Positions 1 through 64,000 of a DNA stretch of 64,000 nucleotides are shown here, piece by piece; positions within the stretch are counted from its first letter, which is position 1, and the number at the start of each line of letters is the position of its first letter. The position numbers and the translations under genes were made by a program. Source of the stretch: Bradyrhizobiaceae bacterium (GTDB lineage: Bacteria > Pseudomonadota > Alphaproteobacteria > Rhizobiales > Aestuariivirgaceae); the NCBI GenBank assembly GCA_947461195.1, contig CANHIU010000003.1:1131-65130 (forward strand). Reading direction: 5' to 3'. The notes below the pieces were generated by a model. It saw nothing but the letters and a program-made list of their open reading frames with translations, had not been told where the DNA came from and did no database searches.

Positions 1-2
1 AC

Positions 3-656
3 ATCATCCAGCATTGCGAGGTGAAGGGCATCCGCATCGAAAACGGCAAGGTGCTGGGTGTGGACACCAGCAAGGGCTTCATCAAGTGCAAGAAGCTGGG
101 ACTCGCCACGGCAGGCAATTCCTCCGAGACGGCCGCCATGGCCGGCATGAAGCTGCCGATCGAAAGCCATGTGCTGCAGGCCTTCGTGTCGGAGGGGCTG
201 AAGCCCTATATTGACGGCGTCGTCACCTTCGGTGCGGGGCACTTCTACGTCTCGCAGTCCGACAAGGGCGGGCTCGTCTTCGGTGGCGACATCGACGGCT
301 ATAATTCCTATGCCCGGCGCGGCAACCTGCCGATGGTGGAGCATGTGGTGGAGGCGGGCGTCGCCATGATCCCGTCGATTGCCCGCGTGCGCGTGCTGCG
401 ATCCTGGGGCGGCATCATGGACATGTCGATGGATGGCTCGCCCATCATCGACAAGACGCATATCCAGGGTCTCTATCTCAATGCCGGCTGGTGCTATGGC
501 GGCTTCAAGGCCACGCCCGCCTCCGGCTGGTGCTTTGCGCACACCATCGCCAAGGACGAACCCCACAAGCTCAACGCCGCCTATCGTCTGGACCGGTTCC
601 GCACCGGCCACATGCTCGACGAAAAGGGCCAGGGCGCCACACCGAACCTGCACTGA
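3..656 (+). CDS. soxB: Sarcosine oxidase subunit beta (5'-partial; frame open from window start)
   Basis: C-terminal motifs PIESHVLQAFVSE, YVSQSDKG, WGGIMDMSMDGSPII, GWCYGGFKATP; first gene of the soxBDAG array. Confidence 0.95.
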   Translation: MIQHCEVKGIRIENGKVLGVDTSKGFIKCKKLGLATAGNSSETAAMAGMKLPIESHVLQAFVSEGLKPYIDGVVTFGAGHFYVSQSDKGGLVFGGDIDGYNSYARRGNLPMVEHVVEAGVAMIPSIARVRVLRSWGGIMDMSMDGSPIIDKTHIQGLYLNAGWCYGGFKATPASGWCFAHTIAKDEPHKLNAAYRLDRFRTGHMLDEKGQGATPNLH

Positions 657-668
657 CGGATCAAGCCC

Positions 669-953
669 ATGCTCATCCCATGCCCCCATTGCGGCACGCG
701 CCCCGTCGAGGAGTTCACCTTCCTCGGTGACGCGAAGCCAACCCGCCCCACCACCAACGATCCCGCCTCCATGGACCAGTGGTTCGACTACGTCTATCTG
801 CGTGACAATCCGCGGGGGCGCTTCGACGAATATGCCCATCACTCCGGCGGCTGCCGTGCCTGGCTCGTCGTCTCGCGCAACACCGAGACGCATGAAGTCC
901 ATGGCGCGGTGACGGCGCGCGACTATGGCAAGGCGAAGGGAGTGAAGGCATGA
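669..953 (+). CDS. soxD: Sarcosine oxidase subunit delta
   Basis: MLIPCPHCGxRP...EF, YLRDNPRG, HxxGC zinc ligands; position in operon. Confidence 0.95.
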   Translation: MLIPCPHCGTRPVEEFTFLGDAKPTRPTTNDPASMDQWFDYVYLRDNPRGRFDEYAHHSGGCRAWLVVSRNTETHEVHGAVTARDYGKAKGVKA

Positions 954-3868
954 GCTCCTATCGTCTCGCAAAGGGCGGACTGATCGACCGGGCGACGGAG
1001 CTTGCCTTCACCTTCGACGGCAAGCGCTTCACCGGCCACACAGGCGATACGCTGGCCTCCGCACTGCTGGCCAACGGCGTCACGCTGATGGGCCGCTCCT
1101 TCAAGTATCACCGGCCTCGGAGCGTCATCACGGCGGGTGCGGCAGAGCCCAATGCGCTCGTCGAGCTGCGCGAGGGCGGACGCAAGGAAGCCAATACCCG
1201 TGCCACCATGGCGGAGCTCTATGATGGGCTCGTGGCCAACAGCCAGAACCGCTGGCCTTCGCTGGAATTCGACGTGGGCGCCATCAACTCGCTCGCCTCC
1301 TCGATTTTCGTCGCGGGCTTCTACTACAAGACCTTCATGTGGCCGAAGAGCTTCTGGGAGAAGATCTACGAGCCCCTGATCCGCCGTGCGGCGGGTCTCG
1401 GCACAGCGTCGAAGCTGCCCGACCCCGACAAATACGAGAAGGCCTATGCCCATTGTGACCTGGCTGTCATCGGCTCCGGCCCCACCGGGCTGATGGCGGC
1501 GCTGGCTGCCGCCCGCTCCGGCAAGCGCGTCGTGCTGGCGGACGAGGGCTCGGCACTCGGCGGCTCTCTCCTCTTCGAACGTGAGGAGATCGGCAATCAG
1601 CCGGGTCTCGACTGGGCGCAGGGCGTCCTCGCGGAACTCGCCTCGCTTCCCAACGTCACGCTCATGCCGCGCACCACCGTGGTGGGCTGGTTCGACGGCA
1701 ATGTGTTGGGCGCGGTGGAGCGCGTGAACGATCACGTGGCGGTACCTGATCCTTATGAGCCGCGACAGCGCTATTGGCGCATCATCGCGAAGCGCGCCGT
1801 GCTGGCGGCGGGTGCGGAAGAGCGCCCCGTGGCCTTCGGCGGCAATGACGTGCCGGGCGTGATGCTCGCCTCCGCCATGCGCAACTATGCCAATCGCTAT
1901 GCCGTGGCGGCGGGCCGCTCGGTGGTCGTCTTCGGCAATAATGATTGCGCCTACCGCACCGCGCGGGACCTGAAGGCCCATGGCGTCCATGTCGAGGCCA
2001 TCATCGACAGCCGCAAGGAGTCCAAGGCCGATGCGGCGGGCGTTCCCGTGCTGCGCGGCCGGATGATTGCGGATGTGACGGGCGGCAAGTCTGTCAAGGC
2101 CGTGCACCTCACCGATGGCACGCATATCTCCTGCGAGGCCGTGGCCATGTCCGGGGGCTGGAGCCCCATCGTCAACCTCGCTTGCCACAGGGGTGCGAAG
2201 CCCAAGTGGGATGCGAATCTGCTGGCCTTCCTGCCGCCGGAGACGGGTGCTGCCTTCTCTGCCGCGGGGTCTGCCGCGGGCCGCATGCTGCTGTCCGAAT
2301 GCCTTGCTGATGGAGCTGCGAAGGGCGCGCTCGATGGCAAGACCATCGATGTTCCCAAGTGCCGCGACGAGGCCTTCAGCATCGCTCCGCTGTGGTGGGT
2401 GAAGGGGTCCCGGGCCAAGGCCTTCATCGACTACCAGAATGACGCCACCGCCAAGGACCTGCCGCTCGCCGCGCGCGAGGGCTACAAGGACATCGAGCTC
2501 GCCAAGCGCTACACCACCACCGGCATGGCGACCGACCAGGGCAAGCTCGGCAACGTCAATGCCATCGCCATCATGGCGGAGGCGACCGGCCGCACGATGG
2601 ACCAGGTGGGCACCACCACATTCCGCCCCTTCTACACGCCGGTTGCCTTCGGCGCCTTCGCGGGACCCTTCACCGGGCACCATTTCCAGCCTGTGCGCAA
2701 GACGCCGCTCAATGACTGGGCGGAGGAGCTGGGAGCGGTCTTCGTCGAAACCGGCTTGTGGATGCGCTCTTCCTGGTTCCCGCAGGAAGGCGAGGACTGG
2801 CTGGCCTCCGCCTCGCGTGAGGTGCTGGCCACGCGCAATGCGGTCGGCATCTGCGATGTCTCGACGCTGGGCAAGATCGACGTGCAGGGCAGGGATGCCG
2901 GGGCCTTCCTCGACAAGCTCTACTGCAACACCTTCTCCACCCTCGCCGTGGGCAAGGCGCGCTATGGCCTCATGCTGCGCGAGGACGGCGTCGTCTATGA
3001 CGATGGCACCACCTCGCGCCTCGCCGAGGATCACTATGTGATGACCACCACCACGGCCAATGCCGCCAAGGTGATGGCGCAGATGGAATTCGCCCACCAG
3101 GCGCTGTTCCCGGATCTGGACGTCACCTATGTCTCCGTCACCGAGCAATGGGCGCAGATGGCGGTTGCCGGGCCGAAGGCGCGGCCCACGCTGCAGAAGA
3201 TCATCGATGATCTGGTGATGACGGACGAGAGCGTGCCTTACATGGCGGCGCTTGAGGTCACCATCCTTGGCGGTGTTCCGGCGCGGCTCTTCCGGCTGTC
3301 CTTCTCAGGCGAGCACGCTTACGAACTGGCGGTGCCTGCCGACTATGGCAACATGGCTGCACGCGCGGTGATGCAGGCCGGTGCGGAATTCGGCATAACG
3401 CCCTATGGCGTCGAGGCGCTCTCCATCATGCGCATCGAGAAGGGCCATGTGGCGGGTGGCGAATTGAACGGCACCACAACGGCGGGCGACCTCGGCATGG
3501 GCAAGATGCAGTCCACCAAGAAGGACTACATCGGACGGATGATGGCGCAGCGTCCGGGCCTGACCGACCCCAACCGGCAATGCGTCGTCGGCATCCGCCC
3601 GGTGGACGCCTCGGACCGCATCCGCTCCGGCGCCCACATCCTGAAGAAGGACGGCAAGCCCTCGATGGCGAATGACCAGGGCTATGTCACCTCCGTTGCC
3701 TGGTCGCCCATGCTCGACATGTGGATCGGCCTTGCGCTGGTCTCCAACGGCCGGGCGCGCCATGGTGAGATCGTACAGGTCTGGGACGGGCTGCGCGGCG
3801 CCTGCGTGATGGGCGAAATCTGCGACCCGATGCATTTCGACAAGGAGAACAAGAGACTCCATGCGTAA
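950..3868 (+). CDS. soxA: Sarcosine oxidase subunit alpha
   Basis: 972 aa; GDTLASALLANG, RSFKYHRPR, GSGPTG dinucleotide fold, KRYTTTGMATDQGK, C-terminal GcvT-like domain; ATGA overlap with soxD. Confidence 0.97.
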   Translation: MSSYRLAKGGLIDRATELAFTFDGKRFTGHTGDTLASALLANGVTLMGRSFKYHRPRSVITAGAAEPNALVELREGGRKEANTRATMAELYDGLVANSQNRWPSLEFDVGAINSLASSIFVAGFYYKTFMWPKSFWEKIYEPLIRRAAGLGTASKLPDPDKYEKAYAHCDLAVIGSGPTGLMAALAAARSGKRVVLADEGSALGGSLLFEREEIGNQPGLDWAQGVLAELASLPNVTLMPRTTVVGWFDGNVLGAVERVNDHVAVPDPYEPRQRYWRIIAKRAVLAAGAEERPVAFGGNDVPGVMLASAMRNYANRYAVAAGRSVVVFGNNDCAYRTARDLKAHGVHVEAIIDSRKESKADAAGVPVLRGRMIADVTGGKSVKAVHLTDGTHISCEAVAMSGGWSPIVNLACHRGAKPKWDANLLAFLPPETGAAFSAAGSAAGRMLLSECLADGAAKGALDGKTIDVPKCRDEAFSIAPLWWVKGSRAKAFIDYQNDATAKDLPLAAREGYKDIELAKRYTTTGMATDQGKLGNVNAIAIMAEATGRTMDQVGTTTFRPFYTPVAFGAFAGPFTGHHFQPVRKTPLNDWAEELGAVFVETGLWMRSSWFPQEGEDWLASASREVLATRNAVGICDVSTLGKIDVQGRDAGAFLDKLYCNTFSTLAVGKARYGLMLREDGVVYDDGTTSRLAEDHYVMTTTTANAAKVMAQMEFAHQALFPDLDVTYVSVTEQWAQMAVAGPKARPTLQKIIDDLVMTDESVPYMAALEVTILGGVPARLFRLSFSGEHAYELAVPADYGNMAARAVMQAGAEFGITPYGVEALSIMRIEKGHVAGGELNGTTTAGDLGMGKMQSTKKDYIGRMMAQRPGLTDPNRQCVVGIRPVDASDRIRSGAHILKKDGKPSMANDQGYVTSVAWSPMLDMWIGLALVSNGRARHGEIVQVWDGLRGACVMGEICDPMHFDKENKRLHA

Positions 3869-4421
3869 CTCATCCGAACTCATCCTGCCGCGCGTCTCTC
3901 CGCTCACTGGCGTGGCGGTTCAGGGCCGTTTCGGCGCCAGCAAGGGCGCGCCGGGCGTGACTTTCACCGTCCGCCACCCGTTGTCGATCGTCACGGTGAT
4001 CGCCCGTGCGGGGCAGGGCGAGGCCACCGCCGCGGCGCTTCGGGACCACCACCCGCAATGGGCAGGACCAGACCAGTATTTCGTGCTGGCCGAAAACAGG
4101 GGCGAGGGCGCTCTCTATCGCGAACTCAAGGCGAAGCTGTCCGGGCTTGCCTCCGTCACGGACCAGAGCCATGGCCGTGTCGTCATCCGCATCGCAGGTC
4201 CCAGGGCCCGCGCCGTGCTGGCCAAGGGAACGCCCGTCGATCTGAACCCGGATGCCTTCCCGTCCGGCACATCCGCACTCACACAGATGGCCCATGTCGG
4301 TGTGCACCTTACGCGCGCAGGCGATGATGTTTTCGACCTCTCCGTGTTCCGCGGCTTCTCCGAGAGCTTCTGGGAGTGGATCACCGAACAGGCTGCGGAA
4401 TTCGGCTACCAGGTCATTTGA
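3861..4421 (+). CDS. soxG: Sarcosine oxidase subunit gamma
   Basis: DQSHGR, LAKGxPVDL, RGFSESFWEW motifs; overlaps soxA stop. Confidence 0.93.
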   Translation: MRNSSELILPRVSPLTGVAVQGRFGASKGAPGVTFTVRHPLSIVTVIARAGQGEATAAALRDHHPQWAGPDQYFVLAENRGEGALYRELKAKLSGLASVTDQSHGRVVIRIAGPRARAVLAKGTPVDLNPDAFPSGTSALTQMAHVGVHLTRAGDDVFDLSVFRGFSESFWEWITEQAAEFGYQVI

Positions 4422-4548
4422 TCCGGCTTAGACTTTCGGCTAGATCGACGGACTCGTTTGATCCGCACTTATCAGTTGTGCGTTATTCTCCTTTTGAACT
4501 GTAACAAGCAAGCCGGCTAGCGGCTGCACAAACCGGGAGGAAAGACCG

Positions 4549-5676
4549 ATGTCGAAGAACCGCAAAGCCGCCGACGCCGCTTCACGCCGCGCCTTCCTGA
4601 AGTCGGGAGCGACCGCCGCAGCGGTGGGCGCCGCCACAATCGCGATGCCCAATGTGGCCCGCGCACAGGAAGCCGTGGTGTTCAAGTTCCAGAGCACGTG
4701 GCCGGCGAAGGACATCTTCCATGAGTATGCGCAAGATTTCGTCAACCGGGTCAATGAGATGGGTGGCGGGCGCCTGAAGATCGAGCTGCTTGCCGCGGGC
4801 GCGGTGGCCAAGGCGCTCGAGGTTCAGGATGCTGTTCTCTCCGGCACGCTCGATGGCGGCCATGGCGTCACCGCCTACTGGTATGGCAAGCACAAGGCCT
4901 TTTCCCTGTTCGGTACGCCGCCCGCCTGGGGCTGGCGCGCCAACCAGATGTTGGGCTGGATCAAGTATGGCGGCGGCCAGGCGCTGTATGATGAACTCGT
5001 GCAGCAGGTCCTGGGGCTTGACCTTGTCGGCTTCCTGACGGGTCCGATGCCGACCCAGCCGCTGGGCTGGTTCAAGCAGCAGGTCACCGACGCCGCACAG
5101 CTTCAGGGCCTCAAGTACCGCACCGTCGGCCTCTCTGCCGACCTATTCAAGGAGATGGGGGCCGCCGTCACCATCATGGGCGGTGGCGAGATCGTGCCGG
5201 CCATGGACCGCGGCCTTCTCGATGCGGCTGAGTTCAACAACCCGACCTCCGACACGATCCTGGGCTTCCCCGACGTTTCCAAGGATTACATGGTGCAGAG
5301 CTACCATCAGGCGGCCGAATGCTTCGAGATCGTCTTCAACAAGACCAAGTTCGATGCACTGCCTGCGGAGCTTCAGGCCGTGATCCGCTATTCTGCAGAG
5401 TCTGCGTCTTCCGACATGAGCTGGAAGGCGATGGATCGCTACTCCAAGGACCTCGAGGCCCTGAAGGCAGCAGGTGTGAAGGTGCACCAGACGCCGGACT
5501 CCGTGTTGCAGTCACAGCTTGCGGCATGGGACAATGTGATCGCAGCGCAGTCAGCCGATCCCTTCTTCGCCAAGGTTGTGGAGAGCCAGAAGGCCTGGGT
5601 CAAGCGCGTGGTGGGCGCGCAGTTCGAGCTCGAAGTCGACCAGAAACTGGCTTACGATCACTTCTTCAAGGCTTGA
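4549..5676 (+). CDS. dctP: TRAP transporter substrate-binding protein (DctP; TakP/FcbT1-like), Tat signal
   Basis: SRRAFLK twin-arginine signal; FQSTWP, GRLKIE, YWYGK, LDAAEF motifs; GGGAGG SD upstream. Confidence 0.9.
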   Translation: MSKNRKAADAASRRAFLKSGATAAAVGAATIAMPNVARAQEAVVFKFQSTWPAKDIFHEYAQDFVNRVNEMGGGRLKIELLAAGAVAKALEVQDAVLSGTLDGGHGVTAYWYGKHKAFSLFGTPPAWGWRANQMLGWIKYGGGQALYDELVQQVLGLDLVGFLTGPMPTQPLGWFKQQVTDAAQLQGLKYRTVGLSADLFKEMGAAVTIMGGGEIVPAMDRGLLDAAEFNNPTSDTILGFPDVSKDYMVQSYHQAAECFEIVFNKTKFDALPAELQAVIRYSAESASSDMSWKAMDRYSKDLEALKAAGVKVHQTPDSVLQSQLAAWDNVIAAQSADPFFAKVVESQKAWVKRVVGAQFELEVDQKLAYDHFFKA

Positions 5677-5695
5677 GGGACGTACCAACGGAAGA

Positions 5696-5726
5696 ATGCT
5701 GGCCGGGGGATATCCCTCGGCGGCAT
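5696..5726 (+). other. Intercistronic stem-loop after dctP (mRNA stabiliser or partial terminator)
   Basis: GCCGGGGGA-TA-TCCCTCGGC flanked by ATGC/GCAT; no U-tract. Confidence 0.5.
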
Positions 5727-5749
5727 CGCCGGATGGAGGGGGGTCAGTG

Positions 5750-6640
5750 ATGAAGCTCGACCGCTGGGCCTTTGCGCTGTTTGCGCTGGGCGTGGCCGTA
5801 ATCGTTGCGGCCATGTTCTGGTCTCTTGCCGCCTATGGCGAAGTGGGCCGGATGGTGGCGAGCAAGGGGCTGAGGCCCAACAACAGCTTCGCTTGTTTCG
5901 TCTCCTGGGCGGAACGCTGTGCGCTGCTCACCGAAGCCCATGCGAAGAAGGGCACGACTGCCTACTCTCCGCTCGCCTTCTGGGCAGGCGTCGCGATGAT
6001 CCTCGCCAGTTTCTGGTTGCAACTGAAGCCGCGTATGCCGGGAGAGGCCTGGGCGCCTCGCCTGCAGCGTCTTCTGCTGCCGGTTGACCGCGTCAGCGCC
6101 ATCGTGGGGCAGTTCTTCGCCTGGTCCATCCTGCTGCTGACTTTTGCCGTCAGTTACGAGGTGTTCTCCCGCTATGTGCTGGGCGCGCCGACCGACTGGG
6201 CGTTTGATGCGAGCTATATTCTTTATGGACTCCTCTTCATCATGGCGGGCGCCTATGCGCTGTCGCGCAATGCCCATGTGCGTGGCGACTTCCTCTACCG
6301 TGCCTGGTCGCAGCGCCGGCAGGCGATGATGGATCTCGTGCTGTATGGGCTGTTCTTCTTCCCCGCCATCATCGCTTTCATCTATTCAGGCTATGGCTTC
6401 GCAGCCCAGTCCTGGTTCAGCCATGAGCATTCGGCCTATAGCCCGTCCGGACCGCCGATTTATCACTACAAGACGGCGATTCCCGTGACCGGCGTTCTGC
6501 TGCTGCTGCAGGGTGTGGTTGAGGTGGCGCGTTGCCTCGTGTGCATCCGGACGGGTGGCTGGCCGCAACGCCTTCACGATGTGGAGGAACTCGAGAAACT
6601 CATCCTTGAAGAGCGCGCCAGCCGGGAGGCAAGCACATGA
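5750..6640 (+). CDS. dctQ: TRAP small permease DctQ with ~100-aa N-terminal two-TM extension
   Basis: ATG 5750 after GGAGGGGGG; DctQ core (VDRVSAIVG...EVFSRY...HVRGD...YKTAIP) begins near residue 105. Confidence 0.85.
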   Translation: MKLDRWAFALFALGVAVIVAAMFWSLAAYGEVGRMVASKGLRPNNSFACFVSWAERCALLTEAHAKKGTTAYSPLAFWAGVAMILASFWLQLKPRMPGEAWAPRLQRLLLPVDRVSAIVGQFFAWSILLLTFAVSYEVFSRYVLGAPTDWAFDASYILYGLLFIMAGAYALSRNAHVRGDFLYRAWSQRRQAMMDLVLYGLFFFPAIIAFIYSGYGFAAQSWFSHEHSAYSPSGPPIYHYKTAIPVTGVLLLLQGVVEVARCLVCIRTGGWPQRLHDVEELEKLILEERASREAST

Positions 6641-7968
6641 CGGATCCGCAACTCGGCGTCCTGATGCTGATCATGTTCGTCGGGCTCATCATGCTCGGCT
6701 TTCCGATCGCCTTCACGCTGATGGCCATGGCGGTGGGCTTCGCCTATCTGGCCTTCGACGGCAACTGGGAACCGGTGATGTCGCTGCTCGTGCAGCGCAC
6801 CTGGTCGGTGATGACCAACGACATTCTGATCTCCGTGCCGCTGTTCGTGTTCATGGGCTACATCATCGAACGCGCCAACATCCTTGATCGTCTGTTCCGC
6901 TCGATCCAACTGGCGGCGGGCGGTCTTCCCGGATCGCTTGCGGTGGCGACCCTCATCACCTGTACGCTGTTCGCGACCGCTACCGGCATCGTCGGCGCCG
7001 TGGTGACGCTGATGGGCCTGCTCGCCTTTCCGGTCATGCTGCGCAACGGTTATGACGTTCGGCTCTCGGCTGGCGTGGTCTGCGCCGGCGGCTGCCTGGG
7101 CATCCTCATCCCGCCCTCGATCATGCTGATCCTTTATGGCGCCACTGCAGGCGTCTCGCCCGTGCAACTCTATGCTGGCGCCCTGTTTCCCGGCCTCATG
7201 CTGGCGGGCCTCTACATCGCCTACGTCATGATCCGCGCCATGCTGAACCCCAAGCTGGCGCCACCCTTGCCGCTGGAAGAGAGAAACGTGCCAGTTGCCA
7301 CGGTGTTCTACGAACTCGCCACATCCTTCGTGCCATTGGCATTGCTGATCATGGCGGTGCTGGGCGCCATCATGTTCGGTATCGCCACGCCTTCGGAGGC
7401 TGCCGCCATCGGCGCGCTGGGCGCGCTCGTTCTGGCCGCCGCCTATCGATCACTCAGCTTCGCGAAACTGAAGGAGTCGGTTTATCTTACGGCGCGGACA
7501 TCGGCCATGGTGGGTTGGCTCTTTGTCGGCTCATTCACCTTCTCCGCCGTCTTCGCCATCCTTGGCGGCGATGCCGTGATCAAGGACTTCGTGGTGGGGC
7601 TCGACCTCACGCCATTCATGTTCCTGCTGGTTACGCAGATCATCATTTTCATTCTCGGCTGGCCGCTGGAGTGGACCGAGATCATCGTCATCTTCGTGCC
7701 GATCTTCCTGCCGCTGCTCGATCACTTCGGCATTGACCCGCTGTTCTTCGGCCTGCTGATCGCCCTCAACATCCAGACCTCGTTCCTCTCTCCGCCGGTT
7801 GCCATGGCCCCCTTCTATCTGAAGGGGGTGGCGCCGAAGGAGGTGAGCATCAACGACATCTTCGCGGGCGTGATGCCCTTCATCGTCATCGTCATCGGCT
7901 CCATGGCGATGCTCTACACCTTCCCGCAGATCGGGCTCTGGCTGCCGGAGCAGCTTTACGGGCGGTGA
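6637..7968 (+). CDS. dctM: TRAP large permease DctM
   Basis: Very hydrophobic 443 aa; LISVPLFVFMG, GTxGILIPPS-like CLGILIPPS, ATPSEAAA, SFLSPP motifs. Confidence 0.93.
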   Translation: MTDPQLGVLMLIMFVGLIMLGFPIAFTLMAMAVGFAYLAFDGNWEPVMSLLVQRTWSVMTNDILISVPLFVFMGYIIERANILDRLFRSIQLAAGGLPGSLAVATLITCTLFATATGIVGAVVTLMGLLAFPVMLRNGYDVRLSAGVVCAGGCLGILIPPSIMLILYGATAGVSPVQLYAGALFPGLMLAGLYIAYVMIRAMLNPKLAPPLPLEERNVPVATVFYELATSFVPLALLIMAVLGAIMFGIATPSEAAAIGALGALVLAAAYRSLSFAKLKESVYLTARTSAMVGWLFVGSFTFSAVFAILGGDAVIKDFVVGLDLTPFMFLLVTQIIIFILGWPLEWTEIIVIFVPIFLPLLDHFGIDPLFFGLLIALNIQTSFLSPPVAMAPFYLKGVAPKEVSINDIFAGVMPFIVIVIGSMAMLYTFPQIGLWLPEQLYGR

Positions 7969-7980
7969 CGTGGGGCGCTG

Positions 7981-9153
7981 TCAGATCCGTTCCGCCAGGC
8001 GCGCAATGCGCCTGGAGGCTTCGGTAATCTCTTCAACGCCCACTGTGAGGGCCACGCGCAGGTGCCCGGAACCACCTGCACCGAAGCTCTCGCCCGGCAT
8101 GGTAACGACGTTTTCCTCCGCCAGGAGCCGGCGCGCGAAGTCCTCGCCCGAGAGGCCGGTCTTCCTGACGTCCACCATCACGAACATGCCGCCCTCGGGC
8201 ATGCGGGCCGAGACCGTCTTCGAGCCTTCGAGAGACTTCACCAGGGCGCGTGCGCGCTGTTCATAGGCGCGCTTCATCGCATCGATCTCGGGGAAGTGAT
8301 TGTCGAGCGCGAAGGCTGCCGCATCCTCGATGAAGGGTTGCGAGCCGAACAGCATTGTTTCGGTCACCGGAATGCAACGGTTGCAGAACTCCGCGGATGC
8401 GGCGATCCACCCGGCGCGCAGGCCCGGCAACGCATGTGACTTCGAGATCGACGACACGACGACTGTCCGCTTCTCGAGCTCGGGAATGTCGAAGGGCGAG
8501 GAAAATACGCTATTGCCATAGGTCATGGTGGCATAGACCTCGTCCGATATGATCCACAAGTCGTGCCTTTCGCAGATCTTGCCGATCTTCTCGATCTCCG
8601 ACCGCGTGAAGACGGCCCCCGTCGGGTTCGACGGCGTGTTCATCAGCAGCACGCGCGATTTCGGGGTGATGGCCTTCTCGAGGTCTGCCGCCTTCAGGTG
8701 GAAGCCATGGTCGGGGTCGACCCTGATGGGCGCCTTGATGCCGCCAGCCGCGGCGATGATCCCTTCATAGGTGGCATAATAGGGATCGGCGACCAGCACC
8801 TCGTCACCCTCGTCAACCACCGCCATCATGGCGGCGTAAAGCGCGCTCTGCGTGCCGGGAAGGTAGATGAACTGCGACTCGTCGATCGCGCGTCCCGTCT
8901 GCCGGGTGTAGAGGCACGCCAATGCGTGGCGCACACTGGCCTCGCCCCTGCCCTCGGCATAGCCCAGCCGGCCGGCATGCATCTGGCGGGTGGCTTCATC
9001 CAGAATGGCCGCGGGCGGTGGTGCATCCGGTTCCCCGATCGACAGGAAAATCATGGGCTCGCCCAGGGCGGCCCGGCGCCTGCCCTCGATATGGACAGCC
9101 CACTTGTCCGACCCGAGGCCGCCAAGCCTCGCCGTAACTTTCGCAAATTTCAT
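7981..9153 (-). CDS. Class I PLP aminotransferase, AruH (arginine:pyruvate transaminase)-like
   Basis: LSIGEPD, NTPSNPTG, DEVY, SISKSHALPGLRAGW (PLP Lys); N-terminus MKFAKVTARLGG..KWAVH resembles Pseudomonas AruH as recalled. Confidence 0.85.
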   Translation of the reverse strand: MKFAKVTARLGGLGSDKWAVHIEGRRRAALGEPMIFLSIGEPDAPPPAAILDEATRQMHAGRLGYAEGRGEASVRHALACLYTRQTGRAIDESQFIYLPGTQSALYAAMMAVVDEGDEVLVADPYYATYEGIIAAAGGIKAPIRVDPDHGFHLKAADLEKAITPKSRVLLMNTPSNPTGAVFTRSEIEKIGKICERHDLWIISDEVYATMTYGNSVFSSPFDIPELEKRTVVVSSISKSHALPGLRAGWIAASAEFCNRCIPVTETMLFGSQPFIEDAAAFALDNHFPEIDAMKRAYEQRARALVKSLEGSKTVSARMPEGGMFVMVDVRKTGLSGEDFARRLLAEENVVTMPGESFGAGGSGHLRVALTVGVEEITEASRRIARLAERI

Positions 9154-9284
9154 CTCGGGAACCCTTGTTTTGCCGTGCTTCTAGTGCATCGACACCGGGC
9201 GGTCGAGAGGCCGCGCAGGGGCTTTACATTTCTGGTGGTTAGGTTATTTGTGCAGCGCACCATTCTTCTGTGGATGATCCTAGC

Positions 9285-10853
9285 ATGAGTTTTTCACGGC
9301 GTCAGGTCCTGAGGTCGGCGGCAACGCTTGGCGCGTTGGCCGCGGCGATGCGTCTCGGCACGTTTCCCAGCATCGCGGAGGCAGGCGACCTGCTGATTGA
9401 GCGTCAGGCCTTTGCGGAGGATCACGTCCGCAAGCTTGCCGAGGCCCTGTCCCAGAAGCCATGGGAAGACATCCGCATCGCCATGCCGCCTGGCTGGGAG
9501 GCGCTCAGCTATGACCAGTACCGCGACATCCGCTTCAATCCGGAGAAATCGTTCTGGAAAGGCGAACAGCATCAGTTTTCCTTCGATCTCTTCCATTCCG
9601 GTTTCCTGTTCACGGCGCCGGTGGATGTACATGTCGTGGAGGACGGCCAGACCGCGCGCATCAATTACAGCCCGGACCTGTTCAACTTCGGCCCGCTGGC
9701 ACCCAGGACGGATGGGAAGACCGACTTGCACTATGCCGGACTGAGGCTGCGCTATCCGATCAATTCAAAGGACGTGAACGATGAGTTCGCCGTCTTCCAG
9801 GGGGCTTCCTATTTCCGCGGCGTCGGCCGTGGCCTGCTCTATGGCCTTTCGGCGCGCGGGCTTGCAATCGACACCGGTCAGCCCCAGGGGGAGGAATTCC
9901 CCATGTTCCGCGCCTTCTGGGTGAGGAGGCCTGATCCGGCGGCCACCACCGTCGTGGTCGAGGCGCTGCTCGACAGTCCCTCCGTGACGGGCGCCTACAA
10001 GTTCTCGATCAAGCCTGGCGAGGACACGCAGATGGACGTCGAGATGGTGCTGTTCCCGCGGCGGGACATCAGTCATTTCGGCATCGCGCCGATGACCTCT
10101 ATGTTCCTGCTCGATTCGATCTCACGGCCTGTCGAGGATTTCCGTCCTGCGGTTCACGACTCGGACGGCCTCATGATGCTGACGGGGGCAGACGAGTGGC
10201 TGTGGCGGCCGCTGACCAATCACAAGACACTGCAGGTAAGTGCATTCCAGGACATGAGCCCGCGTGGCTTCGGCTTGATGCAGCGCAAGCGCGACTACCG
10301 TGATTTTCTCGACCTCGAGTCGCGCTATGAACGCCGCCCGAGCCTGTGGGCGGAGCCAATCGGCGACTGGGGTGCGGGCGCGGTCGAGCTTTATGAGATT
10401 CCGACCCTGCTTGAAACCAACGACAACATCGTCGCCTTCTGGAAACCGAAGGAGCCGCTGCGGCAGGGACAGAGCTACGCATTTGTCTACCGCCTCCACT
10501 GGTGCGCGGACTGGCCCGTGGGTGCAGAACTGCCCGTGGCGCGCACCATATTCTCAGGCGCCGGGGTCGATCCCAACTATTCGGCAACACCGCCATCTTA
10601 TGACCCAGATCTGAGGCTTTACGTCGTCGAGTTCGCGGGTGGCGATCTCGATGGGGATCTCATCCCGGACGTGACGGCCTCCGCGGGCGTCATCTCCAAC
10701 GTGCATGCAGCAAAGAACGACGTCGCTAAAACGGCGCGCCTCTCCTTCGAGCACAACGTCAATGGGACCGACATTGCGGAACTGCGTGCCGTGCTGAAGC
10801 GCGGCGACAAGAAGGTAAGCGAAACATGGCTCTATCGCTGGACAAGAAGCTGA
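9285..10853 (+). CDS. opgG: Osmoregulated periplasmic glucan biosynthesis protein OpgG/OpgD (Tat signal)
   Basis: SRRQVL Tat motif; YDQYRDIRF, FQGASYFR, YGLSARGLAIDT, EEFPMF, VHDSDGL, NDNIVAFW, SETWLYRW. Confidence 0.92.
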   Translation: MSFSRRQVLRSAATLGALAAAMRLGTFPSIAEAGDLLIERQAFAEDHVRKLAEALSQKPWEDIRIAMPPGWEALSYDQYRDIRFNPEKSFWKGEQHQFSFDLFHSGFLFTAPVDVHVVEDGQTARINYSPDLFNFGPLAPRTDGKTDLHYAGLRLRYPINSKDVNDEFAVFQGASYFRGVGRGLLYGLSARGLAIDTGQPQGEEFPMFRAFWVRRPDPAATTVVVEALLDSPSVTGAYKFSIKPGEDTQMDVEMVLFPRRDISHFGIAPMTSMFLLDSISRPVEDFRPAVHDSDGLMMLTGADEWLWRPLTNHKTLQVSAFQDMSPRGFGLMQRKRDYRDFLDLESRYERRPSLWAEPIGDWGAGAVELYEIPTLLETNDNIVAFWKPKEPLRQGQSYAFVYRLHWCADWPVGAELPVARTIFSGAGVDPNYSATPPSYDPDLRLYVVEFAGGDLDGDLIPDVTASAGVISNVHAAKNDVAKTARLSFEHNVNGTDIAELRAVLKRGDKKVSETWLYRWTRS

Positions 10854-12709
10854 CCGCACGGGCGATGCCCGCTGAAGCTCCGCTCGACATGCCCATTCAG
10901 GACCTTTCGTCCTGGGAGGGCAGGCCGGCAGATGTGGGCAATGGCCGCGATGTGACGCTGGCACGCATCTTCGTATTCGTCACATCCGCCGCCCTCACCG
11001 CATTCGGCACATGGAAGATGTATGAGGTGATCAACCCGGTGAATGTCACCGCGCTGCAGGTGCTTTTCGCTGGCTTCTTCGCACTCACATTTGCCTGGAT
11101 CTCCTTCTCATGCGCCAGCGCGATCCTCGGGTTCTGGGTCTTGCTGCGCGGCAAGACCGTGCGACCGCCGCTGGCCGATATGAGCGATATCGGCCGCTCC
11201 GCATTGCTGATGCCCGTCTACAATGAGGATCCGGCGCGCGTCTTCACTGCGCTGTCCCGCATGGGCCATGCACTCCGGCGTCAGGGCGCCGGCGGACACT
11301 TCGACATCTTCGTGCTGAGCGACACGCGGAAGGAGAACATCGCGGAGGCCGAACTGGAGGCTTTTGCCTGGCTCCGGCGGCAGCTTTCTCCGGAGGTGAA
11401 TGTCCATTACCGCCGCCGGGAGCACAACCACCATCGCAAGGCTGGTAACATTGCCGATTTCGTCCGGCGCTGGGGCGCAGCCTATGATCACATGATCGTT
11501 CTCGACGCCGACAGCGACATGAGCGATGCCGCGCTGATCACGCTGGCGCGCGCCATGGCGGCGGATCCACAGGCCGGCATCATCCAGTCGCTTCCGCTGC
11601 TGCAGAACCGCTGGACACCGTTTGCGCGCATGACGCAGTTCGCCGGCCGCGTCTACGGTCCTCTCATCGCTGCGGGGCTTTCCGCCTGGCACGGCCGCGA
11701 TGGAAATTACTGGGGCCACAACGCCATCATTCGCACCATGGCCTTTGCGGAAGCCGCGGGATTGCCCGAGCTTGACGGCCGCAAACCGTTCGGCGGGCAT
11801 GTTCTGAGCCATGACTTCGTGGAAGCGGCGCTGATGCGCCGTGCAGGATATGCGGTCTATATGCTGCCGCAGCTTGCGGGATCCTATGAGGAAACGCCAC
11901 CCTGCCTCATCGACCTTGCCGTGCGCGACAGGCGCTGGGCCCAGGGCAATCTCCAGCACATCAAGATCGTTGGTGCAAAGGGCCTGCACTGGGTCAGCCG
12001 GGTGCACCTCGTGCAGGGGATCATGTCCTATCTGGCCTCACCCTTGTGGCTCATGCTGCTGTTGGCGGGCCTGGTGCTTGCCACCGTTGCCCGGCATGTG
12101 ACGCCGAATTATTTCCCTGAGTCCTTCTCGCTGTTTCCGAGTTGGCCGGTCTTCGACCCCGAACTGGCCTTCAGGCTCTTCGCCATCACGTTCACCGTTC
12201 TCTACCTGCCGAAATTCCTGGCGCTGTTCCTGGCGTTGCGCGATCGCGAGCTGCGGCAGGGTTGCGGCGGTGTGAGCGGCCTCGTCAAGAGCGTGGCCGC
12301 GGAAAGCGTCGTCTCCATGATGCTCTCGCCCATGATGATGCTCATCCAGTCACGCGTGGTGGCCGAGGTGCTGCTCGGCCGCGATTCCGGCTGGCACGCC
12401 CAGAACCGTGACGATCAGGCCATGCCGCTTGGTGATTGCGCCAGGATACACTCACTTCATGTTGTGGCGGGCCTGTCCTTTGCGGTGCTGTCCTTCCACA
12501 TCTCCCTGGTTGCCTTCCTGTGGCTCCTGCCAATCGCGGGCGCGCTGATGTTGTCTCCTCTCGTGTCCTGGGCCACCGGCTTGCCCGAACTGGGCCGCCG
12601 CATGTGGGACTGGAACCTGTTCCGCATTCCGGAAGAAGCCCCGCGCGGCACCGCTGGTCTGACCTACGTGGAGATTGCGCCGGAGCCCTTGCTCGAGGCC
12701 GCGGAATGA
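10826..12709 (+). CDS. opgH: Glucans biosynthesis glucosyltransferase OpgH/MdoH
   Basis: MPVYNED, RKAGNIADF, VLDADS, NYWGHNAIIR, SHDFVEAA, RDRRWAQGNLQH; overlaps opgG. Confidence 0.95.
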   Translation: MALSLDKKLTARAMPAEAPLDMPIQDLSSWEGRPADVGNGRDVTLARIFVFVTSAALTAFGTWKMYEVINPVNVTALQVLFAGFFALTFAWISFSCASAILGFWVLLRGKTVRPPLADMSDIGRSALLMPVYNEDPARVFTALSRMGHALRRQGAGGHFDIFVLSDTRKENIAEAELEAFAWLRRQLSPEVNVHYRRREHNHHRKAGNIADFVRRWGAAYDHMIVLDADSDMSDAALITLARAMAADPQAGIIQSLPLLQNRWTPFARMTQFAGRVYGPLIAAGLSAWHGRDGNYWGHNAIIRTMAFAEAAGLPELDGRKPFGGHVLSHDFVEAALMRRAGYAVYMLPQLAGSYEETPPCLIDLAVRDRRWAQGNLQHIKIVGAKGLHWVSRVHLVQGIMSYLASPLWLMLLLAGLVLATVARHVTPNYFPESFSLFPSWPVFDPELAFRLFAITFTVLYLPKFLALFLALRDRELRQGCGGVSGLVKSVAAESVVSMMLSPMMMLIQSRVVAEVLLGRDSGWHAQNRDDQAMPLGDCARIHSLHVVAGLSFAVLSFHISLVAFLWLLPIAGALMLSPLVSWATGLPELGRRMWDWNLFRIPEEAPRGTAGLTYVEIAPEPLLEAAE

Positions 12710-13117
12710 TCAGCCAGCCGTAACGGCACCGTCTGCCGCGATCCGAAGACGCCCCGCGCTTCGCAGGCGGGCAAGCTCATCCAGCGTGACGCATGCGATC
12801 AGGCAATGCCTTCCGTAGAGGACTGCCGCCACCTCTGCACCGACCGCGAGGTTGATGTCGGGTTCAGCAAGGATGATCGCGTCCGGCGCGGTGCTGAGCC
12901 GGATCGCCTCGGCGATGGCGCCGGGCGCGGAGCCCGATCCGCGCGTCTCCGTCATCAGGAGAATCATGCCCTTCACACATGCACCGCGCTGGGGATGATG
13001 CACGTCGATGATGACGCCCGTTCTCGGCTCGAAGGCCCCCCAGAAGCTCAAGGGCTCGTCGAGGGACAATACGCTGCCTTCTGCTGCCTCGCCGGTGAGG
13101 ATACGGGCTCTGATCAT
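12710..13117 (-). CDS. Aconitase X swivel (small) subunit, DUF126
   Basis: PLSFWGAFEPRTGVIIDVHHPQRGA, TRGSGS, APDAII; ATGA overlap with the large-subunit stop. Confidence 0.85.
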   Translation of the reverse strand: MIRARILTGEAAEGSVLSLDEPLSFWGAFEPRTGVIIDVHHPQRGACVKGMILLMTETRGSGSAPGAIAEAIRLSTAPDAIILAEPDINLAVGAEVAAVLYGRHCLIACVTLDELARLRSAGRLRIAADGAVTAG

Positions 13118-14376
13118 CGCGCGCTCCACAGATTGGGGTCACGCCAGACCTCGCCGCGGATGGCGCTTTCCACGCATTCGCGGAGTGAGCCGAATGCAAC
13201 CTCCACCCCAAGCATGCCGGGTGCGTAGTATGCCCACTTCGCGGCATTGGTCATGACGCGGCCCTGCAAGCCCCTGACGCGTGGCGAGTGATAGGTGCAA
13301 ACATCGACCGGCACCTCGATGCCGCAAGCCTCGAGCTCCGCGATCCAGCCCTTCGCCCGCGCCAGCTCACGGACCACCCGGCTGGTTGAGACCAGGAATG
13401 GCAAACCGGACCTTACCCTTCGTCCGTCGAGAAGGCGTACAAGATCCGCGAACTCGGAGAGCGCGAAATGTGGCGTACCGAGCGCCACCGCATCGAGCGG
13501 ACCATCCTGCGCCGTCGAGAGGTCGCGATGGGCGCGGGCCAGTTCGTCCACCGTCACGACATGGGTTTGCGTCCCGCGAAACACCGATGCCAGTTCTGGT
13601 GCTTCCGGCGTCACGCCGGTGCCATGCCACAGCTCGACGCCCCCGGATGAGGCTGCCGCGGAACTGATCGCCTTCAGCGCGTGTTTCGGGGCATCGGGAA
13701 ACAGCCCTGAGATGACTGGCACGCGCCGCCCGGCGAGCCGCCCCGTATGGTGCCCGATCAGATGCGCGAAGACGTCTTCCCGCCGCCATTCCTCTGGCAG
13801 GCCGGTTGCATCGATGTGGAGCGTTGCGCCACGCTCTTCTGTGCGGTGCAGTCCTGCATCGGGCGCAAGTCCCGTGAGCGCGCAGGCGACATCCAGATAG
13901 TCGCCGTACTTGTTGGTCCGCGCACCGACCACTGAATTGTAGTAGGAGACGGCGTTGGATTCTCCCACTGCAATATGGTCACCGAATTTCGGGCCGCCTG
14001 CATGCTGGTAGGGCGCACAGGTCCATGTCGGCCGGGTGCCAAGCTTTTCATAAAGCCGCATCAGCTCGGTTGCACCCTGCACCGTCTCCGGGTCCTCGCG
14101 CTCGGGCCTCAGCGTGGGATCCGCCAAGCTCACAACGCCATTGTTGGTCCATGTTTCGACAGCAAGCGTGGCGCCGTTCTCGATCAGAAAGCGCACGAAG
14201 TCCACGTGCGCCTGGCCGGTGTAGAAGCAGGCGTCGAGATGCGCGAAGGAAATCGGGATCAGCCGCTCCGCCTCCATGATGGTTGCTGCCTTGACGACGA
14301 GCCGCATTGCCAGCTGCATCGCCTTGCCGGCGTCTCCGGCGAGCATGGCGCGGGAGTGATCGGAGAGTTCCAGCAT
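13114..14376 (-). CDS. Aconitase X catalytic (large) subunit, DUF521
   Basis: TWTCAPY, ESNAVSYYNSVVGARTN, LGTPH, MTNAAKWAYYAPG. Confidence 0.85.
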   Translation of the reverse strand: MLELSDHSRAMLAGDAGKAMQLAMRLVVKAATIMEAERLIPISFAHLDACFYTGQAHVDFVRFLIENGATLAVETWTNNGVVSLADPTLRPEREDPETVQGATELMRLYEKLGTRPTWTCAPYQHAGGPKFGDHIAVGESNAVSYYNSVVGARTNKYGDYLDVACALTGLAPDAGLHRTEERGATLHIDATGLPEEWRREDVFAHLIGHHTGRLAGRRVPVISGLFPDAPKHALKAISSAAASSGGVELWHGTGVTPEAPELASVFRGTQTHVVTVDELARAHRDLSTAQDGPLDAVALGTPHFALSEFADLVRLLDGRRVRSGLPFLVSTSRVVRELARAKGWIAELEACGIEVPVDVCTYHSPRVRGLQGRVMTNAAKWAYYAPGMLGVEVAFGSLRECVESAIRGEVWRDPNLWSAR

Positions 14377-14377
14377 T

Positions 14378-17300
14378 CTATGGTTTCACCTGTTCGTGTG
14401 CCAGCCGGTTGAGTGCCTGATAGTCGGTCTTGCCGGAGCCCAGCAGCGGAATTTCCGGCAGAACGACGACGCTCCGCGGAATCATGAGCGCAGGGGTGGC
14501 CAAAGCCTTGAGCGCATCAGCCGCCTTGCGCGCGTCGATCGTATCGCCGGTGGTGAACATCACCAGCTGCTCACCCTTGCGGGCATCCGGGATGGCCACA
14601 ACGGCATGCTGTGCATCGGGCAGTGCTTCCGCCAGTTTCGTTTCCACCAGCCCCAGCGAAACCATCTCGCCTGCGATCTTCGCGAAGCGCTTCGCCCGGC
14701 CCAGAATGGTGATGAAACCATCATCGTCGATCTTGACGATGTCGCCCGTGTCGTACCAGCCATCGGGTGGCACTTCGATCACGCCCGGATTGTCGGCGCG
14801 AAGATAGCCCAGCATGATGTTGGGCCCCTTCACGTGCAGCCGTCCGCCTTCGTCGATTCCGGGAACGGGCTCGATCCGGTGCTGGACCTGGTCCAGAAGG
14901 CGGCCGACGGTACCCGTGCGGAAGTGCATCGGCGTGTTGACCGCGAGAACCGGCGAACACTCGGTGGCGCCATAGCCTTCGAGGATGCGCAGACCGAACT
15001 TTTCCATCCAGGCTTCGCGTGTCTCGGGCTTCACCCTCTCCGCGCCGGCGACGACCAGGCGAACATTGAAGAAGTCATAGGGGTGGGCGCTTCGCGCATA
15101 GCCCATGAGGAAGGTATCGGTGCCGAAAACAACCGTGGCATTCGTTTCGTAGCACAGCTCCGGCACGACCTTGTAATGGAGCGGAGAGGGGTAGAGAAAG
15201 GTGCGAACACCCGCCAGCACCGGCAACAGTGCGCCGCCGGTCAGGCCGAAGGCATGGAACATGGGAAGCGCGTTGAACACCACGTCAGATGCCGTAAAGG
15301 CGATGCGGGCCGCTGCCTGGTAACGGTTGGCATGGAGATTCCGGTGCGAGAGGACGACCCCCTTGGGCAGGCCCTCCGAACCCGAGGTGAAGAGGATGAC
15401 CGCAGGCGCATTGGGATCCTGCTCCGCACCGCCCATGCGCAGGGCAGTTCTGGAGAAGAACCGCGCGAAGAGGCCGTAGAGCTTGTCCTTGGTTGTCAGG
15501 CTTTCGCGCAGGTCTTCGAGGAAGATCACCTTGCAGCTCTGGCCAAGGACGTTCAGGTCCTCTTCCATGTTGCCCGCCTCGATGAACCGGCGTGATGTGA
15601 CAATGGTCGAGACCTGCGCCGCCGCGCAGGCCGCAGCCATGTTGACGGCACCGGTGGAGAAATTCAGCATCGCAGGTACGCGGCCGAAGGCGTGCAGCCC
15701 GAAGAGCGTGACGAAGCAGCCCGTGGCGTTGGGCAGCAACACCCCCACGTTTCGCTGTCCGGGCGTCATTTCGGCCATGCGGCGGCCCAGGATGAAGCTG
15801 CCCATGACCAGCCGGTCATAGTTCGCCGGGTTGCGCTGAATGTCTTCGACCACCACGTGGCGGCGTCCATGGGTATGGCGCGCATCGAGAAGGGCCTCGA
15901 ACAAGGTGCAGTCGACGTTGGAGGTGCGGAAGACCATGTCGGTCATGACGTCATAGAGCCGGTCCGCCTGGTGTTGACGGAGTTCCGCGCCGCGCATGCC
16001 GTCCGGCGCATCGAACTTCACGGGCGGCAGGAAGGTGATGGTGATCTTCGGAAACCAGCGGAGCCTCAGCTTGCCGCGCATGCGGGAGAAGGGCGTGTAG
16101 AGTGCGCCGTCGATCCTGACCGGCAGAACCCGCGCTTTCGCCATCTGCGCGATCGCCCCCGGGCCTTCATAGACCTTCATGAGTGCTCCCGTCACCGTCA
16201 GGCGGCCTTCGGGGAAGATCACGACCTTGCGCCCCTTCTTCAACTCATCCACCAGAACGCGCAGCGCCATGGGGTTTGCCGGGTCGATTGGGATCATGTT
16301 GAACAGCGAGAATGAGGGTCTCGCCCACCACTTCCTGGCAACGTGGCTGTTGATGGCAAAGCTGGCACGCTCTGGCAGGAAGGCGGAGAGCAGGGGGCCG
16401 TCCAGATAGGAGCTGTGATTGGCGACGATCACGGCCTTTCTGCCGGCTGCGCGGAGGTTCTCCATGCCCTTCACCTCGACCCGGTAGAGCAGGCGGAAGA
16501 GCATCCGTGCAAGGCTGCCGGCCAGTTCCTGCGTCAGCAGCCGGGCCACGAACACTGAGGCTACGGCGTTGGCAAGGCCGAGGAGCAGGAAGAAGCCTTG
16601 CGCTGACATCACCTTGAGCAGCACCGCGCCCGCCACGGCGGAGCCGATCATGAAAATGGCGTTCATCACGTTGTTTGCCGCAATCACCCGGGCCCGGCGC
16701 TGCGGGTTCGACCGGTGCTGCATGATGGCGTTGAGGGGAACCGCATAAATACCGCCGAAGAAGGCGACGAAGAACAGGTCGATCCCCACGCGCCAGCCCT
16801 GCCAGTGGCTGAAGAAGGCGGTGACGCCATTGCCCGGCGTTCCCGCCAGCGCCGCATTGGCGCTTCCCGCCGCGAAATAGAGGTCGAGCAGGAACAGCGT
16901 CATCATGATCGAGGCGATCGGCACGTAACGCGGCGAAACTTCTCCCTTCAGCAGCGCGTTGGTGAAAAGCGAACCCGCACCTATGCCGACGGTGAACAGC
17001 CCGATGAAAGTATTCGCCACCCCTTCATCCGCCAGCAGAACGTCCCGCGTGAAGACGGGAAGCTGCGCCATGATGGCGGCGCCCAGGAACCAGAACCATG
17101 AACCGCCGATCACGGACCAGAAGACGTCCTCCCTCTCCCGGGCGTAACTGAGAAGCTTCAGCGTCTGGCGTGGTACGTTCCAGTCAAGCACGATGGACCG
17201 GTCGCCCAGTGCGGAGGGCATGAGGAAGGCACAACCAAGTGCAACAGCCGCAAGTCCGATGATCGTGCTGGCGAGAAGGACCCTGCCCCAGTCGTCCAGC

Positions 17301-17824
17301 ACCAGGAAACCGCCATAAAGAGTGCCCAGCAGGATCGTGACGAAAGTTCCGAGCTCGATGAGGGCATTGCCGGCGATGAGCTGATCCCGCCGCAGGTATT
17401 GCGGCAGGATGCCGTATTTGATGGGACCGAAGAACGCAGCCGTGGTGCCCGCGAGGAACAGCGCCGTCAGGTGCATCCAGGGGTTCTCGAGCCAGAGCGA
17501 CAAGGCCCCGAACACCATTGCCCCGAGGTCGAAGAGCTTGATCCAGCGGGCGAGGACTGCCTTGTCGTGCTTGTCGGCGAGTTGCCCGGCAATGGCCGAA
17601 AACAGGAAATAGGGCAGCATGAAAAGCGCCAGCCCAGCCTGGACGAAGAGTGTGGCGTCGAAGCCGAATCGCACCGCCAGATCAAAGGTGATCAGGATGG
17701 CGATGCCGTTGCGGACCGCATTGTCGTTGAAGGCGCTGATCGCCTGTGTCACGAACAGGGGCAGGAAACTGGGCGACTTGAGGATCGCGAACTGGCTTTG
17801 GGTCTCGTTGGTATTGCCGCTCAT
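14378..17824 (-). CDS. aas: Fused MFS (LplT-like) / PlsC acyltransferase / acyl-ACP synthetase (Aas-type acyl-[ACP]-phospholipid O-acyltransferase)
   Basis: N-terminal MFS (TQAISAFNDN, GQLADK, FGPIKYGILP); NHSSYLD and FPEGR PlsC motifs; FTSGSEGLPKG and EGYGATE AMP-binding motifs; start 17824 or 17857. Confidence 0.92.
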   Translation of the reverse strand: MSGNTNETQSQFAILKSPSFLPLFVTQAISAFNDNAVRNGIAILITFDLAVRFGFDATLFVQAGLALFMLPYFLFSAIAGQLADKHDKAVLARWIKLFDLGAMVFGALSLWLENPWMHLTALFLAGTTAAFFGPIKYGILPQYLRRDQLIAGNALIELGTFVTILLGTLYGGFLVLDDWGRVLLASTIIGLAAVALGCAFLMPSALGDRSIVLDWNVPRQTLKLLSYAREREDVFWSVIGGSWFWFLGAAIMAQLPVFTRDVLLADEGVANTFIGLFTVGIGAGSLFTNALLKGEVSPRYVPIASIMMTLFLLDLYFAAGSANAALAGTPGNGVTAFFSHWQGWRVGIDLFFVAFFGGIYAVPLNAIMQHRSNPQRRARVIAANNVMNAIFMIGSAVAGAVLLKVMSAQGFFLLLGLANAVASVFVARLLTQELAGSLARMLFRLLYRVEVKGMENLRAAGRKAVIVANHSSYLDGPLLSAFLPERASFAINSHVARKWWARPSFSLFNMIPIDPANPMALRVLVDELKKGRKVVIFPEGRLTVTGALMKVYEGPGAIAQMAKARVLPVRIDGALYTPFSRMRGKLRLRWFPKITITFLPPVKFDAPDGMRGAELRQHQADRLYDVMTDMVFRTSNVDCTLFEALLDARHTHGRRHVVVEDIQRNPANYDRLVMGSFILGRRMAEMTPGQRNVGVLLPNATGCFVTLFGLHAFGRVPAMLNFSTGAVNMAAACAAAQVSTIVTSRRFIEAGNMEEDLNVLGQSCKVIFLEDLRESLTTKDKLYGLFARFFSRTALRMGGAEQDPNAPAVILFTSGSEGLPKGVVLSHRNLHANRYQAAARIAFTASDVVFNALPMFHAFGLTGGALLPVLAGVRTFLYPSPLHYKVVPELCYETNATVVFGTDTFLMGYARSAHPYDFFNVRLVVAGAERVKPETREAWMEKFGLRILEGYGATECSPVLAVNTPMHFRTGTVGRLLDQVQHRIEPVPGIDEGGRLHVKGPNIMLGYLRADNPGVIEVPPDGWYDTGDIVKIDDDGFITILGRAKRFAKIAGEMVSLGLVETKLAEALPDAQHAVVAIPDARKGEQLVMFTTGDTIDARKAADALKALATPALMIPRSVVVLPEIPLLGSGKTDYQALNRLAHEQVKP

Positions 17825-17931
17825 GTGACGGGCCTTGTTCCAGTTGTAGGTTTCCATGGAGTCTGACCGGAATATGTCAGACCTGTGGTGGATCAGCAAA
17901 GGCTGAAAAACTTATTGTGAAGACGCAATTT

Positions 17932-17957
17932 CAAACCGGGCCGGGAAGAACCCCGTA
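17932..17957 (+). promoter_or_regulatory. Putative ECF sigma promoter of fasciclin gene 1 (CAAACC-N16-CGTA)
   Basis: AAC-N16-CGT geometry 36 nt upstream of the ATG; a matching motif lies upstream of the second fasciclin gene. Confidence 0.5.
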
Positions 17958-17993
17958 TCCATGATCGTCACTGATGACAATTGGGAGATTACA

Positions 17994-18482
17994 ATGAACC
18001 GCCTTCGCAACATTGCCGCTGCTGCCGCCTTTGCCGTGTCGAGCCTGGCGCTGTCCGCCCAGGCCTATGCCGCTGACATCGTTGATACCGCCGTCGCTGC
18101 TGGCAGCTTCAAGACGCTGGTGGCTGCCGTTCAGGCCGCAGGCCTCGTCGACACGCTGAAGGGTGCAGGCCCCTTCACGGTCTTCGCCCCCACCGATGAA
18201 GCCTTCGCAAAGCTTCCCGCGGGCACTGTCGAAGACCTGCTGAAGCCCGAGAACAAGGACAAGCTCGTGGCCATCCTGACCTACCACGTTGTGCCCGGCA
18301 AGGTGATGGCCGCGGACGTGGCCGGCAAGGAGACCATGGCCAAGTCCGTGCAGGGCGGCGAGATCACCGTCAACGGCACCAATGGCGTGAAGGTTGACGG
18401 CGCAACGGTCGTCCAGGCCGACATCGTCGCCGACAACGGCGTCATCCACGTCATCGACGCGGTCATCATGCCGAAGATGTAA
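17994..18482 (+). CDS. Secreted fasciclin (FAS1) domain protein
   Basis: Signal peptide (AYA-ADIV); [26 protein letters not shown]; GGGAG SD. Confidence 0.95.
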
Positions 18483-18508
18483 CGGCGCACTCCCTGTAGC
18501 CGTGTGGG

Positions 18509-18541
18509 CGGCCGGCGCGGATTCTCCGAACGCGCCGGCCG
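18509..18541. terminator. GC-rich hairpin between convergent fasciclin and aruI-like genes
   Basis: CGGCCGGCGCG / CGCGCCGGCCG 11-bp perfect stem. Confidence 0.6.
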
Positions 18542-18549
18542 TTCTGCAT

Positions 18550-20127
18550 TCAACCCGACACCATTCGCGGTGTCATCTCGATCAGCGTGGGGCATTTGGC
18601 CTTCAGTGCCTCGCCTATGGCATCAGCCAGGGCTTTCAGGCTTCCAGGCTTCGCGGACTGGCAGCCGTAGGCCTTTGCCAGCATCTGGAAGTCCGGGTTC
18701 TTCAGGGTCACTGCATTCGGCTGGATACCCTTCATCACCATGTCGTCGCGGATCTGACCCAGAGCGTCGTTGTTCCACATCAGGATGACGAGGGGCAGTT
18801 CGTGCTCGGCGGCCGTGCCCAGTTCATTCAGCGTGTATTGCAGGCCATAATCCCCGATCATCACGGCGACGGGCTGCGTGCCAACCCCGAACTTCGCGCC
18901 GATGCCGGCTGGCAACGCGAAACCCAGCGTGCCGAAGCCCACGGGATGAATCCATGTGCGCGGTACCGAGACGGGAAAGATCTCGTTCGCCGCATAGGCA
19001 ATCTGCGTCATGTCGGAGCAGATCACGGTTTCCGCCGGAAGAGCCTCGCGGATCACGCCCAGGACCTTGGCCAGAATGGCGCGCAGTGCATCGGGTTCAC
19101 CGAGGTCGAAGCTCGCACGGGCCTCGCCGCCCCGCTTCTTGATGCCTTGGGCGATGGCCTCCAGCGATTCCCGTGCATCCCCCAGTATCGCGATGTCCGC
19201 ACTGTGCGGACGGCTCATCACGGATGGGTCAATGTCGATCCGGATGAGGTTCTTGTCGATCACAACATCGTCATTCCAGAAGTCGGTCTCTGAAAGTTCC
19301 GATCCGGCGCAGAGGATCGCGTCGCTCTCACCGAACAACTGCCACACGCCCGCGCGCCCCATGACGTAGCCGAGGCAGAGCGGATGACCGGATGGAACGG
19401 CGCCCTTGCCGGCGGTTGTGGTGAGGATCGGCGCCTTCAGCCTCTCCGCAATGGCAAGTGCTGCCGCACCCGCATGAAGCGCGCCGCCGCCAAGGATGAT
19501 GAGCGGCTTCTGCGCGGCGTTGAGCTTGGCAATGGCCTCCTCGATCTGGCTTCGCGAGGGAGAGGCAATCCGGGGAAGGCCGCGCGGCTCCCAACCGCTG
19601 CCTGCAGGTTCCTTCAGCAGATCCAGCGGAATCTCGAGATAGGCGGGCCGCGGGCGCTGGCTGGAGAAATGGGCGAAGGCCCGGGCTACCGCGTCGCGGA
19701 CGTCCTTCGGCGTATAGGCCCGCATGTGCAGGCCTGTGACTGCCGCCGCCGCCCCGCGCTGGTCGATCATCTCGTGAAGCCGTCCGCGCCCTTGTGATGA
19801 ATCCCTGATGTCGAGGGTGGACGAGATCACCAGCACATTGCTGGAATCTGACCACGCCTGGCCCATGGGTGTCAGGATGTTGGTGAGGCCCGGCCCGGTA
19901 ATGGTGAAGCAAACGCCGGGCTTGCCGGTGGCGCGGGCATAGCCGTCCGCCATGAACCCCGCGCCCTGTTCGTGCCGCACCAGAACGTGCCGGATCTTCG
20001 AACGTGGCAAAGCCCGGTACATCTCGACGTTATGCACCCCGGGAATGCCGAAAATCGTATCGACGCCATAGGCTTCGAGAAGGCCGACGAGTGCTTCGCC
20101 GGTCGAGAGTTCCGCACGCTTGGACAT
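18550..20127 (-). CDS. ThDP-dependent decarboxylase, AruI (5-guanidino-2-oxopentanoate decarboxylase)-like
   Basis: FGIPGVHN, RHEQGAGFMADGYAR, GFGTLGFALP, GDYG..NN ThDP motif; starts 2 nt after the dppF stop. Confidence 0.85.
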   Translation of the reverse strand: MSKRAELSTGEALVGLLEAYGVDTIFGIPGVHNVEMYRALPRSKIRHVLVRHEQGAGFMADGYARATGKPGVCFTITGPGLTNILTPMGQAWSDSSNVLVISSTLDIRDSSQGRGRLHEMIDQRGAAAAVTGLHMRAYTPKDVRDAVARAFAHFSSQRPRPAYLEIPLDLLKEPAGSGWEPRGLPRIASPSRSQIEEAIAKLNAAQKPLIILGGGALHAGAAALAIAERLKAPILTTTAGKGAVPSGHPLCLGYVMGRAGVWQLFGESDAILCAGSELSETDFWNDDVVIDKNLIRIDIDPSVMSRPHSADIAILGDARESLEAIAQGIKKRGGEARASFDLGEPDALRAILAKVLGVIREALPAETVICSDMTQIAYAANEIFPVSVPRTWIHPVGFGTLGFALPAGIGAKFGVGTQPVAVMIGDYGLQYTLNELGTAAEHELPLVILMWNNDALGQIRDDMVMKGIQPNAVTLKNPDFQMLAKAYGCQSAKPGSLKALADAIGEALKAKCPTLIEMTPRMVSG

Positions 20128-20129
20128 TT

Positions 20130-21116
20130 TCAGGCCGCTTTCGTTTCCGCTTCGGGAGGGTTTACCGCATGACATGCCACGAGGCTTCCCTCATGTTCAA
20201 GCAAGGCGGGGTTGATGGCCGGGCAGGGTGCGAAGCACGACGGGCAGCGCGGATGGAAGGTGCATCCCGTGGGCGGATTGATCGGCGATGGCATCTCGCC
20301 GCTGAGCACGATCCGGTCACGTTTGCGCGTGGGATCTGGCTGAGGCGTGGCCGAGAGCAAGGCCTTCGTATAAGGATGCTGTGGATTGCGGAATATGCTG
20401 TCACGCGGGCCCTGCTCCACTGCGCGGCCAAGATACATGACCATCACATCATCAGCGATATGGCGCACCACCGACAGGTCGTGACTGATGAAGAGATAGG
20501 CAAGGTTGTGCCTTTCCTGCAGCTCCGCCAGCAGGTTCAGAACCTGCGCCTGGATCGAAACGTCGAGCGCCGATACGGGCTCGTCAAGCACCAGGACGTC
20601 GGGATCCAGCATCAGGGCGCGCGCGATGGCGATGCGCTGGCGCTGCCCGCCGGAAAACATGTGGGGGTAGCGGTCGAAGTGTTCAGGCCTCAGGCCCACA
20701 CTCGCCATCATGGCGCGTGCCTTCTCGCTGCGCTCGCCCGCGCTCAGCCTGGTATTCACGAGCAGCGGTTCTTCCAGCGCATGACCGATCTTCTGGCGCG
20801 GATTGAGCGAGCCATACGGGTTCTGAAACACGATCTGCACCTTGGGCCTGAGTGCCTTCAGCGCTGCGGTGGATGCGCCCACGATGTCCTGTCCCGCGAT
20901 CACAAGCGATCCTGACGTCGGCGCCTCGATCATGGTGACGAGGCGGGCAAGGGTGGACTTGCCACAGCCCGATTCACCCACAACCGCCAGCGTCTTGCCG
21001 CGCTCGAGCGTGAAGCTCGCGCCGTCGAGTGCCTTGAGCGTGGCAGGCCTTGCGAAGACGCCGCGCCCGACGCTGTAGTAGCGGGTGAGGCCCGTGGCGG
21101 ATACGACGATGCTCAT
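20130..21116 (-). CDS. dppF: Dipeptide ABC transporter ATPase DppF
   Basis: GESGCGKS, FSGGQRQR, LDEP, HPYTKALL, FHPRC. Confidence 0.92.
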   Translation of the reverse strand: MSIVVSATGLTRYYSVGRGVFARPATLKALDGASFTLERGKTLAVVGESGCGKSTLARLVTMIEAPTSGSLVIAGQDIVGASTAALKALRPKVQIVFQNPYGSLNPRQKIGHALEEPLLVNTRLSAGERSEKARAMMASVGLRPEHFDRYPHMFSGGQRQRIAIARALMLDPDVLVLDEPVSALDVSIQAQVLNLLAELQERHNLAYLFISHDLSVVRHIADDVMVMYLGRAVEQGPRDSIFRNPQHPYTKALLSATPQPDPTRKRDRIVLSGEMPSPINPPTGCTFHPRCPSCFAPCPAINPALLEHEGSLVACHAVNPPEAETKAA

Positions 21117-22102
21117 GCTGCCTGTTCCTTCGCCTGCGGGTGGCCGCGGGGAACTCCGTCCCTCAAAGCGTAATGGCAAAGTGCACCGTCGATCCGCGGT
21201 GGCTTCGTGGTGCGGCAGCGTTCAGTGGAGAGCGGGCAGCGCGGGGAGAACAAGCAGCCCGAGGGCCTGTCGAACTGGCCGGGCACGACGCCGGGAATGG
21301 ACGGCAGCTGCCGCCCGGCGGCCCGCTCGGGAAGGGCAGAGAGCAGGGCGGCGGTATAGGGGTGGTGAGGATCACGGAAGAGGTCTTCTACCTTCTGCTC
21401 CTCCACCTTCTGTCCTGCGTACTGGACGGAGACTCTGTCTGCGGTCTCGGCGACGACCCCCATCGAGTGCGTGATGAGCACGAGGCCCATTCCTGTCTCG
21501 TCCTGCAGCTTGACCAGAAGTTCAAGAATCTGCGCCTGGATCGTCACATCGAGGGCAGTTGTCGGCTCATCTGCGATCAGCAGCTTGGGATTGCAGGCGA
21601 TCGCCATGGCGATCATCACGCGCTGGTTCATGCCGCCTGAAAGCTGGTGTGGAAATGCGGAGAGCCGCTGCTCCGGCGACGGGATGCCGACGAGCTGCAG
21701 AAGTTCGACGGCGCGCCTGCGCCTGTGCGCCTTGTTCATGTCGAGGTGGGCCTTCAAGGCTTCCATCAGCTGAAAGCCCACCGTGAAGCAGGGGTTGAGG
21801 CTCGACATCGGTTCCTGGAAGATCATCGCGATGTCCTTGCCGATGATCTTGCGCCGGTCGCGGGACGAAAGGTCCAGCAGGTTGCGGCCCGCGAAACTCA
21901 TCCTGTCCGCCGTCACCTTCGCAGTCCAGGGCAGCAGTCCCATGACAGCCAGCATGGATACGGACTTGCCCGATCCGGACTCCCCGACGATCGCCAGCAC
22001 TTCGCCCTTGTCCACGCTGAGCGACACGCCGTCAACCGCCCGGAAGAAGCCGGATGCCGTCCTGAACTCGACGGTGAGATTCTCGATTTCGAGCATCGCC
22101 AT
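21113..22102 (-). CDS. dppD: Dipeptide ABC transporter ATPase DppD
   Basis: [26 protein letters not shown]. Confidence 0.92.
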
Positions 22103-22107
22103 TGGGG

Positions 22108-23013
22108 TCAGCTTCTCCTCAGGCGCGGGTCGAGCGCGTCACGCAGACCATCGCCCATCAGGTTGATCGCGAGAACGGTGATGAGGATGGCAAGACCGGG
22201 CATCGTCACAACCCACCAGGCGCGCGTCACATATTCCCGAGAGTCCGCCAGCATGGTGCCCCACTCCGGTGTGGGCGGCTGTGCGCCCATGCCGAGAAAC
22301 CCGAGCGCCGCTGCATCAAGGATGGCGCTGGAAAAGGACAGTGCAGCCTGCACGATCAGCGGTGCCATGCAGTTGGGCAGTATCGTGCGGAACATCATCC
22401 TGAGCCGGCCCACCCCTGAGACCCTTGCAGCCGTAACGTAGTCCTTGCTCATCTCGCTCATGACGGCGGCCCGCGTCAGCCGCACATAGTGCGGCTGCTG
22501 GATGAGGGCGATGGCGATCATGGCGTTGGTGAGGCTGGGTCCGAGCATTGCCACCAGCACCAGTGCCAGCAACAGGCTCGGGAAGGACATCAGCACATCC
22601 ATGACCCGCATCACCGCATTGTCGAAGGCGCCGCGGAGAAAACCCGTCAGTAGTCCGAGCGTCACCCCGAGCAGCAGCGAGATCGTCACCACGATGACGC
22701 CAATGAACAACGAGTACCTGCTGCCGTAGATCAGCCGCGAAAGAATGTCGCGGCCGACCGGGTCGGTGCCGAGAATGAAGCGCCAGTCTCCTCCCTCCTG
22801 CCAGACCGGAGGTGTCAGGAAGGAATCGCGGTACTGTTCATGCGGTGCGTGCGGGGCCACCACATCCGCAAAGACAGCGAGCAGCACAACGAAGAGGAAG
22901 ACCGCAAGCCCGAGCACCGCCCCCCGGTTCTCACTGAAATGGCGCCAGAACTCGGCCAGCAGTGCCGGCCTGCCGGTCCCCGGCGAACTGGTTGTCATGT
23001 CGATCTCGCTCAT
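22108..23013 (-). CDS. dppC: Dipeptide ABC permease DppC
   Basis: LGTDPVGRDILSRL, EAA-loop AARVSG, PPTPEWG, GDGLRDALDP. Confidence 0.93.
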   Translation of the reverse strand: MSEIDMTTSSPGTGRPALLAEFWRHFSENRGAVLGLAVFLFVVLLAVFADVVAPHAPHEQYRDSFLTPPVWQEGGDWRFILGTDPVGRDILSRLIYGSRYSLFIGVIVVTISLLLGVTLGLLTGFLRGAFDNAVMRVMDVLMSFPSLLLALVLVAMLGPSLTNAMIAIALIQQPHYVRLTRAAVMSEMSKDYVTAARVSGVGRLRMMFRTILPNCMAPLIVQAALSFSSAILDAAALGFLGMGAQPPTPEWGTMLADSREYVTRAWWVVTMPGLAILITVLAINLMGDGLRDALDPRLRRS

Positions 23014-23017
23014 GCGC

Positions 23018-24028
23018 TCACGTCCTGTGCCGGATGCGTGGATCGGTGAGGCCGTAGAGCAGGTCCACGATCAGGTTCACCAGCATGACCACGGCGGCGA
23101 TCAGCAACAGGCCTCCCTGAACCACCGGATAGTCGCGGCGCGCGATTGAATCGATCATCCACTTTCCAATCCCCGGCCAGGAGAAGATCGTCTCGGTCAG
23201 GATGGCGCCGGCCAGCAGCACGCCGACCTGCAGCCCAATGGTGGTGATGACCGGGATCATGGCGTTGCGCAGGGCGTGGAGCCCCACCACCCGGAAGGGG
23301 GAAAGCCCCTTGGCGCGTGCCGTTCGCACATAGTCCTCGCCCAGCACCTCGAGCATGGCCGAGCGCGTTTGGCGCGCAATGACGGCCAGTGGAATGGTCC
23401 CGAGAACCACCGTCGGCAGGATCAGGTGCCGGACGGCTGAGGTGAAAGCCCCTTTCTGGCCGGAGATGAGACTGTCGATCAGCATGAAGCCCGTGACGGG
23501 CTTGAAGAAATAGACAAGGCCAATTCGCCCGGACACGGGCGTCCACTGCAGCGTCACCGAAAACAGGATGATGAGCAGCAGGCCCCACCAGAAGATCGGC
23601 ATCGAATAGCCGACCAGCGCGGTGCCCATGACCGTCTGGTCATAAACGCTGCCGCGCCGCACGGCGGCGATGACGCCGGCTGGAATGCCCAGCACGACCG
23701 CGAAAAGCATGGCCGCGAGCGAAAGCTCGACCGTCGCTGGAAACAGGGTGAGGAATTCCTGCAGCACCGGCATCTTGGTCTTCAGCGATACGCCGAGATC
23801 GCCATGAAGCAGGTCCCAGACATAGTGCAAGTACTGCTCCCAGACCGGCCGGTCGAAGCCGAATTGCTTCAGGAGTTCGGCATGGCGTTCAGGTGTCAGG
23901 GAGCGTTCGCCGGCCATCAGCACCACGGGATCCCCCGGCAGCAAGCGGATGAAGCCGAACGATACCAGCGTGATGCCGATCAGTGTCGGCACCAACAACA
24001 GGGCGCGCCAAAACAGGAACCGGATCAT
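23018..24028 (-). CDS. dppB: Dipeptide ABC permease DppB
   Basis: LLPGDP, FPATVELS, TARAKGL, RDYPVVQG. Confidence 0.93.
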   Translation of the reverse strand: MIRFLFWRALLLVPTLIGITLVSFGFIRLLPGDPVVLMAGERSLTPERHAELLKQFGFDRPVWEQYLHYVWDLLHGDLGVSLKTKMPVLQEFLTLFPATVELSLAAMLFAVVLGIPAGVIAAVRRGSVYDQTVMGTALVGYSMPIFWWGLLLIILFSVTLQWTPVSGRIGLVYFFKPVTGFMLIDSLISGQKGAFTSAVRHLILPTVVLGTIPLAVIARQTRSAMLEVLGEDYVRTARAKGLSPFRVVGLHALRNAMIPVITTIGLQVGVLLAGAILTETIFSWPGIGKWMIDSIARRDYPVVQGGLLLIAAVVMLVNLIVDLLYGLTDPRIRHRT

Positions 24029-24037
24029 GAGGAATGC

Positions 24038-24122
24038 GAGCGGCCCCTAGCGCAACGGGCCCTCAAGTGCCTTCGCACCTGAGGGCGAAAAGTTGCGCCA
24101 GCCATTAAATGCGGGGCCGCTC
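24038..24122 (-). other. Nested four-stem RNA hairpin in the dppA-dppB spacer
   Basis: P1 24038-47/24113-22 (10 bp), P2 24050-56/24092-98, P3 24059-65/24080-86, P4 24067-70/24075-78; all perfect pairs. Confidence 0.7.
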
Positions 24123-24133
24123 ATCATCTCTTG

Positions 24134-25732
24134 TTATTCGGCGATGTCCACGCCATCGAAGCGATGCGACCCCAGAGGGTCCATCTTGTAATTCATGACC
24201 TTCTTGCTCATCGGCATGAAGACCACGGAATGGGCGATCGTGGCCCAGGGCGCCTGCTCCTTGAAGACCTTCTGGGCTTCCATGTACACGGGCGTGCGCT
24301 CTTCGTTCGTCGGCAGCACCTTGGCCTTCTGGATCAGGTCCTCGAAGGGCTGGTGGCACCACTGGGCGCGGTTCGAGCCGCCGACCGCCGAGCAGCCCAG
24401 CAGAACGGCGAGGAAGTTGTCCGGATCGCCATTGTCGCCGGTCCAGCCGAGAAGAAGCGCGCCGTCACGGTCCTTGGCCTTCGAGCGCTCGAGATATTCG
24501 CCCCACTCATAGGATACGATCTCCGCCTCGACGCCGACCTTGGCGAAGTCGGCCTGGATGAGTTCGGCCATCTTGCGCGCATCCGGATTGTAGGGACGCT
24601 GCACGGGCATGGCCCAGATCTTCATCTTGAGGCCCGAAACGCCGGCATCAGCAAGCATCTTCTTGGCGGCTTCCGGATCATAGGGATCGTCCACCGTGTC
24701 GTTATTGTAGGACCACATGGTTGGCGGGATCGGGTTCTTCGCTGCCGTGCCCGCGCCCTGGAAAACGGCATCGAGAATGGCCTGCTTGTTGATCGCCATA
24801 TTGAGCGCCTTGCGCACCTCTACCTTGTCGAAGGGCGCCACCAGCGTGTTGTAGGCAAGATAACCGACGTTCAGGCCTTCCTGCTCCATGACGGTGAGGT
24901 TCGGGTCAGCCTTGAGGCTGGCGGTCTCCGCCGGGGGCGGATAGGGGGCCACATGGCACTCGCCTGCCTTCAGCTTCTGCATGCGCACCGATGCGTCTGT
25001 GGTGATGGCGAAGATCAGATCGTCGATCGGCTGCTTGCCGCCCCAGAAATCCGGGTGCGCGGCATAGCGGATCACGGCGTCCTTCTGGTAGTCGACGAAC
25101 AGGAAGGGTCCGGTGCCGATGGGCTGCTGGTTGATCATCTCCTTCTTGCCGTCAGCCTCGAGCTTGGCGGCATATTCCGCAGAGAGAATCGAAGCGAAAT
25201 CCATCGCCATGTTGGCCAGGAACGGGGCTTCGGGGCGGTTCAGCTTGAAGGTGATGGTATGATCGTCAACCTTCACGATGTCCTTGAGCAGGGCCGGCAT
25301 GTCCATGCCGTCGAAGTACTCCCAGGCGATCCCCGCCGAGTACTGGTTCCATGGATGGTCCTTCTTCAGCTGCCGCATGAAGGAGAAGATCACGTCATCG
25401 GCGTTGAACTCACGCGTGGGCGTGAAAAAGGACGTGGTATGGAATTTCACGCCCTTGCGCAGCTTGAAGGTGATTTCGGTGCCGTCGGCCGAAACCTCCC
25501 AGCTTTCCGCAAGGCCCGGAATGATGTTCGTGGTCCCCCGGTCAAACTCGACAAGCCGGTTGTAGATCGGCCGTGAAGAGGCGTTGAACGTCGTCCCGGC
25601 AGTGTAAGGCGCCGGATCGAAGCCCTCGGGCGAGCCTTCCGAGCAATAGACGAGCGTCTTTGCGTTTGCCGCACCTGCCACCAGCATGCTCGAGGCCAGC
25701 AGCGCCGCCCCAAGAAGTTTCCTCATTGTCAT
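24134..25732 (-). CDS. dppA: Dipeptide-binding periplasmic protein DppA
   Basis: KTLVYCSEGSPEGFDP, PIGTGPF, GWTGDNGDPDNF; ATG 25732 with GGAG SD. Confidence 0.93.
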   Translation of the reverse strand: MTMRKLLGAALLASSMLVAGAANAKTLVYCSEGSPEGFDPAPYTAGTTFNASSRPIYNRLVEFDRGTTNIIPGLAESWEVSADGTEITFKLRKGVKFHTTSFFTPTREFNADDVIFSFMRQLKKDHPWNQYSAGIAWEYFDGMDMPALLKDIVKVDDHTITFKLNRPEAPFLANMAMDFASILSAEYAAKLEADGKKEMINQQPIGTGPFLFVDYQKDAVIRYAAHPDFWGGKQPIDDLIFAITTDASVRMQKLKAGECHVAPYPPPAETASLKADPNLTVMEQEGLNVGYLAYNTLVAPFDKVEVRKALNMAINKQAILDAVFQGAGTAAKNPIPPTMWSYNNDTVDDPYDPEAAKKMLADAGVSGLKMKIWAMPVQRPYNPDARKMAELIQADFAKVGVEAEIVSYEWGEYLERSKAKDRDGALLLGWTGDNGDPDNFLAVLLGCSAVGGSNRAQWCHQPFEDLIQKAKVLPTNEERTPVYMEAQKVFKEQAPWATIAHSVVFMPMSKKVMNYKMDPLGSHRFDGVDIAE

Positions 25733-25878
25733 GACTTTCTCCGTATTGTTGCGACCCCACCCCTGGGGCATGTGAACTAAAGCACGTTTCTCGGTTCGAT
25801 CATAACGCGCAGTTCTGCTCTTCGGAGGTTGCCGCACGAATGACGAGAAACGCCAGTCAGTCTCCGCGAAGGGCGGCG

Positions 25879-26841
25879 CTATCCGCGCCTCCGCGCCACG
25901 TCCTCCGCCATTGAGCACAGGATCTCGAACATCATGGTGACACCCGCATGTGCGGTGATGCCGGAGGAGTCGAATGGCGGCGAAACCTCCACCACGTCTG
26001 CGCCGACAATGTTAAGGCCGCGCAACTCGCGAAGCAACTGCTGGGCCTGGAATGTTGTGAAGCCACCCACTTCCGGCGTGCCCGTTCCTGGGGCATAGAC
26101 GGGGTCAAGCATGTCGATGTCGAAGCTCACATAGGTGGGACCATCGCCCACGATTTTCCGGGCTTCTGCCATGATGGCCTGCGGGCCCTTCTCCATCGCC
26201 TCCTCGATGCGCACGAGACGCACGCCCATCTTCTCGCCCCACTCGAAGTCGTCGAGGTCGTACATGGAGCCGCGAAGCCCGATCTGTATCGTCCGCTTGG
26301 GGTCGAGCACGCCCTCCTCGATCGCGCGGCGGAAAGGTGTTCCGTGGGTGTATTTGAAGCCGCCGAAATAGCCGTCGTAGAGATCGGTATGGGCGTCGAA
26401 GTGGATCATGCCCACCGGCTTCTTCTCGCCCACCGCGCGCAGCACGGGCAGCGAGCAGAGGTGGTCGCCGCCCGCTGACAGCGGGCGGATTCCCATGCCC
26501 ACGAGCTTCTTGAAATAGGTCTCCACCCGCTTCAGCGCGTCATCGACATTGGCCGGGTTCACCGGGCAATCGCCAAGGTCGGCCACATTGGCGAGATCGT
26601 AGGGCACGGTCCTCATCGTCTGGTGCATGGGCCTGATCATCGCCGACATGTCACGCATCTGGCGCGGGGCATGGCGCGGGCCTGGGCGGTTCGTTGTGCC
26701 GCCATCCCACGGAATGCCGACGAGCCCGATGTCGATACCTTTTGCCTCATCGAGTGGCACGTGCGGGAGCCGCATGAAGGTGGCGATGCCGCCGAAGCGT
26801 GGCGTCACCAGCCCCGACACCGGTTTGTTGAAAGGAGCCAT
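25879..26841 (-). CDS. speB: Ureohydrolase (agmatinase / guanidinobutyrase GbuA-like)
   Basis: PRFGGIATFMRLP, GGDH, DAHTD, HGTPF, SFDIDxLDP, VEVSPPFD; exact substrate uncertain. Confidence 0.85.
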   Translation of the reverse strand: MAPFNKPVSGLVTPRFGGIATFMRLPHVPLDEAKGIDIGLVGIPWDGGTTNRPGPRHAPRQMRDMSAMIRPMHQTMRTVPYDLANVADLGDCPVNPANVDDALKRVETYFKKLVGMGIRPLSAGGDHLCSLPVLRAVGEKKPVGMIHFDAHTDLYDGYFGGFKYTHGTPFRRAIEEGVLDPKRTIQIGLRGSMYDLDDFEWGEKMGVRLVRIEEAMEKGPQAIMAEARKIVGDGPTYVSFDIDMLDPVYAPGTGTPEVGGFTTFQAQQLLRELRGLNIVGADVVEVSPPFDSSGITAHAGVTMMFEILCSMAEDVARRRG

Positions 26842-26849
26842 GATCTACC

Positions 26850-28031
26850 TCAGTTCTTGATAACGAGCTTGCGCGGCGTTTTGCACAGGCACTCGACGCC
26901 GTTTGATGTGATGAGAATTGTTTCAGACAGCTCGAGACCGCCGTCATCAAGCCACAGGGCCGGCATGAAATGCAGCGTCATGTTGGGTTCGAGCACCGTT
27001 GTGTCGCCGCGGCGGATCGACAGTGTACGCTCGCCCCAGTCCGGCGGATAAGAAAGTCCGATCGAATAGCCAGCGCGCGAATCCTTGCTGAAACCGCGCT
27101 TTTGCAGCGTGCCGAAGAAGGCCTCCGCCACTTCGCCGCAGGTAATGCCCGGCCGGCATTTCGCGAGGCCTGCCTCGGTTGCCTCCAGAACCGCACTCTC
27201 GGCATCGAGGAATTTCTGCGGTGGCTTGCCGAGATAGACCGTGCGCGAGAGTGGCGCATGATAACGGCGGTAGCAGCCACCGAGTTCGAAGAAGGTGCCC
27301 TCGCCGTTGTTGAAGGGCCGGTCGTCCCAGGTAAGGTGGGGCGCGGTGGCATCGACCCCTGACGGCAGCATCGGCACGAAGGCGCAGTAATCGCCCCAGT
27401 GCCCGCCCGCCCCAAGGAACGCCTGTTTCTGGATTTCGGCGACCAGCACATTCTTGGGAAGGCCGGGTTCCACCAGTTCGATGACCTTGGCGTGCATGGC
27501 GTCCACGATGGCGGCGGCGCGGCGGATGAACTCCACCTCATGCTCGCTCTTTACCATGCGCTGCCAGTTGACGAGGCCCGTCGAGTCCGAAAACCGCGCC
27601 TCGCGCAAATGGGTGCGGAGCGTGTCGTTCGCAGCCGCCGAGAACCAGTAGTTGTCCATCTCGACGCCAATCCGCGCCGCCTGCCAGCCGCGCGCCGCGA
27701 TCACGCCAGAGAGCTGCTCCATCGGATGCTTCAGCGGGTTCTGCACGTAAGTGTCGTCATAGCCCACGATGTTGTCGTGGTGCATGAAGACCGTGCGTTT
27801 GGCGCCCTGCGCATCCATGCCGCGACCCCACCAGAGCGGTTCTCCCTCGAGTCCCAGCAGCACGGCCTGGTGCACATAAAAGGACCAGCCGTCATATCCG
27901 GTGAGCCAGGACATGTTCGAGGGATCCGACACGATGATGAGATCCAGCCCCCTGGCCGCCATGGCCTTGCGCGTGAGGGCGATGCGGCGGTGGTATTCCG
28001 CGAGGGGGAAGTGGAGGGTCACATTCGTCAT
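26850..28031 (-). CDS. M24-family hydrolase, ectoine hydrolase DoeA/EutD-like
   Basis: SDPSNMSWLTGYDGWSFYVHQ, APHLTWDD, SRTVYLG, GLSYPPDWGERT. Confidence 0.85.
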   Translation of the reverse strand: MTNVTLHFPLAEYHRRIALTRKAMAARGLDLIIVSDPSNMSWLTGYDGWSFYVHQAVLLGLEGEPLWWGRGMDAQGAKRTVFMHHDNIVGYDDTYVQNPLKHPMEQLSGVIAARGWQAARIGVEMDNYWFSAAANDTLRTHLREARFSDSTGLVNWQRMVKSEHEVEFIRRAAAIVDAMHAKVIELVEPGLPKNVLVAEIQKQAFLGAGGHWGDYCAFVPMLPSGVDATAPHLTWDDRPFNNGEGTFFELGGCYRRYHAPLSRTVYLGKPPQKFLDAESAVLEATEAGLAKCRPGITCGEVAEAFFGTLQKRGFSKDSRAGYSIGLSYPPDWGERTLSIRRGDTTVLEPNMTLHFMPALWLDDGGLELSETILITSNGVECLCKTPRKLVIKN

Positions 28032-28038
28032 GGGCCAC

Positions 28039-28090
28039 ATGATGGAACGGCGGGATGATCTTGCGCAAGGGCCAGCGCCCCGCTTATCTG
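28039..28090. promoter_or_regulatory. Putative back-to-back sigma70 promoters sharing the palindromic -35 CTTGCGCAAG
   Basis: TTGCGC-N18-TATCTG on + and TTGCGC-N18-CATCAT on -; both ATGs lie 5-7 nt beyond the -10 and neither has an SD. Confidence 0.4.
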
Positions 28091-28095
28091 GTGCC

Positions 28096-29190
28096 ATGAG
28101 CGAGGACTTCGATATCATCGTCATCGGCGCCGGCATCGCGGGCGCCTCCGTCGCGGCCCATCTCGCGGAGACCCAGCGTGTGGCAATCTGCGAAATGGAG
28201 GAGCGGCCAGGCTACCACACCACGGGCCGGTCCGCCGCTGCTTATGAACCCAATTATGGCCCGCCCCCGATCCTGGCCTTGACCCGCGCCGCCAGGCGTC
28301 ATTTCGAGGCGGGCGGATACCTCACCCCACGTGAGACGCTGTTCTTCATGCCCGATGGCCAAGGGCAGGCCTTCGAAAAACTCATGGCTGTCCAGCAGGG
28401 AATGGTGGAGATCTCTCCCGCTGAGGCGAGGGCCAAGTTCCCCCTGCTGAAGGAGGGCTATGCCCGGCGCGCCGTGCTGGACCCCGGCACGGCCGACATC
28501 GACGTCGATCTCCTGCACCAGTTCTATCTCCGGCTGTTCCGCCAGCGGGGCGGCGAACTCCATTGTGACCGCGCCGTCACCGCGCTGGAGAGGAACGGCC
28601 AGTGGACAGTCCGCACGGGCAACGAGATAATCCGCGCGCAGATCATCGTCGATGCAGCCGGGGCCTGGGGTGACAAGGTCGCGGCGCTGGCGGGCCGGGC
28701 GCCAATCGGGCTGCAGCCCAAGCGGCGGTCCATCGCCGTGGTGCCGGGCCCCGAGGGCGCGGACATCATGCGTTGGCCGATGGTCGGCGATGTGGGTGAG
28801 ACATGGTATTGCAAGCCGCAATCGGGAAAACTCCTTGTCTCGCCCGCCGATGCCACCCCCGTCGATCCGCATGATGCCTATGCTGACGATATGACTCTGG
28901 CCGAAGGCATCGAACGCTTCGAGCAGGCCATCGATTGCCCGGTAACGCGGGTTGATCGCACATGGGGCGGCCTCCGCTCCTTTGCGCCGGACGGCAACCC
29001 CGTCGTTGGCTTTGATTCAAGTGATGACGGCTTCTTCTGGCTCATCGGCCAGGGCGGCTACGGCATCCAGTCTTCACCGGCCCTCTCGCGCCTCGCGGCG
29101 GCACTGGTGCTGGGCGAAGAGCCGCCTGCTGACATCATGGACGAGGGGCTCGTGCTGGCGGAGATTTCCCCCCGGCGGTTCGCAGACTGA
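28096..29190 (+). CDS. FAD-dependent D-amino-acid dehydrogenase, DauA (D-arginine dehydrogenase)-like
   Basis: GAGIAGAS, GYHTTGRSAA, GLQPKRRS, WGGLRSF, GQGGYGIQ match DauA as recalled. Confidence 0.85.
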   Translation: MSEDFDIIVIGAGIAGASVAAHLAETQRVAICEMEERPGYHTTGRSAAAYEPNYGPPPILALTRAARRHFEAGGYLTPRETLFFMPDGQGQAFEKLMAVQQGMVEISPAEARAKFPLLKEGYARRAVLDPGTADIDVDLLHQFYLRLFRQRGGELHCDRAVTALERNGQWTVRTGNEIIRAQIIVDAAGAWGDKVAALAGRAPIGLQPKRRSIAVVPGPEGADIMRWPMVGDVGETWYCKPQSGKLLVSPADATPVDPHDAYADDMTLAEGIERFEQAIDCPVTRVDRTWGGLRSFAPDGNPVVGFDSSDDGFFWLIGQGGYGIQSSPALSRLAAALVLGEEPPADIMDEGLVLAEISPRRFAD

Positions 29191-29209
29191 ACGGCGCTGG
29201 CCTGAGGCC

Positions 29210-29806
29210 TCATGCTTCCAGGACGATCACTTCGATCCCGGTCGGATTGAAGTTGTTGCAGGGGTTCAGAACCTGCGGGCAGTTGGAGATGACGGCAAGA
29301 ACATCCATTTCGGCGCGGATTTCCACCTGATCACCCGGTTTAGAGGAGCCGAGTGCGATCGCCGCGTCACCCGCCGCCCCCACCGGAACGGTCATGAACC
29401 AGTTGACGTTTGGCACAATGTCCCTCCAGCCGAGGCCGTGAGGCTTGAGCGCCGCAAGGAAATTCTCGCGGCATCCCTTGTTTGGTACGCCATACAGCAT
29501 CCGGTTTGATGGTTCGGAGCAACAACCGCCGATCGTGTCATGACCGCCGAAACTGTCGCTGGTAATGGTGAAGAGCGCCTGCGCCCGGTCAGAATAGAGC
29601 ACGTCGCCGGTGGTGAGCAGGATATGGCCTGCCTTTTTGAGGGTGTTGGGCGCGTGGTAGCGCTCCTCGGGATCATGCGCATTGTAGCAAAGGAAATCGA
29701 CGGCCTGCTGGCCATGACTGTCGACAATGCGGAGCGTCTGGCCCTTGTTGATCACGCGGCTCCAGGGCGCGCGTGCGGGGATGCTCTCGCGGTGAATTTC
29801 CTGCAT
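29210..29806 (-). CDS. DUF1989 / urea-carboxylase-associated protein (CgdB-like)
   Basis: GQQAVD, HDTIGGCCS, CRENF, NVNWFMTVPV, SNCPQ..NPCN. Confidence 0.85.
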   Translation of the reverse strand: MQEIHRESIPARAPWSRVINKGQTLRIVDSHGQQAVDFLCYNAHDPEERYHAPNTLKKAGHILLTTGDVLYSDRAQALFTITSDSFGGHDTIGGCCSEPSNRMLYGVPNKGCRENFLAALKPHGLGWRDIVPNVNWFMTVPVGAAGDAAIALGSSKPGDQVEIRAEMDVLAVISNCPQVLNPCNNFNPTGIEVIVLEA

Positions 29807-30609
29807 CAGGCGAGTTGCCTCTCGAACAGTTGGCCCCATTGCGGCATCACGTCGGTGATGCCTGCCAGGCGGAGGGCATGCCAGGCCATGGCATGGTTCG
29901 AGGAGGTGATGGGAACGCCCGTCTCCGCCTCGATGGCGCGCGCTGCCTCGGCCAGTCTCACAGAGGTGCAGGACACGAAGACGGCATCGACCGCCGCATG
30001 GGAGAGGATGGTGTCTACCCCACGCTTCACCGATGCAGGTGTGATCGCCGCCACCACGCCGTCGTCCTGCTCGTTGAATGAACCGAAGATGGGAACATCG
30101 AAGCCACGCGCCCGGATATAGTCCGCCACGATGCGGTTGACATCCGCCCGGTAGGGGGTGAGCACTCCGATGCGCCTGGCCTTGAGCGCCCGGAAGGCGG
30201 CGAAGGCGCCAGTGATGGGTGTCGTGCATTTGGCATCAGGCCTGACCGACCGGATGCGCTCGAAGACTTTCTCCTCGCCGATCGCCATCGAGGCGGAGGT
30301 GCAGCCATAGGCCACGACGTCGAGCGGGCTTCCCGGCAGGATGACGTCGGTTGCAGCCGCGATCCTTGGCTCCATGGCGCGCAGCGTTTCGGGCGTGATC
30401 TGGGCATCGTTCAGGATGCGGCTTTCATAAAGGGCCACACCCGGCAGCCCCGCCATGATTGCGCGCCATTCGTGCTCGATGGTGAAGTCGGTGGCCAGCA
30501 CCAGCAGGCCGAGGCGGGCCCGGCTGGCGATTCCGTCATCGGTTTCAAAGGGCAGGTGCTCGATCAGGACCATGCCGTCATCTGGCCTTCCTGGCGTCAT
30601 GTCATTCAT
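29806..30609 (-). CDS. Asp/Glu racemase / maleate isomerase family (EutA-like)
   Basis: LGLLVLATDFTIE, YGCTS and SCTS catalytic cysteines, VLTPY, TSSNHA; overlaps the DUF1989 start. Confidence 0.85.
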   Translation of the reverse strand: MNDMTPGRPDDGMVLIEHLPFETDDGIASRARLGLLVLATDFTIEHEWRAIMAGLPGVALYESRILNDAQITPETLRAMEPRIAAATDVILPGSPLDVVAYGCTSASMAIGEEKVFERIRSVRPDAKCTTPITGAFAAFRALKARRIGVLTPYRADVNRIVADYIRARGFDVPIFGSFNEQDDGVVAAITPASVKRGVDTILSHAAVDAVFVSCTSVRLAEAARAIEAETGVPITSSNHAMAWHALRLAGITDVMPQWGQLFERQLA

Positions 30610-30675
30610 GTGGGTTCTCCCTGAGCACGCGATTCGTATCAGAGATCGGAGCCTCCTCCTATAGTCAGGATCTGC

Positions 30676-32244
30676 ATGATTCGATTGACTGACCATATTG
30701 CCGGATTCGGTCCCTGGGCGCGCCGCGCCCTCAGCCTGGCCGCAGGTGCGATCGTCGCGCTTGGCCTGCCGCCGCTGGGTGCGTGGCCTCTCGCCTTTCT
30801 TGGATTTCCGCTGTTCCTTGCCCTGCTCGAAACAGAAAAATCCGCCAATTGGCGTGCCGGCTTCACGGCGGGATGGCTGTTCGGGCTCGGTTACTTTGCG
30901 GTGGCTTTCCACTGGATCGGATTTGCCTTTCTGGTCGAGGCGGAGACCTATCTCTGGATGATGCCCTTCATGCTGGGTGCGCTGGCGGGTGGCATGGCCA
31001 TCTACTGGGGCCTTGCCGCCCTCGTGGCGAAACGGCTGGGCGGCACCGGGTTGGGCCTCGTTCTGGCTTTCGCCACGGCGCTGGCCATTGCCGAATGGCT
31101 GCGGGGCCAGCTCTTCACCGGCTTTCCCTGGGCGGCTCCGGGCCTGATGGCGGATGGCATGGGAGGCCTCGCGCAGGCGGCCTCGCTGATCGGCATGACG
31201 GGGCTCACCCTGCTCATCGTGCTGTGGGCCTCGCTTTCCCATGCGCTCTCATCGGGTGTCCGGCGCGACGCCGTCGCCACGCTTTGCATCGCCCTGCTGC
31301 TGCCCCTGCTGTGGGGCTGGGGAGCGATGCGTTTGGCTTCGGCAACAACCGGAATGGTGCCGGATGTTGCCATCCGCATCGTGCAGCCCAACGTTCCGCA
31401 GGAAGCCAAGTGGCGCGATGAGAACGCACGTGCCATTTTCGATGACCTGAAGCGGCTCTCCGCCATGGCCACGCCGGAAAGGCCTGAGGGCATCGGCGGC
31501 GTCACCCATCTGGTCTGGCCCGAATCGGCCGTGCCCTTCCTGATCGACGAGAGCCCGGTCGCGCGCGCCGAGCTTCAGCCCTTGCTAGGTGGGCGAACGG
31601 CCCTGATTACAGGCTCGATCCGCGTCGACCGCAACAGCGGGCCCGAGCCTGACGTCTTCAACAGCATCATCGTTTTTGATGGGATGGCGGAACCCGTCGC
31701 GCGCTATGACAAGTGGCGGCTGGTTCCCGGTGGTGAGTTCCTGCCGCTGGGCTGGCTCCTTGAGCCCCTTGGCTTCCGCAAGGTGGTGCGCACACCTGGG
31801 AACTTCACCGCAGGAGAGGGCCCGGTGAGCATTCTGCTGCCGGGTGGCCTGAAGGCGGCACTGCTCGTGTGTTACGAAATGATCTTTCCGGACCGGCTCA
31901 TCGACCCGGCTGACCGGCCGCAGCTCATCGTCAATGTGACCAATGACGGATGGTTTGGCCGCTCCACCGGGCCGTGGCAGCATCTGGCCCAGTCCCGCCT
32001 CCGCGCCATCGAGCAGGGCCTGCCCGTCATCCGCGCCGCGAACACCGGGATATCCGCCGTCATTGATTCGCATGGCCGCTATCTTCATCGACTGCCGCTG
32101 ATGGAGGAGGGCGTGATCGATTCCCCGCTTCCCGTTGCCATTGCAACCACTGCCTATGGCCGATGGGGTGACGGGCTCCTGCTCTTGCTGCTTTTTGCAA
32201 CATCAGGTAGTTTTGTCTTCCTGAATTTGATGAGACGCCGATGA
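30676..32244 (+). CDS. lnt: Apolipoprotein N-acyltransferase
   Basis: EWLRG..FTGFPW, WPES, KWRLVPGGE, CYE, VTNDGWFG, RAANTGIS. Confidence 0.95.
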   Translation: MIRLTDHIAGFGPWARRALSLAAGAIVALGLPPLGAWPLAFLGFPLFLALLETEKSANWRAGFTAGWLFGLGYFAVAFHWIGFAFLVEAETYLWMMPFMLGALAGGMAIYWGLAALVAKRLGGTGLGLVLAFATALAIAEWLRGQLFTGFPWAAPGLMADGMGGLAQAASLIGMTGLTLLIVLWASLSHALSSGVRRDAVATLCIALLLPLLWGWGAMRLASATTGMVPDVAIRIVQPNVPQEAKWRDENARAIFDDLKRLSAMATPERPEGIGGVTHLVWPESAVPFLIDESPVARAELQPLLGGRTALITGSIRVDRNSGPEPDVFNSIIVFDGMAEPVARYDKWRLVPGGEFLPLGWLLEPLGFRKVVRTPGNFTAGEGPVSILLPGGLKAALLVCYEMIFPDRLIDPADRPQLIVNVTNDGWFGRSTGPWQHLAQSRLRAIEQGLPVIRAANTGISAVIDSHGRYLHRLPLMEEGVIDSPLPVAIATTAYGRWGDGLLLLLLFATSGSFVFLNLMRRR

Positions 32245-32258
32245 TGCGGGGCGCCAAT

Positions 32259-32312
32259 CTGCAAATTTTGCAGGGCGCGGCCTGGTTTCAGGGGAAAAGC
32301 AATTGCGCGCAA
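32259..32312. promoter_or_regulatory. Two palindromes upstream of the XRE regulator (CTGCAAA-T-TTTGCAG; TTGCGCGCAA)
   Basis: Perfect inverted repeats at 32259-32273 and 32303-32312. Confidence 0.35.
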
Positions 32313-32424
32313 GGATTAGGTATATTATGCCGGTCCTACTTCAGATGTTGTGGCCGCAGCAATGACATTCGGCTCCGCTTCAGCATCTGGTGTCAGACCG
32401 GGGGGCATCAGGTCTGAGGAAAAC

Positions 32425-32826
32425 ATGACAAGACGTGATCCGAACTTCGTAGACGTGCATGTGGGTAGTCGCATCCGCATGCGCCGCCAGCTTATTGGCA
32501 TGAGCCAGGAAAAGCTGGGAGAACTGCTGGGCATCACATTCCAGCAGGTGCAGAAGTACGAAAAGGGTGCGAACCGTATCAGCGCCAGCCGCCTCTACTT
32601 TACCGCCAAGATTCTGGGCGTGCCTGTTCAGTTCTTCTTTGAGGAACTGCCCGGCGTCGAGGAGCACGGCGGGCTTGGAGAGGTGCGCGAGGAGGATGCC
32701 GTGCTCTCTGCCCTGATGAACGTCGAAGGCGTGACGCTGGCGAAGGCTTTCCGTGACGCTGACAGCGTCAACAAGCGGAAGCTGATCTCCACGATCGCCC
32801 GCGTCATTGCGGAAACCAAGGAGTAG
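32425..32826 (+). CDS. XRE-family helix-turn-helix transcriptional regulator
   Basis: DVHVGSRIRMRR, SQEKLG, TFQQVQKYEKGANR; conserved position between lnt and metK. Confidence 0.92.
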   Translation: MTRRDPNFVDVHVGSRIRMRRQLIGMSQEKLGELLGITFQQVQKYEKGANRISASRLYFTAKILGVPVQFFFEELPGVEEHGGLGEVREEDAVLSALMNVEGVTLAKAFRDADSVNKRKLISTIARVIAETKE

Positions 32827-32920
32827 GCACAGGACGGTGCCCCTCTGGCAAGTCAGCTTGACCAGTGTTCACAACGCTGCCAAAAAGCGCGGCTGCTGAG
32901 TAAAGGGGGCACCGGTCCAG

Positions 32921-34117
32921 ATGTCGCGCAAGAATTTCGTTTTCACCAGTGAATCGGTTTCCGAGGGCCATCCGGACAAGGTTTGCGACCGGATATCCGA
33001 CGAAATCGTGGATCTGTTCTATCGCGAGGCGCTGGATCAGGGCTTTGACCCCTGGGCGGTGCGCGTGGCCTGCGAGACCCTCGCGACCACGAATTACGTG
33101 GTGATCGCCGGCGAGACCCGGGGGCCCTCCTCGGTCACCAAGGCCAAGATCGATGCCGCCGCCCGGAAGGCCATCAGGGACATCGGCTACGAGCAGTCGG
33201 GCTTCCATTGGGAGACGGCAAAGATCGTCATCCTCCTTCATAGCCAGTCGGCCGATATTGCGGCCGGCGTGGACGCTGCGGGCGAAAAGAAGGAAGAGGG
33301 CGCAGGCGACCAGGGCATCATGTTCGGTTACGCCTGCGACGAGACGCCGGAATTGATGCCGGCCCCGCTGCATTACTCCCATAAAATACTGAAATTGCTG
33401 GCAGAAGCTCGCCATAGCGGCAAGGAAAAGGCGCTGGGGCCTGATGCCAAGAGCCAGGTGAGCGTGATCTACCGGAATGGCAAGCCTGTGGGCGCCAGCC
33501 AGATCGTCGTCTCCCACCAGCACCTGGACGAGAGCCTGTCGTCGCAGGACGTGCTGAAGATTGTGAAGCCCTACGTGAAGAAGGCGCTGCCCAAGGGCTG
33601 GATCACCGAGGACACTGTCTGGCACGTGAATCCGACCGGCAAGTTCTTCATTGGCGGACCCGACGGTGACACGGGTCTGACCGGGCGGAAGATCATCGTC
33701 GATACCTACGGTGGCGCGGCACCCCATGGCGGCGGCGCGTTTTCCGGCAAGGACCCGACAAAGGTCGACCGTTCCGCGGCCTATGCCGCACGCTATCTTG
33801 CCAAGAACGTGGTGGCCGCGGGTCTCGCGAAGCGCTGCACCATCCAGCTTTCCTATGCGATCGGCGTCTCGCAGCCGCTGTCGATCTATGTTGACACGCA
33901 TGGCACGGGCAAGGTGGCGGAAGCCAAACTTGAAAAGGCCTTGTCAAAGGTGATGGACTTGAGCCCGCGTGGCATCCGCATGCATCTCAACCTCAACCGG
34001 CCGATCTACGCGCGCACCGCGGCCTATGGCCATTTCGGCCGCGCCGTGGACAAGGACGGCGGTTTCTCCTGGGAGAGAACCGACCTCGTGAAGAAGATCA
34101 AAGCCGCGGTGAAGTGA
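32921..34117 (+). CDS. metK: S-adenosylmethionine synthetase
   Basis: [26 protein letters not shown]. Confidence 0.98.
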
Positions 34118-34767
34118 TCAGCACCGAAACACGCTTCCAGTTCTATGGGCGGCGCAAGGGGAAATCCTTGCGCCGTCATCATTCCGAGCTGATGGAGCAG
34201 TTGCTTCCCCATCTCAAGGTGCGGCTGGACGAACCGGTTTCAGGCATGGCCGAGCGGCGCTGGCTGGAAGTCGGCTTTGGCGGCGGGGAACACCTGGCGC
34301 ATCAGGCAGTGCTTCACCCTGGGGTCTCCTTCATTGGTGCGGAGCCATTCGTCAACGGCGTGGCCAAGTTGCTTGCCCTCCTCGAAGAAAAAGCAATCGC
34401 CAATGTGAGGATTCACGACGCAGACGCCCGGCCCCTGCTGGAGGCGCTGCCCGGCGCGAGCTTGGAACGCATCTATCTGCTCTACCCCGACCCGTGGCCC
34501 AAGACCCGGCACAACAAGCGCCGTTTTGTGGGCCCGGAGACCCTTGCGCATTTTCACCGGGTGCTGAAGCCCGGCGGCCTGTTCCTGTTTGCCAGTGACA
34601 TCGGGGAATACGTCGTGTGGACAAGGCGCCATGTTGAGGAAAGCGGCGGCTTTGCCGAGGAAGGCGATCCCACCCAGCCTTTCGAGGACTGGATCCGGAC
34701 CCGCTACGAGGCCAAGGCCCGGCGGGAGGGCCGGGAGTCCAGCTATCTGCGGTTCCGGCGGTTGTGA
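34114..34767 (+). CDS. trmB: tRNA (guanine-N7)-methyltransferase
   Basis: [25 protein letters not shown]; GTGA overlap. Confidence 0.95.
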
Positions 34768-34776
34768 CCACCACCC

Positions 34777-34805
34777 CTTGCGGACCGGGTGGGAAAAGAC
34801 TATAT
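34777..34805 (+). promoter_or_regulatory. Sigma70 promoter of the rimP-nusA-infB operon
   Basis: CTTGCG-N17-CTATAT, close to the rhizobial consensus CTTGAC-N17-CTATAT. Confidence 0.7.
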
Positions 34806-34852
34806 GCGGCCTAACTTAGGTTCACTCACATAGCCACGAAAGTGGAGATCGC

Positions 34853-34887
34853 GAGTGGGTCCCGGTCCGGGGCCCGCTCTTTTTGTT
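34853..34887 (+). terminator. Leader attenuator-like hairpin with U-tract upstream of rimP
   Basis: GAGTGGGTCCC..GGGGCCCGCTC followed by TTTTTGTT, between the promoter and the rimP start. Confidence 0.65.
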
Positions 34888-34903
34888 GCCTGAAAGGGCT
34901 TCG

Positions 34904-35512
34904 ATGACGACCGGAACAGAGACCAGACTTGCCCGCGAGACGGGCCCAGCGCAACGGGTGGCGGCATTGGCCGAACCTGTTCTGGCAGACATGGGCTTTC
35001 GGCTTGTGCGCGTGAAGATGAGCGGTCCCACGCTGCAGATCATGGCAGAGCGGCCGGACGGGACCTTCACCATAGACGATTGCGAGGCTGTGAGCCGCGC
35101 CCTCTCGCCGCTGCTTGATGTCGAGGATGTGATTTCAGCGCGCTATCACCTGGAAGTCTCCTCCCCCGGCATCGACCGTCCGCTGGTCCGGCCGTCGGAT
35201 TTCGAGGCCTGGGCGGGCCATGAGACGAAGATCGAGATGGCTGTGCCGGTGGCTGGACGCAAGCGTTTCAAGGGCAATCTCGAAGGCTACGAGGCGGGCG
35301 AAGTGCGCCTGTTCATCGAGAACCCGGAAGGGGCAACGAAGGAACCGGTGCTGATCGGCCTTCCCTTTGCCGATATTGGCGAGGCCAAGCTCGTATTGAC
35401 CGACCAATTGATCGAAGCGGCTCGCAGCCGCTTGGCCCCGAAGGGCTATGGCGACGGCGCCGAGATCGACGAAGACCAGATTTCGCAAGAGAGGAGCGAA
35501 GACAATGGCTGA
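34904..35512 (+). CDS. rimP: Ribosome maturation factor RimP
   Basis: [25 protein letters not shown]. Confidence 0.95.
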
Positions 35513-37106
35513 TTATGGCGTAAGCGCAAACCGGCTGGAACTCCTGCAAATCGCGGACGCCGTGGCGCGCGAGAAGTCGATCGACAAGTCCGTCGTGCTG
35601 CATGCGATGGAGGAGGCGATCCAGAAGGCTGCCAAGGCCCGTTATGGCGCCGAAAACGAGATCGTGGCCGAGATCGACCCGCGCTCCGGCGAAACCCGCC
35701 TGCAGCGCCTTCTCCTGGTGGTCGAAACGGTCGAGAATGACGCGACCCAGATCAGCCTTGCAGAGGCCCAGCGCCGAAACCCTGCCGCCAATGTCGGTGA
35801 CCAGATCGCCGAATCCCTGCCGCCCATCGAGTTTGGCCGGATCGCTGCACAGAACGCCAAGCAGGTGATCGTCCAGAAGGTGCGTGATGCCGAACGCGAC
35901 CGCATGTATGCCGAGTTCAAGGACCGGATCGGCGAGATCGTGCATGGTGCGGTGAAGCGGGTGGAATACGGCAACGTGATCGTGGACCTTGGCCGCGGGG
36001 AAGGCATCATCCGCCGCGACGAGTCCTTGCCGCGCGAGACCTTCCGCCCTGGCGACCGCGTGCGCGCCTACGTCTACGACGTCCGCCGCGAACAGCGGGG
36101 CCCGCAGATATTCCTGTCAAGGACGCATCCCGAATTCATGGCCCGCCTCTTCGGCCAGGAGGTTCCGGAAATTTATGACGGCGTCGTCGAGGTTGTTGCA
36201 GTTGCACGCGATCCTGGCAGCCGCGCAAAGATCGCCGTGCGCTCGAAAGACGGCTCCATCGATCCCGTGGGCGCTTGCGTTGGCATGCGCGGCAGCAGGG
36301 TGCAGGCCGTCGTGAACGAGCTCCAGGGCGAGAAGATCGATATCATCCAGTGGACGCCCGACGTGGCTTCCTTCGTCGTGAATGCGTTGGCGCCGGCCGA
36401 AGTCACCAAGGTCGTGCTCGACGAGGAGTCCGAGCGGATCGAAGTCGTGGTGCCGGACGAGCAGCTCTCGCTTGCGATCGGGCGGCGTGGGCAGAATGTG
36501 CGGCTGGCCTCCCAGCTGACCGGCTGGGACATCGACATCATGACGGAAGCCGAGGAATCCGAACGGCGGCAGAAGGAGTTCGCTGCCAGGACCGAACTGT
36601 TTGTCTCCGCACTCGACGTTGATGAGACCCTGGCGCAGCTTCTTGCGTCCGAGGGTTTTGCCAATGTGGAAGAGGTGGCCTACGTCGACCTCCGCGAAAT
36701 CGCTTCGATCGAAGGTCTCGACGAGCAGACGGCGGAAGAATTGCAGAACCGCGCCCGTGAGTTCCTGGATCGCGAAGCCGCAGAACTCGATGCACGCCGC
36801 GTCGAACTGGGCGTGCTGGACGAGTTGAAGGAAATCGAAGGCCTGACGCTCGCGATGATGGTGGCTCTGGGTGAAGCAGGCATCAAGTCGATCGAGGACC
36901 TTGCGGGATGTGCAACGGACGAGCTCATCGGCTGGACCGAGCGCAAGGCCGGCGGCGCCGTCAAGCACAAGGGTGCGTTCTCGGACCTCGAAGTTGGCGC
37001 GGATGAAGCCAATGACTTTATCATGAAGGCCCGCATCAAGGCGGGCTGGATCGAAGCTCCGGTGGAGCCCGAGGCCGAAGCGGAACCAGGCGAGGTGGAC
37101 GCCTGA
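35505..37106 (+). CDS. nusA: Transcription termination factor NusA
   Basis: [14 protein letters not shown]1/KH domains, [20 protein letters not shown]. Confidence 0.97.
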
Positions 37107-37147
37107 GCCAGCTTCCCAGCGCCCCAGACCCCGAGGCGGATCAGCCC

Positions 37148-37740
37148 TTGGCCGACCGCATGTGCATCGTGACCCGCACGGTCAAGGACGAAGCGGAGTT
37201 GATCCGGTTCGTCAGGAGCCCTGAAGGCCTCGCGGTTCCTGACCTCGCCCGCAAGTTGCCGGGTCGTGGCGTGTGGGTGAGCCTCGACAGGGGGGTCCTG
37301 GCGGACGCCGTCAAGAAGAGATTGTTTTCGCGTGGTTTCTCCGCCGAGACCACAATACCGCCCGATCTGCCTGCCATGATATCCAATCAGCTTCGGCAGC
37401 AGGTCCTTTCCCTTCTGTCGCTCGCCAAAAAGGCGGGCGAGGCCGTTTCGGGCTTCATGAAGGTTGAGGAAATGCTCGGGCGAGGCCGGGCAAAACTACT
37501 GTTTCACGGAACGGATGCCGCGCTCGACGGTTGCCGGAAATTGGACAGGCTGGCCGCGCCGGAGGTCGAAAGGGTCGCTCTTTTCGAACGACGCGAATTG
37601 GATTTGGCTTTTGGACGGCCAAATGTGGTACATGCTGCCGTGGCCAAGGGAGGGCTTGCCGAAAAGCTCTCCGCTGCCGTGCGCCGGATCGAGATGTTTG
37701 AGGGCCTTGAGCAGGCCCGCCGAGGACCTGAAGAGAGAAG

Positions 37741-37744
<4 letters not shown>
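37148..37744 (+). CDS. YlxR (DUF448)/L7Ae-like RNA-binding protein
   Basis: [20 protein letters not shown]; TTG start; position between nusA and infB. Confidence 0.88.
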
Positions 37745-40362
<2,618 letters not shown>

Positions 40363-40371
40363 CCGGACAAG

Positions 40372-40758
40372 ATGAGCAAAGGCAGCGCCCCCTCCCAACG
40401 CCAGCTCCGCGCGGGCGAGCTGATCCGCCACGCGCTGGCGGACATCTTCCTGCGCGGGGAATCGGGTGACCCCGATCTCGAGCGGCTGAATCCGACGGTC
40501 GTCGAGGTGCAGATCTCGCCCGACCTCAAGATCGCCACCGCCTTTGTGCGGACCCTGCAGCCGAACAAGGAAAAGGCGCTGCTCGAGGCGCTAAACCGCA
40601 ACCGGCGCTATATACGGGGCCTTGTGGCACCGAAGCTTGAGATGAAGTTCACCCCCGAGATCCGCTATCGGGTCGATACCGCGCTGGATTATGCCGGCAA
40701 GATCGATGAGCTGCTGCGCAGCCCGGAAGTGGCACGGGATCTCAAGAAGGAAGAGTAA
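40372..40758 (+). CDS. rbfA: Ribosome-binding factor A
   Basis: RQLRAGELIR, V.ISPDLK.A, KFTPE. Confidence 0.95.
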   Translation: MSKGSAPSQRQLRAGELIRHALADIFLRGESGDPDLERLNPTVVEVQISPDLKIATAFVRTLQPNKEKALLEALNRNRRYIRGLVAPKLEMKFTPEIRYRVDTALDYAGKIDELLRSPEVARDLKKEE

Positions 40759-40760
40759 TC

Positions 40761-40904
40761 TTCCCTTCTCCCGTTGCGAAGCAATGGGAGAAGGTGCCCG
40801 CAGGGCGGATGAGGGCCTCTCTCCGCGAGTCCGTCACTTGGAAAGAGGCCCTTATCCGGCCTGTCGGCCACCTTCTCCCATCCCTTCGGGACGGGAGAAG
40901 GGAA
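40761..40904. repeat. CIR/RIME-like palindromic intergenic element (MITE-like)
   Basis: Terminal inverted repeats TTCCCTTCTCCC/GGGAGAAGGGAA, two CCTTCTCCC..GGGAGAAGG hairpins, internal arms CGGATGAGGGCCTCT / AGAGGCCCTTATCCG. Confidence 0.75.
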
Positions 40905-40920
40905 CAAGAATAGAAACAAC

Positions 40921-41835
40921 ATGGCCAAGAAGCAGCGCACCCCCGTCCACGGATGGCTCATCCTCGACAAGCCCTATGGCATGACCTCCACCCAGGCGGT
41001 GGGCAAGGTGCGCTGGCTGTTTAATGCTGAGAAGGCGGGTCACGGCGGTACGCTCGACCCGCTCGCCTCAGGCCTCCTCCCCATCGCGCTGGGGGAGGCG
41101 ACCAAGACCGTCTCCCATGCCATGGATGGCCGGAAAATCTACCGCTTCACCGCCCAATGGGGCGAGGAGCGGACGACGGACGACCTCGAAGGGGAGATTT
41201 CTGCCACCTCCGGGAAGCATCCGTCCCGCGAAGAGATCGAGTCGATACTGCCTCGCTTCACCGGTGAGATCATGCAGGCGCCACCTTCCTTCTCGGCCAT
41301 CAAGGTCGATGGCGAGCGGGCCTATGACCTCGCGCGCGCCGGAGAGGCGGTGGACCTCGCCCCCCGGCCCGTCCTCATCGGGGAACTGAAGCTGGTTACG
41401 GCGGAGGCGGACCATGCCACCTTCGAGGTGACCTGCGGCAAGGGCACCTATATCCGCTCGCTCGCCCGGGACATGGGCCGCGCCCTGGGATCGGCGGCGC
41501 ACGTCTCGATGCTGCGCCGGGTGGCGGTAGGCCCCTTCACCGAAGCCCACATGATTTCGCTGGAAAACCTTGACGATCTCAGCCATAAGGCCCCCGGCGG
41601 AAACGCCATCAACGGGGCTCTGCTCCCCATCGAGACCGTGCTGGACGGCATCCCGGCACTGGCCATTGATGCGGATCAGGCCCGACGCCTGAGACTTGGA
41701 CAACCCGTCCTGCTCAGAGGCGCGAATGCTCCCATCGCGGAAGATGCGGTTCTGGTGACGAGCGGGGGAAAACCCCTCGGCATTGGCCTCATCGAGCAGG
41801 GATCGCTCAAGCCGAAGCGTTTGTTCAACCTGTAA
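40921..41835 (+). CDS. truB: tRNA pseudouridine(55) synthase
   Basis: [32 protein letters not shown]. Confidence 0.97.
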
Positions 41836-41859
41836 CCATCCATCTATTGGAGATGACCG

Positions 41860-42129
41860 ATGACAATGACCGCCGAGCGCAAGGTCGCTCTCGTGAAGGA
41901 ATATGCCACGAAGCCGGGTGATACCGGCTCGCCCGAAGTCCAGGTTGCGATCCTCACGGAACGCATCAACTACCTGACCGACCACTTCAAGACCCACAAG
42001 AAGGACAACCATTCCCGCCGTGGGCTGCTGACGATGGTGAGCAAGCGCCGTTCGCTTCTCGACTATCTGAAGCGCATTGACGACCAGCGTTACCAGACGC
42101 TCATCAAGCGACTCGAAATCCGCCGCTAA
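41860..42129 (+). CDS. rpsO: 30S ribosomal protein S15
   Basis: [21 protein letters not shown]. Confidence 0.98.
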
Positions 42130-42299
42130 GCGGGTTCCGGGACCAAGTACGAGCGGGCGGATCACCGAGTAGCCGCCCGCGTCCCCAACACGACGAGTCC
42201 GGCAATAGGGCCGGGCTCCCGAGGCCCAAAGGGGATGCCGTCCACAGTGGTGGTGCACGTTTTTCCAGCGGCGGCGAAGGGCACAAAGGAAAGATCCAC

Positions 42300-44462
42300 A
42301 TGTTCAATATCGACGTTGAAGAAATCCAGTGGGGCGGGCAGACGCTGCGCCTCGAAACCGGCCGCGTGGCCCGTCAGGCCGATGGCTCGGTGTTCGCTTC
42401 CCTCGGTGAGACCACCGTTCTCGCCACCGCCGTTGCCGAGCGTTCGGCAAAGCCGGGGATCGACTTCTTCCCGCTGACCGTCAACTACCAGGAAAAGACC
42501 TATGCCGCGGGCAAGATCCCCGGCGGTTATTTCAAGCGCGAAGGCCGCCCGACCGAGCGCGAGACGCTGATCTCCCGCCTCATCGACCGTCCGATCCGCC
42601 CGCTCTTCGTCGAGGGCTTCCGCAACGAGACGCAGGTCATTGCCACCGTGCTCTCCTATGACCTCGAGAACGACACCGACATCCTCGCCCTCGTGGCGTC
42701 GTCGGCCGCGCTCACCATCTCCGGCATCCCCTTCATGGGCCCGGTTGGCGCAGCGCGCGTTGGCTACATCAACGGCGAATATGTGCTGAACCCCACGATC
42801 GAGCAGCAGAAGCTCTCGGCCCTCGACCTCGTGGTCGCAGGCACCCAGGACGCGGTGCTGATGGTCGAGTCGGAAGCCAAGGAACTCTCGGAAGAGATCA
42901 TGCTCGGCGCCGTCATGTTCGGCCACCGCGGATTCCAGCCGGTGATCGAGGCGATCATCCGCCTGGCCGAGCGGTCCTCGCGTGAGCCGCGTGACTTCAC
43001 GCCACCGGACGAGACTTCGCTCTACAACCAGGTCAAGGCGATTGCCGAGGCGGACGTCCGCGCGGCCTATGCCATCCCCGCCAAGGAAGCGCGCCACGAA
43101 GCCGTCGCCAAGGCGAAGGACAAGGTGATGTCCACCCTCACGGGTGCTGACAAGACCGACGCCCCGCCCGCCAACAAGATCGGCGAGGCCTTCAAGCACC
43201 TCGAGAAGGACGTCGTGCGTAACGACATCCTCGACACCGGCCGCCGCATCGACGGCCGCGACACCAAGACGGTCCGCCAGATCATCGCGGAAGCGAGCGT
43301 GCTGCCGCGCACCCATGGTTCAGCACTGTTCACCCGCGGCGAGACGCAGGCGCTGGTCGTCACCACGCTGGGCACCGGCGAGGACGAGCAGTACATCGAC
43401 TCGCTCGACGGCACGAGCAAGGGCACCTTCATGCTGCACTATAATTTCCCGCCCTTCTCGGTCGGTGAAACGGGCCGCATGGGCGCCACCGGCCGCCGCG
43501 AAATCGGCCATGGCAAGCTCGCCTGGCGCGCCATCCACCCGCTGCTGCCCGCCACCGACCAGTTCCCCTACACGATCCGTGTCGTGTCTGAGATCACCGA
43601 GTCGAACGGCTCGTCCTCCATGGCCTCCGTCTGTGGCGCCTCGCTGTCCCTCATGGACGCTGGCGTTCCGCTGAAGGCGCCCTGCGCCGGCATCGCCATG
43701 GGCCTGATCAAGGAAGGCGAGCGCTATGCGGTGCTCTCCGACATCCTGGGCGATGAGGATCACCTGGGCGACATGGACTTCAAGGTGGCCGGAACCAGCG
43801 AAGGCATCACCTCGCTGCAGATGGACATCAAGATCACCGGCATCACCGAGGAGATCATGAAGATCGCGCTGTGGCAGGCCAAGGACGGCCGTCTCCACAT
43901 CCTGTCCAAGATGTCGGAAGCCCTGACCGGCGCGCGAGCCTCCCTCGGCGAGCACGCGCCGCGCATCGAGACGCTGAAGATCCCCACCGACAAGATCCGC
44001 GAAGTGATCGGCACCGGCGGCAAGGTCATCCGCGAGATCGTTGAGAAGACCGGCGCCAAGATCGACATCCAGGACGATGGCACCGTAAAGGTCGCCTCTT
44101 CCTCCGGCACGGCCATCGAGGCCGCGCTCAAGTGGATCAGGTCCATCGTGATGGAGCCGGAAGTTGGCGAAATCTATGACGGCAAGGTCGTCAAGGTCGT
44201 CGACTTCGGCGCCTTCGTGAACTTCTTCGGCGCGCGTGACGGTCTTGTGCACGTCTCGGAACTGGCATCGAAGCGGGTCAACAAGGTCTCCGACGTCGTC
44301 AACGAAGGCGACACCGTCAAGGTCAAGCTTCTCGGCTTCGACAATCGCGGCAAGGTACGCCTCTCGATGAAGCAGGTTGACCAGGCGACGGGTGAAGACA
44401 TCTCAAAGAAGCAGGGCTCGGACGAAGGTTCTGCCGACGACGGCGCGCCGCAGGGCGAGTGA
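42300..44462 (+). CDS. pnp: Polyribonucleotide nucleotidyltransferase
   Basis: [37 protein letters not shown] and S1 domains. Confidence 0.98.
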
Positions 44463-44486
44463 TCATCTTCGACAGATGAAATTTGG

Positions 44487-44520
44487 GGCGCGGGTGGCAA
44501 CACCCGCGCCTTTTGCTTTT
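44487..44520 (+). terminator. Rho-independent terminator of pnp
   Basis: GGCGCGGGTG-GCAA-CACCCGCGCC followed by TTTTGCTTTT. Confidence 0.9.
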
Positions 44521-44633
44521 TGATTGCAAAACTCTCCCAAACGGCGCGAGCCCTCTGCGGCAAATCATGCAAGTGTTCGGCGTCCGAAACCGGACACGAC
44601 AGCAGAGTGCAGATGTGTCGAAGGGAGAATAAC

Positions 44634-45119
44634 ATGAAAGGTTCCGTACCGGGTCTTGTAAGTTTGGCCGCAGTCGCGCTGGCCAGCACCGCGGCAGGCG
44701 CGGGCGAAGTTTCCGTGAAGCGGGGCGCGCAGGTGGCGGTCACCGCCGGCTGCCATGATTGCCATACGGCTGGCTATGCCGAGTCGGGCGGCAAGATCGA
44801 TCCCGCTGCAGCGCTCAAGGGCGTGGGTCTCGGCTGGCAGGGCCCGTGGGGCACGACCTATGCGGCAAACCTCCGTCTGATTGCCAAGGAAAACGGCAGC
44901 GAGGACGCCTTCCTCACCTATGCCAAGAATCTCCAGGCCCGCCCGCCCATGCCCTTCTTCAATGTCCATGCAATGGACGAGAGCGACATCCGCTCGCTCT
45001 ATCAGTACATCGTCTCGCTCGGCGAAGCGGGCGATCACGCGCCGGAATATGTTCCGCCCGGTGAGGAGCCCAAGACCCCCTACATCGTGATCGCGCCGCC
45101 GATCATGCCCAAGGGGTGA
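44634..45119 (+). CDS. Periplasmic monoheme cytochrome c
   Basis: Signal peptide; CHDCH heme motif; WGTTYAANLR, PPMP; GGGAG SD. Confidence 0.88.
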   Translation: MKGSVPGLVSLAAVALASTAAGAGEVSVKRGAQVAVTAGCHDCHTAGYAESGGKIDPAAALKGVGLGWQGPWGTTYAANLRLIAKENGSEDAFLTYAKNLQARPPMPFFNVHAMDESDIRSLYQYIVSLGEAGDHAPEYVPPGEEPKTPYIVIAPPIMPKG

Positions 45120-45151
45120 TACGAGCTTCCCAATTTCCCAAATTGCCTACT

Positions 45152-45186
45152 CTCACCTCACCCGGGTCAAGCCCGGGTGAGGTGAG
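45152..45186. repeat. REP-like 15-bp-stem hairpin / bidirectional terminator
   Basis: CTCACCTCACCCGGG-TCAAG-CCCGGGTGAGGTGAG perfect stem between convergent genes. Confidence 0.7.
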
Positions 45187-45202
45187 TATATTGCGCGGCG
45201 TC

Positions 45203-45688
45203 TTACTTGCTCGGCAGCAGAACGGTGTCGATCACGTGGATGATGCCATTGTCCGTCATGATGTCGGCCTTGATGACGGTGGCGTTGTCCACCGTCACGC
45301 CGCCAGCACCCTTGGTGATGGCCAGCGTACGGTCCGGCTTGGCCTTCAGCGTGCGCACGTGGAAGGGGCCCGCGAGCATCTGGTTGGAGGCGAGTTTGCG
45401 CGGCAGCACGTGATAGGTGAGGATGGCGGCCAGCTGGTCCTTGTTCTCGGGCTTCAGCAGGTTCTCGACCGTGCCGGCGGGCAGCTTGGCAAAGGCCTCG
45501 TCGGTCGGCGCGAAGACGGTGATGTTCTGGGTCGTCGCCAGCGCAGGTGCAAGATCAGCGGCCTGTGCGGCGGCCAGAAGGGTCTTGAAGGTGCCGGCCA
45601 GGCTGGCCGTCTCGACGACATTGTTAGCAGAGGCCGAGGCCGCGCCGAGGAGAAGCGATACGGCTGAGGCAAGAACAAGCTTGTGCAT
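45203..45688 (-). CDS. Secreted fasciclin (FAS1) domain protein, paralog 2
   Basis: Signal peptide; [27 protein letters not shown] shared with the 17994 gene; NGIIHVID. Confidence 0.93.
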   Translation of the reverse strand: MHKLVLASAVSLLLGAASASANNVVETASLAGTFKTLLAAAQAADLAPALATTQNITVFAPTDEAFAKLPAGTVENLLKPENKDQLAAILTYHVLPRKLASNQMLAGPFHVRTLKAKPDRTLAITKGAGGVTVDNATVIKADIMTDNGIIHVIDTVLLPSK

Positions 45689-45747
45689 GGAATACTCCGG
45701 CTGGGGTTGTCATTCACGTGGTCCCTTGGGGCCGCCGTCTCACCCAG

Positions 45748-45773
45748 AACGTGTGTCTGTTTGCCGCGGATTG
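45748..45773 (-). promoter_or_regulatory. Putative ECF sigma promoter of fasciclin gene 2 (CAATCC-N16-CGTT)
   Basis: Same geometry as 17932-17957. Confidence 0.5.
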
Positions 45774-45807
45774 CGGCCACACTTCACGATTTCGTGATAG
45801 GGCGGCC

Positions 45808-46812
45808 TCAGGGGCCGGGCCGCAGCCCCTTTTTCTCCGCATAGGCGAGGCACTCCGCCCAGGGGCGGATGCTGGCACTGGTCGTGGGCGAATGCAGCGA
45901 GGTGGCAGCCGCCGCATTGCCAAGGTCAAGGCAGCGGTCCAGCGGCCAGTCCTCATGAAGCCCGAGGAGTACCCCCGCATAGAAGGCATCGCCCGCGCCG
46001 ACGGAGCCCGCGATTTCCGGCTGCTCGACCTTCACCGAGGGCCGCATCGCCACTTCGCCATTGCGTCGCATCGCAACCGCGCCATCCGGATGGTGCACGC
46101 CCGCCAGCTCTCCCACGCCCATGTCGAGAAGCCTGCGGCAGGCGGCTTCGGCGGCCGTCCAGGACAGTCGCCCACCAGGCGCAATCTCGATCCCTGTGAT
46201 ACTGCCTGCCTCGTAGTCATTGACGACGAAGTAGTCGCACAACGGCAGGCAAGGCGGCACTTGATGGCGCAAGATGTCTGCCGGAACCGGACAGAGTTCG
46301 AGGCAGGTCTTCATGCCGCGTTCGCGGGCGGCATTCAGAAGTGTTCGCCAGCCATCGCTTTGGTCCAGCCCGCGCGCCACGCCGGGGCTTCCGAGATAGT
46401 AGAGCTTTGCGGTGCTGTCCTCGGGCGGCAGCAGGTGGCTGACATTCATCAGATTGTTGCAGCCCAGCTGCGCGAAGAAGGTGCGCCGCCCGGTGTCGAG
46501 GCATGACATGACATGGGTGTGGCTGGTGATGGCGCCGGGGATGATGCTCACGCGTGACGTGTCGAGGCCATGGCCCCTGGCACTTGCCAGCATGATCTCG
46601 CCATAGGCATCATCGCCCGCCGTGGCGAGCAGCGTTACCGGAAACTCCGCACCGAGCTTGAGGAGGCCAGCACCCGCATTGTGTGGCGGCCCCCCTGCTG
46701 CGTGCTCGGTGCGGTCGATGAAGGCCAGGGCCTCCTCGTTCGGCCAGTGATCGATCAGGTGCACGATGTCGAGCACCACGATGCCGGCGAGGACAATGCC
46801 CCGCCTGGTCAT
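45808..46812 (-). CDS. PfkB-family carbohydrate kinase
   Basis: AGGPPHNAG, NDYEA, VGAGDAF. Confidence 0.92.
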   Translation of the reverse strand: MTRRGIVLAGIVVLDIVHLIDHWPNEEALAFIDRTEHAAGGPPHNAGAGLLKLGAEFPVTLLATAGDDAYGEIMLASARGHGLDTSRVSIIPGAITSHTHVMSCLDTGRRTFFAQLGCNNLMNVSHLLPPEDSTAKLYYLGSPGVARGLDQSDGWRTLLNAARERGMKTCLELCPVPADILRHQVPPCLPLCDYFVVNDYEAGSITGIEIAPGGRLSWTAAEAACRRLLDMGVGELAGVHHPDGAVAMRRNGEVAMRPSVKVEQPEIAGSVGAGDAFYAGVLLGLHEDWPLDRCLDLGNAAAATSLHSPTTSASIRPWAECLAYAEKKGLRPGP

Positions 46813-47804
46813 TTTCCGTAGCCTTCGAGCGCGGCCTCGGTGACTTTCATGTCGTCTTCCAGCGCGCGCTTGGGCTTCAGCTTCTTCTTGGCCAGCGTCG
46901 CGTGATAGCTCTTCACAGCCTCAGCCGTCGTCAGCTTGCTTTCGATCACCGGGCGGAACAGCGCCACGAGGTCGAGCGGGCTTTCGGCCAGGTTGATCTT
47001 GCGGCCGAAGAGGGCAACGCGCGCGCCGCTCTTTTCGCCCTGTGACAGAAGCTCGAAGCAATCACGCGTCGTGCCCGCAGAGCCGCCGAGGATGCCGATG
47101 ACGAGCCCCGGATCATGGCTTGCCAGCTCCTCCATCGCCTTCCTTCCATTGAACGGCATCTTGAGGAACAGCGGGCGCTCCACCGCCGCGACACCGGCCA
47201 GCACGCGCATGATCATGTCGTTCACGTAGAAGGGCATCACTTTCGGGTCGAGGCCCTTCGGCGCATTGGGATTGAAGACCTCGAGGAAGTGGCGGAACTT
47301 GTGGTGCACCGCATCCTCACGGAAGGCGCGGTAGGCCTCAACCGTCGCATAGTCATGGTCGAGGTCGTTGTTGAAGGTGACGGAGTAGAGGCCCAGGTCG
47401 CAGAATTTGGCGACATGCTTGAGGTTCGCCGTGCGCCAGGGCCGTGACATTTCCTTCGCATAGCTTGCACCGCGCGGCAGCCAGATGTCGGTCGTATCAT
47501 TGGCGCGGATCGCGGGGGTGACGCCCGTCTTGTCGAACACGCCCTCTTCGACGAGCGGCTCGATGTTGGCAACCGCACCCAGCATCACGTCCATCTGCTT
47601 CTGGCGGACGATGTCGCGGATCGACTGGCGGAAGTCCGGGATGGAACGGTGCGGGCCCGACTGGTCGAGGTAGTTGACAGCACCCGTGCCCTTGACGCCG
47701 AAGGCATAGTCCGGGTCCTTTGCATCGGCGAGGATGAAGTCCGCGGGCTTGTACTTGCCCGCGGCGATGGTCTTGAGCTTCTTGTCGAGCGATTTCACGG
47801 GCAT
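46809..47804 (-). CDS. Uncharacterised TIM-barrel protein, class I aldolase-like
   Basis: 331 aa; FLKMP (candidate Schiff-base Lys), ILGG, FGRK resemble DeoC/LacD/FbaB strand motifs; ATGA overlap with pfkB. Confidence 0.6.
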   Translation of the reverse strand: MPVKSLDKKLKTIAAGKYKPADFILADAKDPDYAFGVKGTGAVNYLDQSGPHRSIPDFRQSIRDIVRQKQMDVMLGAVANIEPLVEEGVFDKTGVTPAIRANDTTDIWLPRGASYAKEMSRPWRTANLKHVAKFCDLGLYSVTFNNDLDHDYATVEAYRAFREDAVHHKFRHFLEVFNPNAPKGLDPKVMPFYVNDMIMRVLAGVAAVERPLFLKMPFNGRKAMEELASHDPGLVIGILGGSAGTTRDCFELLSQGEKSGARVALFGRKINLAESPLDLVALFRPVIESKLTTAEAVKSYHATLAKKKLKPKRALEDDMKVTEAALEGYGK

Positions 47805-47908
47805 GTTTCCTGCAGGTTGTCTCCCGCCATCTCTAACCACACCCGCTGTGCCGGACAACGCCATTGTTGGGCTTTTCCTTCGCGCCATGCCGGTGCAGGA
47901 TAGGGGGC

Positions 47909-48613
47909 ATGACAAATCTCGTGATGATCCCCGCCTTCGGCTGTGACGAGCGGCTCTACGCCGCGATCACGGCGCTTCTGCCCTCCAACGTCCTCACCTC
48001 GACCATCCTCTGCGACGGCGCCAGTTTCGCCCAGTGCGTGGCGCAGGTGCTGGCCCAGGCTCCGCATGAATTCGTCATCCTCGGCACCTCCTTCGGGGGC
48101 CGCGTGGCGCTGGAAACCGCACTGGCGGCACCTGAGCGCGTGAAGGGGCTGGTGGTGATCGGCTCAGGCCCCGGCCCGGTGGCGGATCCGCGTGCCGGAT
48201 TGCGCCGCTCCGAACGCCTGCGTGCGGGCGAGGCGGAGCAGGTGGCAGCCGAAATGGGCGACATGATCTGCCACATGGATGGCCCCAATGGCCCCGCCAC
48301 GCGGCAAGCCTTTGTCGACATGTGCGCCGATGTCGGGCCGGGCGTGATGACGCGCCAGTCGGACGCGCTGGCACACCGCGCCGACCTCCGCCCGCGCCTG
48401 GGCGAGGTTGCCTGCCCGGCGCTGCTCTTGTGGGGGATCCACGACAAGTTCTCGCCCGCCGCGGACGGCCTCAAGATGGCGGCCGCAATGCCCAGGGGCC
48501 GCTATGTGGACATCGCTGAGTGCGGCCATTTCCCCAGCCTTGAATATCCGGAGGAAACGGCTGCCGCCATCGACCACTGGATGGAAGACATGGGCCTCGC
48601 CCTTAGGGCTTGA
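47909..48613 (+). CDS. Alpha/beta hydrolase
   Basis: GTSFGG nucleophile elbow, WGxHD, GHFP. Confidence 0.88.
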   Translation: MTNLVMIPAFGCDERLYAAITALLPSNVLTSTILCDGASFAQCVAQVLAQAPHEFVILGTSFGGRVALETALAAPERVKGLVVIGSGPGPVADPRAGLRRSERLRAGEAEQVAAEMGDMICHMDGPNGPATRQAFVDMCADVGPGVMTRQSDALAHRADLRPRLGEVACPALLLWGIHDKFSPAADGLKMAAAMPRGRYVDIAECGHFPSLEYPEETAAAIDHWMEDMGLALRA

Positions 48614-49508
48614 GGCTCGCGAGATACGCGCCGATGGCCTTGATGTCGTCCTCGGGAAGCTTGGAGATGTTGGTCTGCACCTGGCCCATGCCGCCGGAGG
48701 AGAGCTTGTCGTAGCCCATCACCTCGCCATATTGCAGGGCTGAGGCAAGGTCCGCCGCATCCTTGTAACGGCCGCGCTCGATGAGGCCGACGAGGCTCGG
48801 CACGCGGCCCTTGCCCTCCGGATGGGGGCCGCCGGCAAAGGCCTGGGACGTATCGAGACCCATGAAGGCGTTACGCGGCGTGTGGCACTCGGCGCAGTGG
48901 CCGGGCCCGTTCACGAGATAAGAGCCGCGGTTCCAGCTCTCGGACTGCGAGGGGTCGGGCTTCCACGGCGAGGTATCAAAAGCTACCTGCTTCCACAGGC
49001 CGACGCCGCGCCGCACAATGGGCTGGAGCATGATCTCCGCCGGCCGCTCCGGCGAGACGACGGGGGGAAGGGTCTTCAGATAGGCGAGAATGTCGAGAAC
49101 GTCCCCGGGCTTCATGTGCACATAGGAAGTATAGGGCAGGGCGGGGATCAGGTGCCGGCCCTCGGGCGAGATGCCGCGCTGGACGGCATTGAGGAAATCG
49201 AGGTCCGACCATTTGCCGATGCCCGTTTCGGGATCGGGCGTCAGGTTGATGGGGTAGAGGGTGCCGGCGGGTGTGTGGAAGGGCGCGCCGCCTGCGGGCA
49301 CGGTCTTCTCGACGTTGGCGAGGTCGGGAGAGGGCTGGTGGCAGGAGATGCAGCCGGCGGCATGATAGAGCCTCTCGCCATTCTCCACGTCAGGCTGGTG
49401 CTGGGGAATGTCAGTGGCCGTCAGCGGCTGAGGTGCGCTGAGCCACCAGAAAACGCTCAGCCCCAGCGCTGCGACGAGCGCCAGGGCGAGGCCGGTCTTG
49501 GGAGACAA
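48603..49508 (-). CDS. Membrane-anchored diheme cytochrome c
   Basis: N-terminal TM; CISCH and CAECH; NLTPDPETGIG; TTG start uncertain. Confidence 0.88.
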   Translation of the reverse strand: MSPKTGLALALVAALGLSVFWWLSAPQPLTATDIPQHQPDVENGERLYHAAGCISCHQPSPDLANVEKTVPAGGAPFHTPAGTLYPINLTPDPETGIGKWSDLDFLNAVQRGISPEGRHLIPALPYTSYVHMKPGDVLDILAYLKTLPPVVSPERPAEIMLQPIVRRGVGLWKQVAFDTSPWKPDPSQSESWNRGSYLVNGPGHCAECHTPRNAFMGLDTSQAFAGGPHPEGKGRVPSLVGLIERGRYKDAADLASALQYGEVMGYDKLSSGGMGQVQTNISKLPEDDIKAIGAYLASLKP

Positions 49509-49519
49509 AAGGCGCAGGC

Positions 49520-49972
49520 TCAGTCCGCCTCGCGATACTTTTCGTGGCAGGCCTTGCAGGTACCACCCAGCGCGGGGAAGGCAGCCTTGAATGCGGCCTC
49601 ATCGGCGGTGGCCTTCAATTCCTCCTTGGCCTTCACATATGACATGGTGGCGGCATCGAAGCCCGCGCGGTCTGACCAGATCTCGAGCTTGGCCTCGGTC
49701 TTCACCGCACCGCCCGGCTTGGAATCATCGGGAAACGAATCTGACCAGCTGGCGCAGGCGGCCTGCGTCTTGGTGATCGCATCGTCGATCGCCGCCTTGT
49801 CATAGGCAGCTTCGCCCTTGATGATCGGCACCATCACTTTCATCATGCCGGCGTTGGCCTTCATGCAGGCCTGGCGCGCCTCGATTGGTCCCATCTCGGC
49901 CATGGCCGCAGACGAGAGCCCGAACGACAGCGTTGCCGCCGTAAACAGGCCCCAAATTCCCCTGGACATCAT
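49520..49972 (-). CDS. Cytochrome c' / c-556 (class II)
   Basis: Signal peptide; RQACMK, AK.EIW, C-terminal CKACH. Confidence 0.9.
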   Translation of the reverse strand: MMSRGIWGLFTAATLSFGLSSAAMAEMGPIEARQACMKANAGMMKVMVPIIKGEAAYDKAAIDDAITKTQAACASWSDSFPDDSKPGGAVKTEAKLEIWSDRAGFDAATMSYVKAKEELKATADEAAFKAAFPALGGTCKACHEKYREAD

Positions 49973-50172
49973 AGGTGCTTTCCCTCCGCATTGGGTGTTG
50001 AAGTTCAGAGACGGCAGATTACGCACGTATTCTGTACCTTATTCAATCACAATTTGGTGTACATTCGATCGCTGCCCGCAACTCATTGTTCAGCTTGCCT
50101 GAATTCTGCCCGGGTCAAGCCTCGCTGTTGCCTCAGGCGAGCGCCATTGAAGAGCGGGATGGATGTCTGTCC

Positions 50173-50187
50173 TTAGGATGTCCTTAA
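50173..50187. promoter_or_regulatory. CtrA-like box (TTAG-N7-TTAA)
   Basis: One mismatch to TTAA-N7-TTAA, 35 nt upstream of the small ORF. Confidence 0.4.
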
Positions 50188-50222
50188 TCCCACAACCCTA
50201 GAATGAACTTCCAAACAACAGG

Positions 50223-50378
50223 ATGACAGTACCGGTGACACGATCTCAGACGAAGGCACCCAAGCTATCGCCGGCGGACAAGCGCAAGGCGGTATTGAGC
50301 CCTGAACTCCGCGAAGTGCTGCACATGCTGAAGTCGCTCGAGGCGGAACTCGCCACGCGGCAGGCGTCGTCCAGTTGA
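50223..50378 (+). CDS. Small hypothetical protein, 51 aa (below ORF-track cutoff)
   Basis: MTVPVTRSQTKAPKLSPADKRKAVLSPELREVLHMLKSLEAELATRQASSS; GC3-rich codons; helical C-half; terminator follows. Confidence 0.5.
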   Translation: MTVPVTRSQTKAPKLSPADKRKAVLSPELREVLHMLKSLEAELATRQASSS

Positions 50379-50404
50379 TCCCCCGCTGAAAGACCAGGCA
50401 GACC

Positions 50405-50428
50405 AAGGGCGGTTTTTCCGCCCTTTTT
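50405..50428. terminator. Terminator between the small ORF and the response regulator
   Basis: AAGGGCGG-TTTTT-CCGCCCTT followed by TTT. Confidence 0.7.
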
Positions 50429-50445
50429 CATGTCCGGAGTGGCCG

Positions 50446-51243
50446 CTATCCCCGCAGGATCTGTACCGTATCGCGGGCCGAGGAAAGCAGCACGCCCAGC
50501 GCCTCGTGTCTTGCTGCTTCTGAGCAGGCGCGCTGGAACCGCTGCGCCGCCCAGTCCAGCCGGCGCGCGGCGAATCCGCGTCCGAGGGCGGCCAGGGTGG
50601 ACGCACAGGCCAGCATCGCTCCGTCCTTGGGTCCGCGGCCCTCATGCTCGAGCTGCCCGATGCAGTTCTCGATGTCCCGGCACGCGCCGTCCGAGATCTT
50701 CTGCCACGCCGAGCCTGTCACGCCGCGGCGCATCTCATACAACCGCAATTCGTCGAGCAGCGGCGGCAAAGTATCTGAAGGCCGTCCATCTTCGGCCGGG
50801 AGCCGCGTCAGCGCAGCCTTGACCGCCTCATGCAGTTCATTGCGGTTGGCGGGCTTGGGAAGGGCAATGTCAAAGGTATCGCGCCAGCCGCCGGTCCTCA
50901 CCGAATCGGCAAGAAATGCGGAGAGCGCCATCAATGGCGTCGTTGCGGCGTCTCCTCCCATGCGCCTGATGGAGCGGGCCGCCGTGATGCCGTCCATGAC
51001 CGGCATCTCGATATCCAGCACGATGACGTCAAAGCTTTTCGTTGCGGCGCTGTTCACGGCCTGCTCGCCATCGAGCACGGCCTCCACGTCACATCCCATG
51101 CCCTTGAGCATCGCCGCCGTGACGATCCGCATCGGGTCGCAATCTTCGGCGAGCAGCAGCCGGGGACGGCTGCCACCGGCCGTGCTCAGGCTCAGCGACT
51201 TCCGCTCAACGCTCCCGCTCATCCCCGCCGGCTGTCCCATCAT
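50446..51243 (-). CDS. Response regulator: receiver domain plus degenerate Hpt-like helical domain
   Basis: LLAED, LDIEMPVMDG, LSA, PKP; C-terminal helical bundle; start may be 51222-51255. Confidence 0.82.
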   Translation of the reverse strand: MMGQPAGMSGSVERKSLSLSTAGGSRPRLLLAEDCDPMRIVTAAMLKGMGCDVEAVLDGEQAVNSAATKSFDVIVLDIEMPVMDGITAARSIRRMGGDAATTPLMALSAFLADSVRTGGWRDTFDIALPKPANRNELHEAVKAALTRLPAEDGRPSDTLPPLLDELRLYEMRRGVTGSAWQKISDGACRDIENCIGQLEHEGRGPKDGAMLACASTLAALGRGFAARRLDWAAQRFQRACSEAARHEALGVLLSSARDTVQILRG

Positions 51244-51347
51244 CCGCCCTGACATTTCACTGTGCGGCAGACGCTAAGGTCCAATGGTTTTCAATTGGTG
51301 ATCTGGCGGAGCTGAAACCGGCTATGGTTAACCTTTGATGGAATGGC

Positions 51348-51995
51348 CTATTTGGTGCCGAACATGCGGTCACCCGCATCACCCAGCCCCGGCACGATGT
51401 AGCCGTGGTCGTTCAGGTGGCTGTCCACGGCAGCCGTGTAGATCGGGACATCGGGATGCTGCTGGGCGACCCGCCTGATTCCCTCAGGCGCAGAGAGCAG
51501 GCAGACGAGGCGAATGTCCCGGGCGCCCTTGTCCTTGAGCTTCTGGATTGCATAGGCAACGGAGTTGCCCGTCGCCAGCATGGGGTCAACCACGATCACC
51601 GGCCGTTCATCGATGTCGGCTGGTACCTTGAAATAATACTCGACGGGCTGCAGCGTCTCCGGATCGCGGTAGAGGCCGATGTGGCCGATGCGGGCAGACG
51701 GCATCAGGTCCAGCATGCCCTCGAGAAGGCCGTTGCCGGCCCTGAGGATGGAGACGATCACCAGTTTCTTTCCCTTGAGGATCGGGGCCTCCATCTCCGC
51801 CAGCGGGGTCTCGATGGTGTGGGTGGTCATCGGCAGGTTGCGCGCCACCTCATAGGCAAGCAGCAGGCTGATCTCGCGCAGGAGTTGGCGGAACACCGCT
51901 GAAGGCGTGGACTTGTCGCGCATCAGCGTCAGCTTGTGCAGCACCAGCGGGTGGTCGACCACGACGAGTGATTTGGGAAGCGCAGTCTCGGCCAT
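51348..51995 (-). CDS. upp: Uracil phosphoribosyltransferase
   Basis: [30 protein letters not shown]. Confidence 0.97.
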
Positions 51996-52128
51996 GGTGG
52001 TTCTCCTTGTCTGATGCCCGTTTTGGGGGGAGCCGGTTATGAATTCAAGCGCGGGTGCCCGTCATCCACGGTTTTGCGCAAACATCGCATGGCAAGGCTT
52101 GCACGGTGAGCACGACATGCCCATATCG

Positions 52129-52145
52129 GTAACGACAGGCGTTAC
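52129..52145. promoter_or_regulatory. Operator-like inverted repeat GTAACG-N5-CGTTAC
   Basis: Perfect 6-bp arms directly upstream of the VOC gene SD. Confidence 0.45.
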
Positions 52146-52160
52146 ATTAAGGAACCTCAC

Positions 52161-52652
52161 ATGCCAGCAGAAAAGCCCATTCCGGCCGGAACGCGGATCG
52201 GACATGTGCATTTGAAGGTCTCTGATCTGCAACGGTCATTGGACTTCTACTGCGGTGTTCTGGGCTTTGAACTGCAGCAGCTTTTTGGCCGTCAGGCGGC
52301 ATTCGTCTCGGCCGGCGGCTACCACCACCACATTGGCCTCAACACGTGGGAAAGCGAGGGTGGAACCCCGCCGCCACCGGGCACCACGGGGCTGTTTCAT
52401 GTGGCAATTCTCTACCCAGCACGGGCTGACCTTGCGGACGCGCTGCGGCGCCTTGCCGCCCACAATGTGCCCCTTGATGGCGCTTCCGACCATGGCGTTT
52501 CCGAAGCGCTCTACCTTCATGATCCCGACAACAACGGCATCGAACTCTATTGGGACAAGCCGGAAAGTCAGTGGCCGCGCATGCCGGACGGCAGCCTTGC
52601 CATGGTGACCCAGCGCCTTGACCTGCAAGACCTTATCAACACCACACACTGA
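52161..52652 (+). CDS. VOC / glyoxalase-family protein (CatE-like)
   Basis: [43 protein letters not shown]. Confidence 0.9.
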
Positions 52653-52662
52653 AGGAAGACAG

Positions 52663-53265
52663 ATGACGAAAGTTCTCGTACTTTATTATTCCGCCTGGGG
52701 CCACATGGAGCAGATGGCCTATGCGGCGGCCGAAGGCGCCAAAGAGGCGGGCGCCGAAGTGGACGTGAAGCGGGTTCCGGAGCTCGTGCCGGAAGACGTG
52801 GCCAAGGCCGCCTGGTACAAGCTGGACCAGAAGGCTCCGATTGCCAATCCGGAAGAACTCGCGAACTATGATGCCATCATCTTCGGCTGCGGCACGCGCT
52901 ACGGAACCATGGCGGCGCAGATGCGCAACTTCATCGACCAGACCGGCTCTTTGTGGGCACGGCAGGCGCTTTGCGGCAAGGTTGGTTCAGCCATGACCTC
53001 CTCCGCCACGCAGCACGGTGGACAGGAATCGACGATCCTCGGTTTCATTCCCACCATGATGCATCATGGCATGGTGGTCGTCGGCCTTCCCTATACCTGG
53101 GCCGGCCAATCCGGCGTCGATGAGATCCGTGGTGGCTCGCCCTATGGCGCATCGACCATCACCCATTCCGATGGCAGCCGCCAGCCAGCTCAACACGAAC
53201 TGGACGGCGCGCGCTTTCAGGGCCGCCACGTGGCCGGGATCGCGGCGAAGCTCGCCAAGGCGTAA
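52663..53265 (+). CDS. wrbA: NAD(P)H:quinone oxidoreductase WrbA
   Basis: [28 protein letters not shown]. Confidence 0.93.
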
Positions 53266-53276
53266 TGAATGCCACC

Positions 53277-53305
53277 AGCATGGCCGGGCTTCGTCCGGCC
53301 ATGTT
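53277..53305. repeat. REP-like hairpin (CATGGCCGG-GCTTCGT-CCGGCCATG)
   Basis: 9-bp perfect stem between convergent genes; core resembles the 45152 element. Confidence 0.6.
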
Positions 53306-53334
53306 GTCTTTCGCGGTGGCGCTTCCTTGTTTTC

Positions 53335-54435
53335 TCAGCCCGCCGCCTGCAGTGCGCGCGGCAATTCTTCTGCCAGCACTGCGAGGTCTTCCGGCATTCC
53401 TGCCGTGATGCGGATGCAACGGTTCAAGGGAGCAATCCCAGGCATTCGCACGAATACGCCGTTCGCCACCAGGGCATCCAGTATGCGCTTTGCATATTCA
53501 CCATCCCGTCCGCAGTCGATGGTCACGAAATTGGTTGCGGAAGGCAGTGGTGTGAGGCCGTTCTCGCGGGCAATTGCGGCGATCTGCCCGCGCGCGGTTT
53601 CTACGCGTGCGACGACGCTTCGCAGGTGGTTCTGATCGGCCAGTGCCGCCACGCCGGCAATCTGCCCCATCCTCGTAATTCCGAAATGGTTGCGTATCTT
53701 GTCGAATGCGGAAATGACGTCCGCATGCCCGATGCAGTAACCGAGCCTCATCCCTGCCATGCCATAGGCCTTGGAAAATGTGCGAAAGCGCAGCACATTC
53801 GGCTTGGTCACATCGAGCCTGGGCAGCGTGCCCTCTGGCGCGAACTCGCCGTATGCTTCATCCAGAACCAGAAGAGCGTCATCCGGCAATGCGGCGATCA
53901 TCTTCTCGATTGTTGCTGCGTCCCACCAACTTCCCATCGGATTGTCGGGATTTGCGAAGTAGATGACGCGCGCATCTTCGCGAAGCGCGAGGTCGAGAAG
54001 CGAGGAGGGGTCTTCGTGGTCGTTCACATAGGGCGTGGTGACCAGCCTGCCCCCAAAACCATGCACATGGAAACCGAAGGTTGGATAGGCGCCCTGCGAC
54101 GTTGCAACGCTCACCCCCGGTTTCACGAACAGCCTGATGGCAAGGCCGAGGAGCCCGTCAATTCCCTCGCCAACCATCACGTTTGACGGCGAAACGCCGA
54201 GATGCCTTGCCAGCGCAAACCTGAACGCATGGTTCTCCGGATCGCAGTACTGCCAGACCTCGGGTGCTGCCTCCCGCATGGCCGCCACCACGGCGGGTGA
54301 TGGACCGAACACGCTCTCATTTGCGCCGATGCGCGCGCGGATCCGCGTACCGGTTCGCCGTTCCAGCGCTTCTGGGCCAACGAAGGGGACGGAGGAGGGA
54401 AGTGATTGGACGAGCGGTGTGAAGAGCGGTGGCAT
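53335..54435 (-). CDS. Class I/II PLP aminotransferase (HisC-like)
   Basis: GANE, NPDNPMG, DEAY, RTFSKAYGMAGMRLGY. Confidence 0.88.
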   Translation of the reverse strand: MPPLFTPLVQSLPSSVPFVGPEALERRTGTRIRARIGANESVFGPSPAVVAAMREAAPEVWQYCDPENHAFRFALARHLGVSPSNVMVGEGIDGLLGLAIRLFVKPGVSVATSQGAYPTFGFHVHGFGGRLVTTPYVNDHEDPSSLLDLALREDARVIYFANPDNPMGSWWDAATIEKMIAALPDDALLVLDEAYGEFAPEGTLPRLDVTKPNVLRFRTFSKAYGMAGMRLGYCIGHADVISAFDKIRNHFGITRMGQIAGVAALADQNHLRSVVARVETARGQIAAIARENGLTPLPSATNFVTIDCGRDGEYAKRILDALVANGVFVRMPGIAPLNRCIRITAGMPEDLAVLAEELPRALQAAG

Positions 54436-55322
54436 CAGACGTATTTCCGCCAGTCATGCTCTTCCTTGAAGCCGAGCACCTCTCTGATCTTGCGGTTTGA
54501 GAGTGGCGCCTCATGACCAGACATTTCGCGTTTCAGGGGAATCTGCGGGCAGTGCTTCTTGAGGAAGGCAGCGGTTGGCTCCTTGGCCGTGATGGTATCG
54601 TTCACTGCGTTGAACACCTGGAAGCCAAGTCCGTCCTTCTCGATGCAGAGATGCACGATCTGCCCCAGGTCTCGGGCATCGATATAGCTCCAGGCGTTCC
54701 GCTTGCGGCTCATCGGCCGTTCCATGAAACCCCTGAACGCCGGATACTCATGCGGCTCGATGACGTTGCCGATCCGCAGTGCGTAGACATCGGCACCATA
54801 GCGCATGGCGAAAGCCTTCGCTGTCTTCTCGTTCACGAGTTTCGAGAGCCCGTAGGAGTCCATCGGGTCTATGTCGTAGTCCTCCTCGAGAGGGAAGTGG
54901 TGATAGTCCTTGTCGCCCTCGGCGAAGCAGACCCCATAAGTCGTTTCGCTGGACGCGATGATGACCTTGCGGATACCGAGCTTCATCGCCGCCTCGATGA
55001 CATTGTAGGTCGATACCGTGTTGACCGCGAAAGTGGTGTTGTCCGGGTTGATCAGAACCCGTGGAACGGCGGCGAAATGCACAACGGCATCGGGTCTTCC
55101 GGGTACCTGGCCCTGATCATAGCCTTCGAACCCGAAATGCGTGGTCAGCGCATTGAAGACCTGTCCTGAGTCCGTGATATCTGCGAGGAGGGTGTTCACC
55201 CCCGGGCAGTCGAGCGGTTTCAGGTCGACATTCAGAACATCGTAGCCCTTGGCCTTGAGCCATGGAACCACATGCTTCCCAGCCTTGCCGGACCCACCCG
55301 TGAAGACGATACGCGTCGCCAT
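54435..55322 (-). CDS. NAD-dependent epimerase/dehydratase (extended SDR)
   Basis: TGGSGKAG, HFAA, ASSE, YGLSK; 1-nt overlap with the aminotransferase. Confidence 0.9.
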   Translation of the reverse strand: MATRIVFTGGSGKAGKHVVPWLKAKGYDVLNVDLKPLDCPGVNTLLADITDSGQVFNALTTHFGFEGYDQGQVPGRPDAVVHFAAVPRVLINPDNTTFAVNTVSTYNVIEAAMKLGIRKVIIASSETTYGVCFAEGDKDYHHFPLEEDYDIDPMDSYGLSKLVNEKTAKAFAMRYGADVYALRIGNVIEPHEYPAFRGFMERPMSRKRNAWSYIDARDLGQIVHLCIEKDGLGFQVFNAVNDTITAKEPTAAFLKKHCPQIPLKREMSGHEAPLSNRKIREVLGFKEEHDWRKYV

Positions 55323-55655
55323 TGAACCCTCCACTTCTCTGTGATGCGGGTTCTGTAGGAGGCGGATGCCAGGCTGGCAAGTGGTGGTCTCGATCAGGCC
55401 GGCTGTGTCGAAGGTTGCTTTACCCGTTCTGTGCCGTCTCCCGCAGGCGGGCGGGCTCCGTGTCTACACGCCCACCAGACATCACAGCGCTCACACCCGC
55501 CGGCGGCCCGGCCTGACCATGCTGAAACACTCGAATAGGCTTCAATCATGTTGCCTTCAGGAAAAACGGTCTAACCCTTAATTTGAATAGAACTGTATAT
55601 ATGTGAACATTTCAACTGGAGCGGATGGCTATAATTATGCGTGGGGAGGTCCAAC

Positions 55656-56465
55656 ATGATCCGTTATCTCGCAAAAAACACTCTGGCCGTAATGGCTCTT
55701 GCTTCCGTCATCTCCGGTGTTGCCCGGGCTGATGATTCCCAGGAACTTGCAAAGCAGCTCGCCAATCCGCTCGCGGCCCTGATCAGCGTTCCATTCCAGG
55801 GCAATTACAACAGCGGCATTGGGCCCCTCGAGGATGGCGAGCAGGTCCTTGTCAATGTGCAGCCTGTCATTCCCATCACGCTCAATGATGACTGGAACCT
55901 GATCTCGCGGACTGTCCTGCCGGTTGTAAGCCAGCAGGACATCTTCCCGGGTGCCGGCGAGCAGTTCGGGCTGGGCAACACGGTACAGAGCCTGTTCTTC
56001 TCGCCCAGCCAGACGATCGATGGGTGGACCTTGGGCGCCGGCCCGGTCTTCTACCTGCCAACCAGAACCGATGACCTGCTGGGCCCTGAGAAGTGGGGTA
56101 CCGGGCCAACCGCCGTGGCGCTTTGGCAGGGCAGTGGCTGGTCCGTCGGGATGCTGGCCAATCATATCTGGTCCGTTGCGGGCGCCGAGAATGATCCGGA
56201 TATCAATGCGACCTTCCTCCAGCCTTTCCTGTCCTACACCACGCAGGACTCTTGGACCTTCGCCCTCAACACTGAATCCACCTACGATTGGGAGAACGAG
56301 GATTGGTCCGTTCCCCTGAACGGGACCGTCTCCAAATTGTTGAACCTCGGGGGGCAGCCGGTGAGCCTGGTTGGCGGAGTCCGCTACTGGGCCGTTTCGC
56401 CGGAGGACAAAGGACCCGAAGGCTGGGGTGCGCGCTTCGGCGTCACCTTCCTGTTTCCAAAGTGA
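55656..56465 (+). CDS. Putative outer-membrane beta-barrel ('neuromedin U'/transporter-annotated family)
   Basis: Signal peptide ARA-D; LAKQLANP..LISVPFQ; alternating aromatic strands; C-terminal TFLF. Confidence 0.75.
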   Translation: MIRYLAKNTLAVMALASVISGVARADDSQELAKQLANPLAALISVPFQGNYNSGIGPLEDGEQVLVNVQPVIPITLNDDWNLISRTVLPVVSQQDIFPGAGEQFGLGNTVQSLFFSPSQTIDGWTLGAGPVFYLPTRTDDLLGPEKWGTGPTAVALWQGSGWSVGMLANHIWSVAGAENDPDINATFLQPFLSYTTQDSWTFALNTESTYDWENEDWSVPLNGTVSKLLNLGGQPVSLVGGVRYWAVSPEDKGPEGWGARFGVTFLFPK

Positions 56466-56510
56466 ATTCGGGTAGACTACAAAGGCCGGCCAAAGGAAAG
56501 GTCTGCTGTC

Positions 56511-57683
56511 TTGAACCCTGCCCGATGCCTGTGTCTTGTCATTCTGGGGATAGCTCTCGCCGCATGTGCGGGGCCAACAGTGGAGTCATTGCGTGATCCA
56601 GTGCCGGAGCCGCTCGTCACGCAGTCTGCGGTTCCGGGCTACAAGAACATCCGCTACTGGGGCGACAATGGCGAGGGGCTTTCGCCTGGCATCGTCGCGG
56701 AGATTGAAGCCCAGCAGAAGGCGTCCGGCAATATCCATAAAGAGAGCAATTTCCTCGCCGTGTCTGGTGGCGGCAGCAACGGGGCATTCGGCGCCGGCGT
56801 GCTTTTTGGCTGGACGGCATCCGGCAAGCGCCCTGATTTCACCGTCGTCACGGGCGTCAGCACCGGCTCCCTGATCGCACCCTTTGCTTTTCTGGGGCCT
56901 CCCTACGATGACTATCTGAAGGAGGCCTACACCCAGGTTTCCGGAGATGACGTTTTCGAGCGGAAGGGCGTCCTCAGTATTCTGGGATCTGCATCAGTGG
57001 CTGACAATTCGCCGCTCCGCCGCCTTGTGTCGCGCTACGTGACTGCGCAGATGCTGGCTGATATCGAGCGTGAGCACAATCGGGGGCGGCGCCTCTTGGT
57101 CGGCACCACCAACCTTGATGCGGAACGTCCCGTCGTCTGGGATATCGGTGCCATTGCGTCAAGTGGTGTTCCCGGGCGGCAGCAGCTCATCCAGGACATC
57201 CTCGTCGCGTCGGCCTCCATTCCAGGCGTGTTCCCGCCAGTGAAGATCCAGGTCGTGGCGGATGGGATGACCTTCGACGAGATGCACGTCGACGGCGGCA
57301 CCAGCAATCAGGCCTTCATGTTCCCATCGAATTTCTCGGTGCGCGAGAACGACAGAAAGATGAACCGGAAAGGCATGGTCCGTACACTCTATGTATTGCG
57401 GAACGGCAAGGTCACGCCGGAATTCAGCAAGGTCAAGCCCCGGCTGGCCTCGATTGTCGGCAAGTCCATCAGTTCGCTGATCAAGACGCAGGGGATCGGC
57501 GACCTCTACCGCATGTATGCCAATGCCCAGCGCGATGGAATTGCCTTCCGCGCCATCTGGATTCCGGAAAGCTTCACCATGCGGGAGCCTCAACCCTTCG
57601 ATCCCCCCTTCATGAAGGCTCTGTTCGACCTCGGCTATCAGATGGGCCGCAACGGCATTCCATGGGTAGAGCAGCCGCCCTGA
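56511..57683 (+). CDS. Patatin-like phospholipase lipoprotein
   Basis: Lipobox LAAC; GGGSNG, GVSTG (catalytic Ser), VDGG (catalytic Asp). Confidence 0.9.
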   Translation: MNPARCLCLVILGIALAACAGPTVESLRDPVPEPLVTQSAVPGYKNIRYWGDNGEGLSPGIVAEIEAQQKASGNIHKESNFLAVSGGGSNGAFGAGVLFGWTASGKRPDFTVVTGVSTGSLIAPFAFLGPPYDDYLKEAYTQVSGDDVFERKGVLSILGSASVADNSPLRRLVSRYVTAQMLADIEREHNRGRRLLVGTTNLDAERPVVWDIGAIASSGVPGRQQLIQDILVASASIPGVFPPVKIQVVADGMTFDEMHVDGGTSNQAFMFPSNFSVRENDRKMNRKGMVRTLYVLRNGKVTPEFSKVKPRLASIVGKSISSLIKTQGIGDLYRMYANAQRDGIAFRAIWIPESFTMREPQPFDPPFMKALFDLGYQMGRNGIPWVEQPP

Positions 57684-58051
57684 GCAATGCAGCTGAACCT
57701 GGCACGAAAGGCCAGCAATCCCTCTGTCCAATCACGCGTCACTGCCAGCGATGCGGCATGCATGTCTCTTGTGCAGCCATCCTGTCCGGGAGGTGATCAT
57801 TGCAACTCGGGAGGAGATGCCCAACGGCTCTCCGGGCCAAGCCAACAGAGCAGAATAGCGATTGAAACCCATGCCGCGTTTTGCATGGTTCGATTGCGCT
57901 ATCCAAAACCACAATCAGCAGGCGTTCCGCCAACGCGACTGCTGCGGGCGAGTGGAGTGTTCATCAGACCTAAGGCAAGGATCGACTCAGCGCCGTGATT
58001 GCTGCTGGCATGGACTCCCGCTCTGTCGAGGAATCCGGACTGCGCGTTTTC

Positions 58052-58435
58052 CTATGCGGTGCGCCGCTGGCGTGAAGCGTGATGGAGCAGGGAGCTTGCA
58101 TGCTCATCTCTCCGCATCAAGTGGCGCACATAGATGAACACGCAGATCCAACTCACGAGAGCCGGGTAGAGAGCGAATGCGTAGTAAGCAAGGTCGTTAT
58201 GAAACTCCGATGGCCGGAGCGCAAGCGCCACTGCCACGCCAACTAGCAGAACGATCATCGTGATGGCCATGGCCCGCGCCGACTCGAGGTGTCCCCTGTA
58301 CGCGGTGGCGGCGATCCACCCCCAGAAGAACAGCAGCATGAAGAAGCTGCTTCCCAGCAGTCGTCCGACAATTGCAGAGTGCGCAGCCATCGCCATGGCG
58401 ATCCAGAACAGCACCCAGTATGGCCGACCCTTCAC
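58052..58435 (-). CDS. Hypothetical four-TM membrane protein
   Basis: 127 aa with four hydrophobic segments; GTG start; no family recognised. Confidence 0.55.
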   Translation of the reverse strand: MKGRPYWVLFWIAMAMAAHSAIVGRLLGSSFFMLLFFWGWIAATAYRGHLESARAMAITMIVLLVGVAVALALRPSEFHNDLAYYAFALYPALVSWICVFIYVRHLMRRDEHASSLLHHASRQRRTA

Positions 58436-58819
58436 GTTGCGTACTCCCAGAAAAATACCAGAGAAGCTTAGCTATCCAATGCCTCTGCGCATGTTTATCT
58501 GGCCCATGGCCGAGCTCGAGTCAAAGCCTCGTTGGGCGTCTTCCCCAAGTTGATATCTTGTTACTAGGGTGATTCGTGTGGAGGTAAGGGATTGCGCACT
58601 CGATGGTCGGCTGCCTCAGCTATTTTTATCAATCAATAATTGAATTTATCTCCGTTTATGTCATCGTTCACCCAACGATTCATGGCGCATGAACAAAATT
58701 CTTCCGCGCTGAACTGGATGACTTGCATCAGAAGGCGCAAGATCGCATGAATGCGGTCATTCAACGTATGCCAAAGCCGGATTGAAGCAGATATCTGATG
58801 GTTATCCGCCTTGCCCTTC

Positions 58820-59092
58820 ATGCTTGATCAGTTGCTAGCCTGGCTCACCTCGGCAACGCCCACATGGCTTGCCCTGTGCCTCTTCGCTGTCTGCGCAGTC
58901 TTGTTCTGGTAGCAACGCGCCATGATCCGCCGTCTCAACAGTCATGCCAAGAGCATCGCGCATATGGATACCTGGGCGGACGACGTCGAGGAGGCAGTCA
59001 ACGCGCTGGAAGATAAGGCGAAGCGTATGGCACCCAGTTACATGCCGGTACGCAGCCAACCGGTGGACGTCCGGAGATGGTGGCAGAAGTAA
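58820..59092 (+). pseudogene. Small TM plus coiled-coil ORF interrupted by an in-frame TAG (58910-58912)
   Basis: MLDQLLAWLTSATPTWLALCLFAVCAVLFW*QRAMIRRLNSHAKSIAHMDTWADDVEEAVNALEDKAKRMAPSYMPVRSQPVDVRRWWQK; frame continuous on both sides of the stop. Confidence 0.5.
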
Positions 59093-59206
59093 TCAGCAGA
59101 TGTGCCAGGGCTGCAGTCTGCCGTGCATAACGCGGATTGCGTTGATTGCGCTGTTTGACAATTATGATAGTTTGATAATGATTGAATTCGTGGGTGCCAG
59201 CAGGCT

Positions 59207-60076
59207 TTGAATACGACAGTGCGAACCCATTACGACGTTCTCGGGGTTGCCGCCGATACGCCGGACGTTGTCATCAAGGCAGCTTTCCGGGCATTGGCCA
59301 AGGAATGCCATCCGGACCGTGCGAATGCGGAAACTGGCGATACCGAGAAGTTCATCGAGATACAGACTGCTTACTCCGTCCTTTCGAAACCTCAGTCCAG
59401 GGACGAGTATGACGCAGAACTGCGGGACCAATCCCTTGTTCATGATGCCCCGTTTGCTGCCGCAACGGGCGTTTCGGGGGTGCAATCCCCTTTTCCCTGG
59501 GCCTCCGCACAACAAAGAACGGCGGATATTGAGCGGATCTGTGCGCGGCTTGGTCTTTATTCGGAAGCGCTGTCCCAGTCTTTTCACGAAGCATATCTCC
59601 GCGGGGAATGCGGAAATGAACCCTGGGGTTTCGCCGAAGAAATGGAGAAGAATTTCTTCCGGGAATACTTCGGCGAGGATCCGGACGTGCAGTCGCTCGC
59701 GAGGCTGCTGCTACTTGGATCCCGCGCCGGTGCGGCATTGACCCTGAACGAGCTAGTCGCCGCTGGCTTTTCTTCTCCGGACAAGGATATGCGCGCGGTC
59801 GTCACCTCCGTCCTTGATCAGCATTTTCCCGGCGAAGAGCTTTTCGCCGAATGGCTCAAGGTGAAGTTTGGTCCGCTTCCGGCAGGCCCGCCGCCCCAGA
59901 GCGACGCAGCCGCACCGGTAACTGTGGACACCAGTGCAGCAGCACCCACTCATGCCGTTCAAGAACCCGGCAAGAAGGGCTTTCGATCAAGTCTGGTTCG
60001 CCCCCTGACCTTGGTTGTCGTCTGGGCGGTTACCCTGTATTTCGTGCTGTTTGCCGCGCTGCCTCTGATGCGGTGA
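59207..60076 (+). CDS. J-domain (DnaJ class C) protein with C-terminal TM anchor
   Basis: HYDVLGV, intact HPD, AYSVLS...RDEYD; no zinc finger; hydrophobic C-terminus; TTG start. Confidence 0.85.
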   Translation: MNTTVRTHYDVLGVAADTPDVVIKAAFRALAKECHPDRANAETGDTEKFIEIQTAYSVLSKPQSRDEYDAELRDQSLVHDAPFAAATGVSGVQSPFPWASAQQRTADIERICARLGLYSEALSQSFHEAYLRGECGNEPWGFAEEMEKNFFREYFGEDPDVQSLARLLLLGSRAGAALTLNELVAAGFSSPDKDMRAVVTSVLDQHFPGEELFAEWLKVKFGPLPAGPPPQSDAAAPVTVDTSAAAPTHAVQEPGKKGFRSSLVRPLTLVVVWAVTLYFVLFAALPLMR

Positions 60077-60085
60077 CGCCCATGT

Positions 60086-60409
60086 TCAGCGGCGCAGCAG
60101 AATCCCTACCAGCGAAGCGAGAAATCCGGACGGTTGCCGCTCATTGTACATTTGCAGATGTTCCGGCTGCCGTTCGCCACGAAGCTTCATCGTCCCGTTC
60201 TCGCCAGAATCGACATCGTCAAGCCGCTGCGCGCTGGCTTCCGATTCGAGAAAGTTGCGATGAGCAACGTATTGGCGGGCGAGTAACTCTCCGTCGATCT
60301 CCCTGAAGGACGCCGGTGCCAATGATCGCGCCGCAGACTTGGTGACGGGCACCTGAGGCCCGCGATCCGAAATCAGATCTCGCACGACGTCAAACTCTTT
60401 ACTCCGCAT
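60086..60409 (-). CDS. Hypothetical protein with amphipathic C-terminal tail
   Basis: 107 aa; ends GFLASLVGILLRR; co-oriented with neighbours. Confidence 0.5.
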   Translation of the reverse strand: MRSKEFDVVRDLISDRGPQVPVTKSAARSLAPASFREIDGELLARQYVAHRNFLESEASAQRLDDVDSGENGTMKLRGERQPEHLQMYNERQPSGFLASLVGILLRR

Positions 60410-60472
60410 CCTGATCAGCTCCGGTGATTGGTGTCAGAACGACAGTCGCGATATGGAAGAAAATCACGCAAC

Positions 60473-61003
60473 TCACGATAATGCCTCCTCCTCCTCCTCA
60501 TTGGTTAAAGTGTTCGCAGCCAGATAGCTCGAAAGCAGGATTTCATAGGCATACTCCTGCCCAAGACCCCATCTGTCGCCATCGGGTGCCGGCCGGCCAT
60601 CCTCGTACACGGCCTCGCGATACTCAGCATAGATCATGTAACGATCATCAATCTTGCCGTTGTAGAGGTCGACAACCCGCTTCAAGTCCGACAGCGCGCG
60701 GCGCCGGATCGGATGTCCCTCCGGGAGCACACGCTTCATTGCATCATGGGGCACGCCGCGGGTATCCTCGACAAGCCTGGCAAACGTCTCGCGCAGAGCG
60801 CGGAGTTTGCCTTCGTTGGCGCGCTCATCACAGAGATCCTCCACCACGACGGCCGTCCAGTAATATGAAACGGTGCAGCAGTATGGCGTCTGCCAGAGCA
60901 CGGGCAGCATGTGTTCACCGCGCGACTGCAGAAGCAGAAATGGACGCAGCGCGATGCGATGAACCTCATCGGCTTGCTTCCGGCTACGGAGCCAGTTCAA
61001 CAC
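60473..61003 (-). CDS. Hypothetical protein
   Basis: 176 aa; GTG with TGAGG SD; N-terminal MLNWLRSRK, acidic C-tail. Confidence 0.6.
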   Translation of the reverse strand: MLNWLRSRKQADEVHRIALRPFLLLQSRGEHMLPVLWQTPYCCTVSYYWTAVVVEDLCDERANEGKLRALRETFARLVEDTRGVPHDAMKRVLPEGHPIRRRALSDLKRVVDLYNGKIDDRYMIYAEYREAVYEDGRPAPDGDRWGLGQEYAYEILLSSYLAANTLTNEEEEEALS

Positions 61004-61057
61004 TGCAACTGCCTCACAATGGTTCGAGCGTCTCCCATCTCGCTCATTGGCCTCAGT

Positions 61058-63163
61058 TTAACTGGCGCTGATAGCCGGTGAGAGGGGCGTCGCTTCGGGT
61101 TTCGCAGTCAAAGCTTCTTCGTTCTGTGTAACACTGTGGCCAGCCTTGTCATCCATCAGGATCTCGGTGATGGCAGGCGTGTTGATGGCAAGTTGTTCTT
61201 TCTTCACTGGAATGATTGAGATACTCGCTTCCAGTTCTTTCCTGAAAGCAGTGTTCACCACATCCATCTCTGAGCGGAAGCGCTTCAGGGCGAGGAAGAT
61301 GAAATCGACATAGCTCTCAAGCACCGCTTCTGTTGTGTCGGTTGCCTTCTGTCTGAACATGTCGTTCAGCCTTTCGGAGCGCTTGGCCACCCCCTCGAAG
61401 GACCGATCGAGATTGGTCTCAAGAGCTTGCAACGTATCGCGGGTCATGGAGGTGAGCCGTGTCGGTATGCCATCGATGATCGAGCGCATCTGGTCAGACA
61501 GGCCGACGATCGAACCTTTGAGCGAACCATCCACCTTGGCGATCTCGCCTTCCATCCGCAGAGACAGTGCAGCCGGCAGGTCCCTGATTGCGGCAGCAAT
61601 GCGCTGCGATGTCTTTTCCGCCGCCTCGTCGATGAGGCCTTCGAACCGTGCCGCATCGGTATTCACCCGTTGCACGAGATCGCTCGAGCTTGCCGCAAGC
61701 CGGGTCTGAAGTGCGATCGTCGCCGCATCGATCTCGCGGCTTACTGCGTTGATCACCTGGGAGGCGGCAGTGTTGAGTTGCGTGACCGATACAGAGAGGT
61801 TCTTCTGGATTTTCTCATCGAGCTGGGCGACGGAGGCTGCCATGTCGGCCAGCGCCTTGTTTGCCGTTGATGATACCTGTGAAACCGGATGGTGCAGCTT
61901 GTCGACCAGCGAGTTCGCAGTTTCAGCCAGGAATCCCAACTCACGTGACATGGACGACAGACGTGTGACCTCCTCCGTGATGACGCCCGTCAGCATGTCC
62001 CGGAAGCGTTCCACATGGTTGTCGACGGCATGACGGAACAACTCGTTGTTCTCGTCGGAGAACTCCTTGAACAGGATGCGGTTGTTGTGAAGGCTGGACG
62101 TCATTTCCTTGGCGAGTTGCTCCATGACGTCGACATTGGCGGTCGAGAGCATGGCCGCATCGGAAATGGTCTCTGAAATCGGGTTCAGGCGGCTCAGCGT
62201 CGCTTCGAGCTGATCGGGCAAGCGTGAGATCGTCGCCTCGAAGCGGGCGACGCGTTTCTCGATTTCAGGCGCTATCGTGTGATTGGCGCGATTGAACTCT
62301 TCAAGGCAGACTTGGAGCTCGCGCGTGCTCTGCTGCAGTTGTCCGCCAACGGCTCCCAATATGCCGCCAGCACTCTGAGATGCTTCTTCGAGAGACGAAA
62401 CAGTGCCCTCCAGCTTGTTGATGACTGGAAGTACCTCTGCCGATATCGCGGCGCCTATGCGTTGCAGGGAGTCCTTCTGTGATTCCGTCGCATCAGCGAT
62501 GCTCCGCATCTGCGAGATGTTGAGCTCCGCTGAGGCTTCTGCTTGCTGCATGATGGCTGACATCTGCTCGGCGAGCGTGCTGGTTCTCTCATCAAGAGCC
62601 GCCATGCGGGTATCAAGGTCATTGGTCAGGCGGTCGAAGGACGCAATGAGATTGCGGCTCGCATCCTCAGCCACCGGCCCAGGGTCGTTGAGCCTCTGGG
62701 TGAGTGTTACCATGCGCCGCCACATCTCGTAATTGACGGCCTGACGGTGGGCAGACATTGCCAGCAGCCATTGGATGGCCGCAATCACCACAACCGACAG
62801 CAGGAACGGAGAGTACTGCATCGGCTTGAGGAACAGCGCGCTGAGAGCCTTGGCGCTCGTGAATCCCATGATGACAGCGAAGATGACGCAGAAGGCAACC
62901 GTGGCGACGGAGGCGGCCCAGAAATAGCGCGAACCGATGAAAGTCAGGCTGACGCGACCCTGGCCCCGTGCGCGGGAGTGGTCATCATTTGCCGGCTGCC
63001 TGCTGATGGCTTCGAGCCGGTCGACGTCGTGGCGCGCCGTCAGCGGGCGATGCGTCGCAATGCGATCCGACCAACGCTGCGACCGTGATCCGGTGATCTC
63101 GGGCGACAGCCCATCCGGGTCATGCTCTCGGGCGGATTTTCTCGCGAAGGCCGACGAATTCAT
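61058..63163 (-). CDS. Two-TM, long helical/coiled-coil protein (apolipoprotein-repeat, TipN/GPR-like)
   Basis: ATG 63163 with AGGGGA SD; two TM segments near residues 80-135; ~550 aa of amphipathic heptad-rich helices. Confidence 0.7.
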   Translation of the reverse strand: MNSSAFARKSAREHDPDGLSPEITGSRSQRWSDRIATHRPLTARHDVDRLEAISRQPANDDHSRARGQGRVSLTFIGSRYFWAASVATVAFCVIFAVIMGFTSAKALSALFLKPMQYSPFLLSVVVIAAIQWLLAMSAHRQAVNYEMWRRMVTLTQRLNDPGPVAEDASRNLIASFDRLTNDLDTRMAALDERTSTLAEQMSAIMQQAEASAELNISQMRSIADATESQKDSLQRIGAAISAEVLPVINKLEGTVSSLEEASQSAGGILGAVGGQLQQSTRELQVCLEEFNRANHTIAPEIEKRVARFEATISRLPDQLEATLSRLNPISETISDAAMLSTANVDVMEQLAKEMTSSLHNNRILFKEFSDENNELFRHAVDNHVERFRDMLTGVITEEVTRLSSMSRELGFLAETANSLVDKLHHPVSQVSSTANKALADMAASVAQLDEKIQKNLSVSVTQLNTAASQVINAVSREIDAATIALQTRLAASSSDLVQRVNTDAARFEGLIDEAAEKTSQRIAAAIRDLPAALSLRMEGEIAKVDGSLKGSIVGLSDQMRSIIDGIPTRLTSMTRDTLQALETNLDRSFEGVAKRSERLNDMFRQKATDTTEAVLESYVDFIFLALKRFRSEMDVVNTAFRKELEASISIIPVKKEQLAINTPAITEILMDDKAGHSVTQNEEALTAKPEATPLSPAISAS

Positions 63164-63442
63164 TGTACTTCCCCTGACAAACGGCACGGACGCACCTGCG
63201 AAATCGATTGTAGACGAACGCAATGAAAAGAAAACGAAATTCCATTAGACATCGTCATTCAAGATGGCCTGATGCAGATCGCGTGTCGCAAAATAGAAAA
63301 AAACACAATCAATTGGTGAGTGGTCTGGCTGTTTGAGCGCCAAAACCGCCGCCTGCCGCCCACGTTAACGCTATTCGACGGTGCTCCAAAGTGCCGTCAC
63401 GCACAACAGTACCGCTTCTGCAATCTGAGGCGGTTCTGCTCG

Positions 63443-64000
63443 TCAGGGTGTGTATCGAAGCTTGCGAACCAAGCTCTTGAGTTTCGCCGGCGCGGTCCGC
63501 GGAGAACCGATCCGATGGCCGTGCCATTCGACACTGCGGCCAGCCCAACCGGCGACGAACAGCACTGGAAGCAGAAGGTCGCGAATCAGCGAGGCTGAAA
63601 GGGAGCGCGGCCAACCCGCTGCACGGGAGAGGATCCATTCCGGCGAATACCAGAGCATCAGGAAGGCGGGAAGGAAGGCGCTGGCGTTCACTTGCAGAAG
63701 TGACAAGCCAAGGAGCAGCGCAAGAAAGGGCGGAATTGGCCCAGCCAAGCATTCGGCGGCATAGTGCAGCGGGAACGTGGACCTTCTTAGGCGCGCCCAG
63801 CGGACCTGACGCATCCAGACCTGACGTGCTGAGCGTTGGCCGATCAGTTGGGGGAACGGCCCCGCAAGGCGAACCCGGCGGCCCTTGGCATGCATCATCT
63901 TGGTTGCTGCGGCGTCTTCGGCGGGCTCTGCTGCCAGCTTCGCAAGACCGCCATGCGCCAGATCTTCGCGACGGAAGAACAATGTCTTGCCCTGGGCGAA
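63443..64000 (-). CDS. hpnI: Ceramide glucosyltransferase / hopanoid glycosyltransferase HpnI-like (5'-partial)
   Basis: FAQGKT, AED and RQVRW (QxxRW) GT2/GT21 motifs followed by TM segments; frame open to window end. Confidence 0.75.
   Translation of the reverse strand, partial: FAQGKTLFFRREDLAHGGLAKLAAEPAEDAAATKMMHAKGRRVRLAGPFPQLIGQRSARQVWMRQVRWARLRRSTFPLHYAAECLAGPIPPFLALLLGLSLLQVNASAFLPAFLMLWYSPEWILSRAAGWPRSLSASLIRDLLLPVLFVAGWAGRSVEWHGHRIGSPRTAPAKLKSLVRKLRYTP

Follow-up and report, generated by a model that had tools for sequence, protein, structure and literature searches.

A candidate gene cluster for the catabolism of a guanidino amino acid, recurring in Aestuariivirgaceae

The window, meaning the whole stretch of 64,000 nucleotides analysed here, belongs to a freshwater Aestuariivirga bacterium. 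Pfam and NCBIfam profile searches of this window located, at the predicted coordinates, all seven enzyme and transporter families that the original prediction had placed in one cluster. The cluster genes and a more distant transaminase gene are listed by position.

7981-9153: transaminase, generic class I/II aminotransferase
18550..20175, minus strand: ThDP-dependent 2-oxoacid decarboxylase, AruI subfamily (TPP_enzyme N, M and C domains)
20130..21116, minus strand: dppF, ABC ATPase (ABC_tran and oligo_HPY)
21113..22102, minus strand: dppD, ABC ATPase (ABC_tran and oligo_HPY)
22108..23013, minus strand: dppC, permease (BPD_transp_1 and OppC_N)
23018..24028, minus strand: dppB, permease (BPD_transp_1 and BPD_transp_1_N)
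24134..25732, minus strand: dppA, DppA-type periplasmic dipeptide-binding protein (E. coli DppA match)
25879..26841, minus strand: guanidino-acid ureohydrolase, GpuA/GbuA clade (Arginase family, 302 bits)
26850..28031, minus strand: DoeA/EutD-type M24 ring hydrolase (Creatinase_N; TIGR02993)
28096..29190, plus strand: DauA-like FAD D-amino-acid dehydrogenase, DAO family (DauA match)
29210..29806, minus strand: solo DUF1989 protein (DUF1989, 205 bits)
29806..30609, minus strand: two-cysteine Asp/Glu-racemase-family enzyme (Amdase and Asp_Glu_race domains)

The doeA-like, ureohydrolase, dppABCDF and ThDP decarboxylase genes form a single dense minus-strand string. The doeA-like gene is the first of the operon and its stop lies 8 nt ahead of the ureohydrolase gene, which is followed after ~150 nt by dppA; dppA and dppB lie 105 nt apart. 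The next gaps measure 4 nt (dppB to dppC) and 5 nt (dppC to dppD), the dppD stop and dppF start share an ATGA overlap, and 2 nt separate dppF from the ThDP gene, the true start of which is likely Met17 at 20127, just past the dppF stop. Divergent from this string, the dauA-like gene adjoins the pair formed by the racemase and DUF1989 genes, which are translationally coupled by a TGATG overlap of stop and start codons. As originally predicted, the cluster contains neither an aldehyde dehydrogenase gene nor a dedicated regulator; eight or nine aldehyde dehydrogenase genes are found in the rest of the genome. Two other proposed members had to be withdrawn. The supposed AruH-like transaminase is of a generic class, and unrelated genes (OPG synthesis, AcnX, Aas, a fasciclin protein) stand between it and the cluster. 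The sarcosine oxidase is 15 kb distant with no linkage seen. None of the stretch is present in RNA runs of the same lake samples.

Conservation was surveyed in 52 loci anchored on the racemase gene, for each of which 9.5 kb or more of sequence was available downstream. The ureohydrolase gene is present in 37 of them, the DauA-like gene in 29 and dppA in 23; DUF1989 (22/52) and DoeA-like (16/52) genes are therefore both accessory, and occur as add-ons mainly in Aestuariivirga. Co-conservation of the seven families is thus graded: Dpp, ThDP, DauA-like and ureohydrolase genes stay together in many relatives despite changes of order, and the two accessory families are less regular members. The recurrent core comprises the ureohydrolase gene, the divergent DauA-like gene, optionally dppABCDF, and the ThDP gene, usually adjoined by a racemase-family gene. 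A block of the ureohydrolase gene divergent from DauA-like, dppABCDF and ThDP genes is intact in two loci with the racemase elsewhere (L102, L103), and the trio of ureohydrolase, DauA-like and ThDP genes is found without Dpp in three others (L132, L011, L012). The minimal recurrent unit is made of three Pseudomonas-type steps, DauA, AruI and GbuA/GpuA. Operon packing and this recurrence among relatives support the idea of a functionally linked catabolic cluster over that of a chance row of genes.

The ThDP enzyme scores 578.5 bits (cut-off 500) against NF005712, '5-guanidino-2-oxopentanoate decarboxylase'; its earlier designation as AruI-like is weakened by an identity of only ~41% to the gene annotated AruI in one P. 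aeruginosa record and by the use of the name for enzymes in unrelated gene contexts. Its orthologs in relatives (60-84% identity) follow either dppF or, directly, the DauA-like gene. The dppA product aligns over its full length with E. coli DppA (676 bits), keeps the motifs GWTGDNGDPDN and AMPVQRPYNP, and reaches 726 bits with NF043070 (cut-off 1005). By sequence it resembles an ordinary dipeptide-binding protein. Contig C6 encodes another DppA, with 69% identity to it.

In the ureohydrolase, the metal-binding motifs GGDH, DAHTD and DIDMLDP are intact. Among P. aeruginosa structures, 3-guanidinopropionase (3NIP, 428 bits) is matched better than guanidinobutyrase (3NIO, 331 bits), and the loop following DAHxD has the length found in GpuA. 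This proximity to 3-guanidinopropionase is a poor fit with plain arginine (C5). A similarity of ~60% to GpuA does not fix the chain-length specificity. The DauA-like protein has DauA (3NYC, 5e-81) as its top PDB match. Among 33 orthologs, the equivalents of Arg222, Tyr249, Arg305, Tyr53 and Gly332 are invariant, including the carboxylate- and amine-binding residues. Thr or Ser takes the position of the guanidinium-binding Glu87 of DauA, and 30 of the 33 have a Glu where DauA has Thr50. The side-chain pocket is remodelled, with Glu87 gone and a lid-loop Glu gained.

The two-cysteine enzyme is a putative PLP-independent amino-acid racemase. Its two catalytic cysteines, Cys103 and Cys214, are kept without exception by 79 orthologs and by every outgroup compared. 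Its PDB matches are maleate isomerases, and it reaches 209 bits against the EutA model TIGR02990 (cut-off 318). Initially labelled EutA-like, it is closer to racemases from Cupriavidus, Azospirillum and Neorhizobium whose genes adjoin those of DadA, RidA and amino-acid ABC importers (47-54% identity in MAFFT alignments, 48-57% by tblastn) than to true EutA (39-40%).

There is about an even chance that the locus is a conserved Aestuariivirgaceae catabolic cluster of dadAX-like logic that acts on an amino acid with a cationic and most likely guanidino side chain. Arginine or a shorter homologue would be the most likely substrate, either free or released from a Dpp-imported dipeptide. The two-cysteine racemase would convert the L-form into the D-form, which the DauA-like flavoenzyme, given its family and conserved catalytic residues, would oxidize to the 2-imino/2-oxo acid. 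The AruI-subfamily enzyme would then decarboxylate the oxo acid to an aldehyde, and a candidate aldehyde dehydrogenase encoded outside the cluster may yield the omega-guanidino acid. Finally, as its clade suggests, the ureohydrolase would release urea and beta-alanine or GABA. In its logic, such a route matches the order racemase, then D-amino-acid dehydrogenase, of dadAX joined to the DauA-AruI-KauB-GbuA route of Pseudomonas. It would be a recurring variation on the known Pseudomonas pathway, with the PLP-independent racemase and the Dpp importer as its added parts.

The P. aeruginosa route, entered through DauA or AruH and continued by AruI, KauB and GbuA, shares with the cluster the trio of DauA-family dehydrogenase, AruI-subfamily decarboxylase and GbuA/GpuA-clade ureohydrolase. 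It differs in that here the genes lie together, in one operon with those of a Dpp importer, that the putative racemase replaces AruH or DauB for entry of the L-form, and that kauB, dauB and dauR are unlinked. At the protein level, the ureohydrolase is nearer GpuA than GbuA, Glu87 of DauA is not conserved and the ThDP enzyme is only ~41% identical to the P. aeruginosa gene annotated AruI. Alanine loci of the dadAX/dadRAYX type (racemase, D-amino-acid dehydrogenase, Rid protein) likewise pass from a racemase to a membrane-linked dehydrogenase, and the racemase neighbourhoods with DadA and RidA recall them. However, the cluster has a two-cysteine Asp/Glu-racemase-family enzyme rather than the PLP-dependent DadX, a DauA-type dehydrogenase rather than DadA and, in place of a Rid protein, a DUF1989 gene in the coupled position. 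Several observations count against the proposed route: the aldehyde dehydrogenase is unlinked, the guanidinium-binding Glu is lost, and DppA looks ordinary whereas many cluster versions have no peptidase. The route also leaves the operon-leading DoeA ortholog and the role of DUF1989 outside its account.

Another explanation, rather unlikely on balance, sees the row as a mosaic, in which independent modules are neighbours but serve no single pathway. The modules would be a dipeptide permease of general use, an ectoine hydrolase without partners, a hydrolase for guanidino acids, a D-amino-acid dehydrogenase and, separately, the racemase/DUF1989 pair. The compared loci belong mostly to a single bacterial family, with conserved lnt-HTH-metK synteny, so the co-location may in part reflect an inherited gene order. 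In the A. litoralis group, the racemase and DUF1989 genes form an isolated pair next to lnt, and the rest of the cluster is found in other parts of the genome. Less than half of the loci have a DoeA-like gene, and the same is true of DUF1989; DppA is DppA-like over the whole protein. Against a mosaic, the doeA-like and ureohydrolase genes, and likewise dppF and the ThDP gene, are joined by spacings of 2-8 nt and by ATGA overlaps, and the adjacencies dppABCDF-ThDP and DauA-like-ThDP survive inversions and relocations. Moreover, racemase and ureohydrolase genes stay together in thirteen loci without lnt synteny, and other families of the order also carry divergent DauA-like and ureohydrolase gene pairs (L125, L128).

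The M24 protein raises the question of a shorter skeleton. Its scores are 625 bits for the DoeA model TIGR02993 (cut-off 613) and 500 for Halomonas DoeA (6TWK). It is 56-64% identical to DoeA proteins of canonical clusters and retains 165 invariant positions, with only nine group-specific changes, mostly conservative. By its sequence it looks like a true DoeA and not a peptidase, in a genome in which no DoeB/EutE is found. This combination and the GpuA-leaning ureohydrolase make a substrate with a C4 (2,4-diaminobutyrate) skeleton possible, be it ectoine, an ectoine-like cyclic amidine or guanidine, or 2-amino-4-guanidinobutyrate, although we consider it unlikely. Racemase and DauA-like enzyme would oxidize the D-form, the ThDP enzyme would decarboxylate a ring-opened or linear 4-amidino/guanidino-2-oxobutanoate, and after oxidation of the aldehyde the GpuA-like enzyme would give beta-alanine and urea (or acetamide), with DoeA as a parallel hydrolytic entry. 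GpuA is the sole dedicated 3-guanidinopropionase, and the altered DauA-like pocket would be compatible. The racemase family includes EutA and a racemase encoded next to L-ATC hydrolase, and this membership hints at cyclic amidine carboxylates as substrates. In addition, the ureohydrolase gene immediately after the doeA-like gene fills the doeB slot of canonical clusters, and another family of the order has a divergent DauA-like and DoeA-like pair (L127). However, to our knowledge neither a C4 pathway of this kind nor any naturally occurring ectoine analogue with a cyclic guanidino group has been described, many versions of the core cluster have no DoeA, the similarity of the ureohydrolase to GpuA does not fix chain length, and abundant ectoine is not expected around a freshwater host. 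Ectoine clusters (doeAB-X-CD; ehu/ueh-eutABCDE-asnC-ssd-atf) share with this locus the DoeA/EutD family, by all sequence tests, and a nearby relative of EutA, distant and under the EutA cut-off; EutB, EutC, EnuR, AsnC, Ssd, Atf and an ectoine transporter are absent from the cluster.

Salvage of D-amino-acid dipeptides, imported by Dpp and cleaved by a dipeptidase, which in this cluster would be the M24 protein, with the D-residue passing to dehydrogenase and racemase and an arginine partner to the guanidino enzymes, would suit the DppA-type importer in the operon, the replacement of M24 by an M19 'renal dipeptidase' gene in five loci (Taklimakanibacter, Parvibaculaceae) and the Amidohydro_3 gene that some Aestuariivirga loci have after the DauA-like gene. 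Bacterial M19 enzymes prefer L-Xaa-D-Xaa dipeptides, which would agree with such salvage. It is nonetheless quite improbable in view of the DoeA-like M24 protein, the missing peptidase in several complete clusters and the fact that D-dipeptides with Arg are not known to us from any natural source.

Returning to the guanidino amino acid route, the DoeA-like and solo DUF1989 genes are lineage-specific additions, whose products probably channel related compounds, cyclic amidines or imines, into the route or clear them away. The DUF1989 protein shares its domain with the carboxyguanidine deiminase CgdAB, a DUF1989 pair adjoining guanidine carboxylase, and among NCBIfam models it best matches the two for urea-amidolyase-associated proteins. 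It is nonetheless a single subunit under both cut-offs (TIGR03424, 246.6 bits against 284.7; TIGR03425, 173 against 206), with no carboxylase nearby, coupled to a racemase and with a ureohydrolase adjacent. Its homologs of 70-92% identity are common across Alphaproteobacteria, and close ones (73%) occur in very different settings, such as next to Rieske oxygenases.

The best-supported reading of the cluster is that it joins the logic of dadAX, in which a racemase would feed a D-amino-acid dehydrogenase, with the 2-ketoarginine route of Pseudomonas (DauA, AruI, KauB and GbuA); its working logic resembles that of both dad loci and the latter route. Directly observed in its favour are the families to which the proteins belong, the conservation of catalytic residues, the packing of the operon and recurrent linkage; the substrate is inferred. 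Every family named in the original prediction was found where it had been placed (Pfam and NCBIfam models), and the layout is dominated by two features:

28031 to 18550, minus strand: packed string of genes, doeA-like first and ThDP enzyme last
28096-29190: dauA-like gene, divergent from the doeA-like gene, with 64 nt between them

Within the string, the ureohydrolase gene follows the doeA-like gene after 8 nt, dppA lies ∼150 nt further on and dppB another 105 nt beyond; dppC and dppD follow at 4 and 5 nt, dppF overlaps dppD (ATGA) and the ThDP gene starts 2 nt after dppF. The racemase-family and DUF1989 genes share a TGATG overlap and converge on the dauA-like gene. The housekeeping genes that come next are lnt, one of XRE-type HTH and metK. 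A promoter and terminator scan gave nothing exceeding shuffled controls. The AruH-like transaminase proposed to belong with the cluster is separated from it by unrelated genes, and the link was rejected; this class I/II aminotransferase (7981-9153) is read as generic. Its top NCBIfam model is the guanitoxin cyclodehydratase GntC (256 bits, far under the 415-bit cut-off). The genome (3.78 Mb, 96% complete) has Aestuariivirga species (Hyphomicrobiales) as the nearest named relatives of the window's genes. The stretch is present in DNA runs from lake, drinking-water and aquaculture metagenomes; all runs containing it are DNA, and it is missing from the RNA runs made on those lake samples.

The ‘EutA-like’ protein would open the route. 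Judged by its motifs, it has both catalytic cysteines of the two-base Asp/Glu/hydantoin racemase superfamily: Cys103 and Cys214 (GCTS and SCTS) are invariant in 79 orthologs and nine outgroup proteins. Its score against the EutA model TIGR02990 is 209 bits, under the 318-bit cut-off. In Cupriavidus, Azospirillum and Neorhizobium, its most similar relatives (47–54% identity, MAFFT) are neighbours of DadA, RidA and amino-acid ABC importers. Identity is lower with proteins paired with M24 hydrolases (41–45%) or L-ATC hydrolases (40%) and with true EutA (39–40%). The direction in which it would racemize, presumably towards the D-form used by the next enzyme, follows from this reading. Elsewhere, on plasmids of Aliiroseovarius, Roseovarius and Aminobacter (loci L092, L099 and L100), a two-cysteine racemase sits in a recurring set with an M24 ‘Xaa-Pro peptidase’, an amidohydrolase (in Aminobacter an M20 peptidase) and a diaminopropionate ammonia-lyase or cystathionine beta-lyase. 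The set resembles an ectoine-type pathway that would act on another cyclic amidine, possibly one with a C3 skeleton.

The DAO protein is by sequence a clear relative of DauA (276 bits, 5e-81; next PDB match 2.6e-12). Among 33 cluster-linked orthologs, the equivalents of DauA Arg222, Tyr249, Arg305, Tyr53 and Gly332 are invariant, and a Glu is kept at the Thr50-equivalent lid position in 30. At the position of Glu87, each of the 33 has Thr or Ser instead. The roles of these residues, including cation binding by Glu87, are those described for DauA. The ThDP enzyme scores 578.5 bits against NF005712, the AruI subfamily model (cut-off 500), and is only ∼41% identical to the product of an AruI-annotated gene in a P. 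aeruginosa record. For the aldehyde step, the original prediction noted the lack of a dehydrogenase in the cluster and proposed locating kauB elsewhere in the genome. The first point stands; as to the second, there are eight or nine aldehyde dehydrogenase genes, none assignable, and no such gene recurs in the related loci. One of these unlinked enzymes would carry out the oxidation.

The ureohydrolase appears to belong to the GbuA/GpuA clade, nearer to GpuA. It scores 428 bits against the P. aeruginosa 3-guanidinopropionase (GpuA) and 331 bits against guanidinobutyrase (GbuA); its metal motifs are intact, and the loop after DAHxD has the length found in GpuA. Tyr157 in GpuA and Met161 in GbuA may set chain-length specificity. 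In Ruegeria pomeroyi, Gemmobacter and Rhizobium plasmids, homologs of the ureohydrolase have other gene neighbourhoods, which offered no clue to function. No dedicated guanidinopropionase other than that of P. aeruginosa is known (PMC10833137).

The gene that heads the string points in another direction. All sequence tests assign its M24 product to the DoeA/EutD family, with 625 bits against TIGR02993 (cut-off 613), 500 bits against the Halomonas DoeA structure 6TWK and 56–64% identity to a set of five DoeA proteins encoded in canonical ehu/ueh-eut-doeB clusters; within that set, identity is 59–75%. The ligand contacts were approached by comparing group-specific residues: 165 invariant positions are common to the M24 protein and the five canonical proteins, and the nine group-specific changes are mostly conservative. 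Identity as a creatinase was rejected (59 bits against creatinase, 500 against DoeA). In ectoine catabolism (DoeAB/EutDE), DoeA is accompanied by an adjacent DoeB/EutE, and the pair is considered necessary for ectoine breakdown and used to define such clusters (PMC8739950). Here, a DoeA is present by sequence but DoeB/EutE is absent from the 96%-complete genome, where the top TIGR02994 match reaches 58 bits (cut-off 402.7) on another contig. Since, in addition, the EutA cut-off is missed, the cluster falls outside the ectoine family. Arginase-linked EutD goes unmentioned in a paper on the phylogenomics of ectoine genes (PMC13188858).

Four features fit plain arginine poorly: the GpuA-like ureohydrolase, the loss of Glu87, the operon-leading DoeA ortholog and a DppA that looks like an ordinary dipeptide binder. 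Because the first three would suit a C4 (diaminobutyrate) skeleton, an alternative is kept as the main novel rival, in which the cluster would encode an undescribed route that oxidizes amidino or guanidino amino acids with a C4 skeleton, either ectoine-like rings or 2-amino-4-guanidinobutyrate. The PLP-independent racemase and the DauA-type dehydrogenase would then open or oxidize the D-form, the AruI-type enzyme would decarboxylate the oxo acid and the GpuA-type ureohydrolase would end the route at beta-alanine. The ureohydrolase might substitute for DoeB as the partner of DoeA, and the solo DUF1989 protein could be an imine or guanidine deiminase, either taking the place of Rid in dad loci or partnering the ureohydrolase. 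This alternative is considered improbable.

The DUF1989 protein falls in a well-conserved branch, with many alphaproteobacterial homologs at 70–92% identity, in varied contexts that include an isolated copy in Anderseniella. CgdAB consists of two different, adjacent DUF1989 subunits encoded beside a guanidine/urea carboxylase, whereas here a single gene scores under both model cut-offs; the cluster is therefore not a CgdAB system. No carboxylase gene occurs within the window, and the other DUF1989 genes of the genome lie on contigs C8, C10 and C60. Solo DUF1989 proteins are abundant, and we know of no role for the family beyond CgdAB and TMAO demethylase. In the commonest Aestuariivirga arrangement, DUF1989 abuts the ureohydrolase gene. 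The same genome also holds a paralogous divergent ureohydrolase/solo DUF1989 pair (C8:40728-42311; L122:8726-10315 in the compared locus), flanked by genes for an MscS channel and glutathione reductase and 45% (ureohydrolase) and 33% (DUF1989) identical to the cluster's proteins. The two genes of this second pair are adjacent or within ∼2.5 kb of each other in five or more genera of the family; in one or more genera there are genomes that carry them on different contigs. This repeated proximity makes a working partnership of the two proteins a lead, the genomes being kin and not independent. In Siccirubricoccus phaeus (L008:8843-11184), a DUF1989 protein 73% identical to that of the window is part of a tandem DUF1989 pair; the genes around it encode two Rieske oxygenases, a flavin reductase and an ABC importer for amino acids.

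Linkage was followed across 80 loci anchored on the racemase (66–92% identity; almost all belong to Aestuariivirgaceae or lineages close to it), onto which the window's proteins were mapped.

Occurrence at the 52 racemase-anchored loci whose sequence downstream of the racemase reaches 9.5 kb or more
Ureohydrolase: 37 of 52
DauA-like: 29 of 52
dppA: 23 of 52 (count limited by the 10-kb flank)
DUF1989: 22 of 52
DoeA-like: 16 of 52

Gene order varies, the ureohydrolase–M24–DAO segment being inverted relative to the window in most relatives, and in 13 loci racemase and ureohydrolase stay together without lnt–metK synteny. Members of the A. litoralis group have the racemase/DUF1989 pair on its own next to lnt, and the remaining genes elsewhere yet clustered: ureohydrolase / DauA-like–dppABCDF–ThDP in L102 and L103, and, in A. 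litoralis itself (L104, L105), DauA-like / DoeA-like–ureohydrolase with dppABCDF–ThDP separate. The ThDP gene comes directly after the DauA-like gene in L011, L012 and L132, and after dppF in all loci that have Dpp, so that Dpp acts as a cassette inserted into a DauA-like–ThDP unit. Orthologs of the DauA-like protein occur in 20 of 151 sampled genomes of the order; among the eight inspected, the gene is divergent from a ureohydrolase gene in L125 and L128 and paired with a DoeA-like gene in L127 (68% identity), each time among unrelated housekeeping genes. Collectively, this linkage indicates a recurrent core of ureohydrolase, DauA-like and ThDP enzymes, with racemase and Dpp as frequent companions and DoeA-like and DUF1989 as accessories. 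The seven families of the original prediction are not equally co-conserved. A mosaic of independent modules is less likely in view of the recurring core. Optional extras in some lineages are a half-size EamA transporter, a LysR regulator, a PhyH dioxygenase and an Amidohydro_3 enzyme. The PhyH Pfam family includes ectoine hydroxylase; its gene adjoins the DauA-like gene in L030 (9255-10112), L028, L032, L043 and L068, and in another family of the order (L127:13713-14510) 2 kb separate it from the DauA-like / DoeA-like pair.

The importer has the five-gene ABC organization and domains of dppABCDF and, on sequence grounds, fits a dipeptide permease with a DppA-type binding protein. DppA aligns with E. 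coli DppA along its full length (676 bits) and conserves the motifs that bind the dipeptide termini; with the NCBIfam equivalog it reaches 726 bits, under the 1005-bit cut-off. A second DppA, 69% identical, is encoded on contig C6. Dpp would deliver the substrate. In Taklimakanibacter and Parvibaculaceae (L060, e.g. 12324-13983, L065, L066, L071 and L076), genes for an M19 membrane dipeptidase and a Macro-domain protein (O-acetyl-ADP-ribose deacetylase-like) replace the DoeA-like position. Salvage of D-amino-acid dipeptides, for which a dipeptide permease would be apt, is a less likely account of the cluster, as the M24 protein resembles DoeA rather than a peptidase and several complete clusters lack any peptidase gene. 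At the position of window 22108-25732, relatives carry either of two dppABC cassettes (L013, L018, L024, L102 and L103 against L031, L032 and L071), one 56–69% and the other 85–91% identical to the window's genes. With either, dppD and dppF (the latter where sampled) are 77–89% identical, which suggests that the substrate-facing half of the transporter was swapped.

No paper describing this gene combination was found, including in the literature on DUF1989 and ectoine, on guanidinopropionase and D-arginine dehydrogenase, and on AruI, DauA and 2-ketoarginine. If the dadAX/2-ketoarginine reading is true, the cluster would be a clustered, importer-linked 2-ketoarginine route in Alphaproteobacteria that occur widely in lake and drinking water. 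The result would be a first function, as PLP-independent basic amino-acid racemases, for a widespread two-cysteine branch of the racemase family, a testable setting for solo DUF1989 proteins and an explanation of DoeA orthologs that lack DoeB. The automatic names ‘agmatinase’, ‘ectoine hydrolase’ and ‘5-guanidino-2-oxopentanoate decarboxylase’ call for caution. Genes sharing the last, the product name of the ThDP enzyme, occur in contexts unrelated to guanidino compounds. It is carried by plasmid ThDP enzymes of Shinella and Caballeronia (L106, L107, L108), whose neighbours are RraA/aldolase genes, a flavin oxidoreductase with an aminotransferase, or an aldehyde dehydrogenase; as guanidino-related neighbours are absent there, the name appears over-propagated.
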